Shown: one piece after another, positions 1 to 64,000 of the stretch
How the letters are laid out: each line of letters begins with the position of its first letter
Numbering within the stretch: the stretch's first letter is position 1
Sequence record: OR234014.1
Strand: one strand, 5' to 3'
Length of the DNA stretch: 64,000 nucleotides
Source of the DNA: Staphylococcus phage SAC
The notes under the pieces: generated by a model
The model's database searches: none
Seen by the model: the letters and a program-made list of their open reading frames with translations, nothing else
Told to the model about the DNA's origin: nothing
Position numbers and translations under genes: made by a program

Positions 1-264
1 ATATATGAGGGTGATATTATTGAGTTCGAAGATGAAGTGTTAGCAATACCAGGTGATTTTGAATCTGCAGTAGAAACAATTAACAGAGCAGTGATATCTA
101 TTGATGTTGTAAGTGGCATTCACTTAAAAGACTTTATGTTTGAGAGCGCAATCTCTGAAAATGATTACTTTGAGTATACAGACAAAAAATCTTTCCTTAT
201 GTACGACTGTGAGGTTAAAGGCAACGTATTTGAATCATCTCATTTATTGGAGGTAATAGAATGA
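1..264 (+). CDS. hypothetical protein, 5' partial (reading frame open to window edge)
   Basis: Frame 1 has no stop from nt 1. 'IYEGDII' resembles the YopX core motif of the next gene. Its stop overlaps the next start (ATGA). Confidence 0.4.
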   Translation: MYEGDIIEFEDEVLAIPGDFESAVETINRAVISIDVVSGIHLKDFMFESAISENDYFEYTDKKSFLMYDCEVKGNVFESSHLLEVIE

Positions 265-614
265 TACCGAAATTTAGAGCATGGGATAAAGAATCACAAA
301 GAATGTTTAATATTGCTAGATTTGACTTTGCAGACCATACAGTATATTCACACCTATTTGCTTGTGATGGTTACTTAGGAGAAAACCTTGTAATTATGCA
401 ATCTACAGGACTTGAAGATAAGAATGGTACTGAAATATTTGAAGGTGATATACTTAGATATTGGGGGGATTGTAGACCTGTAATATTTAAAGAAGCTTCT
501 TTTGGATGGGTTGAAGGGGGAGATTACATACCATTCTCTATGATGTGCATTTCAGAGATTGGTAATACTGAAGTTGTAGGAAATATCTATGAAAAAAGGA
601 GTAAAAAAGAATGA
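261..614 (+). CDS. YopX-family phage protein
   Basis: N-terminal 'MIPKFRAWDKESQRM' and 'MQSTGLEDKNGTEIFEGDIL' match the conserved YopX signature (FRAWDK...M; TGLKDKNGKEIYEGDI). Confidence 0.6.
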   Translation: MIPKFRAWDKESQRMFNIARFDFADHTVYSHLFACDGYLGENLVIMQSTGLEDKNGTEIFEGDILRYWGDCRPVIFKEASFGWVEGGDYIPFSMMCISEIGNTEVVGNIYEKRSKKE

Positions 615-850
615 AATATTACCAAGTAGAGCATGATAATTGTGAGCTATACGAAGACAGCTACTCTTATAGAGAAGATAAAATATATACTAGTAAAGAA
701 CAGCTTGTTAAAGACATTAAATCTGAAGGATACAAAGAATTACAAGGCATGTCTAGAAATCATGATGGTATTGCTTACCTTAAACATATAGATGATTTTA
801 GAGATGACATGATTACAATACATGAAATAGAAATCGTGGACAATAAATAA
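611..850 (+). CDS. hypothetical protein
   Basis: 79-aa ORF, translationally coupled (ATGA overlap) to the YopX gene. Confidence 0.45.
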   Translation: MKYYQVEHDNCELYEDSYSYREDKIYTSKEQLVKDIKSEGYKELQGMSRNHDGIAYLKHIDDFRDDMITIHEIEIVDNK

Positions 851-864
851 GGAGGTATTAAAAA

Positions 865-1431
865 ATGTATACAAATGAATTTATTAAGAAGGTAAATAAT
901 TTAGGATATGAAACCAGCCTCGCAAATAAAAATACTACCAAGAGAAAAGAAAAAATACTTATTAAAAAAGAAAACCAACAACCTATTGCTTGGGTATTTC
1001 TAAATGAACCATATTCTTTTCGAAGCTTAGGCACAGATAGTGAGTTATTTGATTTAATGGTAGAATATGCAAAAACACCTGTAAAAGAACGTAGTATAAG
1101 CAATATAGCAAAAGTAAAACCTTTAGACTTAGATACCCTTACAGATGACTATGCTAAAGTAAGAGAGTTTATGCTAAAAGTCTTAATAGACATGGAAGAC
1201 GTAGTAGAGTATATTCAGTACACAGGATATAATAAGAATATCATTAATCAATGGACAGATGGTCAGACATTTAGAGCGATAGACAAACAAGGATACAATA
1301 GCCTGTTTATTAATGCAACTTCAGGTATTGAAAAAGTTTTACATGGTAACTATATTATAAAAGATAAAAAGAAAGGTTTCGAACAAGTAGATAGAGAATT
1401 ATTTGAATATAGATATGATATGTCACATTAA
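865..1431 (+). CDS. hypothetical protein
   Basis: 188-aa ORF preceded by a strong RBS AAGGAGGT 7 nt upstream. Confidence 0.5.
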   Translation: MYTNEFIKKVNNLGYETSLANKNTTKRKEKILIKKENQQPIAWVFLNEPYSFRSLGTDSELFDLMVEYAKTPVKERSISNIAKVKPLDLDTLTDDYAKVREFMLKVLIDMEDVVEYIQYTGYNKNIINQWTDGQTFRAIDKQGYNSLFINATSGIEKVLHGNYIIKDKKKGFEQVDRELFEYRYDMSH

Positions 1432-1578
1432 ATACCTATTAATTTAGGTGTTTTTTATATTGTAAGAAATAGAGTAACACTACTACTATAATAGTAAAGG
1501 CAGTAGAGATAGACAGGACAATAATAACAGTAAAAGAAATCTTACCATGTTTACTTTAATAACAATAATAAAACTATG

Positions 1579-1608
1579 TTGACTTTTTATTATTATATAC
1601 TTTATAAT
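1579..1608 (+). promoter_or_regulatory. sigma-A-type promoter P1 (TTGACT-17/18-TATAAT)
   Basis: TTGACT at 1579-1584 and TTATAAT at 1602-1608. Confidence 0.5.
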
Positions 1609-1647
1609 GTTGACTTTTAATAATAAGTTATATAATATTACTCACTA
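1607..1647 (+). repeat. 41-nt direct repeat copy 1, containing promoter P2 (TTGACT...TATAAT)
   Basis: 'atgttgacttttaataataagttatataatattactcacta' recurs identically at 1872-1912. Confidence 0.7.
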
Positions 1648-1843
1648 CTAATAGTACATAGTATAACTAGTTATTAAAATGGTATACTAAAGAATACCAT
1701 AGAAAACTATATATAAGGAAAGGCTCCTATATACTAAACTACTTATATGCTGTAATATACTAATACTCTAATTAAGTGTAAGGGAAGAGGGGGATATATT
1801 ACTAACTTTATTGTAAAATGAATACAATTAGTTATTAGTAATG

Positions 1844-1872
1844 TTGACATAGTTTAATAAAGTAATGGTTAA
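1844..1872 (+). promoter_or_regulatory. weak promoter-like P3 (TTGACA-17-GGTTAAT)
   Basis: Consensus -35 TTGACA at 1844-1849; the -10 is poor. Confidence 0.25.
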
Positions 1873-1912
1873 TGTTGACTTTTAATAATAAGTTATATAA
1901 TATTACTCACTA
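1872..1912 (+). repeat. 41-nt direct repeat copy 2, containing promoter P4 (TTGACT 1875-1880, TATAAT 1896-1901)
   Basis: Identical to 1607-1647. It faces the GC-rich element and the terminator at 2032-2066. Confidence 0.7.
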
Positions 1913-1916
1913 ATTA

Positions 1917-1990
1917 GGTTCCTTAGGTAGCCCCATAGCCCTGTCAGACCCACCCACTTTAGTGGCATTTTACCCCTGCCCCCGTATAAT
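1917..1990. other. GC-rich island (about 60% GC) in AT-rich DNA; possible core of a small RNA or protein-binding site
   Basis: 'ggttccttaggtagccccatagccctgtcagacccacccactttagtggcattttacccctgcccccg'. Contains the palindrome ccactttagtgg and the direct repeat tagcccca/tagccc. Confidence 0.3.
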
Positions 1991-2031
1991 ATATTTATAT
2001 TAACCTATTGTATACAATCCTAATAAATAAT

Positions 2032-2066
2032 AAAAAAAAAGAAAGGGAGTTTATTCCCTTTCAATT
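2032..2066. terminator. bidirectional rho-independent terminator
   Basis: A9 run, stem GAAAGGGA / TCCCTTTC with loop gtttatt, then a T-rich tail. U-tracts are present for transcripts of both strands. It overlaps the stop of the 2071..2415 gene. Confidence 0.7.
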
Positions 2067-2070
2067 TGTT

Positions 2071-2415
2071 TTACATCATTTCTATAGCTTCTGATTTAAT
2101 TTGTTCATAGTCTTTAATGTGTTTATTAAACTCTTCAACACGCATATGTTCCAATATATAATCTGCTAACTCAAACACTTTATTATCAACTAGTCTTATT
2201 GTTGTATCGTCTGTAAAGTCTAGGTTAGACGGTATATATTCTAATGGTGTTATGTCTTTATTCTCTTTTAATTGGTTTACAATATGAATGTATTTGCATA
2301 GTAAATCGTGTTCAACAACATCTACCTCTATTGTTTCATAGATAGCTGTTAATAATAAGTCAAATTCAATTCCTTCAAGTTCTGCTGTTTGTTCCATTTG
2401 GTTAAGTAATTTCAT
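2071..2415 (-). CDS. hypothetical early protein (paralogue of 2758..3108)
   Basis: 114 aa. Shares the pattern L..AI.E...V.E.D.L.KY.H...QL...PSN.D...HM..E.F with 2758..3108. Own promoter upstream. Confidence 0.6.
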   Translation of the reverse strand: MKLLNQMEQTAELEGIEFDLLLTAIYETIEVDVVEHDLLCKYIHIVNQLKENKDITPLEYIPSNLDFTDDTTIRLVDNKVFELADYILEHMRVEEFNKHIKDYEQIKSEAIEMM

Positions 2416-2458
2416 AGTTTATCAATCCCTTTTCTTTTATTTGTATTTCCTTAATTAC

Positions 2459-2486
2459 ATTATATCAAATATACAGTTAATTGCAA
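2459..2486 (-). promoter_or_regulatory. promoter TTGCAA-16-TATAAT
   Basis: Minus-strand TTGCAA (2481-2486) and TATAAT (2459-2464), upstream of the 2415 start. Confidence 0.5.
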
Positions 2487-2519
2487 TAGTTTTAGTTAAT
2501 TATTTTGGGAAGTTTTACA

Positions 2520-2780
2520 CTAATGATTATTCAGTAATTCTTTTATTACGTCTGGTGCTAGTGTTGTTATGTCATAGTCTTGTCTTAACTCATCTAAACT
2601 ATTGTACTGTTTAATCGTTCCGCTGTCTTTGTCACTGCCTTTAATTGTTTGTTTGCTTACTGTTTCGTTAATAGCTTCATCAATATCAGTGAAGCTATTA
2701 ACGTTGTCCATTATATCTATAAGTTCTTTATCAGATAAGTTCATGTGTAATGTCTCCTTAGAATAGCATTTGTTCTGCAT
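2520..2780 (-). CDS. hypothetical early protein
   Basis: 86-aa ORF co-oriented in the early gene array. Confidence 0.5.
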   Translation of the reverse strand: MQNKCYSKETLHMNLSDKELIDIMDNVNSFTDIDEAINETVSKQTIKGSDKDSGTIKQYNSLDELRQDYDITTLAPDVIKELLNNH

Positions 2781-3108
2781 TAAATTCTAGTGTTTCAATA
2801 TCCATAATCATTTGTTCAAATTGTTCTTTGTTCATGTGGTTTAAGATAACGTTAGTAAAGTGTTCTGCTTTGTCTTGTGCTAATATAGCTCCCTCGTAAG
2901 TGCTATAATCAATGTTAGATGGTTTACGTTCTGCTTGTGTTAATGCTTCCTTGTTTAATAACTGTTGTTCTAAGTGGTTGTATTTATCTAATGCATCATA
3001 TTCAACAAGCTCTGTCATAACCGCTTCCTCAATTGCTAAAACTAATAATCTTTCAAGTTTAGTGTTTCCGTTTGCCATTTCTTTTACTGTGTTTTTCATT
3101 ATAATCAA
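2758..3108 (-). CDS. hypothetical early protein (paralogue of 2071..2415)
   Basis: 116 aa. Conserved early promoter immediately upstream. Confidence 0.6.
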   Translation of the reverse strand: MIIMKNTVKEMANGNTKLERLLVLAIEEAVMTELVEYDALDKYNHLEQQLLNKEALTQAERKPSNIDYSTYEGAILAQDKAEHFTNVILNHMNKEQFEQMIMDIETLEFNAEQMLF

Positions 3109-3149
3109 TTCCTTTTCTGTTTGTTTTTTATTTGTTGTGTTCCTTACAT

Positions 3150-3184
3150 CTATTATATTACACTATCTTAGGTGTAGTGTCAAC
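3150..3184 (-). promoter_or_regulatory. early promoter unit (TTGACA-17-TGTAATATAAT plus upstream A/T tract)
   Basis: Minus-strand 'aaaaagtgTTGACActacacctaagatagTGTAATATAATag'. Near-identical copies at 3608, 4544, 5010 and 5399. Confidence 0.7.
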
Positions 3185-3190
3185 ACTTTT

Positions 3191-3292
3191 TTAAAACTTT
3201 TTTAAGTTTTTTTTAGTGTTCTCTATAGTTACAATAGCATCCGTCTTTTGTGTTGAACGGTATTTCTTACCTTTGTATTTAAACTTAATCAT
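3191..3292 (-). CDS. small ORF (33 aa), truncated member of the 'MIK(F/V)KYKGKKYRSTQ' family
   Basis: MIKFKYKGKKYRSTQKTDAIVTIENTKKNLKKF. RBS AAGGGG. The 48-aa paralogue is at 4157..4303. The ORF runs into the downstream promoter's A/T tract. Confidence 0.3.
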   Translation of the reverse strand: MIKFKYKGKKYRSTQKTDAIVTIENTKKNLKKF

Positions 3293-3307
3293 GTTAATAA
3301 TCCCCTT

Positions 3308-3583
3308 TTATTTTGTTTGTACATTGCAATATAGTTTATATTCCAAGTAATCTTCTTTTTTGATGTATTCATTGAAATCCCCTATAACATTTGTTAGGTT
3401 TATCCATGAGTTTGTTGCCTTACTAAAACCTCTTAGTGTTATTAATCCAGTAGGCAATTTGAATTGTTCTCTTTTTAATCCTAATTCTTTTCCTATGCTG
3501 TCTTTGATGTATTTAACATCTTTTTTAATTTCTGTTATTGTTGTTTTTGGTTTAGTTTCTATTTTAATATTCATGTGTATCAA
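3308..3583 (-). CDS. hypothetical early protein
   Basis: 91-aa ORF with the conserved early promoter upstream. Confidence 0.55.
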   Translation of the reverse strand: MIHMNIKIETKPKTTITEIKKDVKYIKDSIGKELGLKREQFKLPTGLITLRGFSKATNSWINLTNVIGDFNEYIKKEDYLEYKLYCNVQTK

Positions 3584-3607
3584 TCCTTTTCTGTTTGTTT
3601 ACTACAT

Positions 3608-3641
3608 CTATTATATTACACTATCTTAATGATAGTGTCAA
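3608..3641 (-). promoter_or_regulatory. early promoter unit
   Basis: Minus-strand 'gtgTTGACActatcattaagatagTGTAATATAATagatgtagtaaacaaacagaaaagg'. Confidence 0.7.
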
Positions 3642-3700
3642 CACTTTTTTAAAACTTTTTTAAGTTTTTTTATTTGTTTGCTGTTCTTTGTTGTGTTCCT

Positions 3701-3991
3701 TTATAGTCTTCCTGCATTAATAAATAACTCTAACTGTTTGTTTAACTCATCCATAATAAAGCTATCAAGTTCATGAGCAGTAATATTATATTTCTTGTTT
3801 CCTGATGTCATTGAAACTACATTGTACACGTTATCGAATTTGTTAAAGTAAATACCATATTGTAACAAACCCCAATCATTAACATAAATATCAGTAACAT
3901 CTAAGTTATTATGTTTGCTTGAAGCTTCGTTCTGTGTTCTAATAACTGTATAATCTTGGTTTAATTCTTCTAAAGTTTTATAGTTTTTCAT
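3701..3991 (-). CDS. hypothetical early protein
   Basis: 96-aa ORF. RBS AGAGGGA. Confidence 0.55.
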   Translation of the reverse strand: MKNYKTLEELNQDYTVIRTQNEASSKHNNLDVTDIYVNDWGLLQYGIYFNKFDNVYNVVSMTSGNKKYNITAHELDSFIMDELNKQLELFINAGRL

Positions 3992-4043
3992 AAGTAATCA
4001 ATCCCTCTTCTTTTTTTGTTTGTTGTGTTCCTTACTACAATTA

Positions 4044-4075
4044 ATATATTACAGTATAAGCTCGTATTTGTAAAG
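4044..4075 (-). promoter_or_regulatory. early promoter variant (TTTACA-17-TGTAATATATT)
   Basis: Minus-strand 'TTTACAaatacgagcttatactgTAATATAtt'. Confidence 0.5.
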
Positions 4076-4142
4076 TATTATATCAAAGAAATAAGGGAAG
4101 TTTTACACTAATGTGAAGCGGTTATATAGGCATAAAAAAATA

Positions 4143-4165
4143 AGGGTGGTTAGCCCTTATCTAAT
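4143..4165 (-). terminator. rho-independent terminator
   Basis: Stem ataaggg / cccttat with loop tggttag. Followed by a T7 run on the minus strand (plus-strand A-run at 4134-4140). Confidence 0.6.
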
Positions 4166-4303
4166 AAATATATTAATATTCTCTTGTAATCTAATAAACC
4201 AGTCTATCAATGTGATTACTGCTGTACCACCTAGAATAGTTACAATAGCATCTGTATTTTGTGTTGAGCGGTATTTCTTGCCTTTATATTTAACTTTAAT
4301 CAT
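4157..4303 (-). CDS. small protein (48 aa), 'MIKVKYKGKKYRSTQ' family, C-terminal hydrophobic segment
   Basis: MIKVKYKGKKYRSTQNTDAIVTILGGTAVITLIDWFIRLQENINIFIR. RBS AAGGGA. Its stop lies inside the terminator stem. Confidence 0.45.
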   Translation of the reverse strand: MIKVKYKGKKYRSTQNTDAIVTILGGTAVITLIDWFIRLQENINIFIR

Positions 4304-4355
4304 TGTGTATCAATCCCTTATTTTTATTTTTTAAGCCTATGTAATAGGCTTTTGG

Positions 4356-4502
4356 CTATGACCAATTTATATCTTGTCTTTCTTTCTCTAGTTTTACCAG
4401 TTGTCTACGTAAAAAACGTGCTAACTCTCTGCTATTCCTACCATATATTAAGGCTTGCTGTACCTCGTCAATTTCTCTTAAAACTATTCTTATATCTCTC
4501 AT
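4356..4502 (-). CDS. small basic helical protein (48 aa)
   Basis: MRDIRIVLREIDEVQQALIYGRNSRELARFLRRQLVKLEKERQDINWS. Sits directly downstream of an early promoter. Confidence 0.4.
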   Translation of the reverse strand: MRDIRIVLREIDEVQQALIYGRNSRELARFLRRQLVKLEKERQDINWS

Positions 4503-4543
4503 TTTAATACCCGCCTTTTTTGATTTGTTTTTGTATTACATCT

Positions 4544-4575
4544 ATTATATTACAGTATCTTAAATGTAATGTCAA
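4544..4575 (-). promoter_or_regulatory. early promoter unit
   Basis: Minus-strand 'TTGACAttacatttaagatactgTAATATAATagatgtaatac'. Confidence 0.7.
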
Positions 4576-4583
4576 ACATTATT

Positions 4584-4817
4584 TTAACCTTTTTTAACAA
4601 GTTTTGTTTTTCCATTTTCAAGTGTTAGTTTCACGCATTTGTCTGTTGTTGTAATTTCTTTTACATTGCTATTGTAAAGAGCATGACAAGCTTTATTAAT
4701 ATGATAGTATAAATCATCACATTCTTCCATATCTGACCACAGTCTATAATCATTTGATATAGAACCTTGTGCTTTAATTCTGTTATAAGTTCCTTTAATG
4801 TAATATAAATATTTCAT
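4584..4817 (-). CDS. hypothetical early protein
   Basis: 77 aa. RBS GGAGG lies in the 3' end of the upstream small ORF. Confidence 0.55.
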   Translation of the reverse strand: MKYLYYIKGTYNRIKAQGSISNDYRLWSDMEECDDLYYHINKACHALYNSNVKEITTTDKCVKLTLENGKTKLVKKG

Positions 4818-4818
4818 A

Positions 4819-4974
4819 TTATTTAACCTCCGTATAGTGTATTACAAGGCTATAACCTTGCTTTGTTGGTTCGTGGTATGCTCGTGTGATAATTACGTTG
4901 TTTTCTCTCTCGAATTGTTCCATTTCATAGCCGTAGTTCTTATATGGTTTACTGTTAGTAATTAGTGTTTTCAT
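4819..4974 (-). CDS. small ORF (51 aa)
   Basis: MKTLITNSKPYKNYGYEMEQFERENNVIITRAYHEPTKQGYSLVIHYTEVK. Stop TAA is 1 nt before the next ATG. Confidence 0.4.
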   Translation of the reverse strand: MKTLITNSKPYKNYGYEMEQFERENNVIITRAYHEPTKQGYSLVIHYTEVK

Positions 4975-5009
4975 AATTAATCAATTCCTTTTCTGTTTGT
5001 TTACTACAT

Positions 5010-5044
5010 CTATTATATTACACTATCTTAATGATAGTGTCAAC
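5010..5044 (-). promoter_or_regulatory. early promoter unit
   Basis: Near-identical to the 3608-3641 copy. Confidence 0.7.
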
Positions 5045-5046
5045 TA

Positions 5047-5361
5047 TTATTTTAACTTTTTTTCTTTAATAATTTCTGCATTCTCATTCACTAGGTATAA
5101 CGTATTATCTAGCTCTATAAATAAGTGTTTGTTCACTACCTTAACATTAATGTTAATTGGTAATCTATTTGAATGTGATACGCTAAAGACTTTCGTTTCT
5201 TTAAATAGTTCTAATGTTTCATAACTACCATCAATGTAAGCTAAATATTTAACTTGATAATGTGTTGAGTATTTTAAGTCATTTCTATAGTAGTTATTGC
5301 TTTTGTAACCGTCCATGTCTAAAAGTTCTATTAGTATATCTCCAATTTGATTTACGTTCAT
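5047..5361 (-). CDS. hypothetical early protein
   Basis: 104-aa ORF. Confidence 0.55.
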   Translation of the reverse strand: MNVNQIGDILIELLDMDGYKSNNYYRNDLKYSTHYQVKYLAYIDGSYETLELFKETKVFSVSHSNRLPININVKVVNKHLFIELDNTLYLVNENAEIIKEKKLK

Positions 5362-5398
5362 ATCTTATCAATTCCTTTCGGTTTGTTTACTACGCTTA

Positions 5399-5429
5399 TT
5401 ATATTACAGTATCTTGTATTTAATGTCAA
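5399..5429 (-). promoter_or_regulatory. early promoter unit
   Basis: Minus-strand 'TTGACAttaaatacaagatactgTAATATAATaagcgtagtaaacaaaccgaaagg'. Confidence 0.65.
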
Positions 5430-5685
5430 TAGGTTATACGAAAGTTTTTCAAAAGAAATGATTTCTTACTATTATATAGAAGAAACTAGAAATTACAGCT
5501 TAAATTAATTATTATAATCAATCGATTTAATTGTATACAATGCAGTGTAAAAATAACCATTTAATTTGATTAAAGGTATTGCATTTATATGTCAGTCTAT
5601 TAAAAGAAATAATGATATAGAAACAATAAAAAAGTTAGAAAAAGAATTACAAGAATTATATAAAAGAATTATATAAAAGAGTTAT

Positions 5686-5715
5686 AGATTAGGCTATTAA
5701 CCTAATCTTTTTTTA
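5686..5715 (+). terminator. plus-strand rho-independent terminator
   Basis: Perfect 8-bp stem agattagg / cctaatct, loop ctattaa, followed by T7 on the plus strand only. Confidence 0.6.
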
Positions 5716-5943
5716 TGTTGTTTGAAGCGGTTAATATAAAGGGAAAACAGCGCCTGCTACTTAGGAAAATCATAGATTTATACTTATGATGTTTATAACA
5801 GTAAGAGAGCATTAAGCTTATAGGTCTATATTCAACGGTAATACTTTTTAGGTAGTATTTATCCTATAATATTTACTTGCTTATATAAGGTAGTTAAATA
5901 GGCAATACAAGCATATGAAAAAGCTAGAGTAAAGCAACCCTAG

Positions 5944-6351
5944 CTACTTAATTTGATTCAAAATATCCTTAACAGCTTCTAATGTTAAATCTGATAACTT
6001 AATATTCTTATCACTATTAGTATCAATAATTACAGTATAGTTATCTACATCATACTGTATAACTTTAAGTACTGAATAAGTAACTAACTCGTATTCTGTA
6101 TGTGTGTGATATTCTATCATTGCGTACCCTATACCTAATTCAGTTAAGATAGGTTCTAATGTTTTTCTTCTCTCCATAAAATCTTTAATAGTATATTGCA
6201 TACCGTCTTTACTTAAAAATGCAGGCTCGTCATTGTAAATATAAAATAAATTCTCAATAAGTTCTAGTAAATCTTCTTCTGTTCCCTCACAAAGACTTAC
6301 TGTATAAAGTAATTCATCGTATAATTTATCCTTTGCTTCTTGAATATTCAT
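5944..6351 (-). CDS. hypothetical protein
   Basis: 135-aa ORF. RBS AGGAGG. Confidence 0.55.
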   Translation of the reverse strand: MNIQEAKDKLYDELLYTVSLCEGTEEDLLELIENLFYIYNDEPAFLSKDGMQYTIKDFMERRKTLEPILTELGIGYAMIEYHTHTEYELVTYSVLKVIQYDVDNYTVIIDTNSDKNIKLSDLTLEAVKDILNQIK

Positions 6352-6964
6352 TGATATTCCTCCTTTATCCTATCCTAAGTGTATCATAAGTTTTAGGTAA
6401 TGTAAAGTATTTTATTTTAACCAGTATCTAACTTATCCGCTTCATTAATCCAACCTTAATTTAATCCCTGATACTTATCTTTTATCATACATACCTGTAA
6501 TAATTACTTGTCTGCAGAAAAGGTCTAAAGCTTTCATATTCAATATATTGTAGTAACAAAACATACTTAGCAACTTGTAACATAACTGTAATATTATTAT
6601 AATGCTGTTGTAACTAAATTCTCATCTAATTCTCATAAACATATGTTATAATCTAAACAACAATTAATTAGTTGTTAGTATTTTAATACGAATAACTTAT
6701 TACAGGCGTTACCTTGTTGTAGCGTAGCGTAAAACAACAAGGTATACGCTGTTTTGTTCTTATCTTTTTAAAAAGATAAGTCGTACGGTTAGTACGAAAT
6801 ACAAATATATAAATAAGTAATAACAAATATTTATACATAACTAACAGATAAATATACAAATTATTAGATTAACTATGTTGAAACGGGCATACTATGCTCA
6901 AATTGATATACAATTATTAGCCAAGATTAAATACAACATAATTACTCAGAATATAAATATAATA

Positions 6965-6993
6965 TAAAAAAGAAGCGGTTTAATACCGCTTCT
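6965..6993 (-). terminator. rho-independent terminator
   Basis: Stem agaagcggt / accgcttct with loop ttaat. T-run follows on the minus strand. Confidence 0.55.
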
Positions 6994-7160
6994 ACTTCTT
7001 CAATATGATATTATAAATACTGTTTATCTTCTTTAACTAACCTTAATAAAGCATACTCATTCTCAATGACACTATAACCCTATAAGATATCTTGTAATAT
7101 TAATCTAGTCCCTACAGGTGTTAGTGTACATACTGATGTTCATTAAAGTCAGCCTCTCTA

Positions 7161-7442
7161 TTATTTACCAAATCTTTCTTTAGCAATCTTTTTCATTTGC
7201 TCTTTGCGCTCATTACTTACCGGTTTTCTTAATGTAATTAAATCCTCATCTAATACAACTTTAACCAATACTGGTGTTTCATTTTCTAATTGTTCTAATA
7301 CTTCCACCTTATCAGGGTACTTTTTCATAATATCAGTAATATAAGGTTTTCTACTTGCATAAATAATCCATTGCCCTTGATTATAATTCATACTTACTTC
7401 TTGTTCTTCAAAACTATATCCTCTACTTACAACTTTAGTCAT
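7161..7442 (-). CDS. hypothetical protein
   Basis: 93-aa ORF. RBS AAGGAGGG. Confidence 0.5.
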   Translation of the reverse strand: MTKVVSRGYSFEEQEVSMNYNQGQWIIYASRKPYITDIMKKYPDKVEVLEQLENETPVLVKVVLDEDLITLRKPVSNERKEQMKKIAKERFGK

Positions 7443-7568
7443 TCTAATACCCTCCTTTATATTTAAGACCCTTAAGCTAGGGACGTTATAGTTCTATATT
7501 AAACGATAATCATTTTCTAGTAGTATTTATCCTATAAAATAACTTAATCTTTAAGAGCCTAATAACCT

Positions 7569-7877
7569 TTATAATAAATTAGTGATTAACCTAACTGTTT
7601 CTAAGGTAATAGGGTTGCTTTTACTGTCTACATAAGACAGTTCACTATCGAAACCAGAACCACTTAAATAGATTTGATTACGTTCCACATTAAATACAAT
7701 TAATTTAGTAGGGTCTACTTTACTAAACACTACTACATATTCCTTGCCATTGGCTAAAGGAAGAATAGCTCCGCCTGTTATTTTTTGAATTTTTTTGATT
7801 ACAACAGAATCGTCTTCCATCATAGTTTCTTCTTTGTTCATACCTTCTTGTACTATTTTTCTTTTTATTGTTTTCAT
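7569..7877 (-). CDS. hypothetical protein
   Basis: 102-aa ORF. Confidence 0.5.
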   Translation of the reverse strand: MKTIKRKIVQEGMNKEETMMEDDSVVIKKIQKITGGAILPLANGKEYVVVFSKVDPTKLIVFNVERNQIYLSGSGFDSELSYVDSKSNPITLETVRLITNLL

Positions 7878-7879
7878 TG

Positions 7880-8089
7880 TTATTTCCCCTTATCCATAAA
7901 TACAGTAACTATAATGTTTTGTAAACACTTAATAATCTTATCTCTTTGAGTGTCAGATACTTCATACAAGTCTTCTGTATTATCTAAGAAGCGGTTAAAT
8001 TCATCTTGATTAGTAAAATCTACACCTTTATTAGTCTCATCTAAAAATTTCTCAATAACTCTTTCTGCTATTTTTTTATTACTACTCAT
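7880..8089 (-). CDS. hypothetical protein
   Basis: 69-aa ORF, tightly packed with its neighbours. Confidence 0.45.
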   Translation of the reverse strand: MSSNKKIAERVIEKFLDETNKGVDFTNQDEFNRFLDNTEDLYEVSDTQRDKIIKCLQNIIVTVFMDKGK

Positions 8090-8103
8090 TATCTATTCTC
8101 CTT

Positions 8104-8406
8104 TTATTTTTTAGTAACTGTATAATACTCGTCATTAGTAAGTTTACTAATATCTATATCTTCTTCAGAAAAATATAGATTTTTATCATCTTTACTTAAT
8201 TGTTTTAATACACTATCAATGTATATAGGTAATACCTTCCCATCATTAAAAACCACATCAATACTATCTTTTAAGTATATATGATTCTCATCTATGATTG
8301 TATAAATATTATAATCTTCTAATACCTTACTCCCAATTAACGCTACTTTTCCGTTACTCATATTAAGAACTCCTTTTATATAATATTTGAAGTGGTTATA
8401 CTTCAT
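8104..8406 (-). CDS. hypothetical protein
   Basis: 100-aa ORF. Confidence 0.5.
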   Translation of the reverse strand: MKYNHFKYYIKGVLNMSNGKVALIGSKVLEDYNIYTIIDENHIYLKDSIDVVFNDGKVLPIYIDSVLKQLSKDDKNLYFSEEDIDISKLTNDEYYTVTKK

Positions 8407-9133
8407 TCATAGGATATTCCAGATAATACTTAATTGTTTGTAAAGGTTTATGTACATTAGTGCCATAACCATAGGAATAAATTCCATAAGTATCAGAGTA
8501 AAATTTCTTTATATCAATTAACTCAACTTCTCTATATACTACAACATTATATGGAGATACTACAAACTCATAATCTCCTCCCATAAAAGTATTATATAGT
8601 ACTTGTTTTAACTCAAGACCACTAGTGACTATATCCTTATAGAAGAAGTTGAGATAGTTATCTACTGTATTAAGAAAGTCTTTTACACCTGTATACTCTT
8701 TATAAATATTAATCCAACCTAATTCTAATTCATAATATAGGTTACCCTCTTCATCAAAACTTAGTTTAAGTTTAACCGTATCAATATCTTTACGATGTAT
8801 ATTAAAAGATTGCTCTAAGAAACCTACATCCCAAATATGCTTAACTCCATTAAAATTCTTTAAACCTTTGATACTTAACTGAGCAATAGCTTTGGACATT
8901 AACTTTTCTTCTTTGGTATTTAACTTATGTCTTGATAAGTATTCATAACCATTAAAGTCATATACATATTGGTTATCATCTTTACCTACGCTAATTGACT
9001 TTAAATATTTTTTATTAGTTTCTACATAGTATAAAACACCACCAAGACCAAATAATCCTAAAAAACCACCAATATAATCAACAGAGTAACCTTGTTTCTT
9101 ATACTCTTTAATTTCTTTTCTCTTACTAAACAC
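8396..9133 (-). CDS. hypothetical protein
   Basis: 245-aa ORF. Confidence 0.55.
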   Translation of the reverse strand: MFSKRKEIKEYKKQGYSVDYIGGFLGLFGLGGVLYYVETNKKYLKSISVGKDDNQYVYDFNGYEYLSRHKLNTKEEKLMSKAIAQLSIKGLKNFNGVKHIWDVGFLEQSFNIHRKDIDTVKLKLSFDEEGNLYYELELGWINIYKEYTGVKDFLNTVDNYLNFFYKDIVTSGLELKQVLYNTFMGGDYEFVVSPYNVVVYREVELIDIKKFYSDTYGIYSYGYGTNVHKPLQTIKYYLEYPMNEV

Positions 9134-9152
9134 TATAGCACTCCCTTATACA

Positions 9153-9512
9153 TTATTCTACTTGCTCTTCCATAGATTGAATTGTATGTAGTACCATAGT
9201 AGCTAAATCTCTAATTATCTCAAGTTCATCACTATCTTCATATACATTAGTTAAAGTATCACAGAAAGAGCATGAACCGTAAAAATCACTAACAGTGATA
9301 TCTGGAACACCCTCTACCTTTGATTTAAATTTAGATATAATAGTACCTGAGTAACCATCACCATCATTAATAACAATAGGGTTTGTGTCATGTGTATCTT
9401 TCAACACTAACTCCCCTGCTAACTTGTGTAAGTCTTCATAGAAATAATGCTCATGTTCATCAATAAATTCCATAATATAATCTGTAGTTATACCTTTAGC
9501 TTGTTCTAACAT
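9153..9512 (-). CDS. hypothetical acidic protein
   Basis: 119-aa ORF. RBS AGGAGGA. Confidence 0.5.
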   Translation of the reverse strand: MLEQAKGITTDYIMEFIDEHEHYFYEDLHKLAGELVLKDTHDTNPIVINDGDGYSGTIISKFKSKVEGVPDITVSDFYGSCSFCDTLTNVYEDSDELEIIRDLATMVLHTIQSMEEQVE

Positions 9513-9537
9513 TATATTTTCCTCCTTATTTTTACAA

Positions 9538-9939
9538 TTATTTTAAATTATCTATCGTACTCTTAATCAAATATCCTTCTGGATTAAAAATCTCTTGAAT
9601 AGCAATAGGCAAGCCTATTAATAGCACTAAAAAAGAAATAATAGACAGAGTAACAGCAAATATAATTACTGTGCATCCTGCAGCAGAAAGCTCTTTTTCA
9701 TTCTTATAAACAAACTCAAATAATAGGGTACTATGACCTTCATTAGACTTTTTATCTGACTTATACAAAGCCACCCATAAGATAGCTGTTATAGATAATA
9801 ATATACTTATTGAACATAAATCTATAATACCTTGAGTAACTGTGTATTTAATTAAGGATTCATAACCATGTGTACCTGCTTGCTCTAACTTACCACCTAA
9901 ACTATCTAAACGTTCTAATACTTCTTTATTCATATCCAT
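9538..9939 (-). CDS. membrane protein (2 predicted TM helices)
   Basis: Two hydrophobic segments: ILLSITAILWVALY and TVIIFAVTLSIISFLVLLIGLPIAI. Confidence 0.5.
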   Translation of the reverse strand: MDMNKEVLERLDSLGGKLEQAGTHGYESLIKYTVTQGIIDLCSISILLSITAILWVALYKSDKKSNEGHSTLLFEFVYKNEKELSAAGCTVIIFAVTLSIISFLVLLIGLPIAIQEIFNPEGYLIKSTIDNLK

Positions 9940-9964
9940 ATTATATTCACTCCTTTAATCTTTA

Positions 9965-10003
9965 TATACTAAGTATAAACCTTAACACACATAAAATCAA
10001 CAC
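9965..10003 (-). promoter_or_regulatory. class-2 promoter with TATACT-N-AGTATA palindrome
   Basis: Minus-strand TGTTGA...TTATACTTAGTATA...AAAGGAG. Same architecture at 13113, 15481, 16933 and 22090. Confidence 0.45.
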
Positions 10004-10089
10004 ATTTATGTAAGAGATATAAAAAAATACCTATAGTTATAATAGCTATAGGTATAAATTTTCATATAGAAGCGGTTATATATAATACT

Positions 10090-10398
10090 CTACTTACCTA
10101 GGAACGTACGAATTTCCTTTAGACGCTCTTTTTCTTTTCTGCACTTTTCATCTAAAGATTCCTCATAGTAATCAATAAGACTATAGATACTACTGAATCC
10201 TTTAGGTAGTAATGTGTCACTGTTAATAACCTCTTTTACTACTCTACCATTTTTGATAAACTTCATGTTATTATAATGTTTATCATCATTAACTTTAATA
10301 CAGTAACCTTCACCTAAGTCATAAGTATACCAATCCCCACTACCAAAGTTACAATGACCTAATATATACTCAAATAATTCACTTACCATAATATCCAT
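10090..10398 (-). CDS. hypothetical protein
   Basis: 102-aa ORF, ATGA-coupled to the upstream gene. Confidence 0.5.
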   Translation of the reverse strand: MDIMVSELFEYILGHCNFGSGDWYTYDLGEGYCIKVNDDKHYNNMKFIKNGRVVKEVINSDTLLPKGFSSIYSLIDYYEESLDEKCRKEKERLKEIRTFLGK

Positions 10399-10745
10399 TA
10401 TTCTAACCTCCCATACTCATACATAACTTTATTTTCATATTCTGTATATAAATACCCTAGTAATATATAGATATTAGTATACAAACCTTCTAGCTCCTCT
10501 AAGTCTTTAATTGTTCCCACCTCAAGCGTATCACTCAAAGGAAATACTATATTATCCGCTTCCTCAAACCTAGCAATGATATGGTTGTCTTTATATACAA
10601 GAATATAAATAAGGCTATTACCTACTCTACACCTTACTTTATAACCCCTACCTAAGTACACCTCATAATCTGTAATATTCTCCATTATGCCAGTAACTTC
10701 TCCATACTTCCTACAAAACTTAGCTAATTTTGACATAGTAACCAA
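10398..10745 (-). CDS. hypothetical protein
   Basis: 115-aa ORF. Confidence 0.5.
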   Translation of the reverse strand: MVTMSKLAKFCRKYGEVTGIMENITDYEVYLGRGYKVRCRVGNSLIYILVYKDNHIIARFEEADNIVFPLSDTLEVGTIKDLEELEGLYTNIYILLGYLYTEYENKVMYEYGRLE

Positions 10746-10870
10746 CTCCTTTTTTACCTTTTAAACTTTTCTTCTAGGGAAAACCTATCTAATTTTACCT
10801 AAATGTCAACCATAGAATGCGGGTTCAAGCCCTATTTTTACCTTTGACTACTTTTTCCTAGAGAAAAACT

Positions 10871-11209
10871 TTAGTTATACTGTTCTACTTGTTCTCCAAA
10901 TATATTATACATATATTTTTGATAAGCACTATCTTTTAAATACTTATCATACTCATCTACTAGTATCTTATACATATTACTAACTACATCTTTCAATAAG
11001 GAAACATACACCTTACCTGTACCTTGTACTACTACTTCATACTCACTCATATCATCATATACCATAATAGCACAACCAAAATAAGTATCTTCCAGAAAGA
11101 ACCTATAAATATACTTATCATCACTTGTTCTTATACAATTTGTATACTTAAACTCACCTATACCTGATTTATTATGTAACACTCTATCTAGTATATCTAA
11201 TTCTTCCAT
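10871..11209 (-). CDS. hypothetical protein
   Basis: 112-aa ORF. Confidence 0.5.
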   Translation of the reverse strand: MEELDILDRVLHNKSGIGEFKYTNCIRTSDDKYIYRFFLEDTYFGCAIMVYDDMSEYEVVVQGTGKVYVSLLKDVVSNMYKILVDEYDKYLKDSAYQKYMYNIFGEQVEQYN

Positions 11210-11414
11210 AATAAGCCCCTTTCTATTGTGTTAATAAAACACCTACTCCATATATAAACATAATCAATATAAGTATAGTTAAAAACACTGCTAACTTAAA
11301 TCTATTACTATTACCTTCTTTACTATATACTCTATAACATATATCTATATCTATAACTAAATACATTAATGATAAACTTACTACAAAGTAACCTATACTA
11401 ATACCCTCTTTCTA

Positions 11415-11615
11415 TTACATACCTAACATATGTAGTATTATAGAAGCAAAAACTAAAACAGTTAAAACAAAAGAAACAATAAGATATATACTAAAAAACA
11501 CTTCTTTCTGCTTAATAGATTTAACTATATCAGTAATTAAAGCACTAAGCATACCAACTATAATACTAATACCTAAAATACTAACCGCAATATACATTAA
11601 AGTTGAACTTATCAT
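11415..11615 (-). CDS. small membrane protein (2 TM)
   Basis: 66 aa, almost entirely hydrophobic. Confidence 0.45.
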   Translation of the reverse strand: MISSTLMYIAVSILGISIIVGMLSALITDIVKSIKQKEVFFSIYLIVSFVLTVLVFASIILHMLGM

Positions 11616-11855
11616 CTACAACTCTCCTATATAATAAAGTACTCTACTTACTATGTAACCTAAACTCAAAACAATAGAAATAGTACCAATACAAATACTC
11701 ATAAATAATAAACCAAACACACAAGCTGATTCTAAATCACTAACACTATCATAATTATCAAGTACATGCTTATAATACTTCTTACCAAACCTTATACTTA
11801 GTACAATACCAATAGTAGCTAAAAATATAGCAACGATACTTATAAATATACTCAT
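11616..11855 (-). CDS. small membrane protein (2 TM)
   Basis: 79 aa, hydrophobic. Confidence 0.45.
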   Translation of the reverse strand: MSIFISIVAIFLATIGIVLSIRFGKKYYKHVLDNYDSVSDLESACVFGLLFMSICIGTISIVLSLGYIVSRVLYYIGEL

Positions 11856-11920
11856 AAACTAATCCCCCTTTTTATTGAAGCGGTTTTTATTTCCATTACT
11901 TACCTTACAAAAACCGCTTC

Positions 11921-12106
11921 CTAAATACCAAATAAAGCTAATATACTTGATACCAGTACAACCGTCATAACTGTAAATGATACGATATTAGTCCACTTAT
12001 CAAACCTATCATACTTAATTGACTGAACCATTTCTACTAGAATAAAGGTATACATAAACAAAACCATTACAGCTACTATTGTAAGTAACATTGTTAGTCC
12101 TATCAT
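11921..12106 (-). CDS. small membrane protein (2 TM)
   Basis: 61 aa, hydrophobic. Confidence 0.4.
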   Translation of the reverse strand: MIGLTMLLTIVAVMVLFMYTFILVEMVQSIKYDRFDKWTNIVSFTVMTVVLVSSILALFGI

Positions 12107-12108
12107 AT

Positions 12109-12303
12109 CTATCTCTCCTTCCTATCAGACATATGATGTAATACAGAGAGTATAAAAGCAAGTACAAAAGCAAGTACAAAAGGAATTAAACATGTAATAG
12201 GAATTACCTCTTCCCCTATGATTAAATTCCCTACCCACATACCTAAAATTACTCCTGCTAAACAAAATATATAACGTAAAATAAACTCCAATGCTTTACT
12301 CAA
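12109..12303 (-). CDS. small membrane protein (2 TM)
   Basis: 64 aa, hydrophobic. Adjacent to three similar genes. Confidence 0.4.
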   Translation of the reverse strand: MSKALEFILRYIFCLAGVILGMWVGNLIIGEEVIPITCLIPFVLAFVLAFILSVLHHMSDRKER

Positions 12304-12350
12304 CTTACTTCCTCCTTTATAATTATTCTCAAGTATAACTTAACAAAATA

Positions 12351-12560
12351 CTACTTTAATAACCTTTGTTTAAAGAATCTTACTACGTCTTCACCATAAC
12401 ATACAGATAAAAATACATTATCCCCTGTAACCCTAAAACCACTATCTATACATCTATTTTCGATGTAGTAGTCATTAACTTTTAATGTACTCATGTCCCC
12501 TAAAACTTCTATTTTATATCCTAACTGATTTAAATGTACATAAATATCTGATAAACTCAT
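12351..12560 (-). CDS. hypothetical protein
   Basis: 69-aa ORF. Confidence 0.4.
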   Translation of the reverse strand: MSLSDIYVHLNQLGYKIEVLGDMSTLKVNDYYIENRCIDSGFRVTGDNVFLSVCYGEDVVRFFKQRLLK

Positions 12561-12685
12561 AATACAACTCCTCGTTACTAAGTCTTTATTGAAGCGGTTA
12601 TTTAACCCCTCTATATACTAGTACTACACATAATAATACAAGTGCTGTACATATGTAAGTATACTGAATATTACTATATACCAAA

Positions 12686-13087
12686 TCACAATACGTTACC
12701 ATCTTTCCATATAGTAACTAACTCATTATCTACAACAGTACTAACAGACAATAACCATGTATTTTTACCTTCGACATAGTAGTCAATAACTTCATTAATA
12801 CTACTTCTATACCATACTGAGTTTAATACACTGTTACCTTGCTTATAAGTAACTACTATACTACTTAACTCAGTAGAAGCATCTATAACCGCTTCTACAA
12901 TAAACTTAGTGTCATTAGGTATAGTAATAGATTTATTAGGATACAATGCATTATAAAACGATATATCATCAACAGTTATAACAACAATAAACTGACTATC
13001 AGTAGAATAGTGTCGACCTTTTTTTATATCACCTTTATAATACATATACATTAATTCTATAAACGAAACTTCTCTTTTAATCTTCAT
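12686..13087 (-). CDS. hypothetical protein
   Basis: 133-aa ORF. RBS AAAGGAG. Class-2 promoter upstream. Confidence 0.5.
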   Translation of the reverse strand: MKIKREVSFIELMYMYYKGDIKKGRHYSTDSQFIVVITVDDISFYNALYPNKSITIPNDTKFIVEAVIDASTELSSIVVTYKQGNSVLNSVWYRSSINEVIDYYVEGKNTWLLSVSTVVDNELVTIWKDGNVL

Positions 13088-13112
13088 AATAAATCATCTC
13101 CTTTAACTTTAT

Positions 13113-13149
13113 ATACTTAGTATAAACCATAAGTAATATACTGTCAACA
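13113..13149 (-). promoter_or_regulatory. class-2 promoter (TTGACA-17-TATACT with palindrome)
   Basis: Minus-strand 'gTTGACAgtatattacttatggttTATACTaAGTATAtaaagttaaaggag'. Confidence 0.55.
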
Positions 13150-14119
13150 CATATGTGTAAAATAGTTAAAATTTCTTTATTGTTCGGAAATTACTAAATA
13201 TATTAAACTTTTACTCTAGGGAAAATTAAGTCAATACTACCACAGAAACAAACTATATATATATATTAAATAAGCAATGTTCAGAATTATAGTATACCAT
13301 ATACACAATATCTGATACTAAATATACCTTTATACACAGTAAATACTACTTCAGCTTAGTTTAACTACACATTAGAATAGTTTAGCATATAATCAGCATA
13401 GTTTAATACTACATAAGCATAGTTCACAGTAGTTAAAACTATATAAAAATAAATAGTTAGATGTCTAATAGTTAGATACCTAACTATTTATACACTATGA
13501 AGGTGGGAAGCAAAGAAATTCCTAGGTAACTGTTCTTACTTGCTACTTGCTACTTAGTATATAGGTATACCATGTACCTGTTTTCTTTTAATTACTTACT
13601 AGCTATTACTTAGTATCTACTTATTTATCTATCTAGAAGATGTAAAGAAATTACTAGGTAACTGTTCTTACCTAACCTAAGTGATAGTGGTAGCTACTTT
13701 CTTTTAGCTACTTTCTTTTAGTTACTTACCTATTACTTAATATCTATTACTTACTATTAGAATATTTATTAATACTTAAGTTACTTAATAATTCTTTCTT
13801 CTTATTATTCATATCTTCAAACTGTTATACAGTATTTATTTACTTATTTATTTACTTATCTATTTAGCTATTACTTATACACTACCTACTACCTACTGCT
13901 TATCTATGTGCTATCAATTATTGTTTTTTTATCTATTATTTATTTCCTTGATATATAGGTACTTATAATATCAGTTGTTTCTTTATGTGTTACTTATCTG
14001 ATTTCTTTATCTACTTATATATATTGCTTTCTTTTACCTATTACTTACTTATATAACTTCTACCTACATCAATCTCTATACCTATTTGTTTGTCTGTTTG
14101 GTTGTTTACTCTTCTACAC
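13130..14119. repeat. 1-kb non-coding CT-rich (plus strand) low-complexity region with iteron-like repeats
   Basis: The plus strand is almost G-free. Degenerate TTACTTA / CTAC units. 28-nt direct repeat at 13512-13539 and 13644-13671 (27/28 identical). Tandem 'agctactttctttta' x2 at about 13693-13722. No ORFs. Confidence 0.6.
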
Positions 14120-15154
14120 TTACCTATATACATGTCTATATCTTTTAATTACTTCTTTACTATCTATATTAGAGTATTTAAATGTTCTTTGTAGGTTACT
14201 TAATATATGTTTAAAGGTAGATTTTCTAGCATCAATCTCTATATATTGTATACTATTTTCTTTACAATATTCTCTCTTTTCTATGTCTGATAATTTTGTT
14301 TTCTGGTGGTTCATGTATCCACTGACTTCTTGGTAATGTTGAACACCGTGTACTTCTATAACGGTATTATACTTAGGTAAGAAAAAATCAAATCTTTTTT
14401 TACCTAATTCTTTAAATTTATATTCTCTAATATACTCTATGTTTGCAATATCTAAATAACTTTGTGTTAATCTTTCTCCGAAGCTAGAGTATTGTTTAGA
14501 GCATTGACAGCTATAGTTATCTTTAATTAAATCTGTAATTCTAATATCTTTTTTTCTTTTACAATTAGGACAAATCGTTTCTATCTTTTTCTTAGTTGTA
14601 TACTTATATTTAAATAAGTCTTTATATTTAACATACTTATGAATATGTTTCTTATGGTATAACATCTTAGATTGAGGAATAGTACCATATGGTATATAGT
14701 TATCAGTTTTATATTTTAGTAAATTTTGTTTACTTACTTTACCATAGACTTCTTCCTTTATGTTATATACATAAAGTTGTGTACCTAAATGAGTGTCTAC
14801 TACTTTTAGTACTTCGCAATTTTTAATAATATCTCCTTGTTTTATATTATGAACAGTATAAGACTTCTGACCTTGGGTAATAAAGTTGAATTTAACCTTA
14901 TAGACATTAGCTACTTGGGTAGCTTGGGTTTTATTGTTGTAAGTTATTTCTACTCTAGATTCTTTTTTAGTTGGTGTAAGGTATTTAATATAGAGCTTAC
15001 CTTTCGTGCTATGATACTCAAAGGGTATATAATGGTTTACATTTACCCAATCAATACGAGACTTCTTTTTAGGTAAGGAAGATAAGTCTATATAGCTTAT
15101 AACACCTTGTTTTGTTTTTGAATAATATATGTCTTGTTCTTTCCAGTACTCCAT
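14120..15154 (-). CDS. putative free-standing endonuclease (DUF559 / Vsr-like PD-(D/E)xK with Zn-ribbon)
   Basis: 344 aa. 'CPNCKRKKD...CQCSKQ' Cys cluster. C-terminal 'RFDFFLPKYNTVIEVHGVQHY' resembles the DUF559 catalytic motif (fDF.lp...iEvdG..H). Confidence 0.4.
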   Translation of the reverse strand: MEYWKEQDIYYSKTKQGVISYIDLSSLPKKKSRIDWVNVNHYIPFEYHSTKGKLYIKYLTPTKKESRVEITYNNKTQATQVANVYKVKFNFITQGQKSYTVHNIKQGDIIKNCEVLKVVDTHLGTQLYVYNIKEEVYGKVSKQNLLKYKTDNYIPYGTIPQSKMLYHKKHIHKYVKYKDLFKYKYTTKKKIETICPNCKRKKDIRITDLIKDNYSCQCSKQYSSFGERLTQSYLDIANIEYIREYKFKELGKKRFDFFLPKYNTVIEVHGVQHYQEVSGYMNHQKTKLSDIEKREYCKENSIQYIEIDARKSTFKHILSNLQRTFKYSNIDSKEVIKRYRHVYR

Positions 15155-15175
15155 AATAAGTGCTCCTCTTACTCT

Positions 15176-15448
15176 TTATTGAACCTGTTCTCCTGTATCT
15201 TGATTAAACACTTTAGCATTTGGGTTATGTGTTTCACCTTCTTGATACTCTGTACCCCATAATCTTTTACGTTCTTCACTAACGTCTTTATGCTCTCCGT
15301 TATTCTCAGGTACGTATGAAGTATGGTCATCTGCATCATTATTTTGAGATTCTTGGTTACTTTGTTCTACTTGCTCTTGGTTTTTCAACACATTGATTAT
15401 TGTTAGTACAATTAATACGGATAAAACTAAACTTAATATTTTTTTCAT
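15176..15448 (-). CDS. small secreted or membrane-anchored acidic protein
   Basis: N-terminal signal-like peptide MKKILSLVLSVLIVLTIINVL, then an acidic, low-complexity region. Confidence 0.45.
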   Translation of the reverse strand: MKKILSLVLSVLIVLTIINVLKNQEQVEQSNQESQNNDADDHTSYVPENNGEHKDVSEERKRLWGTEYQEGETHNPNAKVFNQDTGEQVQ

Positions 15449-15480
15449 GATTAATGTCTCCTCTATAATTATTTAACTTA

Positions 15481-15518
15481 TATACTTATTATAAACCTTA
15501 CACTTATTCATGTCAACA
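15481..15518 (-). promoter_or_regulatory. class-2 promoter
   Basis: Minus-strand TTGACA (plus tgtcaaca 15511-15518) followed by TATAAT/AAGTATA (15481-15493). Confidence 0.45.
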
Positions 15519-15588
15519 CTTATATATGAAAAAAGTAGGATATTTTATCCTACTTATTACTTACTAAGAAATACTCATACTTAAATTA

Positions 15589-16320
15589 TTATAGCTGGTT
15601 TTTAAAGAACTGATAAGCTAGTACAATGTTGGTACGCTCTTTATTATCTCCTTCATTCATTTCTAATCCTTTTTTTAGAAATTCTTCTAAATTTCCTTCC
15701 CAACATCCTACAAATACTTTATTATATTTAGGTAGGTACGTTACTTTATTTTTAAAACTACCAATATTATCTATAGAATACATTTCTAAACCTCTAATAC
15801 CTTGAGTACTTGCCCAAGACAGCTCAGCACCTGTTAAATCAACATAGCTTAAGTTAACATCTAATAAATTAGCAGACCTTAAATCAGCGTTTGTTAAATT
15901 AATACCTGATAAGAAGGCACGCTTTAAGTCAGCCTCTATTAAAGTAGCATTTGTTAAATCACTATCTAATAAATCAACACCTGTTAAGTTAGCTTCTTCT
16001 AAAGAAGCATATCTTAAGCTAGAACTTAATATATCAGCATAGTTTAAATCCGCATATGCTAAGATAGCTTCTGTTAAATTAACTTCTATTAGTTTAGCAC
16101 AACTTAAATCAGCATGCCTTAAATCTGCTCCTGTTAAATCTACATAACTTAAATCAGCACCTATTAAGGTAGCTTCTCTTAAATCAACATCCTTTAAATC
16201 TAGGTCACGTAAGTCTGTAAAACTTAAATCTGCTCTTTTACCTTCTTCCTCATTGCTTTCTATCCATAATTTATGTTCTTCTAGAGCTTTATTTAATTCT
16301 TCTTTTGTTATTGTTTTCAT
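15589..16320 (-). CDS. pentapeptide-repeat protein PRP-1 with conserved C-terminal domain
   Basis: Tandem A(D/N)LxxA(D/N)L pentapeptides (ADLSYVDLTGADLRHADLSCAKL...). N-terminal 'MKTITKEELNKALEEHKLW' and the C-terminal region are shared with 20190..20846. Confidence 0.8.
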   Translation of the reverse strand: MKTITKEELNKALEEHKLWIESNEEEGKRADLSFTDLRDLDLKDVDLREATLIGADLSYVDLTGADLRHADLSCAKLIEVNLTEAILAYADLNYADILSSSLRYASLEEANLTGVDLLDSDLTNATLIEADLKRAFLSGINLTNADLRSANLLDVNLSYVDLTGAELSWASTQGIRGLEMYSIDNIGSFKNKVTYLPKYNKVFVGCWEGNLEEFLKKGLEMNEGDNKERTNIVLAYQFFKNQL

Positions 16321-16712
16321 TATTCTCCTCCTCTATTAAAATAATCATCATTTCTCCATACATTAATAAAGGTACCATCGATTAAGATACTGATAGTTAA
16401 TAATTCATCTCCGTATATTTCTATACAATCATTAATACTCACATTACCTGTGTTATCCATGAATAGTTCTTTTGCATGACTATTTAATAATACCCAGCAG
16501 TTTTCTAGTTTTGTGTCATTAGTAATTTCTTCTTCTACTATAAAACTAGCGTCCAAAGGTACTTGATATCCAATAGTCATACGGTTATTTTCTAACAGAA
16601 GGTAATAAGTATCTAAGCCATCGGATGTACCTGTGTAAGTACCTTCTTTTAAATAACCATTAAAGTATTTTTCTATTAATTCTTTACAAGTATATGTCTT
16701 TTGAATTATCAT
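16320..16712 (-). CDS. hypothetical protein
   Basis: 130 aa. ATGA-coupled to PRP-1 downstream. Confidence 0.5.
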   Translation of the reverse strand: MIIQKTYTCKELIEKYFNGYLKEGTYTGTSDGLDTYYLLLENNRMTIGYQVPLDASFIVEEEITNDTKLENCWVLLNSHAKELFMDNTGNVSINDCIEIYGDELLTISILIDGTFINVWRNDDYFNRGGE

Positions 16713-16909
16713 TATTCTCCCACCTTATAAAATTTATTTAGAATAAGATACAACTCTTTTAATGTCTCTCTTTTCTCTTTGTTTTCGATAGGTAAATCTA
16801 AAAAGTCTTTAATCATTCTATGTGCATTTACATATGATACATCATCAATATCTTTATTCAACACCCTGTTTGCTTCATTATATAATTGTTCTAATTGTTT
16901 ATTATTCAT
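16712..16909 (-). CDS. hypothetical protein
   Basis: 65 aa. First gene of the operon. RBS AAAGGAG. Confidence 0.45.
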   Translation of the reverse strand: MNNKQLEQLYNEANRVLNKDIDDVSYVNAHRMIKDFLDLPIENKEKRETLKELYLILNKFYKVGE

Positions 16910-16932
16910 TTTGTTTATCTCCTTTAACTTTG

Positions 16933-16970
16933 TATACTAAGTATAACCCACACTTATAACAATGTCAACA
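16933..16970 (-). promoter_or_regulatory. class-2 promoter (TTGACA-17-TATACT)
   Basis: Minus-strand 'GTGTTGACAttgttataagtgtgggTTATACTtAGTATAcaaagttaaaggag'. Confidence 0.55.
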
Positions 16971-17012
16971 CTTATTTATAAAAAAAGTAGGGAAATTCCC
17001 TACTTTCCACCT

Positions 17013-17537
17013 TTACTCAATAGTTCCAATACATACTTTTGATTCAGGTAATAAATCTTCTGGAATGTCTTCTACTAAAACTACATTACTTACAATATTA
17101 CCTACTTCACTTAAAGTAAAAACATCTGCCTCAACCAACCCATAAAAGTCTATAATATGTTGTTTATATTTATGATTACATACTACTAAAGGTACATTGT
17201 ACTCAAACGCTAAGAGTTTAACAGTAAATGAATTAATACTATTTTTATCAGTCCCTATTTGTAAAAGAGATTCATATGATTCTACCTCTAAATCATATGT
17301 GTCTACTTCTCGTGAACTTAACACTAAAGATTCTCTCTTTTTTAATGCCTCTAGAAAAGTGTCATAATAGTACTTTGATAACTCTTTATCTCTTTCTAGT
17401 ATACGTTTTAGCGTACTAATTGCTTTATTTCTACCTTGTTCAACTTCATTATAATAAATATCTGCCAAATATTCTCTATCTATGTTAATATCCCATTCTC
17501 TTTCAATAATATTTATAATTTTACCTAAATTTTTCAT
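17013..17537 (-). CDS. hypothetical protein
   Basis: 174-aa ORF. Confidence 0.5.
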   Translation of the reverse strand: MKNLGKIINIIEREWDINIDREYLADIYYNEVEQGRNKAISTLKRILERDKELSKYYYDTFLEALKKRESLVLSSREVDTYDLEVESYESLLQIGTDKNSINSFTVKLLAFEYNVPLVVCNHKYKQHIIDFYGLVEADVFTLSEVGNIVSNVVLVEDIPEDLLPESKVCIGTIE

Positions 17538-17554
17538 TATTCATACCCCTTTTT

Positions 17555-18451
17555 TTAAAATACCACAGTATTATTATTCAATGTTTCCTCTACTATTTCC
17601 TGTATATCAATTGCTTTTTGCACATACCTGTTAGTTAGTAGTATACCATCTCTATATACCTTAACATTAGATACATCATTACTCACTACAAATTCGTATT
17701 TACTTGTTTTAGTAGCAGTAATTTTAAAATAAGGTTTAATATCTACCTTTAATTTATACCCATTAATAGTTCTTACTTCTTTTACCCAGTCGTATAAATC
17801 AATTCTAACAAATCTACAGTAAGCTTCATACTTATCACAAAAATCTTCTAGTGTACTAAAGTTTTGTACATAACCATTCTTTGTAATTTTAGCAGTTAAA
17901 TCACCATAAATATATATTGTAATATAACCTAACACATATTCATTCCTATGATTAAGCAATTCATTTTTAAATGTATGCTTAGCTGTGACAGGTACTTTAT
18001 TAAGTATATCTTTTAATTTATTTACTTCATCTTGTTTTAATAAGATACTCGACTCATATGTTACATTATTAATAATGTATTGGTATTTTGTATTAGAATC
18101 GTAGATGTATTCATACGTATCTTTATACACTACCTTTTTTAAGTACTTATCGTTAACATGTAAGATAATTTTGTCTTCATTACTAGAAGAGTCAATAGTT
18201 ACAGTAGAGACAGTATACTCTTTCTTTATGTTTTCAATTACCTCTTCTACTTTAGTTTGAATAATGTGTTCAGTAGGTGTTATATACTTTTCATAGTACT
18301 CAGAAGCCATGTCTTTAGTATATTGACTATAGTTAATATCTGCGTCTTCTTTACGTTTTTTTGCTTTGCTTAAATCTGGTATAACAATAATTAGTACACT
18401 TAGCAATATAATACCTAAAACAATTAAAAATGTAATCACCATACCTACCAT
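17555..18451 (-). CDS. membrane-anchored protein (N-terminal TM)
   Basis: 298 aa. N-terminal MVGMVITFLIVLGIILLSVLIIVIP followed by a K/R stop-transfer sequence. Confidence 0.5.
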   Translation of the reverse strand: MVGMVITFLIVLGIILLSVLIIVIPDLSKAKKRKEDADINYSQYTKDMASEYYEKYITPTEHIIQTKVEEVIENIKKEYTVSTVTIDSSSNEDKIILHVNDKYLKKVVYKDTYEYIYDSNTKYQYIINNVTYESSILLKQDEVNKLKDILNKVPVTAKHTFKNELLNHRNEYVLGYITIYIYGDLTAKITKNGYVQNFSTLEDFCDKYEAYCRFVRIDLYDWVKEVRTINGYKLKVDIKPYFKITATKTSKYEFVVSNDVSNVKVYRDGILLTNRYVQKAIDIQEIVEETLNNNTVVF

Positions 18452-18702
18452 TCCCCTTCCTCCTCTATATCTCTTTTTATTGCATATTCAATTAAATCTT
18501 CTTTGTCATATGGTATCATATACCAACTACCATAACTATAAATCATTATACCTAGTTCAGTAAGCTCATAATGTGTCCTATTTAATACGCATAAAAAGTC
18601 AGCACCTGACTCACCATCTACAGTATCTAACCAACAAATATATGGTAATCTATCCATAACATTAAGTATATGTTTATGTTCGTCTGAATTAAATTTTATC
18701 AA
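18445..18702 (-). CDS. hypothetical protein
   Basis: 85 aa, overlaps its neighbours. Confidence 0.45.
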   Translation of the reverse strand: MIKFNSDEHKHILNVMDRLPYICWLDTVDGESGADFLCVLNRTHYELTELGIMIYSYGSWYMIPYDKEDLIEYAIKRDIEEEGEW

Positions 18703-19408
18703 TTTCTTTCACTCCTTTAAAGAAATCGTAAGCTAATTTAATTTTCTTTGAGACTTCTTTTATTCTATCTTCTTCGTACTCAAGTGTAGGTTCTAGTTTA
18801 CCAAACTCTTCAAGGGTATATTCATTATAATTACTAATAATTCTATCATAATCAGGTAAATAAGTTACATGCTCGTCAAAATCAAGTACATTACTTATAG
18901 TATATATACTTATTCCAAATACGTCAAGAGTATTAGCATAATATAATGTTGTATTAGTTAGGTTTGTACCACCGAAATCTGCACCTTTTAAATTAGCCTT
19001 ACTTAAGTTAGCATTTTTCATATTAGCCCACCTAGCGTCTGCTTCACTTACATTAGCTTCAGCTAAGCAGGCATTTTCTAAGTTTGCTTTTACTAAATTA
19101 GCCCCCTCTAAGTTAGTATGATACAACTCAATATCATTCATTCTAGCATGTGTAAATCTCGTAGATATACACTCATTGTAACTTAAATCAGAATAACTTA
19201 AATCACAATAACTTAGGTTAGCATCACTTAAACTAGACATTACAATAGTTGAATATTGAAGGTCAGCGGAATGAAAGTCAAGATTTCTTAAATCTACACA
19301 CTGTAAAAAAAGCTTTTCTCCTTCCTTTTCATTTGTAGCTAGCCATTGTTCATGCTTTTCTATCAATAAATCTAATTCAGGTTGTGTTATCCTTTTTAAG
19401 TCTTGCAT
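18689..19408 (-). CDS. pentapeptide-repeat protein PRP-2
   Basis: Runs of A(N/D)L(S/T)xA(N/D)L pentapeptides (ANLSYCDLSYSDLSYNE...ANLVKANLENACLAEANVSEADARWANMKNANLSKANLKGADF). The C-terminal 'VTYLPDYDR...LAYDFF' resembles PRP-1 and PRP-3. Confidence 0.75.
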   Translation of the reverse strand: MQDLKRITQPELDLLIEKHEQWLATNEKEGEKLFLQCVDLRNLDFHSADLQYSTIVMSSLSDANLSYCDLSYSDLSYNECISTRFTHARMNDIELYHTNLEGANLVKANLENACLAEANVSEADARWANMKNANLSKANLKGADFGGTNLTNTTLYYANTLDVFGISIYTISNVLDFDEHVTYLPDYDRIISNYNEYTLEEFGKLEPTLEYEEDRIKEVSKKIKLAYDFFKGVKEIDKI

Positions 19409-19614
19409 TATTCCACGTCCTTTAATACAATTTGCTCTATATTAAATCTATTAAATCCATATACATAAGCTTTTAAATCGTCAATATCAATTTTACTTTT
19501 AGGTAAACAAATAACATCATAGTCTGCCTCAATAATTACTTTAGTACTTGTAACTGTTATAATTATTTCTTTATCTTGATTTATATAATCTTCAATTAAA
19601 TCTTTTAAACACAT
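19408..19614 (-). CDS. hypothetical protein
   Basis: 68 aa. ATGA-coupled to PRP-2. Confidence 0.45.
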   Translation of the reverse strand: MCLKDLIEDYINQDKEIIITVTSTKVIIEADYDVICLPKSKIDIDDLKAYVYGFNRFNIEQIVLKDVE

Positions 19615-19619
19615 TATTA

Positions 19620-20171
19620 TCAGTCCTTTAATCTTTTATGAATGTCTTTTAATTCTACATAATACTTATGTGCTGTTTTCTTTACACCTTCTATACTATT
19701 TAATAGTAAAGATTTATTTCTTTCAAGTTCAACAATATTTTTGTTAATTATATCTTTTGTCTTAGGGTTTCTTGTTTTAATCATGCTGATATGTGCTTCA
19801 TGGATACTAATATCTATTCTATCTAATTTAGTAAATAGAGGTGTAACAGTTCTTTTTAGCTTACCTTTAATATACGTATCTATTTGTTCTCTTGCTTCTT
19901 TTATACCTTCCCAATTATCATCTTCAGTATCTATAACTGTAATAATAGTTAGATGCTTATCAATAACAATTCTATAATTTTTAAATACATATACTTCATT
20001 ACCGCCTTTTTGTGTATGTTCAAAAGTAGCTTGCATTAAAGCACTAGCAAACCACTGACAAGCACGTTCTTTACTATCGTTACTAACTCTTAAAGTATAA
20101 CGTTCATACGCATGTTTAGTTAGGTTAATATGCTTACTCTTTATGGGTTTTCGTTGTTCTACAATGTTCAT
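19620..20171 (-). CDS. hypothetical basic protein
   Basis: 183-aa ORF. Confidence 0.5.
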   Translation of the reverse strand: MNIVEQRKPIKSKHINLTKHAYERYTLRVSNDSKERACQWFASALMQATFEHTQKGGNEVYVFKNYRIVIDKHLTIITVIDTEDDNWEGIKEAREQIDTYIKGKLKRTVTPLFTKLDRIDISIHEAHISMIKTRNPKTKDIINKNIVELERNKSLLLNSIEGVKKTAHKYYVELKDIHKRLKD

Positions 20172-20189
20172 AATTAATCATCCTTATAT

Positions 20190-20846
20190 CTATTTACGTT
20201 TACTAAAAAAGCAGTAAGCATCTCTTATTTCCTCAAGTTTACTATTATTTCCTTCATTCATCTCTAATCCCTTTTCTAAAAACGCTTCTAAACTACCTAT
20301 CCAACACCCTGCGTATACTCTATCTAAGCTAGGAATATAAGTCACTTTACCATTAAAAGTTCCAATATTATCTATAGAGTATACTTTTAGTCCTTTGATA
20401 TTTTGAGTACTTGCTTGGGATAATTTAGCATCTGTTAAATTGGTATTTGTTAAGTCTGCATATTCTAAATTAGCCTCATTTAATCTGGAATCTGTTAAAT
20501 TAGCTTTTCTTAAATCAGCATAATATAAATCAGTTCCATATAAAACAGAACCTTCTAAGTTAGCATCATCTAAATCAACACAGCTTAAGTTAGCACGTGT
20601 TAAGTTAGCTCTTGTTAAATCCGCACCTTTTAAGATAGCACCTCTTAAATTAGTATCCTCTAAATCAGCATACCTTAAGACAGCACCTCTTAAATTAGCA
20701 CTCCTTAAGTCAGCATCTACTAAATTAGCATTTCTTAAGATAGTATAACTTAAATCTGCTTTAGCTCCTTCTTCACTATTACTATCTAACCATAATTTAT
20801 GCTCTTCTAAAACTTTATGTAGTTCTTCTTTTGTTATTGTTTTCAT
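20190..20846 (-). CDS. pentapeptide-repeat protein PRP-3 (start reassigned to the internal Met)
   Basis: The ORF track gives 20190..20984. RBS GGAGA sits before the ATG at 20846 and the N-terminus is MKTITKEELHKVLEEHKLW, as in PRP-1. Repeats ADLRSANLRGAVLRYADLEDTNLRGAILKGADLTRANL. Confidence 0.75.
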   Translation of the reverse strand: MKTITKEELHKVLEEHKLWLDSNSEEGAKADLSYTILRNANLVDADLRSANLRGAVLRYADLEDTNLRGAILKGADLTRANLTRANLSCVDLDDANLEGSVLYGTDLYYADLRKANLTDSRLNEANLEYADLTNTNLTDAKLSQASTQNIKGLKVYSIDNIGTFNGKVTYIPSLDRVYAGCWIGSLEAFLEKGLEMNEGNNSKLEEIRDAYCFFSKRK

Positions 20847-20868
20847 TGTTATTCTCCTATACCCTTTA

Positions 20869-21375
20869 TTAATTTGCTTGTACTCCAGCCTCAGCCTTTT
20901 CTTGTTGCGAGCGTTGTAACCATTGCTCAAAGCTCTCATTAGCACCTGCATAATTCCATGAGGCTCCTCCGCCTCCACCGCCACTAGCTTTATCTACTTC
21001 AGTTCTGTTTTCTAATTCTGCTTGTGCTTGTTGAGCTTCTCTATACTGATTGTATTTGTCCGCATACTCAGCATTAGATAGTCCATTATGTTCACTTCTG
21101 CTTGCCTCTTGCATTTGTTCGTTCTGTTGTGCTTGGTTACCTTGTACTTGGTTATCTTGTTGGTTATTTTGAACAGTGTTGTCTTCTTGAATTTGTTTAT
21201 TTTCTTGTTCTTCTACTTTAGATGAACCATCTTTCTTATTTTCTTTCTTATTTTCTTTCTTATCTTCTTTATAATCATGTGTTGGTGTATCTTCTTGTGA
21301 GTAGTAAGCACAACCTCCTAATAATAGTGTAGTGCTAAAGAATACTCCTGTTAAAATTTTATATAAGTTTTTCAT
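20869..21375 (-). CDS. phage lipoprotein (lipobox LLGGC), Q/N-rich with a Gly6 run
   Basis: MKNLYKILTGVFFSTTLLLGG|CAYY is a signal peptidase II lipobox. ATG at 21375 has RBS GGAG. Low-complexity Q/E/N-rich body with GGGGGG. Confidence 0.6.
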   Translation of the reverse strand: MKNLYKILTGVFFSTTLLLGGCAYYSQEDTPTHDYKEDKKENKKENKKDGSSKVEEQENKQIQEDNTVQNNQQDNQVQGNQAQQNEQMQEASRSEHNGLSNAEYADKYNQYREAQQAQAELENRTEVDKASGGGGGGASWNYAGANESFEQWLQRSQQEKAEAGVQAN

Positions 21376-21509
21376 ATTTATCAATCTCCTTTTTCTTTGT
21401 TAAGTTAATTATACAACTTGTTATTTAGTAAGTCAACATTTATTTTTTCTTTTTTGTCATTTTATTTTGATACTCTTTTAATTGTGTTCTTTGTTCTGGC
21501 GTTAGCATG

Positions 21510-21755
21510 TTATACATCTCCTTTTAAAATTAATTCTAAATACTTAAATAATAAATCTAATGACTCAGTACTTTTTAAACTTTTCATATTAGTAAGTTCT
21601 AAACCTTTTTTAGTTCTTATATACACTTTTCTATTTGTAAAGTCTTTTATACTATAATCTACAAGACTAACCGATGTATTTAAGTTATGTTGTGTATTTA
21701 GATTATCACTAATCAATTCCAACGTCAAGCGTTTTTGTTTATTTAAATTTTTCAT
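21510..21755 (-). CDS. hypothetical protein
   Basis: 81-aa ORF. Confidence 0.4.
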   Translation of the reverse strand: MKNLNKQKRLTLELISDNLNTQHNLNTSVSLVDYSIKDFTNRKVYIRTKKGLELTNMKSLKSTESLDLLFKYLELILKGDV

Positions 21756-21757
21756 TT

Positions 21758-22072
21758 TTACTGTCCTCTCTGTAATTTATAATACGTATACATATCTTTA
21801 CATACTAGTTTAGCAAAATAATTTATCATGTATTGTGCTGTCGTTTTTTTAATTCTATCATAATGAAAGTCAATAATAGGAGTTGCTACACTAAACCTAC
21901 CTATATAATTACCGTTATCTCTAACTTCAAATACTAATGTATCTTCTTTCCAGTTAATAATCTTAAATGTTTCTGTGGTACTTAATTCTTTTGGAAAAGA
22001 CCACCACTCTTTGTAAGTTGCTAATATTTCTATAGCATTAGATAGCTGTCTATGAACTTTTTCTTTACACAT
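21758..22072 (-). CDS. hypothetical protein
   Basis: 104-aa ORF. Confidence 0.5.
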   Translation of the reverse strand: MCKEKVHRQLSNAIEILATYKEWWSFPKELSTTETFKIINWKEDTLVFEVRDNGNYIGRFSVATPIIDFHYDRIKKTTAQYMINYFAKLVCKDMYTYYKLQRGQ

Positions 22073-22089
22073 AAAAAATCACCTCTAAC

Positions 22090-22133
22090 GTTTTGTTACT
22101 CTTAGTATAAAGCAACATGTTAAAGGTGTCAAC
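22090..22133 (-). promoter_or_regulatory. class-2-like promoter (degenerate)
   Basis: Minus-strand 'gTGTTGACAcctttaacatgttgctTTATACtaagagta'. Confidence 0.35.
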
Positions 22134-22135
22134 AC

Positions 22136-22438
22136 TTATTTTTGATTTTCTAAATCTTTATTTGATTCTGATATTGTAAACTGTAAACTTTTTGCTAAAT
22201 GACCAAGTGCAATACGTTCAGGCACTTTTAAACCTACCTTATCAAAATAGGTGTATACTAATCCTCCCTCAACAATTAACATAATAATACCATCTACAAC
22301 ACATAAATACTTATTTTCTTTTGTAACTAGTTTTACTTCTTTATTTAATAAATTACTTGCTAATTCTTGAATACTAACCAAGATACTATGTGTAATATGG
22401 ATTAAATTTCTATATTTTTCTGTATACATACTAACCAC
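22136..22438 (-). CDS. hypothetical protein
   Basis: 100-aa ORF. Confidence 0.5.
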   Translation of the reverse strand: MVSMYTEKYRNLIHITHSILVSIQELASNLLNKEVKLVTKENKYLCVVDGIIMLIVEGGLVYTYFDKVGLKVPERIALGHLAKSLQFTISESNKDLENQK

Positions 22439-22441
22439 CCT

Positions 22442-22726
22442 TTAGAATATAATATTTGTTATGCCTTTATTATATAAATCTTTAGTAAACTTGTCAAGCG
22501 CAATACGTGCTACTTTTAATTCTTGCATAAAACTTTCTACTTCACTAGCATTTACATATGTACATGGTATTTTTAATTCCAAGAGTAACTTTTCTGTAGT
22601 ATACCCTATAATTTCAGGGGTATATTTGTTTACTGATTTTTTAAAAGATGATACTTCATACTTACCTTCATTATCTATGACACAAATATAATATCCTCTA
22701 CATTCATTCTCATATACTACTTCCAT
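22442..22726 (-). CDS. hypothetical protein
   Basis: 94-aa ORF. Confidence 0.5.
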   Translation of the reverse strand: MEVVYENECRGYYICVIDNEGKYEVSSFKKSVNKYTPEIIGYTTEKLLLELKIPCTYVNASEVESFMQELKVARIALDKFTKDLYNKGITNIIF

Positions 22727-22990
22727 TTAGTAACCTCCTATCAAATACTTTATCATTATATAACTAAGTATAAAAGGTACTAATACTAGAGTAGCCCAAA
22801 CTAACGTAATAATAACTTGATGAATCAAATAAGGTAATAAACCTTTAACCCATCCCTTACGAACATAATACTTAATAACTATATCAGATATTAAAGAAGT
22901 TAATTTCCAGACTTCCCATAAGTACCAAATAAATACACCTACATAAAACAATAAAATAAAACCTAACATGAGTTTATCTACTATATCCAT
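22727..22990 (-). CDS. small membrane protein (2-3 TM)
   Basis: 87 aa with three hydrophobic segments. Confidence 0.45.
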   Translation of the reverse strand: MDIVDKLMLGFILLFYVGVFIWYLWEVWKLTSLISDIVIKYYVRKGWVKGLLPYLIHQVIITLVWATLVLVPFILSYIMIKYLIGGY

Positions 22991-22999
22991 TTATATCAC

Positions 23000-23251
23000 C
23001 TACCTATATCCTTTTGTAGCAAGGTCTACAATTTTATGTTGCAAGAACTTGTAATTATCTTTAAATATTTTTAATTCATCTTTACCAAATGTATGTTTAA
23101 TTTCTTTCTTAACTGTCCATGTAGTTTTACCTTCTAATACTTTACTTAGTACATCTAAACCAATTGGAATTATACGCTCATCAGGTAAAACACCGTTCTT
23201 AATACTTACGACCACAATATGCAAATTATCTAAATCACTTTTTTTCATCAT
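23000..23251 (-). CDS. hypothetical protein
   Basis: 83-aa ORF. Confidence 0.45.
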   Translation of the reverse strand: MMKKSDLDNLHIVVVSIKNGVLPDERIIPIGLDVLSKVLEGKTTWTVKKEIKHTFGKDELKIFKDNYKFLQHKIVDLATKGYR

Positions 23252-23287
23252 TTATCATCTCCTTATATTTAAACTATAACACAGCAT

Positions 23288-23316
23288 AAAAAAAGAGTCA
23301 AGCATAAACTTGACTC
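23288..23316 (-). terminator. rho-independent terminator
   Basis: Stem gagtcaag / cttgactc with loop cataaa. Minus-strand T7 run follows. Confidence 0.6.
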
Positions 23317-23391
23317 AATCCTTGTTAAATAAATAATATATAATAGCAAAACATACTAGTATAATTACTACTGTCATAGACTATCATACCT

Positions 23392-23790
23392 TTACTTTTT
23401 ATTTAGTACTGCTTCAAACCTATACTTATGTACTGGATTATTGTCATTATCCTCCGTATACACACGAATAAGTTTAAAGTTTACACCTTCTCTAAATTTA
23501 CTAGTCCTATAATATCTCATATCAATACTTTTATCACTTGTTCTTCCTGGTAAATAGGTAGGTAGTTTTTCCATAAAGTATGCTTTGTTGTCTACTACTT
23601 TCTTAAGCGTGTAATCTCCTACGTACTCTACATTCTTATCTTTTTTTAGTTTACCATGATGTGTTAATTGGTCTGTAACTTGTGATTTGGTTTTTTCATG
23701 ATATAAGTATGAGGACACGTAATAAGTAGATATAGATAAAGCTAACATAACTAAGATAATTACATAAGCAATTATTGCTTTTTTACTCAT
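23392..23790 (-). CDS. membrane-anchored protein (N-terminal TM)
   Basis: 132 aa. MSKKAIIAYVIILVMLALSISTYYV. Confidence 0.5.
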   Translation of the reverse strand: MSKKAIIAYVIILVMLALSISTYYVSSYLYHEKTKSQVTDQLTHHGKLKKDKNVEYVGDYTLKKVVDNKAYFMEKLPTYLPGRTSDKSIDMRYYRTSKFREGVNFKLIRVYTEDNDNNPVHKYRFEAVLNKK

Positions 23791-23825
23791 AGCGCACCAT
23801 CCTTTACTACTTATAATATAATAAC

Positions 23826-24461
23826 TTAGTCTATAACTTTAATACATTTTAACAGTAAAGGACAATATATCATTCTATTGTCTCCGACAAGTTCTTTTAG
23901 TTTAAGAAAATGTTTTAAATAATAGTCAGGATTTTTTAACTCATAATACTTTAGTAGTGCTTCTTCCATACTACTATCAAAGTAGTGCTTATCAACAATT
24001 TCTAAATGTGTAATAAGATTATTTGACATTAAACTTAATTTATCTTTAATCTTTACATCACTAATACTTGTACCTACTTTAATGTCATTAATCATATCAG
24101 CCTGAGTATAATCTATATCAGTATTTTCTATCTTAATTAGTGGTTGCATAACATGCGCTTTCTCATACACACTCCTAGGAACTTGACCTATTAGATGGTC
24201 GAAAGCAGGGTCTTCAGATACATACCCTACATCTATACCTATATACTGACCACTTTCTATATGGTCGGAGTTATAATCTTCTGGTATTGTACATAGGTAT
24301 AAATTACTTTCATTAATCTCTTTACTAGAAGTATCAAAGTCAGGTACTAAGTCTTGTAAAGATTCTTTGTTAAATAAACTATTTTCTATTCCTTGTATAG
24401 TTAAATTATTATCAATGCTCTTTACATTATACAAGTAATCTACAATTCGTTCTTTGCGCAT
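23826..24461 (-). CDS. hypothetical protein
   Basis: 211-aa ORF. Confidence 0.5.
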   Translation of the reverse strand: MRKERIVDYLYNVKSIDNNLTIQGIENSLFNKESLQDLVPDFDTSSKEINESNLYLCTIPEDYNSDHIESGQYIGIDVGYVSEDPAFDHLIGQVPRSVYEKAHVMQPLIKIENTDIDYTQADMINDIKVGTSISDVKIKDKLSLMSNNLITHLEIVDKHYFDSSMEEALLKYYELKNPDYYLKHFLKLKELVGDNRMIYCPLLLKCIKVID

Positions 24462-24471
24462 ATGACACCTC

Positions 24472-24915
24472 TTATTCTACCTCGATAGTATCTTCTAAGG
24501 CTTTCTCTTTTAAATCTGATTTTCTTTCAATATTATACAAATCTAAAATATAATATAAACCATTCTTATGAATGTTATACTTTTTATAGATACTTTGTAA
24601 ATCCATATATTGATAATCTTTAATTAAGGCTTGTACTTTATTCTTATCATTAGTAATATGTTTTACACGTTTTGCTACTCTAGATTTCTTATGTTTCTTA
24701 GGTACTTTATAGAAGTTTAACACTGTATAAATCAAACCCATACTTACTTTAGCTTCCTTAGCAATATCAGTCACAGGTACACCTTTATTATAACTTGTAA
24801 CAATATATTCTTCTTTTGGTGTATTGAACTCTTTATTCTTACTTAATGGCGTATAGTTGCTTTTATTTTCTAATAATGCTTTCTCTTCTTCATTTAATGT
24901 AATAATCATAATCAA
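24472..24915 (-). CDS. putative HTH DNA-binding protein
   Basis: 147 aa. 'VTDIAKEAKVSMGLIYTVL' is HTH-like. Basic C-terminus. Confidence 0.4.
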   Translation of the reverse strand: MIMIITLNEEEKALLENKSNYTPLSKNKEFNTPKEEYIVTSYNKGVPVTDIAKEAKVSMGLIYTVLNFYKVPKKHKKSRVAKRVKHITNDKNKVQALIKDYQYMDLQSIYKKYNIHKNGLYYILDLYNIERKSDLKEKALEDTIEVE

Positions 24916-24973
24916 TTGCTCCTTTTATTGTTTGTAATAAAAGAATAACACACCCATATGAGTGTGTCAATCA

Positions 24974-25432
24974 TTAATTTTTAATTTTATTAAGTTTATC
25001 TTCATTATATAAAGATGTTTCTCCTGAAAGTGCATAGAAATAATTACCTTTACTATCTACTAAAATATCTTTAACCTTAGCTACATCTGATTCTTGATTA
25101 TCTCTTACATATTCTACAATTGTGTTCTTAGGGAACTTAACTTTTGTAGATTCTACATAATCGTCTTCTAAATAAACATCAAAAGTTAGTAAAGAATTAA
25201 TAGATACATTATACAGTACCCAATACCTTTTATAGAACATGGTTTCTTTATCTAAGTCTCTTGACACTTCAGTAAACTTATGTTTTCCAGTACTTAGTCT
25301 AAGTAATATATCTCCTTGGTTCTCTTGTTTAACTCTAAGTACATCACCTTTATGTAGGTGTGTTATAATATCTACTATATCTGTAAGTGGTTTAACATCT
25401 TTTATTGGAATTAAACTAATTTCTTCTGTCAT
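24974..25432 (-). CDS. hypothetical protein
   Basis: 152-aa ORF. Confidence 0.5.
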   Translation of the reverse strand: MTEEISLIPIKDVKPLTDIVDIITHLHKGDVLRVKQENQGDILLRLSTGKHKFTEVSRDLDKETMFYKRYWVLYNVSINSLLTFDVYLEDDYVESTKVKFPKNTIVEYVRDNQESDVAKVKDILVDSKGNYFYALSGETSLYNEDKLNKIKN

Positions 25433-25449
25433 ATGTATTACCTCATTAT

Positions 25450-26181
25450 CTATATTGTATAGCCTACTCTATCTAATGTATCTTTTAACTTTCTTCCTTC
25501 TTCATCTAAATCTAAGTTTTTATAGAACTCTTCTTGTAATTGCTCCATTCTTTGAAGAACTTCTTCATGTTTATCTTCAGGAATAAACTCAAGCATAACT
25601 TCTGTCATAGCAGTATCTTGTGCTTGTTGTTTAATCATTAGTTCTCTTAGTCCTATGAATGACATACCTTTTAGTTGGTTACCCGTAATTCTATCTTTTG
25701 TTTCCATAGCTTTAATCATTAAAGCAGGGTCTAATGTTTCTACAAAGTTTAAACCTTTAGCACCTTTTTGAATAATCATATCTAGTATTTGAATATCATC
25801 ATATATTGTTTGTACATTCTGTGTAGCCAGTTCAAAAGGTGTATAATTTTCACTATCTAATTCTTTCATAGGGTTTTCTTTTTTTTGTATCTGAGTAGCA
25901 CTAACTTTCTTTCTTTTATCAATAAGTTCACCTAAGTCCCATCCATTTTCAATAGCTTCTTTACGTTTACTCTTATATCTTGTAATAGCAGATTTGGATA
26001 ACTCTAAGTCATACTCTTTACATAGGTCTATAATATCATCATAGCTAACATCTTCATCTATAGCATTATCCACTTTAGACCTTAATAGTTTATTATTATA
26101 TAATTTAGATAGAATACTTTCCTTATCTGGAACTACCTTTATATCAGATTTTTTATTTCTTAAATTCTTTTTTCTAGCCAT
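25450..26181 (-). CDS. hypothetical protein
   Basis: 243-aa ORF. Long AT-rich promoter region upstream (26182-26553). Confidence 0.5.
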   Translation of the reverse strand: MARKKNLRNKKSDIKVVPDKESILSKLYNNKLLRSKVDNAIDEDVSYDDIIDLCKEYDLELSKSAITRYKSKRKEAIENGWDLGELIDKRKKVSATQIQKKENPMKELDSENYTPFELATQNVQTIYDDIQILDMIIQKGAKGLNFVETLDPALMIKAMETKDRITGNQLKGMSFIGLRELMIKQQAQDTAMTEVMLEFIPEDKHEEVLQRMEQLQEEFYKNLDLDEEGRKLKDTLDRVGYTI

Positions 26182-26553
26182 TATATGTTCCCTTCTTGTC
26201 TCAAGTGTCTTTACATATGTGTGAACTAAAATAAGGAGTATGTATATTTACATAACCTTATCAAATCAACTGTTTTATACTTTACACTATATAATATATC
26301 ACAATTTCTGCACCTATTTTATTTTCATAATAGATACTCTAATTTTTTACACTACATTGTAAATATTTTAAGCAATATAAATCTTTTTTCTAAAACCCTA
26401 TACCTAAAAGGTATTTTAATGTTTTATAAATATAATTTTAAAATAAGAATAATACCTTTTAAAAATTAACTAACTACTTGAAAAAATATGTATAAAAAAT
26501 CCCTTATATACGTATATTTATACCTTAGTATACATATTTAAGGGAGTATTATA

Positions 26554-27408
26554 CTATAAGAGAATTGTTAGCTCATCATTACTAACAAGATTAACAACCA
26601 TCTTATAGTTATTATCACTAACTTTCTCTACCTTACTACTAACAATATCTTTATATCTAACTTTTACATAGGATTGACCACAAGCAATAATTAAGTCTTT
26701 ATCATCATCTAAAAAGAAAATACCGGTCTCATATGTATTATATAAACTATAATGATATTTATTCGTATCTAACTTAACAGAAAACACACTTCTATTTATT
26801 AAATTATTACCCTTAAAGAATGTAAGAACTTTTATGGTATCTAACTTATTCAGTATACCCTGATTACACAATGTCCCTATAAAAGATTGACCATCATATT
26901 GCTTATCAGTTACTAGTAAGTATACAACATGTGTGTAATCATTTAAAGGAGATACATCTTCGATAGTGTATAATCTAAGTTTTAATTCTTTATTAATAGT
27001 AGTATCTTGGTACATAATAGTAGGTTCAATAAAAGTTGATACAATGTCTACTTTCTTTGTTGAAGTTAATTCTGTTCCTTTAGATAATAAATCTGTCATT
27101 AATCCAGTATTTTCTAATCTTTTATTTAACTGCTCTGTTTTAACATAACCTAGTCCTGAATCACTTATCATATTATTCATACCTACAATAGCAGGTTTTA
27201 AGTTCTCAGTAACTATTACTTTATTCGTAAATTCTATACCATCTTCTACTTGTGATATATCCTCTAAATAAGGTATTATTGTTACACCGCTAGGGAAATA
27301 ATCACTATCATAGGATACTCCTAACAGTGTAATATCTTTACTTTGTAGTTTCTTAAATAAAGTACTTACATTTGTTTTTTTAGCTTTTGTTCTTAAGTAT
27401 TTAACCAT
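26554..27408 (-). CDS. hypothetical protein
   Basis: 284-aa ORF. Confidence 0.5.
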   Translation of the reverse strand: MVKYLRTKAKKTNVSTLFKKLQSKDITLLGVSYDSDYFPSGVTIIPYLEDISQVEDGIEFTNKVIVTENLKPAIVGMNNMISDSGLGYVKTEQLNKRLENTGLMTDLLSKGTELTSTKKVDIVSTFIEPTIMYQDTTINKELKLRLYTIEDVSPLNDYTHVVYLLVTDKQYDGQSFIGTLCNQGILNKLDTIKVLTFFKGNNLINRSVFSVKLDTNKYHYSLYNTYETGIFFLDDDKDLIIACGQSYVKVRYKDIVSSKVEKVSDNNYKMVVNLVSNDELTILL

Positions 27409-27914
27409 TATTTACCACCTTTATATATCATTTTCTTTGGTGTTCTTTTCTTATCTAATCTACTATTTTTGCGTACAGATATTCTATGTCTAGTACTAAA
27501 AATGTAGATTAAATGTGTACCTCTAAATGTACGTTGTTCACGAATGCTACATTTACCTATTAATTTCTTACCTCTATAAACATAATAAACTCTATCCGTA
27601 TGTAGAATAGTTTGTGTTAATTTACCTTTTTGCTTCATTACAAGATATTTCTTCTTTATATTCACAGCTTCACTAATTAAGTCTAACGCATACTTCTTTT
27701 GTATTTTAATGTCTGTAGCAGTAACATTATCAAACCTTTTAACAAACAAAGGTTTGTATTTAACAACAATACTTTCATCTGGTATATCTTTTCTTTTTTT
27801 ATTAAAAAAAGAAGTACTTCTACCTGATAAGTTACCTGTAGGAGCAAAGTTAACAGGTTGATGTTTATATCCGTTAGATTTAGGTTTAAATGTATCAGGT
27901 TTCCTCTTTGCCAT
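27408..27914 (-). CDS. hypothetical highly basic protein
   Basis: 168 aa, K/R-rich. ATGA-coupled. Confidence 0.5.
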   Translation of the reverse strand: MAKRKPDTFKPKSNGYKHQPVNFAPTGNLSGRSTSFFNKKRKDIPDESIVVKYKPLFVKRFDNVTATDIKIQKKYALDLISEAVNIKKKYLVMKQKGKLTQTILHTDRVYYVYRGKKLIGKCSIREQRTFRGTHLIYIFSTRHRISVRKNSRLDKKRTPKKMIYKGGK

Positions 27915-28656
27915 ATAATACCCTCACTCCGTTCTGTATAACTTTAAAGAAATCATCTTCTAATATCTGCCATCTATTACTATAACCATAGATAACACCT
28001 CTAGTAAATATCTTATAAGAGTTCTCTACACCTAAATAATGAATAACTTGGTTAATAATAGCTGACTTTTTCATTCTCATACGTTGTGTTCCTTCTATAT
28101 AACTGCCTTCATTGTTAGTATTTTTACCGTGCTCCCTATAGTTATATCCAGTTAGGTATGTATTATAATCTCTTAACTGTTTAAGTATAGTCATTAAATG
28201 TTGCTTCCATAAAATATTTAATGTATGATAAGGACTTCTTAGTGGTGATGGTGTAGCTTCTTTATACTTACCTACTACAGGACTACCCTTGAAGTTAATA
28301 TAGCTCATAATACCTACATGATGGTGTTTATACCTTTTTAGTATTTGCTCTACTTTAGGTACATGCTTATCATGACACATCACATAAACATACTTACATA
28401 CTAGACTATAATAGTATAACTGTTTATTAAGTCTTTGTGTAGAGTCTCGTTCTGTTTTTATCTCTATACCCATAACAGTACCATTTCTATCAAGAATTAA
28501 ACAGTCAGTTCTACATTTACCTTGACAAATAGCTTTTTCATTAAATATTCTAATATCTTGTATATTACTTGTTATCTCATCATCTTTAAACATATGTCTC
28601 TTAGTTCTAATTAAATCTTTAATGTCCTGCTCATAGAATTTAGTTATCTCAGACAT
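27895..28656 (-). CDS. hypothetical protein, possible PD-(D/E)xK nuclease fold
   Basis: 253 aa. 'DCLILDRNGTVMGIEIKTERDS' resembles a D...(E/D)xK motif. Weak. Confidence 0.35.
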   Translation of the reverse strand: MSEITKFYEQDIKDLIRTKRHMFKDDEITSNIQDIRIFNEKAICQGKCRTDCLILDRNGTVMGIEIKTERDSTQRLNKQLYYYSLVCKYVYVMCHDKHVPKVEQILKRYKHHHVGIMSYINFKGSPVVGKYKEATPSPLRSPYHTLNILWKQHLMTILKQLRDYNTYLTGYNYREHGKNTNNEGSYIEGTQRMRMKKSAIINQVIHYLGVENSYKIFTRGVIYGYSNRWQILEDDFFKVIQNGVRVLYGKEET

Positions 28657-29185
28657 TTATTCTATCCCCTTTAATACGTTGATAATATTGTAATATACTG
28701 TCTAAAGGAGTATAGGACTTAATCCATTTAATATTAGATAAACATATAAATACTCCTGTATATTCACCATGTATAACTTTAGTGCCTTCTTTTTGTGTAA
28801 TAGTTACTCTATCTTTTTCTCTTTCGAAAAACCCTTTACCTACAGCACCTGTAGTTGTATCTGTACCTAAAGGTATAATATTAGCTAAAAAGATAGGAGG
28901 TTCATATACCTTTTTATACTTCTTATTATTAGGTAGCATTGACTTAATTGTATTACTTAATATCGTACCACCTCTAATAGTTTTACTTACTGTTTCTATT
29001 TTATATTTCTTTTGTGGTACTTCATCATCAACACTATGTATGTTATATACTAATACATACTCAGAAGTTTCATCTTGGACATGTTCTATATAGTAATAAG
29101 GAACACCTCTAAAAGAGTAAACACCTTCACTTACTTTTGTCTTAATAATTTCATTATCAAATTTACCAAAATTTAATTGCAACAA
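28649..29185 (-). CDS. hypothetical protein
   Basis: 178-aa ORF. Confidence 0.5.
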   Translation of the reverse strand: MLQLNFGKFDNEIIKTKVSEGVYSFRGVPYYYIEHVQDETSEYVLVYNIHSVDDEVPQKKYKIETVSKTIRGGTILSNTIKSMLPNNKKYKKVYEPPIFLANIIPLGTDTTTGAVGKGFFEREKDRVTITQKEGTKVIHGEYTGVFICLSNIKWIKSYTPLDSILQYYQRIKGDRINV

Positions 29186-29211
29186 AAATCACCTCATATC
29201 TAATATACCAC

Positions 29212-29246
29212 AAATAATAAAAGGAGTCAAGTATAAACTGGACTCC
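29212..29246 (-). terminator. rho-independent terminator
   Basis: Stem ggagtc / gactcc with flanking pairs. A-run on plus strand, so T-run on minus strand. Confidence 0.5.
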
Positions 29247-29254
29247 CTTCTTTA

Positions 29255-29584
29255 CTATTCTTTATTTTTTGTTACGAAACTCAATACTAATAATACTAAC
29301 GCTGTTAACAATACATCTATTACAATAAGCGCAATAATAGCAAAAAGAACTTCTATCCTTGTTGTAATTTTATAAATCGAATCCCCAAAATAAACAACAA
29401 TACCTAAGAGGATAATACCACATAAATTAGGTAATAGCACATTATAGTACTGCCAATTGGGTAGAGGGTTACCTCCTTTTTTTACTAAATCACGCTCACC
29501 ACGTAACATACCTACAAAGTTCATTGTGGTATTAACAATAATAATGATAAGCAATGTTAAAGCTATAATTGATAGAGTGTCCAT
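29255..29584 (-). CDS. membrane protein (3 TM)
   Basis: 109 aa, hydrophobic. Confidence 0.5.
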   Translation of the reverse strand: MDTLSIIALTLLIIIIVNTTMNFVGMLRGERDLVKKGGNPLPNWQYYNVLLPNLCGIILLGIVVYFGDSIYKITTRIEVLFAIIALIVIDVLLTALVLLVLSFVTKNKE

Positions 29585-29595
29585 ATTATCTCTCC

Positions 29596-30849
29596 CTAAT
29601 CTAAGAATACAGTTTTAATGTCAATGTCTTTATTTTTTTTATTTAAAAATAGTAGTTGTTGTGATGGTTTTGTTCTAGATAAATGTAGTTCTTTAGCATA
29701 ATTATTATATCCCATAGGACTACTTGCTACAATATGCATTCTATTGTAATCTTCTTGTGTTACTGAGAAGTGGTGTACATGACCTGTAATTAACAAATCA
29801 ATGTGAGTGTTCTCAATAAATTTAGGAATATGCTTACCTTTACCTTTAAGTCCATCTCCATGGTTTATAATAATATTTAAGTTACATACTGTGTCTTTAA
29901 TAGTATATACATCTTTTCTATTGTCGATAATCTCAATACCTTCTAATACACCGTTTTCTTTTAACAGCAGTAAAGAATCCAATACAATATAAGCTACACT
30001 ATCATTGTATACTTTTTGGTTCTTATTACCCTGTACACGGTCGTGGTTACCTGCTATCATGCCGAAACGTAAATTACCCCATACATATGGAGATAATTCT
30101 GTTAAGAAGTCAATTAATAGTCTAGTTCCTTTTGCTACCTGCTCTGCCATAGTGAACTCAGTATCAAAAGCTTGGTTAACATCTCTCATATTAATATGCT
30201 CTATTAAATCACCTACAAAGTATACTGTAACATTACTAATACCACGTTTACTAATATCCTTAATAGTTTCCTGTAGTAGCTGATTTAATCTTCTTTTTAG
30301 TACCTCAAAGTTATACTCATTAGTTAAATCTTGAAAAGAACAACCTACATGGAAGTCCGACAGTAAGATAACCAGCTCTTCTTCTTCCTCAGTAGAAGCA
30401 TACTTACTTACTTTATGGTCTAGTAACTTATTCCCTTTGAGCTCATTAACCATAGTACGCTTTAATTCATCAAACAAAATAGTAGGGTATGCATTTTGTC
30501 TATTAATCTTTCGTAATTCCCTTAGTCTAGATAGTTCTTTTTCATGGGCTACTACATAAGATGATACTTCTTCATGATAATCATTACCCTCAAATACTTG
30601 TTTATCTTCTACATCTCTTAAGTCCTCTAATAACACTTCACCTTTAACTGCTTTATTTTTCAAGTCATTTAAGTATGTGTCTTTCCTAATATTATCTACA
30701 ATATCTTTTAATTCATTGCGATTTACTCTATCAATACCAAAACTTGCTAATACTTTATTAAATTTAGAGGTAACTACTTTACCTTCATCTTTAAGAAACA
30801 CACCTACAATAACTGCTTGTAACTCTTCTACTGTTTTATAATTACTCAT
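29596..30849 (-). CDS. calcineurin-like metallophosphoesterase
   Basis: Motifs LSDFHVG (DxH), GDLIEH (GDxx), GNHD and GHVHH. Confidence 0.75.
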   Translation of the reverse strand: MSNYKTVEELQAVIVGVFLKDEGKVVTSKFNKVLASFGIDRVNRNELKDIVDNIRKDTYLNDLKNKAVKGEVLLEDLRDVEDKQVFEGNDYHEEVSSYVVAHEKELSRLRELRKINRQNAYPTILFDELKRTMVNELKGNKLLDHKVSKYASTEEEEELVILLSDFHVGCSFQDLTNEYNFEVLKRRLNQLLQETIKDISKRGISNVTVYFVGDLIEHINMRDVNQAFDTEFTMAEQVAKGTRLLIDFLTELSPYVWGNLRFGMIAGNHDRVQGNKNQKVYNDSVAYIVLDSLLLLKENGVLEGIEIIDNRKDVYTIKDTVCNLNIIINHGDGLKGKGKHIPKFIENTHIDLLITGHVHHFSVTQEDYNRMHIVASSPMGYNNYAKELHLSRTKPSQQLLFLNKKNKDIDIKTVFLD

Positions 30850-31615
30850 AAATACTTCCTTCCGTTATTAAATACTTATTCATATTCTCACCTAACACAT
30901 GAATATGGCTATCAATAAATATACTAAATATGTTAGAATTTTCATTATAAGATGCTCCGAATGTTTTAGCAACACTATTAACATCATAACCTTTTACATA
31001 GAAAGTAAGGATATCACTAGTACCTCTTGTTTGTGAACCTATAACAACAATACCTTTTTCTTTATCCTTAAGACATTCATATGCTAAAGGTAATTTATAC
31101 TCAGGTGCTACTTCATATAGTACATACAAATCATTTACGTTGTAAAACTTGTCAACCATAATAGGTAATACTATATCTGCAGGGTAACCTACTAGACCCC
31201 TTTCTTTTGCTTCCTCATAAGTAGATTTAAAGCTAAACAACTCAGTATACTTATGAGCAATGTCTTTTGGATAACTACTGAAATTAATATTTAAACCTCT
31301 ATCATCTAGAACCACAAGTTGCTCTAATAAGGACAGGTACTTTAAATCATCACCTACTGTAATAAAATCTTTGTTATCAGGTAAGTTTATATTAGAAACA
31401 AAGTATAATTTTGTACCTTTTAATAATTCTTTATATTTTAAGTAATCCTCATTATTGTATATAAAACCTAAAAAAATAACAGAATCATACGTATTATCAC
31501 TAGCTAAATGTAATGCCGAGTCAAAAGATATCACACTTTCAACGTCGAACATATCTATACCTTCGGATAAATGTTCTGTATGTGAAGCTACTTCATTTAA
31601 AATAAATAACATCAA
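30842..31615 (-). CDS. hypothetical protein
   Basis: 257-aa ORF. Confidence 0.5.
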   Translation of the reverse strand: MMLFILNEVASHTEHLSEGIDMFDVESVISFDSALHLASDNTYDSVIFLGFIYNNEDYLKYKELLKGTKLYFVSNINLPDNKDFITVGDDLKYLSLLEQLVVLDDRGLNINFSSYPKDIAHKYTELFSFKSTYEEAKERGLVGYPADIVLPIMVDKFYNVNDLYVLYEVAPEYKLPLAYECLKDKEKGIVVIGSQTRGTSDILTFYVKGYDVNSVAKTFGASYNENSNIFSIFIDSHIHVLGENMNKYLITEGSIYE

Positions 31616-31866
31616 TCCTCAATCCTTTCTATTAAATACCCTACCTTTTCATTTTCCTTATCATTATTAGATAATCCATACTCAACAATTTTATACCTAT
31701 ACATATGCACTAGGTCTTTAATAACATTAATAACCATAATGATATTGACCTTACTTACTGATTTATTATCATACGCAACTGCAATATACTTTTCCTTATT
31801 TTCCATTAATTTTTTAACTTTCAAATGGTCGTTATCTGAAGTTAAGTGTACTGTTTTAATATCCAT
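31612..31866 (-). CDS. hypothetical protein
   Basis: 84-aa ORF. Confidence 0.45.
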   Translation of the reverse strand: MDIKTVHLTSDNDHLKVKKLMENKEKYIAVAYDNKSVSKVNIIMVINVIKDLVHMYRYKIVEYGLSNNDKENEKVGYLIERIED

Positions 31867-31925
31867 ATAGTACCTCCTTTATTAATTCTTGTTTAACTAT
31901 AGCATATAAATAAATATAAGTCAAT

Positions 31926-31955
31926 AAAAAAAAGCCCAACAATTAAGTTGGACTT
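31926..31955 (-). terminator. rho-independent terminator
   Basis: Minus-strand aagtccaac / gttgggctt (one G-U pair) followed by T9. Confidence 0.65.
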
Positions 31956-31962
31956 TAATTTA

Positions 31963-32175
31963 TTATAGCTCACTATGTGGTGCTGTCTTAAATTCAGGTA
32001 CATCTACCTTTTCTGATTCACCAGACTCATTAGAGTATGCTACTTTATAAGTTCCTTTAGGATACGTAGTATCTGCTGTTAAACCACTAATAGAAATAGT
32101 TGTTTTACCTGTTTGTTCAGCAGTCTTAGTACCTACTACTTCACCATCTTTATATACTTTTAGTGTTTTTTCCAT
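31963..32175 (-). CDS. Fn3-like single-domain protein (module 3)
   Basis: 'KVYKDGEVVGTKTAEQTGKTTISISGLTADTTYPKGTYKVAYSNESGESEKVDVPEFKT' parallels the N-terminus of 32192..32704. Strong RBS GGAGGT. Confidence 0.65.
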   Translation of the reverse strand: MEKTLKVYKDGEVVGTKTAEQTGKTTISISGLTADTTYPKGTYKVAYSNESGESEKVDVPEFKTAPHSEL

Positions 32176-32191
32176 TGATTTTTACCTCCGA

Positions 32192-32704
32192 TTATGCTGT
32201 AATATCAGCTGTTGTTTCTTTAGGGTCTACAGTTACATCTGTAGGAGCTTCAGGTACTTTATCTTTAACAACTACAGTTACAGTATCTGTATGATTACCA
32301 TCATCAGTTGTAACAGTGATTGTAGTCTGACCTTTTGCTTTAGCTTCTACTAAACCTTTACTTGATACACTAGCAACATCATCATGTTCTGAAGTAAATG
32401 TATAAGTAGCTTTTGTTGCGTTACTAGGTTCAATCGTAGCTACTAAATTATGTGTTTCTCCTACTTTTAAATCTAGTGTTTCTACATCTAAAGTAACGGA
32501 TGCTACTTTAATGTCCTTAGTCTTAAACGCAGGAACATCTACTTTTTCTGATTCTCCTGATTCATTAGAGAAAGATACTTTATATGTACCTTGTGGGTAG
32601 TCTGTGTTAGCAGTTAAGTTATCAATTGTAATTGATGTTTTACCTGCTTGTTTCTCTTCACTTTTTAATAGCTGGTCACCTTTATATAAATTTAATTTAT
32701 CCAA
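32192..32704 (-). CDS. Fn3-like plus Big_2 (bacterial Ig-like) domain protein (module 2)
   Basis: Big_2-like 'VASVTLDVETLDLKVGETHNLVATIEPSNATKATYTFTSEHDDVASVSSKGLVEAKAKGQTTITVTT'. TTG start with RBS AAAGGA. Ends '...KETTADITA'. Confidence 0.6.
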   Translation of the reverse strand: MDKLNLYKGDQLLKSEEKQAGKTSITIDNLTANTDYPQGTYKVSFSNESGESEKVDVPAFKTKDIKVASVTLDVETLDLKVGETHNLVATIEPSNATKATYTFTSEHDDVASVSSKGLVEAKAKGQTTITVTTDDGNHTDTVTVVVKDKVPEAPTDVTVDPKETTADITA

Positions 32705-32725
32705 ACTAAGTCATCCTTTATATAA

Positions 32726-33358
32726 TTATTCAGCTGTAATATCAGCTGTTGTTTCTTTAGCTGTTACTGTTACATTTTTAGGTACTGAAGGTTCTGAAGT
32801 ATCTCCTTGACCTTCTCCTGAGTCTACTCCTTTAACGTCTTTACGTAGTGGACTAGCAGGAAACTCAGCGCTCACGTCTTCATGAGGTTTCTCATTACTA
32901 TCTACTACTTTTTTAGCATCTTTACTTTCAGCATCAACTAAAGCAAAAACATCCTTCTTGTTATTAGCAAGGAATACATTGTATACTCCAAAGCTGAAAC
33001 GGTCTTCAACGAATGCTAAAAACGCTTGAATTAATTGTTTACCTTTATCTTTACCTTTAATATTTTCAGTTCTAATAAAAGCATGGTTGTAAGGGTCTTT
33101 AACAGTATTAACTACAAAATGAATTTGGTCTCCATCTGTATAAGCAACAGGAGCCTTTTTCATAATTTTAATATTTCCTCTACCATCTGTTTCAATCGGG
33201 TATAAGAATAATTCTCCCTTATTATCTACTACTTTGTAGTTATACTGACCACGGTGTGTACGTGTATAACCATCTTGCTCTACTTGAACTTGTAAATACT
33301 TATCTGCTACAGTAGTGGTATCTTGTTTTAATACTTCATTAATATTTTTCTTAGCCAT
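32726..33358 (-). CDS. protein with unknown N-terminal domain and C-terminal Fn3-start segment (module 1)
   Basis: 210 aa ending '...VTVTAKETTADITAE', the same tail as module 2. RBS GGAG. Confidence 0.6.
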   Translation of the reverse strand: MAKKNINEVLKQDTTTVADKYLQVQVEQDGYTRTHRGQYNYKVVDNKGELFLYPIETDGRGNIKIMKKAPVAYTDGDQIHFVVNTVKDPYNHAFIRTENIKGKDKGKQLIQAFLAFVEDRFSFGVYNVFLANNKKDVFALVDAESKDAKKVVDSNEKPHEDVSAEFPASPLRKDVKGVDSGEGQGDTSEPSVPKNVTVTAKETTADITAE

Positions 33359-33464
33359 AATAATTAAGCTCCAATCATTATTTTTTACATTATAACATAG
33401 AAAAAACCTCCCTATGTTATTATTTTTTTCACTAATAATATAACAAAAGGGAGGCTTATTCAGG

Positions 33465-34124
33465 TTATTCCCACATATGATTTTGCTTATCTACTTTATT
33501 ATCTTTGATATACCTTTTGGCATTTTGTTCATGATAAGCATTAATTTTAAATTTAACATAATCTTTAAGTTCTGTAAGCTCTCTAGCTACTTCTGAACGT
33601 TCTACCTCTAACCTATTAGCTACAGTAGACACAATAAATGCGTTGTCTTCTTTATCCGTATTAATAAGGAGCTCTTTTAGCAGTTCACTTTGTACTTCAG
33701 TAAATTGTGTATCATCAAAGACATAATTAAGTAATTCATTTTCTTCTAATCCCACATTTAACTCCTGTGTTAAGGACTCTACTGTATAATCTGTTTTACC
33801 TACAAGTTCAGTACGTTTATATTTATTGTTCTTCTTAACATAACTGTTCTGTACTCGTAGTGTTAGTTTAGTTTTAATATACCCTGGAAAATCTACTTTA
33901 CTTTGTATATCATACTCCTTAACTAACTTAATAAACTGCTCATCTATGTATTCCCGTAGCTCTTGTTTCTCAAAGTCATGACTCATACCTCTAGAGTACC
34001 TATGAAATAATGACCATCTAAGGTTCTTATACCTTTTTAAAAGCATATCTAAGTCTCTACCAAAGTCAGTAGGAATACCATCTAAGTCTATAATATATCT
34101 ATTCCCATTATTAACTTTCTTCAT
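33465..34124 (-). CDS. RNA polymerase sigma factor (sigma-70 family, phage-encoded)
   Basis: Region 2-like 'FPGYIKTKLTLRVQNSYV' and region 4 HTH 'STVANRLEVERSEVARELTEL'. Start placed at the Met with RBS GAGGGAG (the track ORF starts at 34226 with no RBS). Confidence 0.65.
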   Translation of the reverse strand: MKKVNNGNRYIIDLDGIPTDFGRDLDMLLKRYKNLRWSLFHRYSRGMSHDFEKQELREYIDEQFIKLVKEYDIQSKVDFPGYIKTKLTLRVQNSYVKKNNKYKRTELVGKTDYTVESLTQELNVGLEENELLNYVFDDTQFTEVQSELLKELLINTDKEDNAFIVSTVANRLEVERSEVARELTELKDYVKFKINAYHEQNAKRYIKDNKVDKQNHMWE

Positions 34125-34464
34125 AAGGATGTGCTCCCTCAAATACAATCTTAATCCTGTGTACATCATTTGATACATAGATATCTGAGTAATGTATTGT
34201 TTTAGGTACTTTGACTTCAGAACCATTATAACGTACTAAAGAGTAACCTCCTGCCCATCTTGACTCTACATGCTCAATATACATAACTGTAGAATCAGTG
34301 TAAGGAAATCCCGACTCTTCTACAATGATAGGCTCCTTATTATCTCTAGCTTTTTTAAAACGTTCTGCTATTTCAATATAAGGTAAGGGCAATACATCAT
34401 TTGTATTAGCCCTACCTAATGCTTCTTTAACACTATTAATATTTCTATCTATTAGATTATTCAT
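34111..34464 (-). CDS. hypothetical protein
   Basis: 117-aa ORF. Confidence 0.5.
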   Translation of the reverse strand: MNNLIDRNINSVKEALGRANTNDVLPLPYIEIAERFKKARDNKEPIIVEESGFPYTDSTVMYIEHVESRWAGGYSLVRYNGSEVKVPKTIHYSDIYVSNDVHRIKIVFEGAHPYEES

Positions 34465-35479
34465 TTACATCTTCCTTAGTCTCTTTATTAGTAGAGCTAA
34501 GCTCTTCGTAGTAATCTTGTAATGCTTTAAACTCTTCTAATTGAGTAGTGTCTACTTTTGTATTGTTTAAAGGTGCATACTTATGAGGGAAATTCTCGTG
34601 GTAAACTCTACTAAATAATTCTAAGTATAATTCATGGTTGTCCATTAATGTCGGTACCCAATCTTTATCATATTTTTTAATTTCTTCACCATTTAACGTA
34701 ACATAATTACGCCATGTTCCTTTAGTAATTAAACCACGCTCAACGGCTTCTTTATAGATAGTATGATAAGGGTCAACACCGTTTAATTGAATAGTATCTT
34801 CATCAGAACCTACTTCATAACCTGATAATAAATCAACTTCCGCTTTTTGACCAGGTCTAGATAGCTTAGACTTCTTAGTCTCAATACGCATAACATGACC
34901 TTTATACGTAGGTTTACCTGTCATAGCATCATTCTGTTTTAATTCTGATTCTTTACCTTTAGATACTTTAATACGTAAACTAGCACCATGTTCAAAAGCT
35001 CTTCCTCCTGTAGACTTAATAGGGTCATCATAAGGATTACTCATATTTAAATTATCACGTGCTTGGTTAATAACAATTAATCCTGTATTTGTATCATTAA
35101 GCTTAGGTGAAATAGCATTTACTACTTTTTGTGTACTTGTCGCTTTCGTTCCAAGTTTTTTATGGTCTACTCCTGCATCAATTTCATCTTGTGTACGTGT
35201 AGCTCCTAGGGAATCCCAAATGAACAAAATAGGTACGCCTGGTGCTTTCTCATTAAATGTATCAATCCAGTATTCTAACTCTTTACCTACGGTTTCTACT
35301 GATAGTTCAGTAACATTTTTAAGTCTACCTTCACCTGACTGTATTGAGAACAATTTAGATACGTCTACACCTAACTGTTCCATACGTTGGTTATCCGCTG
35401 TTCCTTCAATGTCAATCCAAACTGTAATAACTCCTAATTGTGTTGCTACTCTAGATAAGTGTACTGCAAAAGTCGATTT
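34457..35479 (-). CDS. RecA/UvsX-like recombinase, exon 2
   Basis: Frame opens at 35479 with 'KSTFAVHLSRVATQLGVITVWIDIEGTADNQRMEQLGVDV...', which matches RecA '[31 protein letters not shown]'. Confidence 0.8.
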   Translation of the reverse strand, partial: KSTFAVHLSRVATQLGVITVWIDIEGTADNQRMEQLGVDVSKLFSIQSGEGRLKNVTELSVETVGKELEYWIDTFNEKAPGVPILFIWDSLGATRTQDEIDAGVDHKKLGTKATSTQKVVNAISPKLNDTNTGLIVINQARDNLNMSNPYDDPIKSTGGRAFEHGASLRIKVSKGKESELKQNDAMTGKPTYKGHVMRIETKKSKLSRPGQKAEVDLLSGYEVGSDEDTIQLNGVDPYHTIYKEAVERGLITKGTWRNYVTLNGEEIKKYDKDWVPTLMDNHELYLELFSRVYHENFPHKYAPLNNTKVDTTQLEEFKALQDYYEELSSTNKETKEDVNE

Positions 35480-36839
35480 CAGTTACTACCCCTAGTTTCC
35501 TAGTACTTTAACACTAACTTAATAGTGGGCTTAGACTATATCTTTAATTGCCTGGTATGCAAGTTTTTGTTTTCGGTCTATATGAATATTATTATCTCGA
35601 TATAATGTTTTCATTAATTTTTTAGCTTTTTTACCTGTATAACCTATTCTATAAGAGGTAGAAGTTTTAGATATTGTAGGACATTTAAAACCTAATAAGT
35701 CTTCAATCCAACTACCTACTTCTTTTAAAAATTCAGGATGATTGTTAACTAAAGTTATTGACCATCTATTATTATAACATCCAATAGAACCATCACCATC
35801 AAACAATCCTCTTAAGTAATGTTTCCTTAAATCATAAGGTATGTCTTGTGTTAACCAATCTGTTTTTTTAGTTTTCATAGGTATTATACCATATTTAGCT
35901 AAATCATTACATAGTTTTTCATCGGTAACACTAAAAGTATACGTAGAATTTTCATTTTTTATATAATCTCTTTTTCTATGAGATTCATAAATTTTACTGT
36001 CTGAATTCAATTCTTTTTGAACTCTTTCTACTATTTCTTTATCAATTAACTCTAGTGTTAAGTAACATTGACCTTCTCTTCTATATCTAACACAACCGTC
36101 AGCCATCAATAAACCTAAAATATATGCTTTCTCTTCAGTATCAATTACTTCAAAGAAATCTTTATTAATATTTCTATTAACTCTCCTAGGTTGATAGTAA
36201 GATGTATCAATACCAAAGTCTCTTAATATTTTACTTATCTCTCTTGCATGTGTTGTATAGACTGCTTTTATCTCTGCAATAGTCATAGACTCCTCAGTGT
36301 ACATTCTTAAAATATCTTGTTTTTGTTTACTAGTCCATCTTCTCTTGCTATTTGTGTCAATATTAAACTCATCTAGTACTTTTTTAATTGTAAAGTAATG
36401 TGCATTATACTTTTTTTGTATTTCACTAAATTTCTTACCTTCTTGAAAGGATTTCACTATATCTTGTTTTTCTTCATTAGACCATACTCGTTTTACCATA
36501 TTATACTACTCTCCATTTTAAATAGATTTCGTAGGCAATTCCCACGTACTTCGGTTTCCCTACTCTACTCAGTTACTCACTAATACTTCTCAATATTAGC
36601 TACCTTTTCGATAGTCGTTGAACCTTCTCCATTTTACAGGAGCTTGGATGCTGATTACCTACACTATATAATATAACAGTTTAATAACTCGTTATACCAT
36701 ATAACTCATATACTTGTTATTTTTAACATTCACGCTTACCGTTTCCAGTTACGTTGTAGTTAACAAGTCTTTAAGGCTTCCCAGCAATTCACGTGGATTT
36801 GTAATAACTCATTATAAGCCATTGTGGCTATTTAAGGTA
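35480..36839 (-). mobile_element. group I intron in the recA-like gene (1360 nt) carrying a LAGLIDADG homing endonuclease gene
   Basis: Splits Walker A: exon 1 ends ...YGLTGSG(GGT) and exon 2 starts KSTF. The upstream exon ends in U and the intron ends in G. GC-richer structured flanks. Core motif 'aagatatagtct' about 55 nt from the 3' end. Confidence 0.8.
35531..36499 (-). CDS. LAGLIDADG homing endonuclease (double-motif), intron-encoded
   Basis: Two motifs: 'YILGLLMADGCV' and 'LRGLFDGDGSI'. Confidence 0.8.
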   Translation of the reverse strand: MVKRVWSNEEKQDIVKSFQEGKKFSEIQKKYNAHYFTIKKVLDEFNIDTNSKRRWTSKQKQDILRMYTEESMTIAEIKAVYTTHAREISKILRDFGIDTSYYQPRRVNRNINKDFFEVIDTEEKAYILGLLMADGCVRYRREGQCYLTLELIDKEIVERVQKELNSDSKIYESHRKRDYIKNENSTYTFSVTDEKLCNDLAKYGIIPMKTKKTDWLTQDIPYDLRKHYLRGLFDGDGSIGCYNNRWSITLVNNHPEFLKEVGSWIEDLLGFKCPTISKTSTSYRIGYTGKKAKKLMKTLYRDNNIHIDRKQKLAYQAIKDIV

Positions 36840-37052
36840 ACCACTACCAGTTAATCCGTAAACTTCTGTAAGTCTTCCTAGAGGAATACCTCCACCTAAA
36901 ATTCTATCATATTGTGGAATCATAGTAGGAATGATATTCTTAATATCTGCTCTATTACTATCTGATAGTAAAGTTAAACCTAATTCTTTACCTAAGTCAA
37001 TAGTATTTAAATTTGTAGTATCTACTTCTTTACCTTTTTTTGCTCTAGCCAT
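36840..37052 (-). CDS. RecA/UvsX-like recombinase, exon 1
   Basis: 'IPTMIPQYDRILGGGIPLGRLTEVYGLTGSG' is RecA '[31 protein letters not shown]'. The track ORF reads through into the intron (YLK*). Confidence 0.8.
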
Positions 37053-37114
37053 TATATCATCCTTTTATATGAAATTTAAATAAAAGAGTGCTAAGATAGC
37101 ACTCTATAAAGTTA

Positions 37115-38290
37115 TTATAAATCTAAACCTGCTAATACATCATCTACACTCTTAGGTTGATTTTGTTTAGGTGGTTCTGGTGTTGATTCATTTGTGTTGA
37201 ATGGGATTTGAGAATCGTCAATGTTATTAGCATCAAAGTTCTCAAATGGATTACTTTGTTCTTGTTGTGTTGGTTGCTGTGATGTCTGTTGCTGTGGTGC
37301 TTGTTGCACAGGTGTTCCTTGACCAAACTGTGTATTTTGTTGTGGGGGAACTTGTGGTGTTGGTTGTTGTACAGTATTAAAGTTTGGTTGTGTGTTATTT
37401 TGCCCACCTAAATTATCTGGCAACTGCTGTTCTATGCTTTGTTGCGTAGGAGCTTGTGTTTGCTCTTGTGTTGATGGTTCTTCACCTAATGTGTTTGTTT
37501 CTCTATTGAATTTAAAATTATCATGAGAAACTTCTGTGTTATTAACATTGTTAATCAACCAGTTTACAAAGTTAGGGTTATTTTCTTCTGTTGGTGTAGC
37601 TAACTTATCTAAATCAGATAACTGCTGTTCCCAACCTTGAGGTAAAGCACCTAATTTTACTGTAGGATAAACAGTTACATTCCATGATTTTTCACCTTTT
37701 TTAGCTTTAGCAATATTAATAGGGAATGCATCATCTGCTGAAATAAAGCTATGTGTAGCAGTAGGTGATGGTGATAACATTTTATCTTTTAATCGGTCAA
37801 TCAATTGAGACAGACCTGTATTAGATAGCTCCATAGGTTGGATAACAACATTACCTTGTTCATCTGTGTTAGGAACTAATTGACCGTTTTGATTAAAGTA
37901 TTCAATAACATGAATATATGCTCGTCGTGCAGGTTTATTAGGGAAGTTACTAAATTGTACACCTTGCTTTAACCATGTATTTACATAAGGGTCTACAACA
38001 GATGAGTTAACTTTCTCGGGTAAAGTAAGCATAGAGAACTTTTGTGCTCCATCTTTTTTAACATAGTTAATACCTAGTGTTCTAAATTCCTTAAAGAACT
38101 CATTAGAACCTTCTACAGGCGGTAGTACACGTACAAGTGCAGACTCTTTATTGATTTGGTTACCGTTAGCATCTTTTACTTTACCTAAGCGCAAAACGAG
38201 TTGTTTTGGCTTGTATAATTCTACCTCATTGTCAAAACCACTTGATTGTAGCTTTTCTGATTGCTGATTAATAAATTGATTAAAATCCAT
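37115..38290 (-). CDS. single-stranded DNA-binding protein (T4 gp32-like) with Q/P-rich linker and acidic SSB tail
   Basis: 'LRLGKVKDANGNQINKESALVRVLPP' resembles gp32 'LKLDNAGNGQAVIRFLPS'. Long Q/P/T low-complexity region. C-terminal 'FENFDANNIDDSQIPF' resembles the SSB DDDIPF tail. Confidence 0.55.
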   Translation of the reverse strand: MDFNQFINQQSEKLQSSGFDNEVELYKPKQLVLRLGKVKDANGNQINKESALVRVLPPVEGSNEFFKEFRTLGINYVKKDGAQKFSMLTLPEKVNSSVVDPYVNTWLKQGVQFSNFPNKPARRAYIHVIEYFNQNGQLVPNTDEQGNVVIQPMELSNTGLSQLIDRLKDKMLSPSPTATHSFISADDAFPINIAKAKKGEKSWNVTVYPTVKLGALPQGWEQQLSDLDKLATPTEENNPNFVNWLINNVNNTEVSHDNFKFNRETNTLGEEPSTQEQTQAPTQQSIEQQLPDNLGGQNNTQPNFNTVQQPTPQVPPQQNTQFGQGTPVQQAPQQQTSQQPTQQEQSNPFENFDANNIDDSQIPFNTNESTPEPPKQNQPKSVDDVLAGLDL

Positions 38291-38360
38291 AATATCTTTT
38301 CTCCTTTTATTTTAAAAATTACTTAATTAGTATAACATGTTTTCTTTTGTTTGTCAATAC

Positions 38361-38843
38361 CTAATGTGTAAATGGGTTAGTAACACCACCATTTTTATTT
38401 GTTTGTCTTAGTTCCGCACTAATCTGTACTAACATAGTTGTACGTGTTTCAAAAGCTTTTACGATATAATGTAATTGTTTTTCTCTATAATTCCATGCTT
38501 CTACAACCTTTGCTTGCTGTTGATATTCATCAGAAAGAAATACAGCAGACTCTACTTGGTCTTTTGTAGGTTTCTTTCCCTGTTGTTCGTACTGAGCTCT
38601 AATTTGTAGATTAAGTTGAGCTCCTATTTTTTCTAACTTACGTTGCTCTGCTTCGGTATAATTACTCACACGTTCTTTTAATGAAGCCCACCATGCAAAT
38701 TTAGACGACTGTTGGTACATTTCGTCTTGAATTGTATATTCACTAAGTTTTAGTTCATCATGGATATTAAAAGTCTGAGTGTTTCCATTGTTATCTTTTA
38801 AGGTTAACTCATTGAAATCTAATGTATCTAAATGTATCTCCAT
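38361..38843 (-). CDS. hypothetical protein
   Basis: 160-aa ORF. Confidence 0.5.
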   Translation of the reverse strand: MEIHLDTLDFNELTLKDNNGNTQTFNIHDELKLSEYTIQDEMYQQSSKFAWWASLKERVSNYTEAEQRKLEKIGAQLNLQIRAQYEQQGKKPTKDQVESAVFLSDEYQQQAKVVEAWNYREKQLHYIVKAFETRTTMLVQISAELRQTNKNGGVTNPFTH

Positions 38844-38867
38844 AATACCCTCCTCTATTTTACTGTA

Positions 38868-39557
38868 CTATATAACTTTGAAACTGTCAATATTATTTTT
38901 AATATATTCCGTTTTTTGTTTGTACTGCTCTTCAGTTAGTTTATCTGATTCATAGTAGTCTTTGATTTGTTGTAAGGCTAATTTATACTTAATATATCCT
39001 TTATACGAATTAAATTGCTTTATTAACTCTTCGTTGTATTCTACCATATCATTATATGTTAATCCTATCTCTATATCTGCATCTATAGGATACTGTCTTA
39101 ACTCACCATTAATTTTTATTTTTAAGAAATCATAAGGAAGGTTCTCCATTACATGGACAATAACTTTAGCCATAATATTAACTTCTTCAGGAGGTGAGTC
39201 TACTACAATACTATCATGAACAGTAGCTACTAACTTCGATTTCATATTCTTATTTTGAATAAAGTCGTCAATATAAGTAATAGCCATGTTAGTAAGGTAA
39301 CCACCTGTACCTTGAATAATCGTGTTAAAGGACTGTCTAAGACCCTCATTTTTAATCTTTTTATCTCTAGATTGTGCTGAGTGTATATATCTTCTGTGTC
39401 CATTCATTGTTTCTACATATCCATGTTTTTGAACAAACTCATGAGTTTCATCTATAGACTTCTTAATAGCAGGTTTATTAGAATAAAACTTATTAAATAT
39501 TTCAGTAGCTTCATCAACTGTCATATTATTTTTACCTGCAAACGAAAACTCTGACTC
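38868..39557 (-). CDS. DNA polymerase (family A), exon 2
   Basis: Frame opens at 39557 with 'ESEFSFAGKNNMTVDEATEIF', parallel to Pol I 'MSAFGLARQLNIPRKEAQKY'. Motif C is 'LVATVHDSIVVD'. Confidence 0.8.
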   Translation of the reverse strand, partial: ESEFSFAGKNNMTVDEATEIFNKFYSNKPAIKKSIDETHEFVQKHGYVETMNGHRRYIHSAQSRDKKIKNEGLRQSFNTIIQGTGGYLTNMAITYIDDFIQNKNMKSKLVATVHDSIVVDSPPEEVNIMAKVIVHVMENLPYDFLKIKINGELRQYPIDADIEIGLTYNDMVEYNEELIKQFNSYKGYIKYKLALQQIKDYYESDKLTEEQYKQKTEYIKNNIDSFKVI

Positions 39558-40637
39558 CGTTTATACCCTCGGTTTCCCGATATTTATTAGGGGACTAGAC
39601 TATATCTTAAGTAAATACGTTACTATCTACTTCTAGGCTATTCCATGTAGGTATGAGCTACATGTACTCTACTCGGTTATATTGCAATAAGCCCTCTCGG
39701 CGTAAAGCTCACCTTTTGATAGTCGTTCGATAAAATAATTTAAGTGTTTAAGTGTAATCAAATCGTTCTCTTTTCTCTATTTTGAATGTAATCCCATAAC
39801 AATCTTCACCGGTTTCCATTTTTCTAAAGTTAGTGCCTGACGTAGGTATATTTAGTCTCTTTAGTAGCTTAGTTTTTACTCTATCATAATCAATTTCCAC
39901 ATGATTCTTATAAGCAACATAGTGAGGTGCATAAAGTTTAGAAGGGTTTTCTACAGGTTGATAATTATATTCTTGTAGTGTTTTAAAAACCCAGTTCTTA
40001 TGATGTTTTCTTTCCCCTCTAAGAACTGCAGAAATATGGCTTTGAATTAAGTTATGTTCCTTAGCAAATTTAGACTGATTGAAGAATATATATTCTTTAC
40101 CTGTAGGGTCTATACCTAATATCTTTTTACTTCTTGAAGGTACAAATCCTAAGTTCTCTTCTCTAGTAGCCCATTTACATTTATCTAAGCTATATACTTT
40201 ATTACCTAGTTCTTTAATATCCTTATCTAACACTAACTCACCATTTTTATACTTCTCTAAACTCCAACCATCAATTAACTCTACATCCTTAAGAAAGTTA
40301 TTAAAATTATGCCATCTATCGTCTACTGTTATTCCTAGTAATCCATAATATTTATATTCCTTACATTTAGGATTATAACATCTGTCTATCATATGAGACC
40401 ATACATGAGCTAATTTAGAATATAGCTTATTGTGATTATATCTTTCTCCTATTTTAAATTCTATTTAAATCATCCTTACTTATTAAATTACACTTAAATT
40501 ATTCTACACAGGATTAGCATTTTAAAGCCTTCCCTGTTAGCATAGTTCTTAACTACCATTTCCTGTAGCTCCTAACGTGAACTATACACCCTATACTCAA
40601 TAGGTTTACCTAGTTTTACTACGGCTATATTTTGTTA
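39558..40637 (-). mobile_element. group I intron in the DNA polymerase gene (about 1080 nt) carrying an HNH-type endonuclease gene
   Basis: Inserted inside polymerase motif B (RQASKAVAFGLIYG | ESEFSFA). Exon 1 ends in U (TAC GGT) and the intron ends in G. Core motif 'aagatatagtct' about 50 nt from the 3' end. Confidence 0.75.
39748..40392 (-). CDS. intron-encoded homing endonuclease (HNH_3-like with C-terminal NUMOD/IENR-type HTH)
   Basis: 'LDKCKWATREENLGF' resembles the HNH_3 'NLRWVTRSEN' motif. 'FFNQSKFAKEHNLIQSHISAVLRGERKHHKNWVF' is typical of the C-terminal DNA-binding module of phage HNH/GIY endonucleases. Confidence 0.5.
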   Translation of the reverse strand: MIDRCYNPKCKEYKYYGLLGITVDDRWHNFNNFLKDVELIDGWSLEKYKNGELVLDKDIKELGNKVYSLDKCKWATREENLGFVPSRSKKILGIDPTGKEYIFFNQSKFAKEHNLIQSHISAVLRGERKHHKNWVFKTLQEYNYQPVENPSKLYAPHYVAYKNHVEIDYDRVKTKLLKRLNIPTSGTNFRKMETGEDCYGITFKIEKRERFDYT

Positions 40638-43160
40638 ACCGTAAATTAAACCAAAGGCTACAGCTTTACTGGCTTGTCTTTCTTCTGCTGTTACGTCCTT
40701 CATACTTTTACCATACATAATACTTGCCGTATTTTTATGAATATCTTGTCCTGTTAAAAACATCTCTAACATTTCTTTATCATCTGTATATAGTGCCGTA
40801 ATACGCATCTCTAAGGCACTATAGTCGGCTTGTAAAATTACACCATCTTTAAATCTAGAGATAAAAGAACGTTTAATAGGGTGGTGATAATCAAACTTAT
40901 TTATATCAGATGTATGAGCAGGTAATTGTTGCATATTAATGTTTGAACTACTTAATCGACCTGATGCAGTTCCTGTACTATTATAGTTACCATGTAAATT
41001 ATGTGTATTCTTATTTACTCTTTTAGGTAATTTCTTAGTAAAAGAATTTCTTTTAGTTTGCAAAGAGGCATAATAAATAAGTAAGTCTAGTAGCTTTTTA
41101 TTATCTTCATTCTCAACCAAAGATAATGCCATCTTTATAGACTTAGTATCTGTTTTGTAGTCTTTCCATGATAACTCATCTTCTTTAGTACTATTACTGA
41201 AAGGTTTATCCTTAACTGTCTCTTTACTATAAGGTAACTGTATACCTAAAATGCTATATAATACTTCACCTTTATGGTCTCCTGAGCTTGGTTTGAACTT
41301 CCAACCTTCATCTTTAAATTTAGCTCTATACTCATGTATTTCTTTGTCTCTATCAGATGGTTTCTTCTCATGTTCTGCTAGGGCTAGTTGGTATAAATTA
41401 TACCTAGTTTCTTCAAATTCTTGGATAGCCCAATGCTCTCTAATTTCTTGGTGGGTTTTTTCCATCTCATTAATATAAAATTCATCATTTTTATGCATGT
41501 ATTCTAAGTCACAATGTAAACCATTTGATTGTATTCTAGCTAATGTTCTAATTAATCTAGGGTAACTTATTGACATTAAGTTCAATGCTTTAGGTCTATT
41601 TTGTTCTTTTAACTTTTCAATAACATCACAGTATATTCTTCTACAGACATCGGTGTCACCACTGGCATAAGGATGCATAAGCTCTAATGGAATCCAATCA
41701 TAATTAAAGTCACCTCCATCTACCTCATTAATAACTTTAGTATTGTCCTTATACGTGTTAATTAAATTAATAGATGTACCTAATACATAATCTTTAGCTT
41801 TGTTAGATAAACTCATATACTCGGGTGATGATTCGGCTACTTCTTTAAATTCAGAATCCATAAGCATATTCTTTGTAATAACCTCAGGTGTTAGTTTTAA
41901 CTCTAAGTATCTTTTTTGCTCTTCTGTGATACCATAATACTTATCTTCATCTGTTAGTTCTATATCAATGTTATCGAGTTTATTTTTCAACCAAGTATCA
42001 TACTCATTTGATTTTATGTTATATTCTTTCTTAGCAACTTTTTTATTTTCTTTTTTAATCTCTTTTAGTTTATCTGATAAGAATCTTAGTAGCTTCAATA
42101 CATACCACTCTTTAAAATCTTCAAGAGGTTTGTCATATCCTCCTACATCTGTTACTTCGTAAGCAAGGTCTGATAATCTTAGAGACTCTGCTTGTTCTTG
42201 TGTTACAGCTAAATACCAACCTACCTTAGTGTCTTGATTATTTTCAAAGTCTGTGAAACCTTGTGTTGTCATTAGAAAATTTATATCATAAGTAGCATTA
42301 TGTAGTACCTTAATGTCTTCTTTGCTAGCTACCCATTCTTTTAATAAGGAAAGAATTTCATCAATATCTTGTTGTCCATTCTCCCAAGTAAAGTCTGATT
42401 TATATAAAGGTATTGTAACACCTTGACCATTTTCCCAACTCATTGATAATACTAAGGGTTTACTTCCTTCTCTATCAGGACTAAGTGAGTTAGTTTCTAA
42501 ATCCCATGCGGTAATGTCTACACCGTCATGATTATCATTCTTTACTTCTTTATTAAATATTTCTCTTACACGCTCAATACTTGTAACAAGTTCATACTTA
42601 ACTTCTTTAGGTTTAAATACGTCTTCACCTTGTTCTACAAACTTACCTAATAACTTAAGGTCAGCTACTACATGACGCTCACTATTCTTATTAACGTTTG
42701 TGTACTCTATGCTATAAGTAGGTAATACCCAAACATCATGTTTTTTATCTTCACTAGTAATAGTTACTTTATTAGGTACACCTCTAACTTTACCGATAGC
42801 TGATACATTTAATAAATATTTAACCCCTAGCTTACCTAAAGGAATAATAATATCGTACTTATTGTTTATGATTATTTGACTCATTCTTTCATAGTAAGGT
42901 TTAACTTCAGATAACTTAACGTCTTGGTACTTAATTGTTTTACCATAGTTATTCTTAATAGGTGTAGGTACTTTAGGATATAAAAAATCAATGTCATAAT
43001 CCTTTGTGCTCCTATCTCTATTAATACCAGAAATATTAGACAATAGTTGTTTTAGTACTCTACCATTAGGTGTATTTAATAGTACATTCTTAACACTACC
43101 ATCATTACTAACTGAAAAGTGTTCCTCTCTGATATAGTCGTATAAAATTAAAACTTTCAT
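40638..43160 (-). CDS. DNA polymerase (family A) with 3'-5' exonuclease domain, exon 1
   Basis: Exo I 'ITAWDLETNSL' and Exo III 'YASGDTDVCRRIY'. Pol motif A 'ILQADYSALEMRI' and motif B 'RQASKAVAFGLIYG'. Confidence 0.85.
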
Positions 43161-43192
43161 GTTATTACCAATCCCTTCTTTAACTTAAATAC

Positions 43193-43221
43193 AGTATAGC
43201 ATATCTAATCATAGTAGTCAA
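43193..43221 (-). promoter_or_regulatory. promoter of the DNA polymerase gene (TTGACT-17-TATACT)
   Basis: Minus-strand 'TTGACTactatgattagatatgcTATACT', then RBS AAAGAAGGGA. Confidence 0.55.
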
Positions 43222-43250
43222 TAAAAAAAAGAGGAACTTAATCCTCTTTG
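43221..43250 (-). terminator. rho-independent terminator
   Basis: Minus-strand aaagagga-ttaagt-tcctcttt followed by T8. Overlaps the stop of the HU-like gene. Confidence 0.65.
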
Positions 43251-43540
43251 TTTAATACATCTATAACTTTATCTAATTCAGACAAAGGTTTAAACTTTAG
43301 TGCCTTTCTATTAGGTAAAGTGAAGTATGTTTTATTTAGTCCATCCCATGCTTTTTTACCCTTACGCTCTACTACTTCTATTTGAAAGTACTTATGATTC
43401 TTTACCTTATCGTAATCTTCAAGTAGTAATTCAGAAATAGCTTTTGTTTCTGCTTCTAGTATCTCTTCTACGTCTTGGATATAGTACCCTGTACTCTCAG
43501 ATATCTTTCTTGCTATATCTCTTCTATTTGCTGTACTCAC
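43238..43540 (-). CDS. HU/IHF-like DNA-binding protein
   Basis: 'RRDIARKISESTGYYIQDVEEILEAETKAISELLLEDYDKV...KYFQIEVVERKGKKAWDGLNKTYFTLPNRKALKFKPLSEL' follows the HU fold pattern (F.V..R.ar.GrNP.T.....P....f.pgk.L). Confidence 0.65.
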   Translation of the reverse strand: MSTANRRDIARKISESTGYYIQDVEEILEAETKAISELLLEDYDKVKNHKYFQIEVVERKGKKAWDGLNKTYFTLPNRKALKFKPLSELDKVIDVLNKED

Positions 43541-43548
43541 AAAATCAC

Positions 43549-44151
43549 CTAAATCTTAATCTTTCTTTGTCTTTTTAATTCAGTAAGTAGGTCTTCTATT
43601 ATTTCATAATCTTTATTTTCTTTACTAGCAAGAATATAGATATACATTTTCCACACGGACAAAGAAACCCTTAATTTGTCTGCAAAGTCAAGCGTATACC
43701 TAGGTTTTAGTTTATAAGCTTCTTTATCATACGTGTAGTACTTACCTTGTTTAGCGTCTATAGAACTAATACGAGGGAATGATAGATGAACCTCGTCTAC
43801 ATTCGTTTTAACATCGTATAAACTTCTAATAATATCGTAAGGATTGACGTAAGGAAATACAACTGAAATATCAATAATGACTTTTGTTCCCATGAAACTC
43901 AAAGCTATATTATCCATATCTTTGTTACTAAACTTACTACGCATTCTATATACAACTGATGATTTAGGGTGAGCTGATAAATCTTTAAGCACATAGTAAG
44001 GAATTACTGAATCGGTATAGTATGTTACTTGTCCACCGTGCTTGCATATTTTTTCAATCAACTTATCATTGTTATACTTCTCATTAAATAGCATGTAATG
44101 TTTATCATCTCTTAGTATATACCTAGTTGATTTATTAGCTAAGTTGTCCAT
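43549..44151 (-). CDS. hypothetical protein
   Basis: 200-aa ORF. Confidence 0.5.
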   Translation of the reverse strand: MDNLANKSTRYILRDDKHYMLFNEKYNNDKLIEKICKHGGQVTYYTDSVIPYYVLKDLSAHPKSSVVYRMRSKFSNKDMDNIALSFMGTKVIIDISVVFPYVNPYDIIRSLYDVKTNVDEVHLSFPRISSIDAKQGKYYTYDKEAYKLKPRYTLDFADKLRVSLSVWKMYIYILASKENKDYEIIEDLLTELKRQRKIKI

Positions 44152-44357
44152 ATCTTTTTCTATCTCATCTTCATTTAAAGTTGTAACTTTAATAGCTTTA
44201 GATAATTCATCTTTGTTTTTTACATGTATATTAAAATATCTATCACTATTATATATAGTTAATGTTTTATTTTTTGCGATAACTATTCATCCTTTCATGA
44301 AAAAACCTACTACCTTTTACTAATATAAGTATAGCATAAGTAGTAGGTAATTACAAA

Positions 44358-44690
44358 TTAAAGTAAATCTAATTCCATTAAGTTTTTAGGTGTTACTTGG
44401 TCTTCGAACTTCTTAGCAAGTTCCCCATCTTTATATCCAATAAGTACAGGTGTACTCATAATGTCAAATAACTTGACCGCTTTTTCTCTATCTACATCTT
44501 TATCATCTAAGTTAATAACATAAACAGGTTTAGTAATATCTCCTTCTGCTTCGAAAAGAGGAATCACACTTTTTAAAATTTCACATTTAGCACACTCATC
44601 TTGTGTAACCATGACAATAACATCCTGTTTTTGTCTGATTGTTGTATTTAACTCTAATAAACTATTCACTTTTTCCATTTTCTGTATCAT
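44358..44690 (-). CDS. thioredoxin/glutaredoxin-like protein (NrdH-like redoxin)
   Basis: CxxC active site 'DECAKCE' in a redoxin-sized protein of about 110 aa. Adjacent to the nrd genes. Confidence 0.6.
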   Translation of the reverse strand: MIQKMEKVNSLLELNTTIRQKQDVIVMVTQDECAKCEILKSVIPLFEAEGDITKPVYVINLDDKDVDREKAVKLFDIMSTPVLIGYKDGELAKKFEDQVTPKNLMELDLL

Positions 44691-44988
44691 CCTTTTCTAG
44701 TGTGTCAATAATATCTTTAAATGTTTCAATATCAGCTACATGTGTTAACTGCACCATACCATCAGCTTTAAATAACTTCAATGTACCTTCGTATATAAGA
44801 ATGTATACATATGTATTATAAATAAACTCTAGCTGAAATTTACTGGATTTACTATCTGCTTTAGTATCATCTCCCCTATTAAACATCTTAATAGGGTCTT
44901 GTACATTACTTACTTGTGAGAAAATATCATTTGATTTGAATATATCTTCAGTTCTACTTAGTAATCCAAACGCTTCTTTTTTATTCAT
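44662..44988 (-). CDS. hypothetical protein
   Basis: 108-aa ORF between nrdE and the redoxin gene. Confidence 0.45.
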   Translation of the reverse strand: MNKKEAFGLLSRTEDIFKSNDIFSQVSNVQDPIKMFNRGDDTKADSKSSKFQLEFIYNTYVYILIYEGTLKLFKADGMVQLTHVADIETFKDIIDTLEKDDTENGKSE

Positions 44989-45000
44989 TTAGTCACCTCT

Positions 45001-45936
45001 TTAGGCTTCACAATTAATACAAATTTTAGATAAATTGAATTGTTGTGATGCATTTGTACCATGTTGATAATACAATGACTTAATACCATTAGACCATGCA
45101 AAGAGATAAAGTTCATTTAACTCCTCTGCTGTAACATGTTTAGGGTTAATCATAATGTTTATAGATTGTCCTTGGTCAATATATTTTTGTCTTGTAGAAG
45201 CTTGGTCTAATATATTATATTGATTAATTTCACCATATGTTTTAAATACTTCCTTTTCATAATCACTTAAGAAAGTTAGGTGTTGAACGGAACCATCATT
45301 GTCCCTAATACTCTCAATAACTTTTTTATTGTCCTTTCCTTTTTCTTTTAATAGTCTTTTAAGGTAAGGATTAATCATAGTTTTCTTTACTTTAGCAGTG
45401 TCTACAACGTAATAATTACTCATAAAAGGTTCAATTGATTTAGAAACTTGACCTAGGATAAATGAGCTCGAAGTCGTAGGAGCTACCGCCATCAAACACG
45501 AATTCCTTCTACCATACCCTTTAAGAATAGTAGGCTCTCCATAAAGTTTAGCTAACTGCTCACTAGCTTTATAAGTTTTTTCTTTTAATAATTTAAATAT
45601 CTCTTCATTAATTTGACTAGCTTTAATACTTTCAAAAGGTATGAGTTTTGATTGTAGGTATGAATGATATCCAAGAACGCCTATTCCTAAGGCTCTGTTC
45701 TCAACAGAAAAGTTATAAGCTCTCTCCATAAATTTAAATGCTTCTTGTTTATCTTTTTCAGCTGAGTCTCTTAGATATTCTAAGTCTCTAATAAACTCAG
45801 ACATAACAGCATCTAAAAAGTAAACAAGTGTCTCTACAGCATCCGTGTGTTTCCATTCATCATACTTAACAAGGTTCATACTAGATAGGTCACATACAAA
45901 TGACCAATCTTCTTTATTAGGTAACATAATTTCACT
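45001..45936 (-). CDS. nrdE: ribonucleotide reductase large subunit NrdE-like, exon 2
   Basis: Frame opens with 'SEIMLPNKEDWSFVCDLSSMNL', which is NrdE 'SEILQVN...CNLGSLNL'. C-terminal Cys pair 'KICINCEA'. Confidence 0.8.
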   Translation of the reverse strand, partial: SEIMLPNKEDWSFVCDLSSMNLVKYDEWKHTDAVETLVYFLDAVMSEFIRDLEYLRDSAEKDKQEAFKFMERAYNFSVENRALGIGVLGYHSYLQSKLIPFESIKASQINEEIFKLLKEKTYKASEQLAKLYGEPTILKGYGRRNSCLMAVAPTTSSSFILGQVSKSIEPFMSNYYVVDTAKVKKTMINPYLKRLLKEKGKDNKKVIESIRDNDGSVQHLTFLSDYEKEVFKTYGEINQYNILDQASTRQKYIDQGQSINIMINPKHVTAEELNELYLFAWSNGIKSLYYQHGTNASQQFNLSKICINCEA

Positions 45937-46775
45937 CCTACATGTTCAATAGTGGTCGTTAATCACTACCAGTTCTCTAATTAACAATATTTATAGTTAG
46001 GGAATTTTTCAGAATTACATCTTCTGGTTAATGTATTTCTGTTTATTCCTAGCTCTTCAGAGCATATACCCATATTTTTATAAACTACGCCATCAACAAT
46101 AACTTTTTTAGCATTAGCGCTTTCTTTACCATACATCGGATTGTTTTTTCCTCGTCTATCCATTATATTCCACCCAAAACCTATCTCCATATTATAACCT
46201 TTTTTTACAGATTCGTACATGTCTATAAAAATTTGCTCTACCATGTAAGCAAACTTTTTATCCTCTGTACTAAAAGTGTATAATTCTTCTACATAAAAAT
46301 TCTCTTCACCATGTTTCATCATTGATTGGTGTAAATTAGTTGTTGAGCCTATCTTAGCTTTTCTAATATGATTTTTAAATCTATGTTGAACTGTTTTTGA
46401 TGTAATTCCGATGTATATTTTATTATTGTTTTTGTTTGTAATTTTATAAATATGGTACTCCATTTTCGACCCTCTTAATTATTATTGTTAATATGAACTT
46501 CTATATGTTTCCATATAGAGCAGACTATATCATCTTCCTTAATAAGGAAGTCCACCATTTCGATTTAAATAAGATTTACTTGATTATTACTCAATACTTA
46601 TACCACTTGGCTCTAACCTTATCCCTTCACTTATGTGAATAGGTTACGGATAGTCGTTAGGCATTTACAGATTTATAATCTGATTTAGCACGGTGTTGTC
46701 GTATATTTTAACTTAGATATTCACCGTTTAGATGGATTTTTCGATAGTAATTACTTACTAAAGGTGCAAATTTTT
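45937..46775 (-). mobile_element. group I intron in nrdE (839 nt) carrying a GIY-YIG homing endonuclease gene
   Basis: Splits the active-site 'SNLC|SEI'. Exon 1 ends TGT (U) and the intron ends ...GTAGG (G). The 'gatatagtct' core (46531-46545, minus) is 5' of the ORF. Confidence 0.8.
45981..46463 (-). CDS. GIY-YIG homing endonuclease, intron-encoded
   Basis: 'HIYKITNKNNNKIYIGITSKTVQHRFKNH' is the GIY-(10)-YIG motif with the conserved R. Confidence 0.8.
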   Translation of the reverse strand: MEYHIYKITNKNNNKIYIGITSKTVQHRFKNHIRKAKIGSTTNLHQSMMKHGEENFYVEELYTFSTEDKKFAYMVEQIFIDMYESVKKGYNMEIGFGWNIMDRRGKNNPMYGKESANAKKVIVDGVVYKNMGICSEELGINRNTLTRRCNSEKFPNYKYC

Positions 46776-47522
46776 ACACAAATTTGAGTTATTAATAGTC
46801 AATCCTTTGTCTTTATATACATCTACTGTATTACTATTTGCATTATCATGAAAGAAGATATAGGGGTATCCTATTTGTGTTCTTCTTGTTAATACTTTAG
46901 CCCATGTTTTTCTTTTTTCTTTGTCCCCATTAATCATGTCTAATAACCAATCATCAGTAACTGTTACCGCATGTGTTAAGTTTTGAATTGGATTACCTTC
47001 GGTACCAATCTCTAAAAACTCGTCAATATCTTTGTGTTCTATAGGTAGATAAGGGCTAAATCTTCCTCTTCTTTGGCTACCCTGACTTATCGTATCTGTC
47101 ATTTGCTCAAATAGCTTCATAAAATGAACGGAACCACTTGTCAGTCCATTATCAGTGATTTCTGAGCCTCTAGGTCTGATGTTACCGAAGTAACCACTTG
47201 TACCACCACCGTATTTACTCATCATACCTACTTCACTAGCAGTATTAAGTATCGATGGTATAGTATCATCTACCCAACTACCAAAACAACTAATACTAAA
47301 TCCTCTATCTTTCCCGAAATTAGACCATATAGGACTGGATAAGGAATAATAACCTTTACTCATATAATCATAAAACTTGTCAGAAAACCCATCAATACCT
47401 AAAATATCTTCAGCGTAATCTGCAATATCTTTAATTCTTTGTTCTGGTGTTTCACCATCACTTAAATAACCACGTTCTAGAAAAACTCTAGAATCATTAT
47501 TTAACCATTCAAAATTACTCAT
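46776..47522 (-). CDS. nrdE: ribonucleotide reductase large subunit NrdE-like, exon 1 (N-terminally short)
   Basis: 'SCFGSWVDDT' loop, 'GGGTSGYFGNIRPRGSEI', 'GYPYIFFHDNAN', and ends 'SNLC'. It starts about 95-140 aa later than typical NrdE. Confidence 0.8.
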
Positions 47523-47537
47523 CTATATACACTGCCT

Positions 47538-48875
47538 TTATATCATTTTTAGTCTTAAAATAGCGTTTACTTTATCTTTAGTAACTCGTTTACCAGTATT
47601 TTCAAAATCAGATTCCGTTGAAAAAATAGTATCTTCCGTTACAGAATTACTAAATTTTGTATAGTTTACAGAACGTTTAGATAAAAAGTCCGTTAACTTA
47701 GTACTAATAACTTCATCATCAAACCATGACACTTCACTTAGTAACTCTTCATCAACATCAAAAAGTTTAGTATACCCAACAGCTACTAGAGAGTTATTAA
47801 GCCTATTTTTAATAAATTCTTGTACTACTTTCTTAGGTAAGAACTCTAGTTCCCCATCTTCATACATCCAATCAAGTAACCGTGTTTCTGATTCATAAGA
47901 TTTTTTACAGGCTGTGTAAACTGCATCTTCCATTTCTTTGTTGAACCACTCAGGTCTTTCTTCTCTAAGAATATTAATGATTTCTGTTCCAAATAATCCA
48001 TGGATTTGCTCTTCTTTAGATGTAGCTTCAATAGCATTTGATAAACCTCTAAATAAGTTTTTATATTTATTAAAACTCATCATAATTAAAAATTGACTAA
48101 ATAAAGATACATGTTCAATAAATATAGAAAATAATAAAACAGATAGTACGTAATCTCTATCATCCTCACTCTTACTTAGTTTTACATGCATCGCTAACTC
48201 ATCAACACGTTCTTTAAGAGCAGGAATATCGTCAATTGTTTTAAACTCCTCATTCAAACCTAAAATCTCTAATAAATGTGAATAAGCGTCGGCATGACGT
48301 GCTTCACTCTCACTAAAAGTTGCACCCACAGCTCCAGTTTCCCATTTAGGCATTCTATGATATAGGTCACCCCAGAAAGTCTTTACTGCTACTTCTACTT
48401 GGGCAATTGCTAGCATAGCTTTTTTAATGGTCATTTGCTCATTGTATTTAACGTTATTCTTATAGTCTTGAATATCTGATGTATAGTTAAACTCAGTGTG
48501 TACCCAGTAACTTTGGCGTATAGCATCTTTATATTCTAATAATTCAGGGTATTCATAGGGTTTTAATTCTTTTCTTGGTTTGAATAAGTCTCTTTTACGC
48601 TCTCTTTTCTTTTTATCCCTATATAAAATAAAAGCTTTAGCAGTATCTTTATACATACTACTAAATAAAACTTCTTCTACTATATCTTGTATTAATTCTA
48701 CAGTAATGATAGTGTCTTGTTCTTCTAGTAAAGAGTCTACGTCATCTACAAGAGAATCAATAACATCTTCAATATATTCTTCTGTTTCTGAGTTGGCTCT
48801 TAAAATAGCATTAGTAACTTTACTTAAATCATAATCTACAACGGAACCATCACGTTTTTTTATTTGTGTAATCAA
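47538..48875 (-). CDS. nrdF: ribonucleotide reductase small subunit (R2/NrdF-like) with N-terminal ATP-cone domain
   Basis: N-terminal 'ITQIKKRDGSVVDYDLSKVTNAILRA...VELIQDIVEEVL...AKAFILYR' is ATP-cone consensus (VIKRDG..E.F...KI..AI; EEIQD.VE; A.AYI.YR). R2 core 'SESEARHADAY' (ExxH + Y radical), 'EEQIHGLFG', and C-terminal 'DFLSKRSVNYTK...ESDF'. Confidence 0.8.
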   Translation of the reverse strand: MITQIKKRDGSVVDYDLSKVTNAILRANSETEEYIEDVIDSLVDDVDSLLEEQDTIITVELIQDIVEEVLFSSMYKDTAKAFILYRDKKKRERKRDLFKPRKELKPYEYPELLEYKDAIRQSYWVHTEFNYTSDIQDYKNNVKYNEQMTIKKAMLAIAQVEVAVKTFWGDLYHRMPKWETGAVGATFSESEARHADAYSHLLEILGLNEEFKTIDDIPALKERVDELAMHVKLSKSEDDRDYVLSVLLFSIFIEHVSLFSQFLIMMSFNKYKNLFRGLSNAIEATSKEEQIHGLFGTEIINILREERPEWFNKEMEDAVYTACKKSYESETRLLDWMYEDGELEFLPKKVVQEFIKNRLNNSLVAVGYTKLFDVDEELLSEVSWFDDEVISTKLTDFLSKRSVNYTKFSNSVTEDTIFSTESDFENTGKRVTKDKVNAILRLKMI

Positions 48876-48889
48876 CTAGTATCCCTTCC

Positions 48890-49498
48890 TTATATACCAT
48901 CAAGTAAATCATCAATCAACTTATCTTCTTTTTTACTAACTTTAGATATTTTAGATTTGACAACTCTATATGGTTTAATCTCTTTTTTGTTGTAGCAAGA
49001 TATAATATAAGAAGGTGTTAAGTTAGTCAACCCATCTATCGTAGTTATAAGAACATCATAAAAATGTTTGTCTTTTCTAACATTCTCTATAATAAAATCT
49101 GTTCTCATAATAGGGTACTCTTCATCTCTTAACTTAACATATACATCTTCTATATAAGGTAATGCTACATATGACTGTGCTCTATTTCTTGTAAATATTA
49201 AACAAGGAGTTTTATTAACTTGCAAACTATCTCCTATAACTTGTTCCCACCATGTATGAGGTTCTTTATTATTAAGTAGAACATTATCCATAATCCAATT
49301 TTCTCTATGTTTACACTCTACAACTAATGGAAAATTAGACTCTAAAGGTGCTACAATGTCACCGACAGCATTATTGTTAGCTCCCCATGATGCACCTCCT
49401 GATTGTGGAGACCTACTAAAAGGATAACCCCACCAATCAGAAAGTTCTTTGGCAATCTTTCTTTCGAATACATCACCTTTTTTTTTACTATTTGTCAT
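48890..49498 (-). CDS. putative Holliday-junction resolvase / PD-(D/E)xK nuclease (Hjc/RecU-like)
   Basis: 'GDVFERKIAKELSDWWG...VGDIVAP...LVVECKHRE' has G..FER...L...D...ECK spacing like Hjc-type resolvases. Confidence 0.45.
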   Translation of the reverse strand: MTNSKKKGDVFERKIAKELSDWWGYPFSRSPQSGGASWGANNNAVGDIVAPLESNFPLVVECKHRENWIMDNVLLNNKEPHTWWEQVIGDSLQVNKTPCLIFTRNRAQSYVALPYIEDVYVKLRDEEYPIMRTDFIIENVRKDKHFYDVLITTIDGLTNLTPSYIISCYNKKEIKPYRVVKSKISKVSKKEDKLIDDLLDGI

Positions 49499-49925
49499 GT
49501 TTCTTCAACTGCACTACTTTTTCATTATCTTCTTTTGCTTTATGCTCTTCTTGTTTTTTTCTTACTTCTTCTTGTTTTTCTTCTAAATACTTTTCACGTT
49601 TTTCTTTTAATTTAAGTTGCGCCTTCTCTACTTGCTCAGTAGTTACATCTAGGTTATCTTCCATAACAATCATTAACAAATCAATAGCATTAAAAGCATC
49701 ATTAAAGGCAGATGCATACTCTTGAACTGTAACGGCATTAATTGCTCGTGCAATTCTAGTAGCCTCATCTAATGATACACTACGTGCTCCAATACGATGT
49801 AATTGCTTAGCAGTGTCCTCAGTTAATTCCTTGCCTTCTACTGTTCCTTGTGTAATAGCTTCTAACCACATGTCCATATCTTTTTGTGAAATACCTTTTG
49901 TATGTGTACTAATATTTTTTTCCAT
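49488..49925 (-). CDS. hypothetical protein with K/E-rich C-terminus
   Basis: 145-aa ORF. Confidence 0.5.
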   Translation of the reverse strand: MEKNISTHTKGISQKDMDMWLEAITQGTVEGKELTEDTAKQLHRIGARSVSLDEATRIARAINAVTVQEYASAFNDAFNAIDLLMIVMEDNLDVTTEQVEKAQLKLKEKREKYLEEKQEEVRKKQEEHKAKEDNEKVVQLKKHDK

Positions 49926-50281
49926 TATTCTTCATCCTTTTCTTTTGATTCTTCAATTGCTTCCTCAATATATTTTAATACGTCATCGTTAACTAACTCA
50001 GCTTTGTATAAAGCATCAATTAGAATGTTTAAGTTTAACTCTGTATTTTGCTCTAGGTCAACCATTTGTTTATTAACACCTAACAATAAGTTAGTAATAG
50101 CTTTCATAACATCTGTTAAAGTTGCTGTTTGTTCTTTACCTAACTCTTCTAATTGGTGCATACGCTGTTCATTACCTACACGTAATGCTGTAACATACTC
50201 ATCTACAAAATGTAGAATATCTTTCTCTTCCAAAATAACACTTCCTTTATTTTTATATATGTATTGTAACATACTATACAT
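49925..50281 (-). CDS. hypothetical acidic protein
   Basis: 118-aa ORF, ATGA-coupled. Confidence 0.5.
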   Translation of the reverse strand: MYSMLQYIYKNKGSVILEEKDILHFVDEYVTALRVGNEQRMHQLEELGKEQTATLTDVMKAITNLLLGVNKQMVDLEQNTELNLNILIDALYKAELVNDDVLKYIEEAIEESKEKDEE

Positions 50282-50293
50282 TATAATGCAAGA

Positions 50294-51370
50294 TTAAAGT
50301 TTTAACTTTTGTTGTAACTTGTAACTTTGAATACTTTCAGGTGTAACTAAAAATCTATTGTGTTTCAAAGTACTAAAAGCTTTTTCCATACCCATATCAT
50401 TAGCATCTTCATTACCATGTGGTACTAAATACACTACATTGAAATGTGAGATAAGCTTATTAGCTAAATTAATACTAAAGTCTGTAGCGTCTGTGTCTAA
50501 CATAATATATATAGGTGTTTCTTTAGGAATACTTGAAATGAGGTTATTAACTTGTATCTTTGAAACTTGTTTACCAAACGTAGCTATACCGTACTTATCA
50601 AATGTAAGGGCGTCAAAAACACCCTCAGTTATAACAACAAACTTTTGTTTACTAGCTATATTTAAATTAAATATAACATCGCTTTTACCATACTCATTAG
50701 GTTTAGAAGGTGCATTTATAGATTTAATATATGGATTTGTTTCAATACTTCTTGTATTCCAGTATATATACTTACCTTCATTGTCATAAGTAAAAAATAT
50801 AACACTATTTCTAAGTACTATTTTCTTTTTCTCATTATTAATACCATAAGAATAGCAATAACCATTTATAATATACCCTATACTATAGTCTAGGATTTGC
50901 TGTAGTGTAATACCTCTATTCTTGAGATATCTTAAATACGGTACTACTTCTTTATTATTTAAGTTATCTTTAATCAATTTAAACCCTATAGGTAGTTCAG
51001 GTGCTTTTGATTTTATACTACTATTATCTTTTGTATATCCATTAAGCCTTAGTAATAATTTCTCACTTTCAGTTAAATCTGTGTTATATATTTCTAATGT
51101 TGGTGAGAATTGTATATCAATATTCTTTGTTTCTAATAACTCAAAAGCTTGTCTACCTGTAATACTATAATAAGATTTCATAAAAGTAATAGGGTTACCA
51201 TGTTCTCCACACTTCTTACAATGATACATACCATTAGTAGAGTCTAAAGACTGCTTAACATAAAACTTGTATTTCTGTTCCCCACAAAAAGGACAACAAT
51301 ATCGTAATTCTCCTACAGTATTCTCTTTGGGTGTTCCAATCTCTTGACTTAAAAAGTCTTCAAACCTCAT
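50294..51370 (-). CDS. DNA primase (DnaG-like: zinc-binding plus TOPRIM)
   Basis: Zn finger 'CCPFCGE...HCKKCGEHGN'. TOPRIM 'FVVITEGVFDALT' (E.G) and 'IYIMLDTDATD' (DxD). Confidence 0.85.
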   Translation of the reverse strand: MRFEDFLSQEIGTPKENTVGELRYCCPFCGEQKYKFYVKQSLDSTNGMYHCKKCGEHGNPITFMKSYYSITGRQAFELLETKNIDIQFSPTLEIYNTDLTESEKLLLRLNGYTKDNSSIKSKAPELPIGFKLIKDNLNNKEVVPYLRYLKNRGITLQQILDYSIGYIINGYCYSYGINNEKKKIVLRNSVIFFTYDNEGKYIYWNTRSIETNPYIKSINAPSKPNEYGKSDVIFNLNIASKQKFVVITEGVFDALTFDKYGIATFGKQVSKIQVNNLISSIPKETPIYIMLDTDATDFSINLANKLISHFNVVYLVPHGNEDANDMGMEKAFSTLKHNRFLVTPESIQSYKLQQKLKL

Positions 51371-51383
51371 TTTCAGTCACTTC

Positions 51384-51977
51384 CTATATAGAAACAATTT
51401 TCTTCATTAATAGTAACATATTATAGATTTGACTTAAATCACTATAAGTATCATCTACCAGTGTTGTACTGTACTTGAGTACTTCATTTAATTGATAATC
51501 CTCTGATTTCTTACTAAAGGTGTTAATCTCTTCAATTGTTTTATCTTTCAAGTACTCGTTTGTACTGATTGTTTTTAGTGTTTGGAAAATAACACCTAAG
51601 TCACTAAATCCTTGCTTTACATCTTTACTTGTGAAGGGTTCATCTATAGTAGGTAAACCGTACAACTTAGCTTTCTCAATAATTTTCTCATTATCTTCTT
51701 TTATTTTTTCGTTATACCATAATCCTAATTTACATTTAACAGTTTCACATTTATATAAGGTTTGGTGAGTTAACCCATAAGACACAGGTAAGCTAGAGCG
51801 TAATCTCTTTAGTTCAATATATCCAAAGTCATTACTAGCTTTATACTCGTATGCATTACTTAAAGGATACCAGTCTACTAAAGTAGAAACAGGAATATTA
51901 TCTATATGTAACTTTGCATTGTTTGTATAATTTACTGTTAAAGATGCAAACTGGTTATCTTTAATCTTTAGTTTCAT
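51384..51977 (-). CDS. hypothetical protein
   Basis: 197-aa ORF between the primase and sbcC. Confidence 0.5.
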   Translation of the reverse strand: MKLKIKDNQFASLTVNYTNNAKLHIDNIPVSTLVDWYPLSNAYEYKASNDFGYIELKRLRSSLPVSYGLTHQTLYKCETVKCKLGLWYNEKIKEDNEKIIEKAKLYGLPTIDEPFTSKDVKQGFSDLGVIFQTLKTISTNEYLKDKTIEEINTFSKKSEDYQLNEVLKYSTTLVDDTYSDLSQIYNMLLLMKKIVSI

Positions 51978-53904
51978 TATTTAATTCCTTTCTTAGTGTA
52001 GCTACACCGTTTTCTTTTACTACCGTAATTGTATTCTCAAATAAAGGTGCTAGACTCTTATTATGAGTAATAACAAAAATAGTACCTACTGTTTTTAGTC
52101 TATCTTTTAGTAGTTTAACTACGTTCTCACAACCAATAGTGTCTAGACCATCAAAGCATTCATCGTAAAGGGCTATATTTGTAGATATATCTTCTTTACT
52201 CATAATTAAGTCTTGGATAGCAAAACTAATAGCTAGGTCAATACGTTTTTGCTCTCCTGCTGAATTAGATTTGTAAGACTCTCCTCCATTGTTATTCTTA
52301 ACAATAACATCGAACTTATCTTTAAGTTCTCCCTTAGCATTTTCTACTTGTGTTTGAAATTCAATTTCGATATCCGAACCCGCTAATATTTGTAAATACT
52401 CATTAGCTTTATCATTTAAGAACGGTGTAATAAAGTCTAATATTACAGAACGTAATCCTTTATTACTAAATGCATCTACAGCTTGTTTATATTTTGTTTT
52501 CTTACTCTCTAATTGTACTATATTTTCCTTATGTTTGTCAATAGTATTGTCAATATCTTTTAGTTCTTTATTGTGTAATTCTTCATTAGGTTCTTCTATA
52601 TAAGAGTAATCATTTAATATTGGTTCTTTTAAATTAGCTTTAGTGTTTTCTAATTGGCTAATTTCATCATATACTTCTTGCTGTTCTCTGTATTGCCGTT
52701 GAATATCATCATCATGTTTTTTCTTTTCTATATCTTCTTGCTGTATAAATTGTTGTAATTCTTTAGATTTAGCTAGTAGCTCTTCTTTCTTATTAATTAT
52801 AGTCTGCTCATTATGTTCGTACTGAGATATTTTAGCTTGTTTTTCTTTAATTTGTAATTCTAAGTTTTCTTTTTCTTTTATTTTGTGTGTATTATCTATA
52901 GGAGAACCACAAACAGGACAATGGTCATTTGTATCTAGTTTATTAATAGATTGTTTTAATTGATTAATTATATTTAGAGTTGTATTCTTATTTGTTGTTT
53001 CTTGACTCAATAATGGCAATAATTTATCATTAATATTTGTGTTAATCTTTTCAATACCTTGGTTAGCTTTTGTATAATTTTCACTAAATACAAATTCAAA
53101 GTCTTCAACTTTAGGAATACTACCTTTACATACACCAATCTGATTGTCTAAATCTTTTAATTTATTCTCGTACTCTTGTTTCTTTTGATTAAACTGTTCC
53201 TCTTCTTGCTTCTTACGCTCTAATAAGTTATTATATTTATTTACTTCATTATTATATTGTTCTTGTTTTAGGTTTCTTTTATATTCTAGTTTTTCTATTT
53301 CTTGTTGTTCTTTACTTTGTTTCTCCTCTACTTCTTTAACTTTTTCTTTAGCTACTTCTTGGGCTTGCTTATAAATATCAGTCTTAGTAATAGATTCTAG
53401 TATTTCTTTTTTACCTTTGTCGGTAGCTTGTGAAAACATAGGAATGTCTCCTTGACCATATATAATAGCATTTACATATGTATTAAAAGGAATACCAAAT
53501 AACTCTTGTATTTGAGTATCCGTAACATCATTTGTAGAGCCTGTTATCTCTTTGTTATTACAGAACAGCTTAACCTTGTTCTTGTGTTCCTTGTGTTTAC
53601 GATATCTTTCGATTAAATACTCGTCTTTACCTATGTTGAAAGAAAGCTTAACGTAGGTGTCTTTCTTCTTATACTTATTAACAACATCATCTGCCTTTAA
53701 ACCTTTCTCAGTCTTTCCGAACAGTGCATATGTGATAGAGGATATCATGCTTGTTTTACTTGTTCCATTACTTTCAAAACTATCATTTGTTTTATTAATA
53801 CCTTCAATAAGTACAAGACCTTGCTTATCCAGATTTAGCTTGATATGCTCAATAGCTAAAAAGTTATTCATCTCTACATAATTAAACTTAACCATTTGTA
53901 CCAC
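51961..53904 (-). CDS. sbcC: SbcC/Rad50-like ATPase
   Basis: N-terminal P-loop region, long coiled coil, zinc hook 'CPVCGSPI'. C-terminal signature/Walker B/H-loop: 'NSAGEQKRIDLA', 'ALYDECFDGLD', 'VITHN'. Confidence 0.8.
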   Translation of the reverse strand: MVQMVKFNYVEMNNFLAIEHIKLNLDKQGLVLIEGINKTNDSFESNGTSKTSMISSITYALFGKTEKGLKADDVVNKYKKKDTYVKLSFNIGKDEYLIERYRKHKEHKNKVKLFCNNKEITGSTNDVTDTQIQELFGIPFNTYVNAIIYGQGDIPMFSQATDKGKKEILESITKTDIYKQAQEVAKEKVKEVEEKQSKEQQEIEKLEYKRNLKQEQYNNEVNKYNNLLERKKQEEEQFNQKKQEYENKLKDLDNQIGVCKGSIPKVEDFEFVFSENYTKANQGIEKINTNINDKLLPLLSQETTNKNTTLNIINQLKQSINKLDTNDHCPVCGSPIDNTHKIKEKENLELQIKEKQAKISQYEHNEQTIINKKEELLAKSKELQQFIQQEDIEKKKHDDDIQRQYREQQEVYDEISQLENTKANLKEPILNDYSYIEEPNEELHNKELKDIDNTIDKHKENIVQLESKKTKYKQAVDAFSNKGLRSVILDFITPFLNDKANEYLQILAGSDIEIEFQTQVENAKGELKDKFDVIVKNNNGGESYKSNSAGEQKRIDLAISFAIQDLIMSKEDISTNIALYDECFDGLDTIGCENVVKLLKDRLKTVGTIFVITHNKSLAPLFENTITVVKENGVATLRKELNNETKD

Positions 53905-54154
53905 CTTCTTTTAACAATTTAAAGAAACATTGATGTGAACCATAATCTAGAATATAACAATCTTCTTGTTCAATAACCCTCGTATAATAATGAGCGTAGT
54001 TAGCTTCCTCTAGTACTTTGTTAATAAGGTACATCGCATCATCAATATTTTTAACATTACATACATCATATGTTCTTTTATTATGTAAGAACTGTAAAAT
54101 AGGTTTAGATTTATCTATACTTGGTTTAATATTCTTTATAATAATATCTATCAT
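53888..54154 (-). CDS. hypothetical protein
   Basis: 88-aa ORF between sbcD and sbcC. Confidence 0.45.
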   Translation of the reverse strand: MIDIIIKNIKPSIDKSKPILQFLHNKRTYDVCNVKNIDDAMYLINKVLEEANYAHYYTRVIEQEDCYILDYGSHQCFFKLLKEGGTNG

Positions 54155-54155
54155 A

Positions 54156-55187
54156 CTACAACACCGCCTTTAAACACTCTAGAAGCTCATCTTTTGCTTC
54201 TGGATAGTATTTGTCTGCATAACTAGAAGTAATCGTTATAGGGCTGTCAGACACGTCAGCGTCGACTCTCTTTTCTACCGTGTATTCTTTCTTCATTTGT
54301 ACTTGTACATTAGATTCATCTTCTGTTTTATCTAATTCAATTACTTTAGCTTGTTCTGGAGTACCAATAAACCTAATAAAGTGACCTTGGTTTACTAAAT
54401 CATTCATGTTATCTGGTACATTGTCACCTTGCACTGTAATAAACTTTCTAGTATCTAATGGAATGAACGTTGATGTTAGCTTATCTGTATCTATTAAATG
54501 TACACCATTAGCTTCTTGTTCATCTGAAAAGGATTGTTGCATTAGAGAACCACCATACATATGATTAGGGTTATTGTTTAAATATTGTCTTCTATGATAG
54601 TGACCAAGAAGAATAAAATCATATTTTTCTGGTAATAGGTCTTGGTAACCAAATGCACCTTCTAATCTGTGTGAGCCTTTACCTGTTAAACTATTCTCTA
54701 CGCCTAAATGTGCTACTAATATATTTACTTTATCTTTTTGGTAAGATTTTTTAATATACTCCTTAATTTCTTCTGTTTCATCTCCATAAGCACACATAGT
54801 TAATTGTACTTTACTAGAAAGTGAGTCACTACGTAAATCTTTAGTTACTTCCACATTAGGTAATGTTTCAAAGATATCAATACTAGATTCCGTATATAAA
54901 GAATTAGACACAGCATCATGATTTCCTCTAACCATATATACTTTAACATCTTGATTCTTAGCAAAGGTTTCAAATACCTTATTATATACTCTAGTATCTA
55001 CCGCATTTCTCTTATGGAATAAATCTCCTCCAAATATAACTTTAGCTTTATTTTCTCTAGCTAAATCAAATACTTTTTGTAATGTCTCAATTTGTTCTTT
55101 AAATCTATCATTACCATATTCTTCATCAGGTTTACTATAATTCGTAAACATATGAAAATGGCTATCTGTAAAAAATATAAATTTCAT
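54156..55187 (-). CDS. sbcD: SbcD/Mre11-like nuclease
   Basis: Phosphoesterase motifs 'FFTDSHFH', 'GGDLFH', 'GNHD' and 'GHYH'. Confidence 0.85.
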   Translation of the reverse strand: MKFIFFTDSHFHMFTNYSKPDEEYGNDRFKEQIETLQKVFDLARENKAKVIFGGDLFHKRNAVDTRVYNKVFETFAKNQDVKVYMVRGNHDAVSNSLYTESSIDIFETLPNVEVTKDLRSDSLSSKVQLTMCAYGDETEEIKEYIKKSYQKDKVNILVAHLGVENSLTGKGSHRLEGAFGYQDLLPEKYDFILLGHYHRRQYLNNNPNHMYGGSLMQQSFSDEQEANGVHLIDTDKLTSTFIPLDTRKFITVQGDNVPDNMNDLVNQGHFIRFIGTPEQAKVIELDKTEDESNVQVQMKKEYTVEKRVDADVSDSPITITSSYADKYYPEAKDELLECLKAVL

Positions 55188-55256
55188 TAGTGTCCTCCTT
55201 TAGTACGTTATGATAAAAGTATAACCCTTAACAAACATGTTGTCAAGGGTTTTGTT

Positions 55257-55946
55257 TTAATTTGTATTATTTAGTAATCTATCTTGTGCCATACTGAAGT
55301 ATTCTTCTGATAATTCACAACCAATAAAATTCCTATTTAACTTTTTACATGCGACACCTGTTGTTCCGCTTCCCATGAAGCAGTCTAGAACAATGTCTCC
55401 TTCATTAGTTAAGCACTCTAACAACCATTCCATAGCATATAAAGGTTTCTGTGTTGGGTGTCCTTTGCCCTGCTTTTCACTTCTAGGTGTTACACTTGTT
55501 TTAATACAAGGTCTTTCATATTTTTCATCTAAACGGTTAAAAGTCCATTTAGCTCCTTTTTTAACAAAATAAAGAGCAAATTCAGTATCAAAAATAAATC
55601 GTCTATCCCTATTACGAGGCATAGGGATAGATTTTTTCAGACGAATAACATCTTTAAATTCACAGCCTAATTCTTCCATAGTATTAATGATGAGTGTGAA
55701 TTGTCTCATGTCACAAAACACAACGATATTACCACCTTTTTTAACTTTTGGTATAGCTTTATTAATCCATAAAGTAGCTTCAAAATTTTTATCCCATTCC
55801 CCAAAATCAATACCAGCTCTACCCATAGTTGTGAACCTGTTCTCTTTTGCAATATTGTATGGTGGGTCTGTGATAATAGCATCTACACTACTATCTTCAA
55901 TTGTATCTAATAACTCTAAGCAATCCCCCTGTAATAATTTTATCAT
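55257..55946 (-). CDS. DNA methyltransferase (beta-class N6-adenine/N4-cytosine, DPPY)
   Basis: 'AIITDPPYNI' (motif IV) near the N-terminus and 'VLDCFMGSGTTGVAC' (motif I) near the C-terminus. Confidence 0.85.
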   Translation of the reverse strand: MIKLLQGDCLELLDTIEDSSVDAIITDPPYNIAKENRFTTMGRAGIDFGEWDKNFEATLWINKAIPKVKKGGNIVVFCDMRQFTLIINTMEELGCEFKDVIRLKKSIPMPRNRDRRFIFDTEFALYFVKKGAKWTFNRLDEKYERPCIKTSVTPRSEKQGKGHPTQKPLYAMEWLLECLTNEGDIVLDCFMGSGTTGVACKKLNRNFIGCELSEEYFSMAQDRLLNNTN

Positions 55947-56194
55947 TATTTTACTCCCTCTTCACTAATTTCTATAACATCATGATTAGCAAACTCCTGT
56001 AATTTAAACATATGATTGTCATTAATCTCATTTAGTAGCTTACTTGAATAAAAATGTATCAATTCACATACCTCATCTGTGTAAGGCTCTCCTCTTAATA
56101 TATCTTCAAGGATATCCATTGCTTCTTCCGTATCTACCTTTACGTGTCTTAAAAATTCAGTCTTATCTTGTAGTTCCTGTATTGTCATTTTCAT
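55946..56194 (-). CDS. hypothetical protein
   Basis: 82-aa ORF, ATGA-coupled to the MTase. Confidence 0.45.
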   Translation of the reverse strand: MKMTIQELQDKTEFLRHVKVDTEEAMDILEDILRGEPYTDEVCELIHFYSSKLLNEINDNHMFKLQEFANHDVIEISEEGVK

Positions 56195-56645
56195 TGTTTA
56201 GTATCTCCTTATGTTTTTCTATTCTTTCACTGGCTAAATTATAGTATTCTTCGTCTAATTCAAAACCAATGTAATTGCGGTTAGTACTCATACAAGCAAT
56301 AGCAGTAGTGCCACTACCAATAAACCCATCTAAAACCACATCTCCTTTATTACTATGCTTCATAATACATTGTTTTATTAAATCTAATGGTTTTTCATTT
56401 TGGTGTAATTGTTTTTTACCACTTACCCTATCAAATTCCCATACATCAGTTAATCTTCTCCCATTAAAATGTTTTTTGCCCTTTACTACTAAAAATAAGA
56501 TTTCGTATTTTCTACCAAAAGAACCTTTTAAATCTCCTGCTGTATGATTGTTTTTTACCCATATAATCATATTTTTTATTTTAAATTTCTTCTCTAATTG
56601 TTGTTTAAAAAAATCTACTTTCTCTGATGAGCAGAACATATACAT
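56163..56645 (-). CDS. N-terminally truncated DNA methyltransferase-like ORF (lacks the DPPY catalytic motif; possible pseudogene or remnant)
   Basis: Has 'VVLDGFIGSGTTAIAC' (motif I) and aligns to the C-terminal two-thirds of 55257..55946 from 'FCD/FCS'. There is no DPPY. An in-frame stop lies 10 codons upstream of the first Met. Confidence 0.55.
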   Translation of the reverse strand: MYMFCSSEKVDFFKQQLEKKFKIKNMIIWVKNNHTAGDLKGSFGRKYEILFLVVKGKKHFNGRRLTDVWEFDRVSGKKQLHQNEKPLDLIKQCIMKHSNKGDVVLDGFIGSGTTAIACMSTNRNYIGFELDEEYYNLASERIEKHKEILNNENDNTGTTR

Positions 56646-56649
56646 AGCG

Positions 56650-56886
56650 CTAGTGTTTAATTTTATTGTTTGTTAATTCTAACTCTATAATACTTCTTTT
56701 AGGCTTAATATTAAACAATTTACAACCATACTTATCTATTACGTAATTATCCAATGTATTAAATATATCGGTTGAGACATCCTCTAACTCCTTTTCAGAG
56801 TACTTTGTGTTTATAGTCTCTATAAATCCGTGCTTATTAATGACTTTAAAGTTTTTTAATTTTACTTTTGCTTCATTTAAGTTCAA
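56650..56886 (-). CDS. hypothetical protein
   Basis: 78-aa ORF. Confidence 0.45.
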   Translation of the reverse strand: MNLNEAKVKLKNFKVINKHGFIETINTKYSEKELEDVSTDIFNTLDNYVIDKYGCKLFNIKPKRSIIELELTNNKIKH

Positions 56887-56955
56887 ATCTTACCACCTCT
56901 TTATTGTTTATAATAAAAGTATAAGCCTTAACAAATACATTGTCAAGGCTTTTTC

Positions 56956-57213
56956 TCAATTTTTTAACTTATATTCAATTGCTTTAATTACTTCTTGATG
57001 TGTATTGCAAGGTATAGCAGGTACTTTATTAGACATAACGTTGTACTTATATCCTGTTGTATTATTCCTTGCTATAGAGTCTAGTAATGTAACACATACA
57101 TTAGTTCCTTTTAATTGGAAGGTTCTTAATCCTGTATTTGTATAATCCCATTCTGCTTTATTACGTGTAAATGTTCTACGTACTTTTTTATAAAGCTTAG
57201 TAAAGTCATCCAT
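56956..57213 (-). CDS. hypothetical protein
   Basis: 85-aa ORF, ATGA-coupled to the DnaB-like gene. Confidence 0.45.
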   Translation of the reverse strand: MDDFTKLYKKVRRTFTRNKAEWDYTNTGLRTFQLKGTNVCVTLLDSIARNNTTGYKYNVMSNKVPAIPCNTHQEVIKAIEYKLKN

Positions 57214-58661
57214 TAAAAACTCAGCCCTCCAAAAGAATTATTAATAGCTTCAGCTTTATTAGGTTTTTCTTTAAATCTACTTTTATCTTCACCATTAAGT
57301 TCCGCTAGTATTTGCTTATGTTCTTCTGCCTCTTCTGGTGTTTCATCTCTAACAACCATTTTAGTAGGCTCTACTTTAAGATTAACAAATCTCTCACCTG
57401 TGTTTGAACTGTTTCTTACTTTGTCTAAGTACAATCTTAAAAAACCATTTTTAAATTCTTCATCTTTTTGGTTAACGGCAAAAGCAACCTCTACAGCATT
57501 GACAATCTTTCTACTTCCCTCAACATGTTCACTTGTAATAATTTCTGAACCATAAGCTGTTCTGTTTGTTTGTGCTAATGTCCAACAAACAAAATTGTAT
57601 TCTTGTGATAATTTTCGAATATCTTCAAAGATACGACCACCAGCATCTGATTCACTTTGATACTTAAGGTAAGGGTTACGCATAAGTTTAGGATAATCAA
57701 TAATAACAACATCTATATGCTTATCTTTCTTAATTGTTGTATTAATTATAATTTGTTCTAATTGGTTTGGTGTTACCTCACCAGGCATATGTTTAACGAT
57801 ATAAAAGTTACCTAGCAGTTGTCTATTCTTTTTATAATGTTCTTGTATCTTATTATAAGCATCTGTGTTTAAAGATAAGTCACCATTAAGTAATTGATTC
57901 TTTTGTACACCTACCATTTGTTGTTCCGCTCTTAATACCATTCTATCCATCTTTTCCTCTAGGGCAATATATAAAACATTTAAACCTTGTTTAACATAGT
58001 TCTTACCTAAATTACTTGCCATAAGAGACTTACCTCTACCTGTAGGTGCGATAACTAATCCTACTTCCCCTCTACCTATACCACCTTCAATTTGCTGGTC
58101 TATAGAATGGAAACCTGTAGAGTACTTATTAATACTTAAGTTGCTTAATAGTTCTCTCTTTTTATCTACGTCTTCAAAGAAGTCAATAAATTCTCCGTCA
58201 GTACCATTAATGTCACTGACTTCTATTTGTTTTAGTTTCTCTACTAGTTCAGGTAAGTTATCTGAGTCCTCTTGCTTATTCTCAGCTATGAACTTAACTA
58301 ATACTTCTTTAGACATTTCTGTTTTAATATACTTTTCTACTTCATAGTTTACAGAATCGTCTTTATTATTCATGTCTACTGTATATAAGCTATCTAAATA
58401 TTTTAATGTTTGTGTTACTTTTTCATCATCTTGTTTATCACTACCCATTAATTGCTCTACTTTAATAGCTAAAGATTCATTTGACATTTTATCAGCAATG
58501 TGTGCTGTTCTTTTTATAGCTGTGAATAAGTAACCCATGTTTTCCGATTCTGTAGCAAATAGACTTTTAGGTAACTTATCTAGTACTTCTCTTGCAAAAT
58601 GTATATCCTTCATAGACTTATGTAGGATAATCTCCTTAATTCGTTTACTCATATGTGTCAT
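57213..58661 (-). CDS. DnaB-like replicative helicase
   Basis: RecA-fold C-terminal domain: 'GFHSIDQQIEGGIGRGEVGLVIAPTGRGKSLMASNLGKNYVKQGLNVLYIALEEK' (DnaB Walker A region), 'VVIIDYPKLM' (Walker B-like). Confidence 0.7.
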   Translation of the reverse strand: MTHMSKRIKEIILHKSMKDIHFAREVLDKLPKSLFATESENMGYLFTAIKRTAHIADKMSNESLAIKVEQLMGSDKQDDEKVTQTLKYLDSLYTVDMNNKDDSVNYEVEKYIKTEMSKEVLVKFIAENKQEDSDNLPELVEKLKQIEVSDINGTDGEFIDFFEDVDKKRELLSNLSINKYSTGFHSIDQQIEGGIGRGEVGLVIAPTGRGKSLMASNLGKNYVKQGLNVLYIALEEKMDRMVLRAEQQMVGVQKNQLLNGDLSLNTDAYNKIQEHYKKNRQLLGNFYIVKHMPGEVTPNQLEQIIINTTIKKDKHIDVVIIDYPKLMRNPYLKYQSESDAGGRIFEDIRKLSQEYNFVCWTLAQTNRTAYGSEIITSEHVEGSRKIVNAVEVAFAVNQKDEEFKNGFLRLYLDKVRNSSNTGERFVNLKVEPTKMVVRDETPEEAEEHKQILAELNGEDKSRFKEKPNKAEAINNSFGGLSF

Positions 58662-60231
58662 CCTTTACTATATCAATAACCTTATTATAGTTCAACATAC
58701 CTTCTTTTGTCAATGGTATTTTATCAATTAAATTATATTTTTCAATTATAGACTTAACTTCTTTTAAATTAACCTCATAACCTAAGTAATTACTATACAT
58801 TTGTAGAATATATGATGTTGAAGTAAATCTTCTCATATGTAGATAATTCATTGTTGTTTGTTCTATATTTACAATATCTTGTTTACTTAAGTCTGTAGTG
58901 TTTACTAAACTTATACCTATTAAGTCTCTTCTATCTATACCACCATTTAATTCTGCGATATTTGCTTTATACTCTTTTTGCATTAAAAACATAGATAGTC
59001 TAGCATTGTTAGGTATTGTAGTAGGTGAATACTCATTTACAATACATTGTTTAATAAATTTATTTAATAAGTTTTTATGTTTACTAGGTAATTTTTCTAT
59101 TAGATGTTCTATATATTTATTATATGATAAAAGTATAATATGTTTCATGCCATTAAATATACCATAAATAGTATCTTCTATATCTAAAGCTGTTTTAAAC
59201 ATTGTATCAATATCATGTATCTCTTCATTTAAAGGTGTTGTATATAATTGATGTAATTGTGCTACAGCAGGATTTAATAGGTAATCAGATGACTTAATTA
59301 AAGACTCTACTTCCCCAATTTGTCTATTTGTTTTATTTACACCTCGTTTAATACCTTTTACATAATTTTCATAATTAGTTAGATATTTATCTGAACTAAA
59401 AAAGTTAGGTGCAGGTATAGGATAAGGTTGTGTTTTATTCTCAAACCCAAATGTGGTATTCTTAAAAACATTTTGCATATATTTAAAAACATTAATGTTC
59501 TTATCTTTTATCTTTAAGTAAAAGTTGTAGAATGTATTAAATGTCTTACTACCAAAGAAGTCTTTACAAATACTATCTCGTGATAAATTCTGTAACATTT
59601 TCTTTCTGTAGTACTCAGATAAATGCTTATGTCTATCTACGTCTTCATTACCATTTGATAATGTTAAATGTTGTATATATTTAGCATTCATGTGTGCTAT
59701 AGCATATTGGTCATATAACTTACATAAGATATAAGATTTATAAAAACCCTCGGGGTCATAAGACATATTAAAAATATCTTTAGTAGGGTAAGGTAAACTA
59801 CTATTATAAAAATTCATATCTGATATTATTTTCCTGTTTTTATCTTTACTAGCATTATATTGAACCATTTCTAGTTTTGTTCTACGTTTATTTTCTTTTC
59901 TTTCATATACGTAGCTAGGAAAAAATCTATTTCGTAATTCAGTAGCGTATTCTAGATTAGAAGTAATAACATTGTCATCTGTATCATTAAAATGTAAGAG
60001 ACTATCTGTATCATAGTCTCTTACTAGTGATATAACAATACCACCTTTATTTCCTCTTTTAGAAACAACATTAATTTTGTTATCCTGCTCTAATCTTTTA
60101 AGGTTTTTAGATAAAGTAGAGACTGAGACATCTAGCTCTTCTGCTAACTCTTTTTTAGTAGCTATTTGATAAGTATTATTTTTTGATTTTTTTTCAATGT
60201 AATCATATAATCTTCTTTCTGTCTTAGTCAC
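58645..60231 (-). CDS. putative replication-associated protein with N-terminal winged-helix HTH
   Basis: 528 aa. N-terminal 'KKELAEELDVSVSTLSKNLKRLEQDNKINVVSKRGNKGGIVISL' is HTH-like. Confidence 0.35.
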   Translation of the reverse strand: MTKTERRLYDYIEKKSKNNTYQIATKKELAEELDVSVSTLSKNLKRLEQDNKINVVSKRGNKGGIVISLVRDYDTDSLLHFNDTDDNVITSNLEYATELRNRFFPSYVYERKENKRRTKLEMVQYNASKDKNRKIISDMNFYNSSLPYPTKDIFNMSYDPEGFYKSYILCKLYDQYAIAHMNAKYIQHLTLSNGNEDVDRHKHLSEYYRKKMLQNLSRDSICKDFFGSKTFNTFYNFYLKIKDKNINVFKYMQNVFKNTTFGFENKTQPYPIPAPNFFSSDKYLTNYENYVKGIKRGVNKTNRQIGEVESLIKSSDYLLNPAVAQLHQLYTTPLNEEIHDIDTMFKTALDIEDTIYGIFNGMKHIILLSYNKYIEHLIEKLPSKHKNLLNKFIKQCIVNEYSPTTIPNNARLSMFLMQKEYKANIAELNGGIDRRDLIGISLVNTTDLSKQDIVNIEQTTMNYLHMRRFTSTSYILQMYSNYLGYEVNLKEVKSIIEKYNLIDKIPLTKEGMLNYNKVIDIVKDDTYE

Positions 60232-60240
60232 TACCCATAC

Positions 60241-61551
60241 CTACTTTCCTAATTCTTTAATTTCAAATTTTTCTTCTTCATATATTTTTCTACGCTCATT
60301 AGAATGTTTATATAAAAACTTATGTGTCATATCATTAAAATCAAATATCTGTGTTGTATTATCTTCTTTCTTTTTACGTAACGCACGACCTACACGTTGT
60401 AGTGTTTGTCGTAAAGATTTACCACCTGCACCTAGGATTAATGAACGAATACCACTGATATCAACACCCTCATCAATAAGGCTTGTAGCAATCATAACTT
60501 TAAGTTTACCATTACGCATTTCATCTAACTTTTGTTTACGCATATCCGACTCTATTTCACCATGTAAAAAGAAATTCTCTACACCCATTTCATTCAACAT
60601 AGTGGATAGTATTTCACCATGCTCAACAAAATTAATAATAATAAGCGTAGCTTTATCTTGATTATACCACTTAGCTGTTAGTTTTGCAATAAGTTTATTT
60701 CTAAACTCGTTATGTACAATACCTTTATTATATGCATCCCTGTAATCCTTAATATTATCTATATCATCAGGGTTAGCAATAGGGATAATATTTATTGTAG
60801 GTCTAGCTGAATAGCCATTCTCGATTAAAAACTCATTAGATGTTCTTACAATAATATCTCCGAATAATGCTTGCATACGCATCCATAGTAGCTCATCTTT
60901 CATGTCTATGGAGCCTGTTAGTGCTATCCTGTATAGTGCATTCTCACAGGACATTAAACTTGTATACCATGAATCTGATTTACTGTGATGTGCTTCATCA
61001 ACTATCATTACAGCTATAGAGTCTAGGAACTCACGCATTTTATGATATTTATCATAGCTCTTTTGATTTTTCTTTCTTACTTCTTTTTGGAAAATAACAT
61101 TATGATTGTTTAATGCCATTAATACTTCAGCATCCGTCTTTGAATTATGATAAATATCTTGAAGTATATCAAGCACATTCTGCTCTACTTTAGTTTTAGG
61201 TGTTGTACTTTCTAATAATAACTTAAGTAACCTTTTTTGATTTTTACCACCTTCAAATTTAGGAAGTATCTCTTTAGCTATCTTTTTACTTAAGTTTACT
61301 TTAGCAGATACTTTTACTCCTTCTGTAGGGTCTTTTAAGTTAGAGTTAACAGTAGGAATCATAACTACAGTTACTTGTTTAACATCAAACTTACCAGAAC
61401 CTACTTTACCTACTGATATATTCAATCGTTCACTTAAACGGTCAGCAGATTGATTAAAAATCTCAGTAGAACTTGTAAAAAAAGCTACACGCTCTCCTTT
61501 TTCTAGTTGTGGTAATAGTTGGTCTATGATACCGCTAGCAACCTCTGTTTT
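60241..61551 (-). CDS. SF2 (DEAH-box) helicase, exon 2
   Basis: 'MIVDEAHHS' (motif II) and 'LQRVGRALRKKK' (motif VI). The track's 'M' at 61554 is a TTG inside the intron 3' end. Confidence 0.8.
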   Translation of the reverse strand, partial: KTEVASGIIDQLLPQLEKGERVAFFTSSTEIFNQSADRLSERLNISVGKVGSGKFDVKQVTVVMIPTVNSNLKDPTEGVKVSAKVNLSKKIAKEILPKFEGGKNQKRLLKLLLESTTPKTKVEQNVLDILQDIYHNSKTDAEVLMALNNHNVIFQKEVRKKNQKSYDKYHKMREFLDSIAVMIVDEAHHSKSDSWYTSLMSCENALYRIALTGSIDMKDELLWMRMQALFGDIIVRTSNEFLIENGYSARPTINIIPIANPDDIDNIKDYRDAYNKGIVHNEFRNKLIAKLTAKWYNQDKATLIIINFVEHGEILSTMLNEMGVENFFLHGEIESDMRKQKLDEMRNGKLKVMIATSLIDEGVDISGIRSLILGAGGKSLRQTLQRVGRALRKKKEDNTTQIFDFNDMTHKFLYKHSNERRKIYEEEKFEIKELGK

Positions 61552-61798
61552 CAATTATGTTACGATTAGGTTCGTTACTCCTAACCTTCTTGTAGTCTCC
61601 TACAAAGTTCAGACTATATCTTAACCATATCTAATGAGACTTAGGTTCTCCCTGTTTCCAATCACTTGATTGTACATAATAGTCGTTGCACCTTCCTAGT
61701 AATTTATTAAGCTTGGCTCATGATTGTCTCAAATGAGAGAGTTCCCATGAATTAAAGGAGTTACACTTATAATATTTCTACTATAAGGGGCAAAATTT
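61552..61798 (-). mobile_element. small ORF-less group I intron (about 247 nt) in the helicase gene
   Basis: Splits Walker A 'ATNAGK|TEV'. Exon 1 ends GGT (U) and the intron ends ...TTG (G). GC-richer structured sequence with the 'aagatatagtct' core about 60 nt from the 3' end. In-frame stops in the intervening sequence. Confidence 0.7.
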
Positions 61799-62236
61799 AC
61801 CTGCATTGGTAGCTTGCTTACATATACCATTATAATTGACTAAACTATTAAACACAGCTTCATACTGATAGTCACGTAATGTAATCTTACCTACGTTATT
61901 ATCTAGTAGCTGTATTTCATCATCAATATCTTCTTCAGCTAAAAAGCTTTCAGATTTTTCATCAATAATTTCGTATTGAAAGTTATGTCTTGATTGTAAC
62001 TCACCTAGTAATGTTATCATCTTAGGTAACAACCCACTAGGGAATTTGTTCTCAGCATAATCGTAGAAATCCACATAACCATCCCACACACCTCGTTTAA
62101 AAGCTAAGCTATGTTGATAGCCCTCTTTCTTAGCTCCTAACGTTTTATGAACACGCTTAAGTATGATATCTTTAATATACCCGTCACTTTCATCAAAATC
62201 TACATATGTATATATATTCTGTTGTCTTAATTGCAT
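61799..62236 (-). CDS. SF2 helicase, exon 1
   Basis: 'LRDYQYEAV' (Q-motif/Ia-like) and Walker A start 'ATNAG'. Confidence 0.75.
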
Positions 62237-62294
62237 ATATTCTCCTTTCTTTTTATTCCTTTATTATCTTACCATATTTATTAAAGTTAGTCAA

Positions 62295-62326
62295 GAAAAA
62301 AAAAGACTAGGAATTATCCTAGTCTA
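62295..62326 (-). terminator. rho-independent terminator
   Basis: Minus-strand agactagg-ataatt-cctagtct followed by T9. Confidence 0.7.
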
Positions 62327-63688
62327 TGGTAAAGAGATACCTACAACACGTGTAACATATTGGTCTTTATTATTATTTACTGCACTATCTTTAATTGTCC
62401 ATGTATCACCAGTAATAGATAAAGTTACTCGATAGTACTCTACTCCAATATTAGAGTCTCCTGATACATAAGCTCCTGAACATGTGTAAATACCATCTCC
62501 ATCTATATAAAACTTATGACATAAAGTACCTGTTTTATCCGTACCTTTTGTGTTTTGTAAGGCTCTGTATCTTGTGTATATCTCTACGTATTGGTAGTTA
62601 GATATAGAATCAGACATAGTTTCTTTTTTATTTGTATCTTTAAAGTTATGTGCTCCATTCCATAGTTCTTTAAAACCAGGTAATGTTTTTGTTGTGTTCC
62701 ATGTATTACCATTTACGGAACCATTAATAGTTCTACCGTCAGTACCTATTGCGGTATATACACCATATAAATTAGTATAGTTGTTTGAGTCTGATATAAA
62801 TATACCTCTGCAACTAACCGTAGACGGAGAGCCTGAAACACCACCTTGTATATAGAAAGTAAAAACAGTTTTACTCGTTTCTTCAATATGTTTAGCTATA
62901 GCTTGTTGGAATGTTATATTGTCTGCTGTATATACGGATAATGAGTAATTATTGTTTTCCGCATCTCCATTTACATTAGATACAAGATATTTGCTTATCT
63001 TTTGTACGTCTAAATCAGTTCTCCAAGCACCCCAATTGTCATACGATTTCTTAACATTAAGATATTCTTTTCCCGTGCTACTATCCGTTAATCTTAACAT
63101 TCTATTATCATTACTGTCTATGGAAACTTGTAAGAATCCTTCATAAACACCACTAGGCATATCCGACATATTAGACACGTAATATGTACCTTGTGTATTA
63201 ATATCAAAAGGACTTCCACCTATATGTGATGTATATTTATTATTAGGTAAACTTTGTACTACTTGCCATTGTGATGTTTGGTAGTTAGTAACGAATCGGT
63301 GCATCACTTTTGATTTACTGTCCGCCGTTGACAATGTATACAATATTTGTATTACTCTATCCTCAGTATCTAATGTTAATACTTGCAGTAATACATCTAT
63401 ATTTTCCATATCTGGTTTATCATACATAGTAGCCAATGTACGTGCTCCTATGTAATATAAACCTACTTTTTTAATGTCTCTTAAGTAATTGGTATAATCT
63501 ATATCTTTAGCTAATCCTCTATCCGTTGTTAACTTAACTTTCTGTGCTTTACTTACGTCTAATTGTAAGTCTGTAGTTACTTCAAAGATATTTCTATCCT
63601 CAGTTAATACACTACCTATGTTATTAACTTGTTTTGTTAGGTCTGCTATTGTACTGTTTTCCGTAATAGGTGTAAAATTTAGTGCCAT
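62324..63688 (-). CDS. putative structural protein (tail fibre / receptor-binding-like)
   Basis: 454 aa, S/T/N/G-rich beta-type composition. Last gene before the replication module, with its own terminator. The function is inferred from position only. Confidence 0.35.
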   Translation of the reverse strand: MALNFTPITENSTIADLTKQVNNIGSVLTEDRNIFEVTTDLQLDVSKAQKVKLTTDRGLAKDIDYTNYLRDIKKVGLYYIGARTLATMYDKPDMENIDVLLQVLTLDTEDRVIQILYTLSTADSKSKVMHRFVTNYQTSQWQVVQSLPNNKYTSHIGGSPFDINTQGTYYVSNMSDMPSGVYEGFLQVSIDSNDNRMLRLTDSSTGKEYLNVKKSYDNWGAWRTDLDVQKISKYLVSNVNGDAENNNYSLSVYTADNITFQQAIAKHIEETSKTVFTFYIQGGVSGSPSTVSCRGIFISDSNNYTNLYGVYTAIGTDGRTINGSVNGNTWNTTKTLPGFKELWNGAHNFKDTNKKETMSDSISNYQYVEIYTRYRALQNTKGTDKTGTLCHKFYIDGDGIYTCSGAYVSGDSNIGVEYYRVTLSITGDTWTIKDSAVNNNKDQYVTRVVGISLP

Positions 63689-63693
63689 ACTAT

Positions 63694-63987
63694 TTATCCT
63701 TTCTTAGATAACAATTCTTGTAACATTCTTTTTAGTTCCTCTACTTCACTCTCTAATTTTTTGTAGTCTTCTTTAGGTACAAACTCTTCTGGTGGTTGGT
63801 ATTCTATGTCCTCTACACTCTTCGAGTTATCTTCAAAGCTTTTATTATATATTACTTCGTTAGTGTTCTTATAATACGCATACTTATTACTAACAAAATC
63901 AACAAAGAATCCATCAGGTAGAATAGACCTTGATACTTTTACATCACCATTGTTCTCTTCATATCCACCTACAATAGTATATCCCAT
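63694..63987 (-). CDS. hypothetical protein with C-terminal coiled coil (5' end possibly beyond the window)
   Basis: 97 aa ending 'KLESEVEELKRMLQELLSKKG'. The frame stays open upstream of the first Met to the window edge. Confidence 0.4.
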   Translation of the reverse strand: MGYTIVGGYEENNGDVKVSRSILPDGFFVDFVSNKYAYYKNTNEVIYNKSFEDNSKSVEDIEYQPPEEFVPKEDYKKLESEVEELKRMLQELLSKKG

Positions 63988-64000
63988 AATATACTTATTA

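Follow-up and report, generated by a model that had tools for sequence, protein, structure and literature searches.

The window analysed here, a 64,000-nucleotide stretch of the genome of Staphylococcus phage SAC (sequence record OR234014.1), is from a Silviavirus and is ~99% identical to the phages Stau2, Romulus, and Remus. Its minus strand carries the gene for the α subunit of a ribonucleotide reductase (RNR), together with an intron that interrupts it. The features of the locus, listed from 5' to 3' on the minus strand with the evidence for each, are as follows.

47538..48875, minus strand: upstream gene of the operon, RNR small subunit with an N-terminal ATP-cone (fusion) (Pfam)
46776..47522, minus strand: RNR α subunit, exon 1, 249 codons (translation; Pfam Ribonuc_red_lgN and Ribonuc_red_lgC)
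45937..46775, minus strand: group I intron (subgroup IA type), 839 nt (Rfam RF00028; empty-site alleles; covariation)
46492..46775, minus strand: ribozyme core, intron nt 1-284 (Rfam alignment; pair table; covariation; MFE fold)
46566..46594, minus strand: site equivalent to a promoter annotated in Romulus, intron nt 182-210, within P7.2 (mapped from GenBank JX846613)
45979..46491, minus strand: endonuclease cassette, 513 nt, in the P9.1 loop, intron nt 285-797 (alignment with the VL10 and SAP_01 introns)
45981..46463, minus strand: GIY-YIG homing endonuclease gene, 160 aa (PF01541, PF20987, TIGR01453; I-TevI alignment)
45937..45978, minus strand: intron 3' element, nt 798-839 (covariation of P9.1 and P9.2)
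45001..45936, minus strand: RNR α subunit, exon 2, 311 codons and stop (translation; Pfam Ribonuc_red_lgC)

Reverse complementation and translation of the locus gave intron boundaries that agree to the base with the coordinates in an earlier note on this DNA, to which we can add the strand. Exon 1 ends (46776..46799, reverse complement) with ACT ATT AAT AAC TCA AAT TTG TGT, encoding T-I-N-N-S-N-L-C. The final codon, TGT at 46778..46776, specifies the catalytic cysteine, and the last exon base is the U at 46776. Exon 2 begins AGT GAA ATT ATG (S-E-I-M), the first codon, AGT for serine, being at 45936..45934. Reading the codons at both junctions thus upholds the description of an 839-nt insert between an exon 1 ending in SNLC and an exon 2 beginning with SEI. 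The intron starts with AAAAATTTGCACC and ends with CATGTAGG; its terminal G at 45937 and the exon U at 46776 are the pair of boundary bases to which the note had drawn attention. The note had also placed the site at the Cys codon. The cysteine is indeed the catalytic residue, but the intron sits after its codon and not within it: the insertion is in phase 0. If exon 1 is read on into the intron, its frame continues for five codons (KNLHL) and then meets a TAG at intron nt 16-18. The predicted spliced junction is ...AATTTGTGT|AGTGAAATT.

Joining the exons at these boundaries yields a protein of 560 residues in which N-L-C-S-E-I is restored, as had been expected of the spliced product. The protein can be aligned from end to end with PDB entries 6dqx (E 2e-215) and 6dqw (E 1.6e-176), and the alignment runs ungapped through ...SNLC|SEIMLP.... 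In phages PSU4 and SscM-1 the gene is uninterrupted, is exactly 560 codons long, and aligns without gaps (82% and 80% ungapped identity, respectively); the joined-exon translation is colinear with it. In the Silviaviruses MR003 and Koomba-kaat_1 the site is empty and reads ...AATTTGTGT|TCTGAAATT, with zero inserted bases. The comparison with intron-less homologues that the earlier note had proposed for defining the homing site thus arrives at the same junction.

The junction cysteine aligns with Cys429 of human RRM1, which lies in the motif S-N-L-C-T-E-I; Cys429 is the thiyl-radical cysteine, equivalent to Cys439 of E. coli NrdA. Of the earlier label 'NrdE catalytic cysteine', the cysteine stands on this alignment, but NrdE in the sense of class Ib does not. 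The class Ib NrdE model TIGR04170 scores only 141.9 bits against a cut-off of 750, and the NCBIfam model TIGR02510, 'NrdE-prime', scores 727.5 bits against a cut-off of 602.25. The α protein has 560 residues, compared with ~700 for NrdE. The class Ib partners NrdI and NrdF were not found among the immediate neighbours of the α gene. The adjacent small-subunit gene encodes a fusion of an ATP-cone (residues 4-91, E 8.3e-19) and a Ribonuc_red_sm domain (residues 102-375, E 4.9e-53), and misses the NrdF model by a wide margin (55.5 bits against 355). On the other side, one ORF has no Pfam matches and one is thioredoxin-like; none of these immediate neighbours is a flavodoxin. The two closest structures, 6dqx and 6dqw, are class Id α subunits. 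Judged by its sequence, the gene is a class Id-like α subunit ('NrdE-prime') paired with an ATP-cone–NrdB fusion, and not a class Ib NrdE.

A search of 1.1 kb of the window (45800-46900) matched the intron to Rfam family RF00028 with 63.7 bits (E 1.4e-15), above the curated gathering threshold of 50 bits. The match, at 46785..46501 on the minus strand, covers model positions 1-253, which is the full model. A previous scan of 34 kb (30000-64000) at the gathering threshold had missed the 839-nt intron and had reported a different one, at 61589-61808; a negative whole-window scan is therefore no proof of absence. The RF00028 alignment shows P1 with a U·G pair at the splice site, P2, P3, P4, P6, P8, and P9, as well as the P7 strands GACUA/UAGUC. 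Relative to the Rfam consensus there is a 92-nt insertion at the place where subgroup IA introns have P7.1 and P7.2. The intron is of subgroup IA type, with the extra P7.1 and P7.2 located between P7 and the 3' strand of P3. The match to RF00028, like the Pfam and NCBIfam matches of the intron ORF given below, is more than chance. The paired elements of the ribozyme are listed here in intron numbering (window coordinate = 46776 minus intron nt).

P1: exon -4..-1 and nt 1-2, with nt 7-12
P2: nt 17-21/26-30
P3: nt 40-45/220-225
P4: nt 49-54/81-86
P6: nt 87-88/114-115
P6a: nt 94-98/104-108
P7: nt 121-126/248-253
P7.1: nt 133-141/146-159
P7.2: nt 175-185/193-207
P8: nt 226-232/236-242
P9: nt 258-264/269-275
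P9.1: 5' strand nt 278-281; 3' strand nt 801-804, in the 3' element
P9.2: hairpin nt 807-812/822-827, in the 3' element, which ends with the terminal G at 45937

At the 5' splice site, the exon end ...GUGU pairs with GCAC (nt 9-12) to form P1, and the intron ends in ...GUAGG. The P3/P7 pseudoknot is present, with P7 formed by GACUAU/AUAGUC. P10 amounts to 2 bp at best.

Covariation was assessed in five homologous phage introns, which were trimmed of their ORFs and aligned, the pairs being counted on a hand-drawn structure. Standard pairs fill 98.5% of the cells, and 21 of the 65 pairs have changed on both sides. When the 3' partners were slid by 1-3 columns as controls, only 0-2 pairs had changed on both sides. 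Compensatory changes are found in P1, P2, P3 and P4 (two to three pairs in each of the latter two), P7.1 (two), P7.2 (four), P9, P9.1, and P9.2. The U(-1)·G9 pair is invariant in all five introns, and the neighbouring P1 pair switches between A-U and U-A. P7 obtained zero covariation support, being invariant among the five introns compared. P5, P6a, and P8 were left out of the pair scoring because they differ between introns or are misaligned; P8, which MAFFT misaligned, can be seen by inspection in all of the sequences. Folding the ORF-less form to its MFE without constraints (z = -2.98) recovers P1, P3, P4, P6, P7.1, P7.2, P8, P9, and P9.1. Thus, the proposal of a group I intron is borne out by the RF00028 score, by the U·G pair and terminal G, and by the covariation in roughly a third of the pairs.

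The nuclease gene lies downstream of the whole catalytic core, in a cassette closed by a 10-bp stem between AUUAACAAUA (nt 284-293) and UAUUGUUAAU (nt 787-796). The P9.1 stem around it, GUUC/GAAC, covaries in OPT-SC01. Phage VL10 has an ORF-less intron of 326 nt, which lacks exactly nt 285-797 of the phage SAC intron. Its loop sequence, GTTCATAAGAGAAC, is identical to the loop of the phiIPLA-C1C intron; the ORF-less form therefore looks like the state before insertion, or else like a precise reversion. We also looked for a footprint of nuclease invasion, comparing the cassette flanks GTTCATA|AGAGAAC with the exon junction TTTGTGT|TCTGAAAT. Inspection by eye gave agreement at about 7 of 16 positions, a chance-like level, and this candidate was rejected.

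The intron-encoded protein matches the GIY-YIG family PF01541 (E 3.5e-9; 37.3 bits, cut-off 22.6), the I-TevI DNA-binding domain PF20987 (residues 110-159; 30.3 bits, cut-off 27), and the NCBIfam model TIGR01453, 'group I intron endonuclease' (59.9 bits, cut-off 56.05). Alignment with the catalytic domain of I-TevI (1mk0/1ln0; E 3e-4 for 1mk0) identifies HIY at residues 4-6, YIG at 17-19, and Arg28, Glu76, and Asn91. The aligned catalytic set is thus Y6, Y17, R28, E76, and N91, with HIY instead of GIY as the first motif; the catalytic residues of I-TevI are Y6, Y17, R27, E75, and N90. A phmmer match to 1i3j was weak (E 0.27). With the Pfam and NCBIfam cut-offs passed and the I-TevI catalytic residues kept, the description of the insert as encoding a canonical GIY-YIG protein holds. 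The nuclease ATG is preceded, at 6 nt, by a Shine-Dalgarno-like AAGAGGG; the stop codon of the gene is part of the 10-bp stem. The intron site equivalent to the Romulus promoter might drive endonuclease expression. A sigma-70 scan of 45800-47700 returned 15 sites against 11.7 ± 4.0 expected and did not recover the promoter annotated in Romulus.

Sister phages display four states of this site: empty, occupied by an intron with nuclease gene, occupied by an intron with a deleted nuclease gene, and occupied by an ORF-less intron (VL10). The deletion, in SAP_01, HM01, and SSP49, is in frame and removes 180 nt within the nuclease gene. Public phage records with an intron at least 99% identical number 31, and each full-length copy among the matches listed is 100% identical. 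For the nuclease ORF, identity is 100% in at least 11 of the genomes listed and at least 99% in 28 records. Many genomes whose exons differ by 1-2% have the 100% identical intron in common, and the same intron is found with two haplotypes of exon 1, both of them known as well from alleles with no intron at this site. The exons of phage SAC are mosaic: exon 1 has zero differences from CIFT_MFB_MRSA32, and exon 2 has zero differences from Stau2. The switch takes place within 25 nt upstream of the insertion, the first upstream difference from Stau2 being at -25. Homing with short co-conversion would leave a crossover as near to the site as this one; ordinary recombination is the alternative.

Considering the boundaries, the covarying ribozyme architecture, the restored frame, the intact nuclease motifs, the empty and occupied alleles, and the mosaic exons, we think it very probable that the insert is a mobile, self-splicing group IA-type intron in the class Id-like RNR α gene of a Silviavirus, located in phase 0 after the codon of the thiyl-radical cysteine. 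Splicing in vivo, activity of the nuclease, and the position of nuclease cleavage are inferred, and the following mechanism is proposed by homology with characterised group I introns. The operon would be transcribed on the minus strand, and ribosomes entering the intron would halt at the TAG 16-18 nt in. The RNA would fold into P1-P9 with the P3/P7 pseudoknot, and exogenous guanosine would attack after the last exon U, which forms the U·G wobble in P1. The freed exon 1 would then attack after the terminal G, joining the exons at N-L-C-S-E-I to encode the 560-residue enzyme. The 160-residue GIY-YIG enzyme presumably cleaves the intron-less alleles of co-infecting phages close to where the intron inserts. 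The break would be repaired from the intron-bearing copy, and the intron would be transferred together with a short stretch of flanking exon.

We regard it as unlikely that the intron splices but has an inactive endonuclease, its distribution being due to vertical inheritance or ordinary recombination rather than homing. Decay of the nuclease is seen in this lineage, from the internal deletions of SAP_01, HM01, and SSP49 to the ORF-less intron of VL10; these sister alleles show that the nuclease is dispensable, and that of phage SAC might therefore be inactive, too. Further points for an inactive nuclease are a first motif that is HIY and not GIY, a protein of only 160 residues with a linker far shorter than that of I-TevI, and a promoter scan with nothing above background. 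Against this, the phage SAC ORF is of full length, Arg28, Glu76, and Asn91 align to I-TevI, and the C-terminal DNA-binding domain exceeds the Pfam cut-off. The identity of the ORF in at least 11 listed genomes (at least 99% in the 28 records) also speaks for homing, as do the mosaic crossover within 25 nt and the presence of one intron in two exon-1 haplotypes that are also found intron-free.

It is highly improbable that the locus is a gene in pieces that does without splicing, in the manner of nrdA/mobE of phage Aeh1, where two polypeptides are translated separately and then assemble. GenBank annotates the two halves as separate CDSs, and a Shine-Dalgarno-like AGGAG straddles the 3' splice site (GUAGG|AGU); an in-frame ATG follows it after 7 nt, three codons into exon 2. 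Split RNRs that function are known from the literature (PMC3045599, PMC3653736). However, a complete, covarying ribozyme flanks the nuclease ORF, and in VL10 the gene is interrupted even though the intron is ORF-less and offers no nuclease gene to account for a split. The N-terminal piece would gain an extra KNLHL tail, and a start at the exon 2 ATG would lose S-E-I, including the glutamate of the N-x-C-x-E motif. This glutamate is catalytic in class I enzymes. The gene-in-pieces reading fails because the ribozyme is complete and the second piece would be without the S-E-I glutamate. That the insertion inactivated the reductase, as a non-splicing relic or an assembly error, is scarcely credible given that the long open frames and the full Pfam coverage of both exons are retained, that dozens of lytic phages sequenced independently carry the identical intron, and that compensatory changes maintain pairing across genera.

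The α genes of related phages contain further insertions. One that is absent from phage SAC follows ...TISQG and adds 323 residues in frame, from an initial Cys to a terminal GN|S. Pfam gives no match for it. For a homologous insertion in another phage of staphylococci, a published domain analysis reports a Hint (intein) domain together with high BLASTP homology to the α subunits of Romulus and Stau2. Also absent from phage SAC is an HNH-encoding intron located after ...MAVAP. In RP15 and the CIFT phages, a 333-residue LAGLIDADG intein is located one codon upstream of the intron site (...SNL|CVAPY...LTGQ|CSEI). At the DNA level, the Ser codon following the cysteine is AGT in all intron-bearing alleles examined and in the intein-bearing RP15, and TCT or TCA in all four empty alleles examined. 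Uninterrupted junctions of matching sequence in IMG/VR have TCN at this position in 58 contigs and AGT in one. Pairing of the +1 A in P10 was considered as a reason for AGT and rejected: in SEP9 the partner position is A instead of U, and in an ORF-less relative from an uncultivated virus (L087) exon 2 begins with G (SNLC|VEI).

Near-identical backbones thus carry an empty site (MR003), an intron after TGT (SAC, Stau2, Romulus), or an intein before TGT (RP15, CIFT). Within one phage genus, two unrelated selfish elements may be competing for the three bases of the Cys codon as a landing site, and the rare Ser codon AGT could mark alleles that were converted by, or are resistant to, the nuclease of the intron or the intein. 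The intron and the intein would then be mutually exclusive competitors. VL10 keeps the P9.1 loop of other genera, and so the 513-nt cassette would have invaded an existing ribozyme, an event independent, if this is correct, of the P6-loop nuclease in the introns of Sepunavirus and SEP9. We put forward this combined picture, of a contested Cys codon, AGT as a mark of converted or resistant alleles, and a nuclease cassette invading a pre-existing ribozyme, only as a tentative possibility.

The closest relatives of the phage SAC nuclease (48-50% at the amino acid level) are found in unrelated genes of Vibrio and Alteromonas phages. A nuclease lineage specific to RNR was rejected on this evidence, as the relatives adjoin primase/helicase-like genes (Vibrio phage) or a split thyX (Alteromonas phages). 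Because the nearest nuclease relatives reside in unrelated phage genes, the ribozyme and the nuclease appear to have separate histories. This fits the published models of nuclease invasion and collaborative homing (PMC3984707).

The element is already annotated and published for Silviavirus, and apart from the name of the reductase subclass the earlier note was right. For annotation, the consequence is that gene callers split an essential reductase into two 'genes', labelled class Ia, where the correct model is one spliced class Id-like α subunit of 560 residues and an intron-borne nuclease. The locus adds to the cases in which selfish elements target the best-conserved codons of an essential enzyme, in this instance that of the thiyl-radical cysteine; the targeting of conserved RNR codons by selfish elements was established around the late 1990s and early 2000s. 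Silviavirus offers a natural series at one site, comprising empty, full-nuclease, truncated-nuclease, and ORF-less states and an intein one codon away. Homing, co-conversion, and the competition between elements could be measured with this series in phages under development for therapy, where mixed-cocktail infections would allow such elements to spread. Only the alternation of intron and intein at the catalytic Cys codon might repay more work.

The known introns most similar to that of phage SAC are those of Romulus, Remus, and Stau2 (JX846613, JX846612, and KP881332), which are identical in 839 of 839 nt, occupy the same site, and encode the same 160-residue nuclease. In their GenBank records the RNR α CDS is split, with a 'homing endonuclease (with GIY-YIG motif)' annotated between the parts. 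A 2020 paper (PMC7497331) describes the reductase gene of Romulus and Remus as split and/or containing group I introns with homing nuclease genes. The three phages differ from phage SAC in having the 323-residue in-frame insertion (intein) in exon 1 and a different exon 1 haplotype; Romulus, unlike phage SAC, has a second, HNH-encoding intron in exon 2.

SEP9 (Sextaecvirus) and the Sepunavirus-like phiIPLA-C1C and OPT-SC01 have an intron at the same codon boundary, S-N-L-C|T-E-I. Their ribozymes are homologous to that of phage SAC (~86-88% identity over the shared core), and each intron encodes a GIY-YIG nuclease with the same domain layout. The host gene, however, is a class Ib-type nrdE of ~700 residues and not a class Id-like gene as in phage SAC, and the nuclease gene is located in the P6 loop instead of P9.1. 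The SEP9 and phiIPLA-C1C nucleases share only ~30% protein identity with that of phage SAC which, together with the different locations, suggests separate nuclease insertions into a shared ribozyme. Homologous ribozymes at SNLC|TEI also occur in several IMG/VR contigs, and the ORF-less relative at SNLC|VEI in the uncultivated virus mentioned above is 277 nt long. An IMG/VR scan for the 5' junction of the intron family gave 15 loci, about half of them chance matches and none from a Silviavirus.

More distantly, introns I1 and I2 in nrdE of phage Twort (Landthaler et al. 2002, NAR 30:1935) share 75% identity with the 5' core of the phage SAC intron. The Twort enzyme is a class Ib NrdE; the intron nuclease I-TwoI is an HNH nicking enzyme. 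The nrdE introns of Bacillus anthracis/cereus (I-BanI) and the nrdF intron (I-BthII) are group IA introns whose GIY-YIG nucleases cleave a few nt upstream of the site of insertion, with co-conversion of the flanking exon; in closely related strains, full, nuclease-deleted, and empty alleles are found side by side (Nord & Sjöberg; PMC2248736, PMC2504315). These Bacillus introns resemble that of phage SAC by description, but interrupt chromosomal class Ib genes at other insertion sites (IVS2-5). The T4 td intron with I-TevI is the archetype: like the phage SAC intron, it is of subgroup IA, interrupts a gene of nucleotide metabolism, and encodes a two-domain GIY-YIG nuclease. I-TevI has 245 residues, contains a zinc finger in its linker, and is encoded in a loop different from that used in phage SAC; the phage SAC nuclease has only 160 residues, a much shorter linker, and zero zinc-finger match. 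In Aeromonas phage Aeh1, as in phage SAC, a homing nuclease gene interrupts the RNR α gene; there, nrdA is split by mobE into genes in pieces (PMC3045599, PMC3653736). The Aeh1 insertion is without a ribozyme, and the two halves of the enzyme assemble as proteins, whereas in phage SAC the ribozyme is complete.

The intron insertion site in the reductase α gene lies next to a second insertion site used by sister phages. The Silviavirus relatives RP15 (MZ643272.1; 2339-5020) and CIFT_MFB_MRSA32 have no intron at the catalytic cysteine, and instead carry a 333-residue LAGLIDADG intein one codon upstream of the intron site (...SNL|CVAPY...GILTGQ|CSEI), which corresponds to 46779/46778 in the window. 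This intein ends in an atypical C-terminal Gln, and its +1 residue is the catalytic cysteine. Thus, intron and intein alternate no more than 3 nt apart in near-identical genes. The α gene of the window is itself a mosaic: comparison with CIFT_MFB_MRSA32 and Stau2 shows that exon 1 (47522-46776) is identical to the former and exon 2 (45936-45001) to the latter, with the switch point at most 25 nt upstream of the intron.

All intron-bearing alleles examined, like the RP15 allele with its intein, have AGT as the serine codon following the catalytic cysteine (45934-45936, minus strand). The same codon is TCT or TCA in all four empty alleles examined, which carry neither element at the cysteine codon; of the uninterrupted IMG/VR junctions, those of 58 contigs read TCN and that of one contig reads AGT. 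Pairing between the intron and exon 2 at the 3' splice site (P10) was considered as the reason for AGT and rejected. The 3' splice site (GUAGG|AGU; window 45925-45941, minus strand) falls within an AGGAG that resembles a Shine-Dalgarno sequence and stands 7 nt upstream of an in-frame ATG in exon 2; gene callers therefore open a separate CDS at MLPNK.

Two further positions in the α gene are empty in the window:

About 47077/47076, minus strand: empty site of a 323-residue in-frame insertion (CYDDK...LVCGN|S) after ...TISQG.
About 45478/45477, minus strand: empty site of an HNH-encoding intron after ...MAVAP (CCT|ACG).

The former is occupied in Romulus, Stau2 and Koomba-kaat_1. The HNH-encoding intron is seen in Romulus, and annotations suggest that it is also present in MR003, CF5, VL10, SAP_01 and the CIFT phages.

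Other genes in the window are, or may be, interrupted as well:

61589-61808, minus strand: second group I intron, without an ORF (Rfam RF00028, 91 bits, E = 2.7e-22).
38868-43160, minus strand: DNA polymerase A gene in two pieces (40635-43160 and 38868-39524).
34457-36499, minus strand: RecA-like C-terminal fragment (34457-35383), preceded by a LAGLIDADG nuclease ORF (35531-36499).

The second intron sits between ORFs 61781-62236 and 60241-61554 and splits a UvsW/helicase-like gene, whose N-terminal piece matches UvsW_N and whose C-terminal piece matches Helicase_C/ResIII. The sequence intervening in the polymerase gene (~40634-39525, about 1.1 kb) bears an I-HmuI-like (NUMOD) nuclease ORF (39748-40392). 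Rfam returned a group I match of just 17.7 bits (39576-39751, E = 0.1), but the sequence contains CGACTA and GATATAGTC, both motifs of the P7 type; the insert is probably a group I intron whose core has diverged, or is interrupted, beyond what the Rfam model can recognise. The RecA-like locus would be a further interrupted DNA-metabolism gene.

The reductase α subunit is a short, class Id-like protein of 560 residues, and the small subunit (47538-48875, minus strand) has an ATP-cone fused at its N-terminus. The pair is labelled 'class Ia' in public records. The ATP-cone-on-β arrangement is present in a staphylococcal phage of therapeutic type.

Outside Silviavirus, the nearest kin of the intron-encoded nuclease are in marine phages (48-50% amino acid identity; about 70% nucleotide identity across the catalytic domain):

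3447-3935, Vibrio phage 1.161.O: nuclease relative.
3450-3917, Alteromonas phage AD45-P2: nuclease relative.

The Vibrio phage copy is flanked by toprim-like and P-loop NTPase genes, and the Alteromonas phage copy interrupts thyX; this suggests that the nuclease lineage has moved widely and horizontally between unrelated target genes. The intron itself has a compact, ORF-less relative of 277 nt (about 3306-3582) in an uncultivated virus (IMGVR_UViG_3300037502_002518). It interrupts a reductase gene at the same codon boundary as the window intron (QSNLC|VEIFQ), but its P7.1/P7.2 region is much shorter.

What the first reader, a model, noticed from the sequence alone, without database searches (positions are those of the whole stretch)
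46776..48875. RNR small subunit carries an N-terminal ATP-cone while the large subunit is N-terminally short, with small subunit encoded first
47538..48875 begins with a clear ATP-cone (KRDGSVVDYDLSKVTNAI...VELIQDIVEEVL...AKAFILYR) fused to a complete R2 (ExxH...Y radical site, EEQIH). The adjacent NrdE starts only about 80 aa before its 'SCF' loop, about 100 aa shorter than typical NrdE. The gene order is small subunit then large subunit. ATP-cone allosteric regulation through the radical-generating subunit is known in a few bacterial NrdB lineages but is unusual for a Firmicutes-phage class-Ib-like system.
Basis: partly seen in the sequence, partly recalled or inferred. Interest (0 to 1): 0.7.

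Follow-up and report, generated by a model that had tools for sequence, protein, structure and literature searches.

The report
Phage class Id RNR with ATP-cone
This Staphylococcus phage encodes a manganese-type (class Id) ribonucleotide reductase whose on/off nucleotide sensor sits on the small subunit instead of the large one, an arrangement that is real here but was already described in 2018, so it is an ordinary member of a known family.

Summary
The 445-aa product of 48875..47538 (minus strand) has a full ATP-cone (Pfam E 8e-19) fused to an R2 core. The next gene encodes a large subunit with no ATP-cone. The small-subunit gene comes first.

The naming is wrong. This is not NrdE/NrdF or class-Ib-like. 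It is a class Id (NrdAi/NrdBi) enzyme:
- The small subunit matches the Leeuwenhoekiella blandensis ATP-cone::NrdB (PDB 5OLK) over cone and core (E 6e-151, 57% identity).
- The large subunit matches the 574-residue class Id alpha 6DQX end to end and passes NCBIfam TIGR02510. It fails the NrdE model (142 bits against a cut-off of 750).

The short N-terminus is therefore normal for this subclass (published median 564 aa).

Its range stops at the 5' splice site (46776) of an 839-nt group I intron that carries a GIY-YIG endonuclease gene. Splicing at NLC|SEI gives a complete 560-aa protein.

Cone-on-beta, short alpha and beta-then-alpha order are a published, linked pattern (eLife 2018; Protein Sci 2022) that includes viral sequences. 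The dATP-driven beta-tetramer switch is inferred, not tested.

One side observation: a conserved 27-aa C-terminal extension on the phage NrdB has no assigned function.

The parts
47538..48875 (-). nrdB: ATP-cone::NrdBi radical-generating subunit (445 aa, TTG start; stop codon at 47538-47540)
   Evidence: ORF; ribosome-binding site and start. Pfam ATP-cone plus Ribonuc_red_sm. PDB 5OLK over the full length, E 6e-151. AF2 model against 5OLK gives target-normalised TM 0.86-0.91.
48603..48866 (-). ATP-cone domain (aa 4-91)
   Evidence: PF03477, 68.4 bits, E 8.3e-19, profile 2-88 of 88. It is 42% identical to the L. blandensis cone. The residues named for the L. blandensis cone-cone interface map to D64, E67/E68, F71, K80, I83, L84 and R86. 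pLDDT is 81-94.
47751..48572 (-). R2 metal-binding core (aa 102-375). Ligands are E161, E191, H194, E254, E289, H292. Class Id helix-B lysine is K165; also W168 and Y198.
   Evidence: Pfam. Mapped onto L. blandensis E170/E200/E263/E298/H301, K174, W177 and Y207; the second histidine (H194) rests on the ExxH motif at 189-194. All are invariant in 59 homologues.
47541..47621 (-). Conserved 27-aa C-terminal extension of NrdB (aa 419-445), following the canonical class Id terminus ...EDTIF. Function unknown.
   Evidence: Motif S-x-x-S-[DE]-[FL]...K-x-x-V-N-x-x-L-R-[LM]-[RK]-M is shared by most of the closest 120 homologues and absent from those ending ...DDLF. AF2 predicts a helix at 433-444 after a disordered tail.
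46776..47522 (-). nrdA exon 1 (codons 1-249, ending ...SNLC)
   Evidence: ORF. Pfam Ribonuc_red_lgN plus the start of the barrel. Junction defined.
45937..46775 (-). Group I intron (839 nt) inserted between the Cys and Ser codons of the active-site finger-loop motif NLC|SEI
   Evidence: Rfam RF00028 at 46785..46501, 63.7 bits (gathering score 50), E 1.1e-15, model positions 1-253 of 253. The 5' exon ends in U and the intron ends in G. Phage MR003 lacks the intron, and the in-silico spliced junction matches it contiguously at 98.3%.
45981..46463 (-). Intron-encoded GIY-YIG homing endonuclease (160 aa), I-TevI-like
   Evidence: Pfam GIY-YIG (E 3.5e-9) plus I-TevI DNA-binding domain (E 3.9e-7). 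PHROG 314 homing endonuclease.
45001..45936 (-). nrdA exon 2 (codons 250-560, SEIMLP...CINCEA, plus stop)
   Evidence: Pfam barrel domain. The spliced 560-aa protein aligns at 3-559 with 6DQX, E 2e-215, and passes TIGR02510.
44662..44988 (-). Conserved phage ORF of unknown function (108 aa) between nrdA and the thioredoxin-like gene
   Evidence: No Pfam or NCBIfam hit. PHROG 2797, unknown function, E 2e-46.
44358..44690 (-). Thioredoxin-like protein (110 aa, CAKC motif); the likely reductant of the phage RNR (inferred)
   Evidence: Pfam Thioredoxin, 23.7 bits, just above the cut-off. PHROG 22 thioredoxin domain. A thioredoxin or glutaredoxin gene lies beside nrdB-nrdA in all related loci examined.

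Best explanation
The locus is the nrdB-nrdA operon of a Silviavirus-type Staphylococcus myophage. It encodes a class Id (NrdAi/NrdBi) ribonucleotide reductase.

NrdB has an N-terminal ATP-cone, a dimanganese R2 core, a flexible alpha-binding tail and a 27-aa extension. NrdA is the 'minimal' roughly 560-aa catalytic subunit that never carries an ATP-cone. Its gene is interrupted at the active-site NLC|SEI codons by a self-splicing group I intron carrying a GIY-YIG homing endonuclease. The intron must be spliced out to give a functional protein.

By analogy with the characterised L. blandensis and F. ignava enzymes, the following steps are inferred, not shown:
- With ATP bound, the cone leaves NrdB as a dimer that forms active alpha2beta2.
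- With dATP bound, cone-cone contacts pull NrdB into a beta4 tetramer that holds NrdA in non-productive alpha2beta4/alpha4beta4 complexes. This shuts off dNTP synthesis.
- The radical is initiated by a Mn2(IV,III) centre rather than a tyrosyl radical, assembled without NrdI.
- The downstream thioredoxin-like protein probably re-reduces NrdA.
For: Shown by tools:
- Full ATP-cone plus R2.
- NrdB is 57% identical over cone and core to 5OLK, and the next hits are all class Id betas: L. blandensis, A. actinomycetemcomitans, F. johnsoniae.
- All six metal ligands, the class-Id helix-B lysine (K165) and the conserved Trp (W168) are present and invariant in 59 homologues.
- The residues named for the L. 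blandensis cone-cone interface are conserved or conservatively replaced.
- Spliced NrdA aligns end to end with class Id alphas 6DQX and 6DQW. It passes TIGR02510 and fails the NrdE model.
- It has C79, N247/C249/E251, C264, Y538/Y539 and the C-terminal C555/C558 pair.
- The group I intron scores above the Rfam gathering score, and an intron-less allele exists in phage MR003.
- Beta-then-alpha order with an adjacent redoxin gene is seen in every related locus examined.

From the literature:
- Mechanism and viral occurrence: PMC5794259 and PMC6187632.
- Cofactor: PMC6754362.
- Link between cone-on-beta, short NrdAi and beta-alpha order: PMC9669993.
Against: - No biochemistry exists for this phage enzyme.
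- The cone is only 42% identical to the L. blandensis cone. The F. ignava cone already behaves differently (one ATP instead of two), so details of nucleotide stoichiometry and oligomer type may differ.
- The 27-aa extension after the normal alpha-binding C-terminus is absent from all characterised class Id betas and could alter how beta engages alpha.
- GenBank records annotate the two nrdA pieces as separate CDSs. An AGGAG sequence lies 8 nt upstream of the ATG at 45927.
Confidence: 0.88

Rival explanations
1. One reading: a class-Ib-like NrdE/NrdF system that has unusually acquired an ATP-cone on NrdF and lost the N-terminus of NrdE.
For: The host genus uses class Ib (from my own knowledge). 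NrdE also lacks a functional ATP-cone. ATP-cones on NrdF do exist, but at the C-terminus and only in Meiothermus.
Against: TIGR04170 NrdE scores 142 bits against a cut-off of 750, and TIGR04171 NrdF scores 55 against 355. NrdE structures align only over residues 45-175 with E 1e-23 to 1e-28, against E 2e-215 for the class Id alpha. No flavodoxin-like NrdI was found among the adjacent ORFs or in the 49 kb of the near-identical Stau2 annotation.
Confidence: 0.02
2. The ATP-cone is a degenerate remnant that no longer regulates activity, so the phage enzyme is constitutively active.
For: Phages are often thought to benefit from unregulated dNTP supply, and loss of cones in viral RNRs has been discussed. 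The cone is the least conserved part of the protein, at 42% identity against 61% for the core.
Against: There is a full-length Pfam match well above threshold. K7, R8, K19, D64, E67, Y85 and R86 are invariant across 59 homologues. The named interface residues are retained. The fold is predicted with confidence. The cone is kept in essentially all relatives, which argues for purifying selection.
Confidence: 0.08
3. Genes-in-pieces: nrdA is not spliced but expressed as two polypeptides (254 aa and 308 aa, as annotated in GenBank) that assemble non-covalently. This was reported for the mobE-split nrdA of Aeromonas phage Aeh1 (from memory).
For: GenBank annotations list two alpha CDSs. AGGAG lies 8 nt upstream of an in-frame ATG at 45927.
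Against: A complete group I ribozyme core lies exactly at the break (63.7 bits), with U at the 5' splice site and G at the intron's 3' end. Independent translation would lose Ser250-Glu251-Ile252. These include the glutamate of the conserved NLCxEI motif, which is encoded between the 3' splice site and that ATG. It would also add KNLHL to the first piece.
Confidence: 0.04

Closest known systems
Leeuwenhoekiella blandensis ATP-cone::NrdBi / NrdAi class Id RNR (PDB 5OLK, 6SF4/6SF5; Rozman Grinberg et al., eLife 2018, PMC5794259)
   Same: Same domain order (N-terminal ATP-cone, short linker, R2 core, disordered tail). It is 57% identical overall. Metal ligands, the helix-B lysine, the Trp and the non-bonded Tyr are identical. 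The named cone-cone interface residues are conserved. The partner alpha has no cone.
   Different: The phage protein has 27 extra C-terminal residues after the ...(D/T)(L/I)F end. Its cone is only 42% identical. It is carried by a phage of a Firmicute rather than a marine flavobacterium. Its nrdA carries a group I intron.
Facklamia ignava Grx::ATP-cone::NrdBi (Rozman Grinberg et al., JBC 2018, PMC6187632)
   Same: A Firmicute class Id enzyme with the cone on beta. nrdA lies just downstream of nrdB (46 nt there, 15 nt here). dATP switches the enzyme off through the cone.
   Different: The phage has no fused glutaredoxin. It encodes a separate thioredoxin-like protein two genes downstream. It also has the C-terminal extension and the intron.
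Class Id alpha subunits of Actinobacillus ureae and Flavobacterium johnsoniae (PDB 6DQX, 6DQW; 'minimal architecture', Rose et al. 2019, cited)
   Same: The spliced phage NrdA aligns over its whole length (3-559 against 29-573 of 6DQX, E 2e-215). It has the same short N-terminus and the same C-terminal CxxC.
   Different: The beta partners of those enzymes have no ATP-cone (344-348-residue chains). The phage alpha has a 12-residue insertion near residue 305, shared with the other cone-associated alphas examined.
Class Ib NrdE/NrdF/NrdI
   Same: An aerobic class I RNR with manganese chemistry and a catalytic subunit that has no working ATP-cone.
   Different: It is a different phylogenetic subclass. 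The family models fail by a wide margin. NrdE is 90-100 residues longer at the N-terminus. It needs NrdI and uses a tyrosyl radical.
Phage group I introns with GIY-YIG endonucleases in nucleotide-metabolism genes (T4 td/I-TevI; Twort and SPbeta RNR introns; from memory)
   Same: A group I ribozyme core with a free-standing GIY-YIG/I-TevI-type ORF, inserted at the most conserved active-site codons. Presence varies among close isolates.
   Different: Nothing of note. This specific insertion site (NLC|SEI of a class Id alpha) also occurs in the Nosocomiicoccus prophage homologue.

Membership tests
Class Id RNR (NrdAi/NrdBi) | Beta subunit groups by sequence and fold with characterised class Id betas | tested here: met
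   The top PDB hits are all class Id: 5OLK, 6SF4, 8DQ3, 6CWO, at E 6e-151 to 1e-90. The next best hit, 9DWS, is at E 1.6e-20. Foldseek gives target-normalised TM of 0.86-0.96.
Class Id RNR (NrdAi/NrdBi) | Six carboxylate/histidine metal ligands, plus the helix-B lysine that points at the metal site, plus the subclass-conserved Trp | tested here: met
   E161, E191, H194, E254, E289, H292, K165 and W168 map onto the L. blandensis ligands E170/E200/E263/E298/H301, K174 and W177 (H194 via the ExxH motif). All are invariant in 59 homologues.
Class Id RNR (NrdAi/NrdBi) | Short catalytic subunit (median 564 aa) with no ATP-cone | tested here: met
   The spliced NrdA is 560 aa. Pfam finds no cone. TIGR02510 scores 727.5 bits against a cut-off of 602. 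It aligns end to end with 6DQX. The median length is from PMC9669993.
Class Id RNR (NrdAi/NrdBi) | Mn2(IV,III) cofactor as radical initiator, with no tyrosyl radical and no NrdI | not testable with these tools
   This needs EPR and activity assays. Only indirect support is available: no NrdI-like gene next to the operon or in the 49 kb of the Stau2 annotation.
ATP-cone domain (PF03477) acting as overall-activity switch on NrdB | Full-length ATP-cone fold at the N-terminus of NrdB | tested here: met
   68.4 bits against a gathering score of 25.8, covering profile 2-88 of 88. pLDDT is 81-94. It superposes with the cone-containing 5OLK chains.
ATP-cone domain (PF03477) acting as overall-activity switch on NrdB | Residues of the cone-cone (alpha3/alpha4) interface that builds the dATP-induced beta4 tetramer | tested here: met
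   L. blandensis D73, E76/D77, M80, K89, I92, I93 and R95 correspond to phage D64, E67/E68, F71, K80, I83, L84 and R86. This is a sequence-level test only.
ATP-cone domain (PF03477) acting as overall-activity switch on NrdB | dATP inhibits, ATP activates, and dATP drives beta2 to beta4 | not testable with these tools
   This needs a recombinant enzyme, activity assays and SEC, GEMMA or mass photometry.
Class Ib RNR (NrdE/NrdF/NrdI) | Alpha and beta pass the NrdE and NrdF family models | tested here: not met
   TIGR04170 scores 141.9 bits against a cut-off of 750. TIGR04171 scores 55.5 against 355.
Class Ib RNR (NrdE/NrdF/NrdI) | NrdI flavodoxin gene associated with the operon | tested here: not met
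   The neighbours are a PDDEXK nuclease, a GIY-YIG endonuclease, an unknown 108-aa ORF and a thioredoxin-like protein. Nothing flavodoxin-like is annotated in 49 kb of the 99%-identical Stau2. The whole window was not scanned with an NrdI model.
Group I self-splicing intron (Rfam RF00028) | Covariance-model score above gathering, with the whole core present | tested here: met
   63.7 bits against 50, E 1.1e-15, model positions 1-253 of 253, at 46785..46501.
Group I self-splicing intron (Rfam RF00028) | U before the 5' splice site, G at the intron's 3' end, and removal restores a continuous conserved reading frame | tested here: met
   ...TTG TGT|AAAAA and ...GTAGG|AGT GAA. Splicing gives SNLCSEIMLP, matching SNLCTEIMLP of 6DQX. 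The intron-less phage MR003 matches the spliced junction in one piece at 98.3%.
Group I self-splicing intron (Rfam RF00028) | Splicing actually occurs | not testable with these tools
   This needs RT-PCR or RNA-seq from infected cells, or in vitro self-splicing.
GIY-YIG homing endonuclease (I-TevI type) | GIY-YIG catalytic domain plus a C-terminal I-TevI-type DNA-binding domain, encoded inside an intron | tested here: met
   PF01541 at E 3.5e-9 and PF20987 at E 3.9e-7. The ORF at 46463..45981 lies between the ribozyme core and the 3' splice site.

The most novel reading that the evidence does not exclude
The one part with no counterpart in the characterised class Id enzymes is the conserved 27-residue C-terminal extension of NrdB: S-x-x-S-[DE]-[FL]...K-x-x-V-N-x-x-L-R-[LM]-[RK]-M, with a predicted terminal helix.

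In class I RNRs the extreme C-terminus of beta is the alpha-binding anchor, so an appendage beyond it is unexpected. It could be a new interaction module found so far only in phage or prophage settings. Possibilities include a second contact with NrdA, a tether to the phage redoxin or replication/dNTP-synthesis machinery, or part of the on/off switch.

A related possibility comes from the cone and core identity mismatch in a syntenic Twort-like phage: cone 72% identical, core 60%. This would mean ATP-cones are still being swapped between NrdBi cores by recombination in phages.
Probability: 0.25. Interest if true: 0.45.

Novelty: already known. Interest (0 to 1): 0.17.

Why it matters
The locus corrects an annotation habit. 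They are class Id, manganese-dependent and NrdI-independent, with allosteric control on beta.

For phage biology it means Silviavirus phages bring into S. aureus an RNR of a different subclass from the host's, and one that probably retains dATP feedback control.

The enzyme is not new in kind. The eLife 2018 and Protein Science 2022 papers already describe the cone-on-beta, short-alpha, beta-first pattern and note viral members.

The small unexplored items are the phage-type C-terminal extension of NrdB and the patchwork of intein and introns in nrdA among near-identical isolates.

Tried and rejected
- The first Rfam scan of 40000-50000 at E<=0.1 found nothing. Re-scanning only 45900-46800 found the group I intron at 63.7 bits. 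The first negative was a speed-filter artefact.
- Pfam did not recognise the 323-aa in-frame insertion in Stau2 NrdA as an intein. That call rests only on its boundaries (SQG|C...GN|S) and its absence from the window.
- I looked for a feature of NrdA that co-occurs with the NrdB C-terminal extension. The 12-residue insertion near residue 305 is present with both extended and non-extended betas, so there is no correlate.
- Folding the 3' tail of the intron gave no significant structure (z -0.2).
- The AF2 monomer model says only that the extension is a moderately confident helix after a disordered tail. It cannot show a binding partner.
- The split DNA polymerase gene gave no Rfam intron hit at E<=0.01.
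- The class Ib reading, a degenerate cone and 'genes in pieces' were considered and rejected (see the rival explanations).
Full report
**Where the window comes from.** The 4.7 kb around the finding is 99% identical to Staphylococcus myophages of the genus Silviavirus (Stau2, Romulus, Remus and others; Herelleviridae, Twortvirinae). All genes discussed are on the minus strand.

**Checking the observation.**
- The ORF 48875..47538 encodes 445 aa. It starts at TTG, with GGAAGGG 7 nt upstream.
- Pfam finds a complete ATP-cone at aa 4-91: profile 2-88 of 88, 68.4 bits against a gathering score of 25.8, E 8.3e-19.
- Pfam also finds the RNR small-chain domain at aa 102-375, E 4.9e-53.
- The next gene starts 15 nt after the nrdB stop. 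It has the all-alpha and barrel domains of the large subunit but no cone. Its 'SCF' cysteine is residue 79.
- In PDB alignments its N-terminus is 90-100 residues shorter than NrdE and about 146 shorter than E. coli NrdA.
- There is no room for an upstream exon.

**What it is.** The small subunit aligns from residue 2 to 418 with the ATP-cone-containing NrdB of Leeuwenhoekiella blandensis (5OLK).
- The match has E 6e-151 and 57% identity overall, 42% in the cone and 61% in the core.
- The next hits are all class Id betas: L. blandensis core, Aggregatibacter and Flavobacterium johnsoniae.
- An AF2 model (mean pLDDT 79.9; cone 81-94) superposes on the 5OLK chains with target-normalised TM 0.86-0.91.
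- The six metal ligands (E161, E191, H194, E254, E289, H292), the class-Id lysine on helix B (K165), the subclass-conserved Trp (W168) and the non-bonded Tyr (Y198) map onto the L. blandensis residues described in PMC5794259 and PMC6754362. All are invariant in 59 homologues.
- The residues named for the L. blandensis cone-cone interface that builds the dATP-induced tetramer correspond to D64, E67/E68, F71, K80, I83, L84 and R86.

**The large subunit is split.**
- The first ORF ends ...SNLC-KNLHL*. The second begins at an internal Met of ...SEI-M-LPN.
- Between them lies an 839-nt insert, 46775..45937.
- Its 5' 275 nt form a complete group I ribozyme core. With 10 nt of upstream exon, Rfam RF00028 matches 46785..46501 at 63.7 bits against a gathering score of 50, E 1.1e-15, model positions 1-253 of 253.
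- The core is followed by a GIY-YIG/I-TevI-type homing endonuclease ORF at 46463..45981.
- The 5' exon ends in U and the intron ends in G.
- Joining 46776 to 45936 gives SNLCSEIMLP and a 560-aa protein.
- That protein aligns end to end with the class Id alpha of Actinobacillus ureae (6DQX, residues 3-559 against 29-573, E 2e-215) and with F. johnsoniae 6DQW.
- It passes NCBIfam TIGR02510, the short 'NrdE-prime' alpha model, with 727.5 bits against a cut-off of 602. It fails the class Ib NrdE model with 142 against 750. NrdB fails the NrdF model with 55 against 355.
- The spliced protein has all catalytic residues: C79, N247/C249/E251, C264, Y538/Y539 and C555/C558.
- The junction is independently confirmed. 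Phage MR003 lacks this intron, and the in-silico spliced 300-nt junction matches it in one piece at 98.3%.
- Translating the second piece on its own would lose S250-E251-I252, so splicing is required for function.

The lower bound of the finding, 46776, is exactly the 5' splice site.

**Comparison with what is known.** All three elements of the finding are published as a linked pattern.
- Rozman Grinberg et al. [quoted passage not shown] Their NrdAi partners never have cones. The paper showed that dATP binding to the cone drives beta2 to an inactive beta4.
- The Firmicute Facklamia ignava enzyme has nrdA 46 nt downstream of nrdB (PMC6187632).
- Burnim et al. (Protein Sci 2022, PMC9669993) give a median NrdAi length of 564 aa. 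They state that cones on beta occur almost exclusively where alpha is transcribed downstream of beta, which is the case for 70 of 104 NrdAi operons.
- In the large protein database, all 120 best relatives of the phage NrdB carry the cone except one 335-aa fragment.
- Every context I examined has the beta-then-alpha order with an adjacent redoxin gene. These are a Nosocomiicoccus locus with phage-like neighbours, two metagenomic phage contigs and a Bacillus infantis locus with phage-like neighbours.

The locus is an ordinary member of the class Id ATP-cone::NrdBi group.

**Mechanism.**
- Shown: domain architecture, family membership, conservation of ligands and interface residues, the intron and the exon junction.
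- Inferred from the characterised homologues:
  - ATP-bound NrdB dimers form active alpha2beta2.
  - dATP-bound cones pair and sequester NrdB as beta4, giving non-productive alpha2beta4/alpha4beta4.
  - A Mn2(IV,III) centre, assembled with superoxide or H2O2 and without NrdI, replaces the tyrosyl radical.
  - The downstream thioredoxin-like protein (CAKC) recycles NrdA.
- No NrdI-like gene is adjacent or annotated in 49 kb of Stau2.

**Rivals.**
- The class Ib reading is refuted by the family-model scores.
- A degenerate, non-regulatory cone is unlikely given full-length conservation. It can only be excluded by assay.
- A 'genes-in-pieces' alpha is unlikely given the intact ribozyme and the loss of E251 that independent translation would cause.

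**Side observations.**
1. NrdB continues for 27 residues after the canonical ...EDTIF end. The conserved motif is S-x-x-S-[DE]-[FL]...K-x-x-V-N-x-x-L-R-[LM]-[RK]-M.
   - It is shared by most of the 120 closest homologues and absent from those ending ...DDLF.
   - AF2 predicts a terminal helix at 433-444.
   - All three extended forms whose context I checked are in phage or phage-like settings (the window).
   - I found no co-varying feature in NrdA.
2. A group of NrdBs from a syntenic Twort-like metagenomic phage has a cone 72% identical to this one but a core only 60% identical, with no extension. All other relatives with similar cores have cones at 43-52%. This suggests exchange at the cone-core boundary.
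3. Near-identical Silviavirus isolates differ in mobile elements within nrdA.
   - Stau2 and Romulus have an extra 323-aa in-frame insertion with intein-like boundaries at SQG|S.
   - Romulus and MR003 have another endonuclease-containing insertion downstream.
   - The window has only the GIY-YIG intron.
4. The DNA polymerase gene of the window is also interrupted by an I-HmuI-like endonuclease ORF. No Rfam intron hit was found there.

**Verdict.** The kind of system is already known, so overall interest is low. The only open item is the function of the C-terminal extension.

Noticed in passing
window 47541..47621 (minus), NrdB aa 419-445: A conserved 27-aa extension follows the canonical class Id beta C-terminus (...EDTIF). 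Its motif is S-x-x-S-[DE]-[FL]...K-x-x-V-N-x-x-L-R-[LM]-[RK]-M, with a predicted terminal helix. It is present in most of the closest homologues and absent from those ending ...DDLF and from all solved class Id betas. All three contexts checked are phage or phage-like.
   Followed up: partly
P0085/P0089 group; loci L008 and L009 (6001-7263): The NrdB of a syntenic Twort-like metagenomic phage has an ATP-cone 71-72% identical to the window's but a core only 60-61% identical, with no C-terminal extension. Other relatives with 60-70% cores have cones at 43-52%. This suggests recombination at the cone-core boundary.
   Followed up: partly
L001 3959-5692 (Stau2 ORF75) against window 47522..46758: Stau2 and Romulus carry a 323-aa in-frame insertion with intein-like boundaries (SQG|CYDD...LVCGN|S) in nrdA exon 1. 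The window lacks it. Pfam did not recognise it as an intein.
   Followed up: partly
L002 2202-4167 (Romulus); L007 3436-4664 (MR003): A further insertion with an endonuclease-type ORF interrupts the 3' half of nrdA in Romulus and MR003 (an HNH ORF in Romulus) but not in the window. MR003 in turn lacks the GIY-YIG intron. Mobile-element content in nrdA is a patchwork among 98-99% identical isolates.
   Followed up: partly
L003 7350-10412 (Nosocomiicoccus ampullae chromosome CP079109): The closest 'cellular' homologue sits among phage-like genes (family A DNA polymerase, methylases, DUF3310). Its nrdA is broken at the same NLC| position and again further downstream, next to an HNH ORF.
   Followed up: no
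window 38868..43160 (minus): The family A DNA polymerase gene is split. The 841-aa ORF at 40635..43160 ends ...AVAFGLIYG, and a 218-aa ORF at 38868..39524 carries the rest of the DNA_pol_A domain. An I-HmuI/NUMOD-like endonuclease ORF at 39748..40392 lies between them. No Rfam group I hit was found at E<=0.01, so the nature of the insert is unresolved.
   Followed up: partly
window 40000..50000 against 45900..46800: A methodological point. The group I intron (63.7 bits) was missed when 10 kb was scanned at E<=0.1 and found only when 0.9 kb was scanned. Rfam's speed filters can hide ORF-containing introns in this AT-rich genome.
   Followed up: yes
window 44662..44988 (minus): A 108-aa ORF lies between nrdA and the thioredoxin-like gene and overlaps the latter by 29 nt. 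It has no Pfam or NCBIfam hit and belongs to PHROG 2797 (unknown function). It could be an RNR accessory factor.
   Followed up: no

What the first reader, a model, noticed from the sequence alone, without database searches (positions are those of the whole stretch)
61552..61798. Compact ORF-less group I intron in the SF2 helicase Walker A motif
The helicase is split into 61799..62236 ('...ATNAG') and 60241..61551 ('KTEV...DEAH...'). About 247 nt of GC-richer sequence lies between them, containing in-frame stops and the same 'aagatatagtct' core seen in the three ORF-containing introns. The track's 'MKTEV' start is a TTG in the intron's last codon. The exact splice point is ambiguous by up to 3 nt because AAA sits on both sides.
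Basis: partly seen in the sequence, partly recalled or inferred. Interest (0 to 1): 0.6.

Follow-up and report, generated by a model that had tools for sequence, protein, structure and literature searches.

The report
Known helicase group I intron, Silviavirus
The 247-base stretch that splits this Staphylococcus phage helicase gene is a real, ORF-less self-splicing group I intron sitting inside the ATP-binding loop codons, but it has already been reported and annotated in this phage group, so it is ordinary.

Summary
The window is a Silviavirus (Staphylococcus phage StAP1, 100% identical; Romulus/Remus, 99.4%). Rfam's group I intron model hits 61589..61808 (- strand) at 91 bits, E 5e-22. Removing 61552..61798 (247 nt) joins the two ORFs into a 582-aa SF2 helicase. 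Its Walker A motif, ATNAG|KTEV, is colinear without a gap with intron-less homologues from Kayvirus, Baoshanvirus, Listeria, Enterococcus and Bacillus phages.

The 3-nt boundary ambiguity is resolved by the group I rules. Only this register puts a U (61799) before the 5' splice site and a G (61552) as the last intron base.

I mapped P1-P9.1. Ten related introns give strong covariation: 91.9% of cells paired against 36-50% in slid controls, and 32 pairs with compensatory changes. There is no ORF longer than 33 aa inside, and exon 2 has no ribosome-binding site.

Papers on Romulus/Remus and KSAP7/11 report the helicase intron, and several GenBank records label it Intron_gpI.

Side results:
- Silviaviruses VL10 and CF5 carry the intron one codon upstream, with a matching guide-sequence change.
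- Twort has an intein one codon downstream.

Splicing itself was not tested here.

The parts
61799..62236 (-). Helicase exon 1 (146 codons, ATG 62236 to GGT ending at U 61799). An AAGGAG ribosome-binding site lies just upstream of the ATG.
   Evidence: Colinear with residues 1-146 of intron-less homologues.
61552..61798 (-). ORF-less group I intron, 247 nt. It starts at A 61798 and ends at omega-G 61552.
   Evidence: Rfam RF00028 at 91 bits, E 5e-22. Boundaries rest on the U(-1)/omega-G rule and on the protein alignment. No ORF longer than 33 aa inside.
60241..61551 (-). Helicase exon 2 (436 codons plus stop). It begins AAA ACA GAG = KTE and carries the DEAH motif and the Helicase_C domain.
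61789..61801 (-). P1. Exon GGU plus intron AA (61801-61797) pairs with UUGCC of the internal guide sequence (61793-61789). U61799 and G61791 form the wobble pair at the 5' splice site. The guide's U run 61795-61792 can instead pair with the first four A's of exon 2 (61551-61548) as P10.
   Evidence: P1 also appears in the MFE fold.
61766..61787 (-). P2: 9-bp hairpin closed by a GAAA tetraloop.
61690..61760 (-). P3 5' strand (61760-61755) and the P4-P5-P6-P6a domain (61750-61690).
   Evidence: Compensatory changes seen in P3, P4, P5, P6 and P6a.
61659..61684 (-). P7 5' strand GACUA (61684-61680) and a single peripheral hairpin, P7.2 (61672-61659). The P7.1 hairpin present in many relatives is absent here.
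   Evidence: (all 5 P7.2 pairs show double changes).
61625..61653 (-). P3 3' strand AGGGAG (61653-61648) and P8 (61645-61625).
61611..61622 (-). J8/7 plus P7 3' strand, AAGAUAUAGUCU. This is the most conserved core segment of the family. Together with 61680-61684 it forms P7, which holds the guanosine-binding site.
   Evidence: (invariant in all 10 relatives).
61564..61606 (-). P9 (7 bp, GAGA loop, 61606-61589) and P9.1 (7 bp, 61586-61564). A conserved CGUAACA tail follows and leads to omega-G.
62266..62325 (-). Terminator-like hairpin of the upstream gene (62325-62304) and a promoter-like site, TTGACT-17-TAAGAT (62294-62266), ahead of exon 1.
   Evidence: These are consensus matches only, and promoter-like sites are not enriched over shuffles.

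Best explanation
This is a self-splicing, ORF-less group I intron of the Twort-type phage lineage, consistent with subgroup IA. It interrupts the SF2 (UvsW/DhlA-like) helicase gene of a Silviavirus between the G146 and K147 codons of the Walker A motif.

Shown here:
- the helicase reading frame is restored exactly when 61552..61798 is removed;
- the RNA has a covariation-supported group I core.

Inferred mechanism:
- The gene is transcribed as one pre-mRNA from upstream of 62236.
- The intron folds into P1-P9.1, with the P3/P7 pseudoknot.
- The guide sequence 5'-UUUUGCC pairs with exon-1 GGU, giving the U61799-G61791 wobble.
- An external guanosine bound in P7 attacks after U61799.
- The same U run then pairs with the AAAA that starts exon 2 (P10), omega-G 61552 enters the G site, and the exons are ligated.
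- The ligated message is ...GCA GGU AAA ACA... and encodes a continuous 582-aa helicase.

The AAA at the intron's 5' end and the AAA(A) at the start of exon 2 are alternative partners of that one U run. This explains the duplicated AAA that made the boundary look ambiguous.

The intron has no endonuclease gene and occurs in all roughly 48 Silviavirus records examined. Today it is therefore mainly inherited vertically and kept functional by selection for an intact helicase.

Not shown here: splicing itself, in vivo or in vitro.
For: - Rfam RF00028 gives a full-length hit, 91 bits, E 5.2e-22.
- The spliced product is 582 aa. Its ATNAG|KTEV motif aligns without a gap to uninterrupted helicases of Kayvirus (also 582 aa), Baoshanvirus, Listeria, Enterococcus and Bacillus phages. 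Pfam finds ResIII and Helicase_C on it.
- The base before the 5' splice site is U, and the last intron base is G.
- P1 and P10 pairings are present.
- Across 68 proposed pairs in 10 related introns, 91.9% of cells are paired against 36-50% for slid controls. Thirty-two pairs show changes on both sides against 2-12 in slid controls, and 0 of 500 shuffles reach the observed score.
- P7 and J8/7 are invariant.
- Variation among Silviavirus copies falls in peripheral loops or is compensatory, for example P7.2 CAAUC/GAUUG to CAUCC/GGAUG and the P5 replacement in Koomba-kaat_1.
- There is no Shine-Dalgarno sequence before the TTG 'start' of exon 2, while exon 1 has AAGGAG.
- Relatives at 72-78% identity include the Twort tail-tube (orf142) introns. 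From my own knowledge (Landthaler & Shub 1999; Golden et al. 2005, both cited in PMC5618024 and PMC3984707), these self-splice in vitro.
- Papers state that the Romulus/Remus helicase gene is split by a group I intron (PMC7497331, PMC5526547).
- GenBank PV017447.1 and PV295866.1 label this spot Intron_gpI.
Against: - No RNA or protein data for this gene were available, so splicing is inferred.
- P1 has only 3 pairs with the exon plus 2 with the intron.
- The P7.1 hairpin found in many relatives, including Twort intron 2, is missing. Activity might therefore depend on protein help or be reduced.
- The unconstrained MFE fold is only modestly better than shuffles (z = -2.0) and does not reproduce the pseudoknotted core.
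- The Romulus record carries a predicted promoter inside the intron. My own scan did not find it.
Confidence: 0.93

Rival explanations
1. Split helicase. The two ORFs are translated separately: 151 aa ending ...AGKFCPL, and 437 aa starting at the TTG. They then assemble non-covalently, and the intervening RNA is a dead relic.
For: Most GenBank records annotate two CDSs in exactly this way. A TTG start exists at 61554. The Romulus record has a predicted promoter inside the intervening stretch.
Against: The break lies between the G and K of the P-loop, so neither piece would have an intact Walker A. There is no ribosome-binding site within 20 nt of the TTG. The intervening RNA keeps a full, covarying ribozyme core with invariant P7 and J8/7 across lineages, which a relic would not. 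The boundaries obey the U(-1)/omega-G rule.
Confidence: 0.04
2. Decayed intron in a pseudogene. The helicase is no longer needed in Silviavirus, and the intron is no longer able to splice.
For: Romulus and Remus label the region only 'similar to DNA helicase' as a misc_feature. P7.1 has been lost.
Against: Both exons stay open and in frame in all roughly 48 Silviavirus records, and are 77% identical in protein to Kayvirus DhlA. Intron changes are compensatory. Introns of Baoshanvirus (terminase) and PG-2021_27 also lack P7.1, yet sit in otherwise intact genes.
Confidence: 0.03

Closest known systems
The helicase group I intron of Silviavirus phages Romulus/Remus (Vandersteegen et al. 2013; Lavigne & Vandersteegen 2013), also annotated Intron_gpI in PV017447.1 and PV295866.1
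   Same: It is the same element. The intron sequence is 100% identical to Remus, at the same site and in the same gene.
   Different: Nothing of substance. Most records still annotate two CDSs that run into the intron. I could not read the two primary papers and rely on how later papers cite them.
Twort orf142 (tail tube) introns I1-I3 and the Kayvirus tmpA introns. Twort I2 is the ribozyme whose crystal structure is published.
   Same: They share 72-78% nucleotide identity over most of the length, the same core, GNRA-capped P2 and P9, a P7.2 hairpin, and the ORF-less compact form.
   Different: The host gene differs (tail tube versus helicase). Twort I2, and helicase or hydrolase introns such as VL10, CF5 and PH15, have a P7.1 hairpin that the window intron lacks.
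Helicase intron of Silviavirus VL10 (OP940114) and CF5 (PP034390)
   Same: Same gene, same Walker A motif and a homologous intron: 84% identity to VL10, with near-identical P3-P8 and P9.1.
   Different: It is inserted one codon upstream (ATNG|GKTE). The guide sequence is UUACUGCC rather than UUUUGCC, so P10 matches GGUAA rather than AAAA. It also has P7.1.
Twort-type helicase intein (Twort, S25-4, BE08, 184DA)
   Same: A self-splicing mobile element in the same P-loop of the orthologous helicase.
   Different: It is a protein-level element of about 420 aa, inserted between K147 and T148. That is 3 nt downstream of the window's intron site.

Membership tests
Group I intron (Rfam RF00028) | Conserved core fold P3-P8 with the P3/P7 pseudoknot, scored by a covariance model | tested here: met
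   91 bits against a gathering score of 50, E 5.2e-22, model positions 1-253.
Group I intron (Rfam RF00028) | Helices supported by compensatory changes in relatives | tested here: met
   32 of 68 pairs change on both sides. 91.9% of cells are paired against 36-50% in slid controls. 0 of 500 shuffles reach the observed score.
Group I intron (Rfam RF00028) | 5' splice site after a U that forms a U-G wobble with an internal guide sequence (P1) | tested here: met
   U61799 pairs with G61791, flanked by G-C, G-C and two A-U pairs. P1 is also seen in the MFE fold.
Group I intron (Rfam RF00028) | Terminal guanosine (omega-G) at the 3' splice site, with P10 pairing to the 3' exon | tested here: met
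   G61552 is the last intron base. P10 has 4 A-U pairs.
Group I intron (Rfam RF00028) | Conserved guanosine-binding P7 and J8/7 | tested here: met
   GACUA/UAGUC and AAGAUAUAGUC are invariant in 10 relatives. This is sequence-level evidence only.
Group I intron (Rfam RF00028) | Removal restores the host reading frame exactly | tested here: met
   The 582-aa product is colinear with intron-less homologues.
Group I intron (Rfam RF00028) | Guanosine-dependent self-splicing | not testable with these tools
   Needs an in vitro splicing assay or RT-PCR.
Subgroup IA2 (phage type) | Extra P7.1 and P7.2 helices between P7 and the P3 3' strand | tested here: inconclusive
   Only one hairpin (P7.2) is present. 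VL10, CF5, PH15 and Twort I2 have both.
Mobile (homing) group I intron | Intron-encoded homing endonuclease ORF | tested here: not met
   The longest ORFs touching the intron are 32-33 aa.
Intein | Continuous in-frame coding through the insertion | tested here: not met
   Two stops follow 5 codons into the insertion.
Group II intron | Six-domain structure, typically more than 600 nt | tested here: not met
   No Rfam group II hit in the window, and the element is only 247 nt.

The most novel reading that the evidence does not exclude
The Walker A codons of this helicase are a hot spot with three adjacent occupancy sites within 6 nt:
- a type B intron after G145 (VL10, CF5);
- the window's type A intron after G146;
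- the Twort intein after K147.

Types A and B would be the same intron lineage that moved by exactly one codon between the two GGU codons and retuned its guide sequence (UUACUGCC to UUUUGCC) to keep P10. That would be a documented case of group I intron 'sliding'. The drop in exon identity next to the intron in VL10 would mark a recent allele replacement by homing-like recombination, even though the intron has no endonuclease gene.
Probability: 0.45. Interest if true: 0.4.

Novelty: already known. Interest (0 to 1): 0.2.

Why it matters
The practical value is for annotation. Most of the roughly 48 Silviavirus records, several from therapy-candidate phages, list two bogus CDSs. One reads 5 codons into the intron and the other starts at a TTG inside it. 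The correct annotation is one joined 582-aa helicase. The intron is also a compact, P7.1-less relative of the structurally solved Twort ribozyme. The one-codon offset between the two Silviavirus alleles gives a small natural experiment on how guide sequences track a shifted insertion site. None of this changes what is understood about group I introns.

Tried and rejected
- I looked for an intron-less Silviavirus allele, which would show an empty homing site. A 600-nt spliced-junction query found only two-piece matches among the listed Silviavirus records. One-piece matches occurred only in other genera at 77% identity or less.
- I tried Rfam at E <= 0.1 on 33000-48500 to confirm the three other intron cores. 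It found nothing, presumably because large ORF insertions break the model.
- The unconstrained MFE fold recovers P1, P2, P9 and P9.1 but not the pseudoknotted core, and z is only -2.0. I did not use it as evidence for the core.
- The primary papers (Vandersteegen et al. 2013, tried by DOI and by a PMC id recalled from memory) are not in the library. Lavigne & Vandersteegen 2013 could not be read either.
- I did not build my own covariance model. The roughly 270-position alignment would exceed the calibration limit.
- Intein, group II intron, pseudogene and split-protein readings were considered and rejected (see the rival explanations and the membership test).

Full report
**Identity of the window.** The 2.3-kb region around the finding is 100% identical to Staphylococcus phage StAP1 (KX532239). 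It is 99.4% identical to Romulus and Remus, the founding members of the genus Silviavirus (Herelleviridae, Twortvirinae).

**Check of the observation.**
- On the minus strand, ORF 61781..62236 ends '...NGICKQATNAGKFCPL*'.
- ORF 60241..61554 starts at a TTG and reads 'MKTEVASG...MIVDEAHHSK...'.
- Between GGT (ending at 61799) and AAA (starting at 61551) lie 247 nt. In the exon-1 frame these read KFCPL**.
- The TTG is the last three bases of that stretch, and the StAP1 record starts its second CDS there.
- AAGATATAGTCT is at 61611-61622. It recurs exactly at 35533 and 39597, and with one mismatch at 46522.
- The GC difference is real but small: 34.4% against 32.6% and 31.5% in the exons.

**What it is.**
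- Rfam's group I intron model matches 61589..61808 (-) end to end at 91 bits (gathering score 50), E 5.2e-22. It is the only gathering-level RNA hit in the 64-kb window.
- Joining 61799 to 61551 gives a 582-aa protein with ResIII and Helicase_C domains.
- At the junction it reads ATNAG|KTEV. It aligns without any gap to the uninterrupted helicases of a Kayvirus (ATNGGKTEV, also 582 aa), Baoshanvirus BS1, a Listeria Pecentumvirus, an Enterococcus phage and Bacillus phage Deep Blue (ATNAGKTEC).
- The intron therefore sits between the G and K codons of the P-loop.

**Exact boundaries.** Group I introns cut after a U that wobble-pairs with a G of the guide sequence, and they end in G. Only the register 61798..61552 satisfies both rules: U61799 precedes the intron and G61552 ends it. 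Shifting by 1-3 nt puts an A in both places.

The guide sequence 5'-UUUUGCC-3' (61795-61789) pairs GCC with exon GGU. Its U's pair either with the intron's own leading A's (the P1 extension) or with the AAAA that opens exon 2 (P10, four pairs). That dual use is the likely reason for the duplicated AAA. This last step is my inference.

**Structure.** I mapped the helices as follows:

| Helix | Coordinates (- strand) |
|---|---|
| P1 | 61801-61789 |
| P2 (9 bp, GAAA loop) | 61787-61766 |
| P3 | 61760-61755 with 61653-61648 |
| P4 | 61750-61745 with 61723-61718 |
| P5 | 61740-61727 |
| P6 and P6a | 61717-61690 |
| P7 | 61684-61680 with 61616-61612 |
| P7.2 | 61672-61659 |
| P8 | 61645-61625 |
| P9 (GAGA loop) | 61606-61589 |
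| P9.1 | 61586-61564 |

I tested this structure on an alignment of ten related introns. Seven are helicase copies: the window, four other type A Silviavirus copies, VL10 and CF5. The other three are the Baoshanvirus Golestan101 terminase intron, RSM-J51Sa and PG-2021_27.
- 91.9% of cells are paired, against 36-50% when the 3' partners are slid by 1-3 columns.
- 32 of 68 pairs carry changes on both sides, against 2-12 in the slid controls.
- No shuffle out of 500 reaches the observed covariation score.
- P7 never varies.
- P7.2, P9, P6a and P9.1 are rich in compensatory changes.
- Even among near-identical Silviavirus copies the differences are compensatory or lie in loops.
- The unconstrained MFE fold recovers only P1, P2, P9 and P9.1 (z = -2.0), as expected for a pseudoknotted ribozyme.

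**ORF-less and dependent on splicing.** No ORF longer than 33 aa touches the intron. The 20 nt before the TTG contain no Shine-Dalgarno element, whereas exon 1 has AAGGAG ahead of its ATG. It also follows a terminator-like hairpin and a promoter-like site. Two separately made fragments would each lack a complete P-loop. I therefore put the split-protein and pseudogene readings at a few percent each.

**Relatives and distribution.**
- The intron alone finds 48 records at 90% identity or more, all Silviavirus-type.
- At 72-78% identity it finds introns in other genes: the three Twort tail-tube (orf142) introns, the two Kayvirus tmpA introns, a Baoshanvirus terminase intron, and PH15's tail hydrolase intron.
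- A spliced-junction query gave two-piece matches in every Silviavirus record listed. It gave one-piece (intron-less) matches in Kayvirus, Sepunavirus, Baoshanvirus and Listeria phages.
- The intron is thus fixed in the genus and absent from this site elsewhere.

**Prior knowledge.**
- The KSAP7/KSAP11 paper states that in Remus and Romulus the helicase gene, among others, is split or contains a group I intron, and that KSAP orf47-48 are arranged likewise (PMC7497331).
- Another paper lists the helicase among intron-containing genes of Romulus/Remus, K and G1 (PMC5526547).
- The CIFT Silviavirus paper reports five group I introns per genome (PMC13346280).
- Its GenBank record PV017447.1 labels this very spot Intron_gpI.
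- The Romulus record marks the gene as a single 'similar to DNA helicase' feature.
- The primary sources (Vandersteegen et al. 2013; Lavigne & Vandersteegen 2013) are not held in the library.
- The feature is therefore already known. I found no statement that splicing of this particular intron has been shown experimentally.

**Side results.**
1. Silviavirus VL10 (S. aureus) and CF5 (S. warneri) carry a homologous helicase intron one codon upstream (ATNG|GKTE). Their guide sequence is UUACUGCC. It forms a 5-6-bp P10 with GGUAA(G), whereas the window's UUUUGCC fits AAAA. The cross-combinations do not pair.
2. Between VL10 and the window the exons are 97-100% identical far from the intron. Identity falls to 73-80% in the 30 nt next to it, and the introns are 84% identical. 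This pattern is typical of allele replacement with co-conversion of the flanks.
3. The CF5 record joins in frame only if the last intron base is an A, or if one G of a G run is missing.
4. In Twort and several other phages the same P-loop holds an intein between K147 and T148, 3 nt downstream of the window's intron site.
5. The window-type intron lacks the P7.1 hairpin that VL10, CF5, PH15 and Twort intron 2 have.

**Verdict.** The finding is correct in observation and interpretation, its boundaries included. It describes an element already reported for this phage genus, so interest is low. The remaining open point is experimental proof of splicing. The one-codon offset between alleles is a minor lead that I did not find described in the papers I could read.

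Noticed in passing
window 35531-36499 (-), 39597-40392 (-), 46470-46760 (-): There are three more group I-like 3' cores (A[A/T]GATATAGTCT followed by GNRA-capped hairpins). One lies at the 3' end of a LAGLIDADG endonuclease ORF (35531-36499). One is downstream of an I-HmuI-like endonuclease ORF (39748-40392). One is just downstream of a ribonucleotide reductase exon (46758-47522). Rfam finds none of them even at E <= 0.1.
   Followed up: partly
L023 (OP940114 VL10) 785-1040; L014 (PP034390 CF5) 1101-1356: These two Silviaviruses carry a homologous helicase intron one codon upstream of the window's site (ATNG|GKTE). The guide sequence is changed to match (UUACUGCC pairs with GGUAA of exon 2), and a P7.1 hairpin is present.
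   Followed up: yes
L023 versus window 61552-62236 and 60750-61551: Exon identity between VL10 and the window is 97-100% away from the intron but drops to 73-80% in the 30 nt flanking it. This looks like a co-conversion tract from an intron allele exchange.
   Followed up: partly
L014 (CF5) around 1345-1360, ...CAACTAGGTAAGACA: As deposited, the CF5 helicase joins in frame only if the last intron base is A. If splicing follows the G, the frame is lost and P10 fails. A missing G in the G run (a sequencing error) or a non-canonical omega base would explain it.
   Followed up: partly
L015 (Twort MT151386) CDS 689-3703: The Twort orthologous helicase carries an intein of about 420 aa between K147 and T148 of the same Walker A motif (...ATNGGK|CISMD...VNHN|TECASG...). 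That is 3 nt downstream of the window's intron site. S25-4, BE08 and 184DA show the same break point.
   Followed up: partly
window 61672-61680 (-): The window-type intron has only UUAUGUA where VL10, CF5, PH15 and Twort intron 2 have a P7.1 hairpin (for example UUCC-GAAA-GGAA). The Baoshanvirus terminase intron, RSM-J51Sa and PG-2021_27 lack it too.
   Followed up: partly
L024 (OP263969 Koomba-kaat_1) about 385-415: This type A copy has the P5 hairpin replaced by a longer, unrelated stem-loop (CCUU...AAGG). The rest of the intron is conserved.
   Followed up: no
L001 (Romulus JX846613) 2170-2198, approximately window 61703-61731 (-): The Romulus record annotates a MEME-predicted promoter inside the intron (P5-P6 region). 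My consensus scan did not report it. Most Silviavirus records annotate two CDSs that run into the intron, one adding KFCPL* and the other using the TTG start.
   Followed up: partly
L006 (Lactobacillus phage Lbab1 MT758689) CDS 301-3114: The orthologous helicase is annotated as one 937-aa CDS. The tblastn match to the 582-aa spliced query comes in two pieces spanning 2754 nt. This suggests an in-frame insertion (possibly an intein) whose position I did not determine.
   Followed up: no
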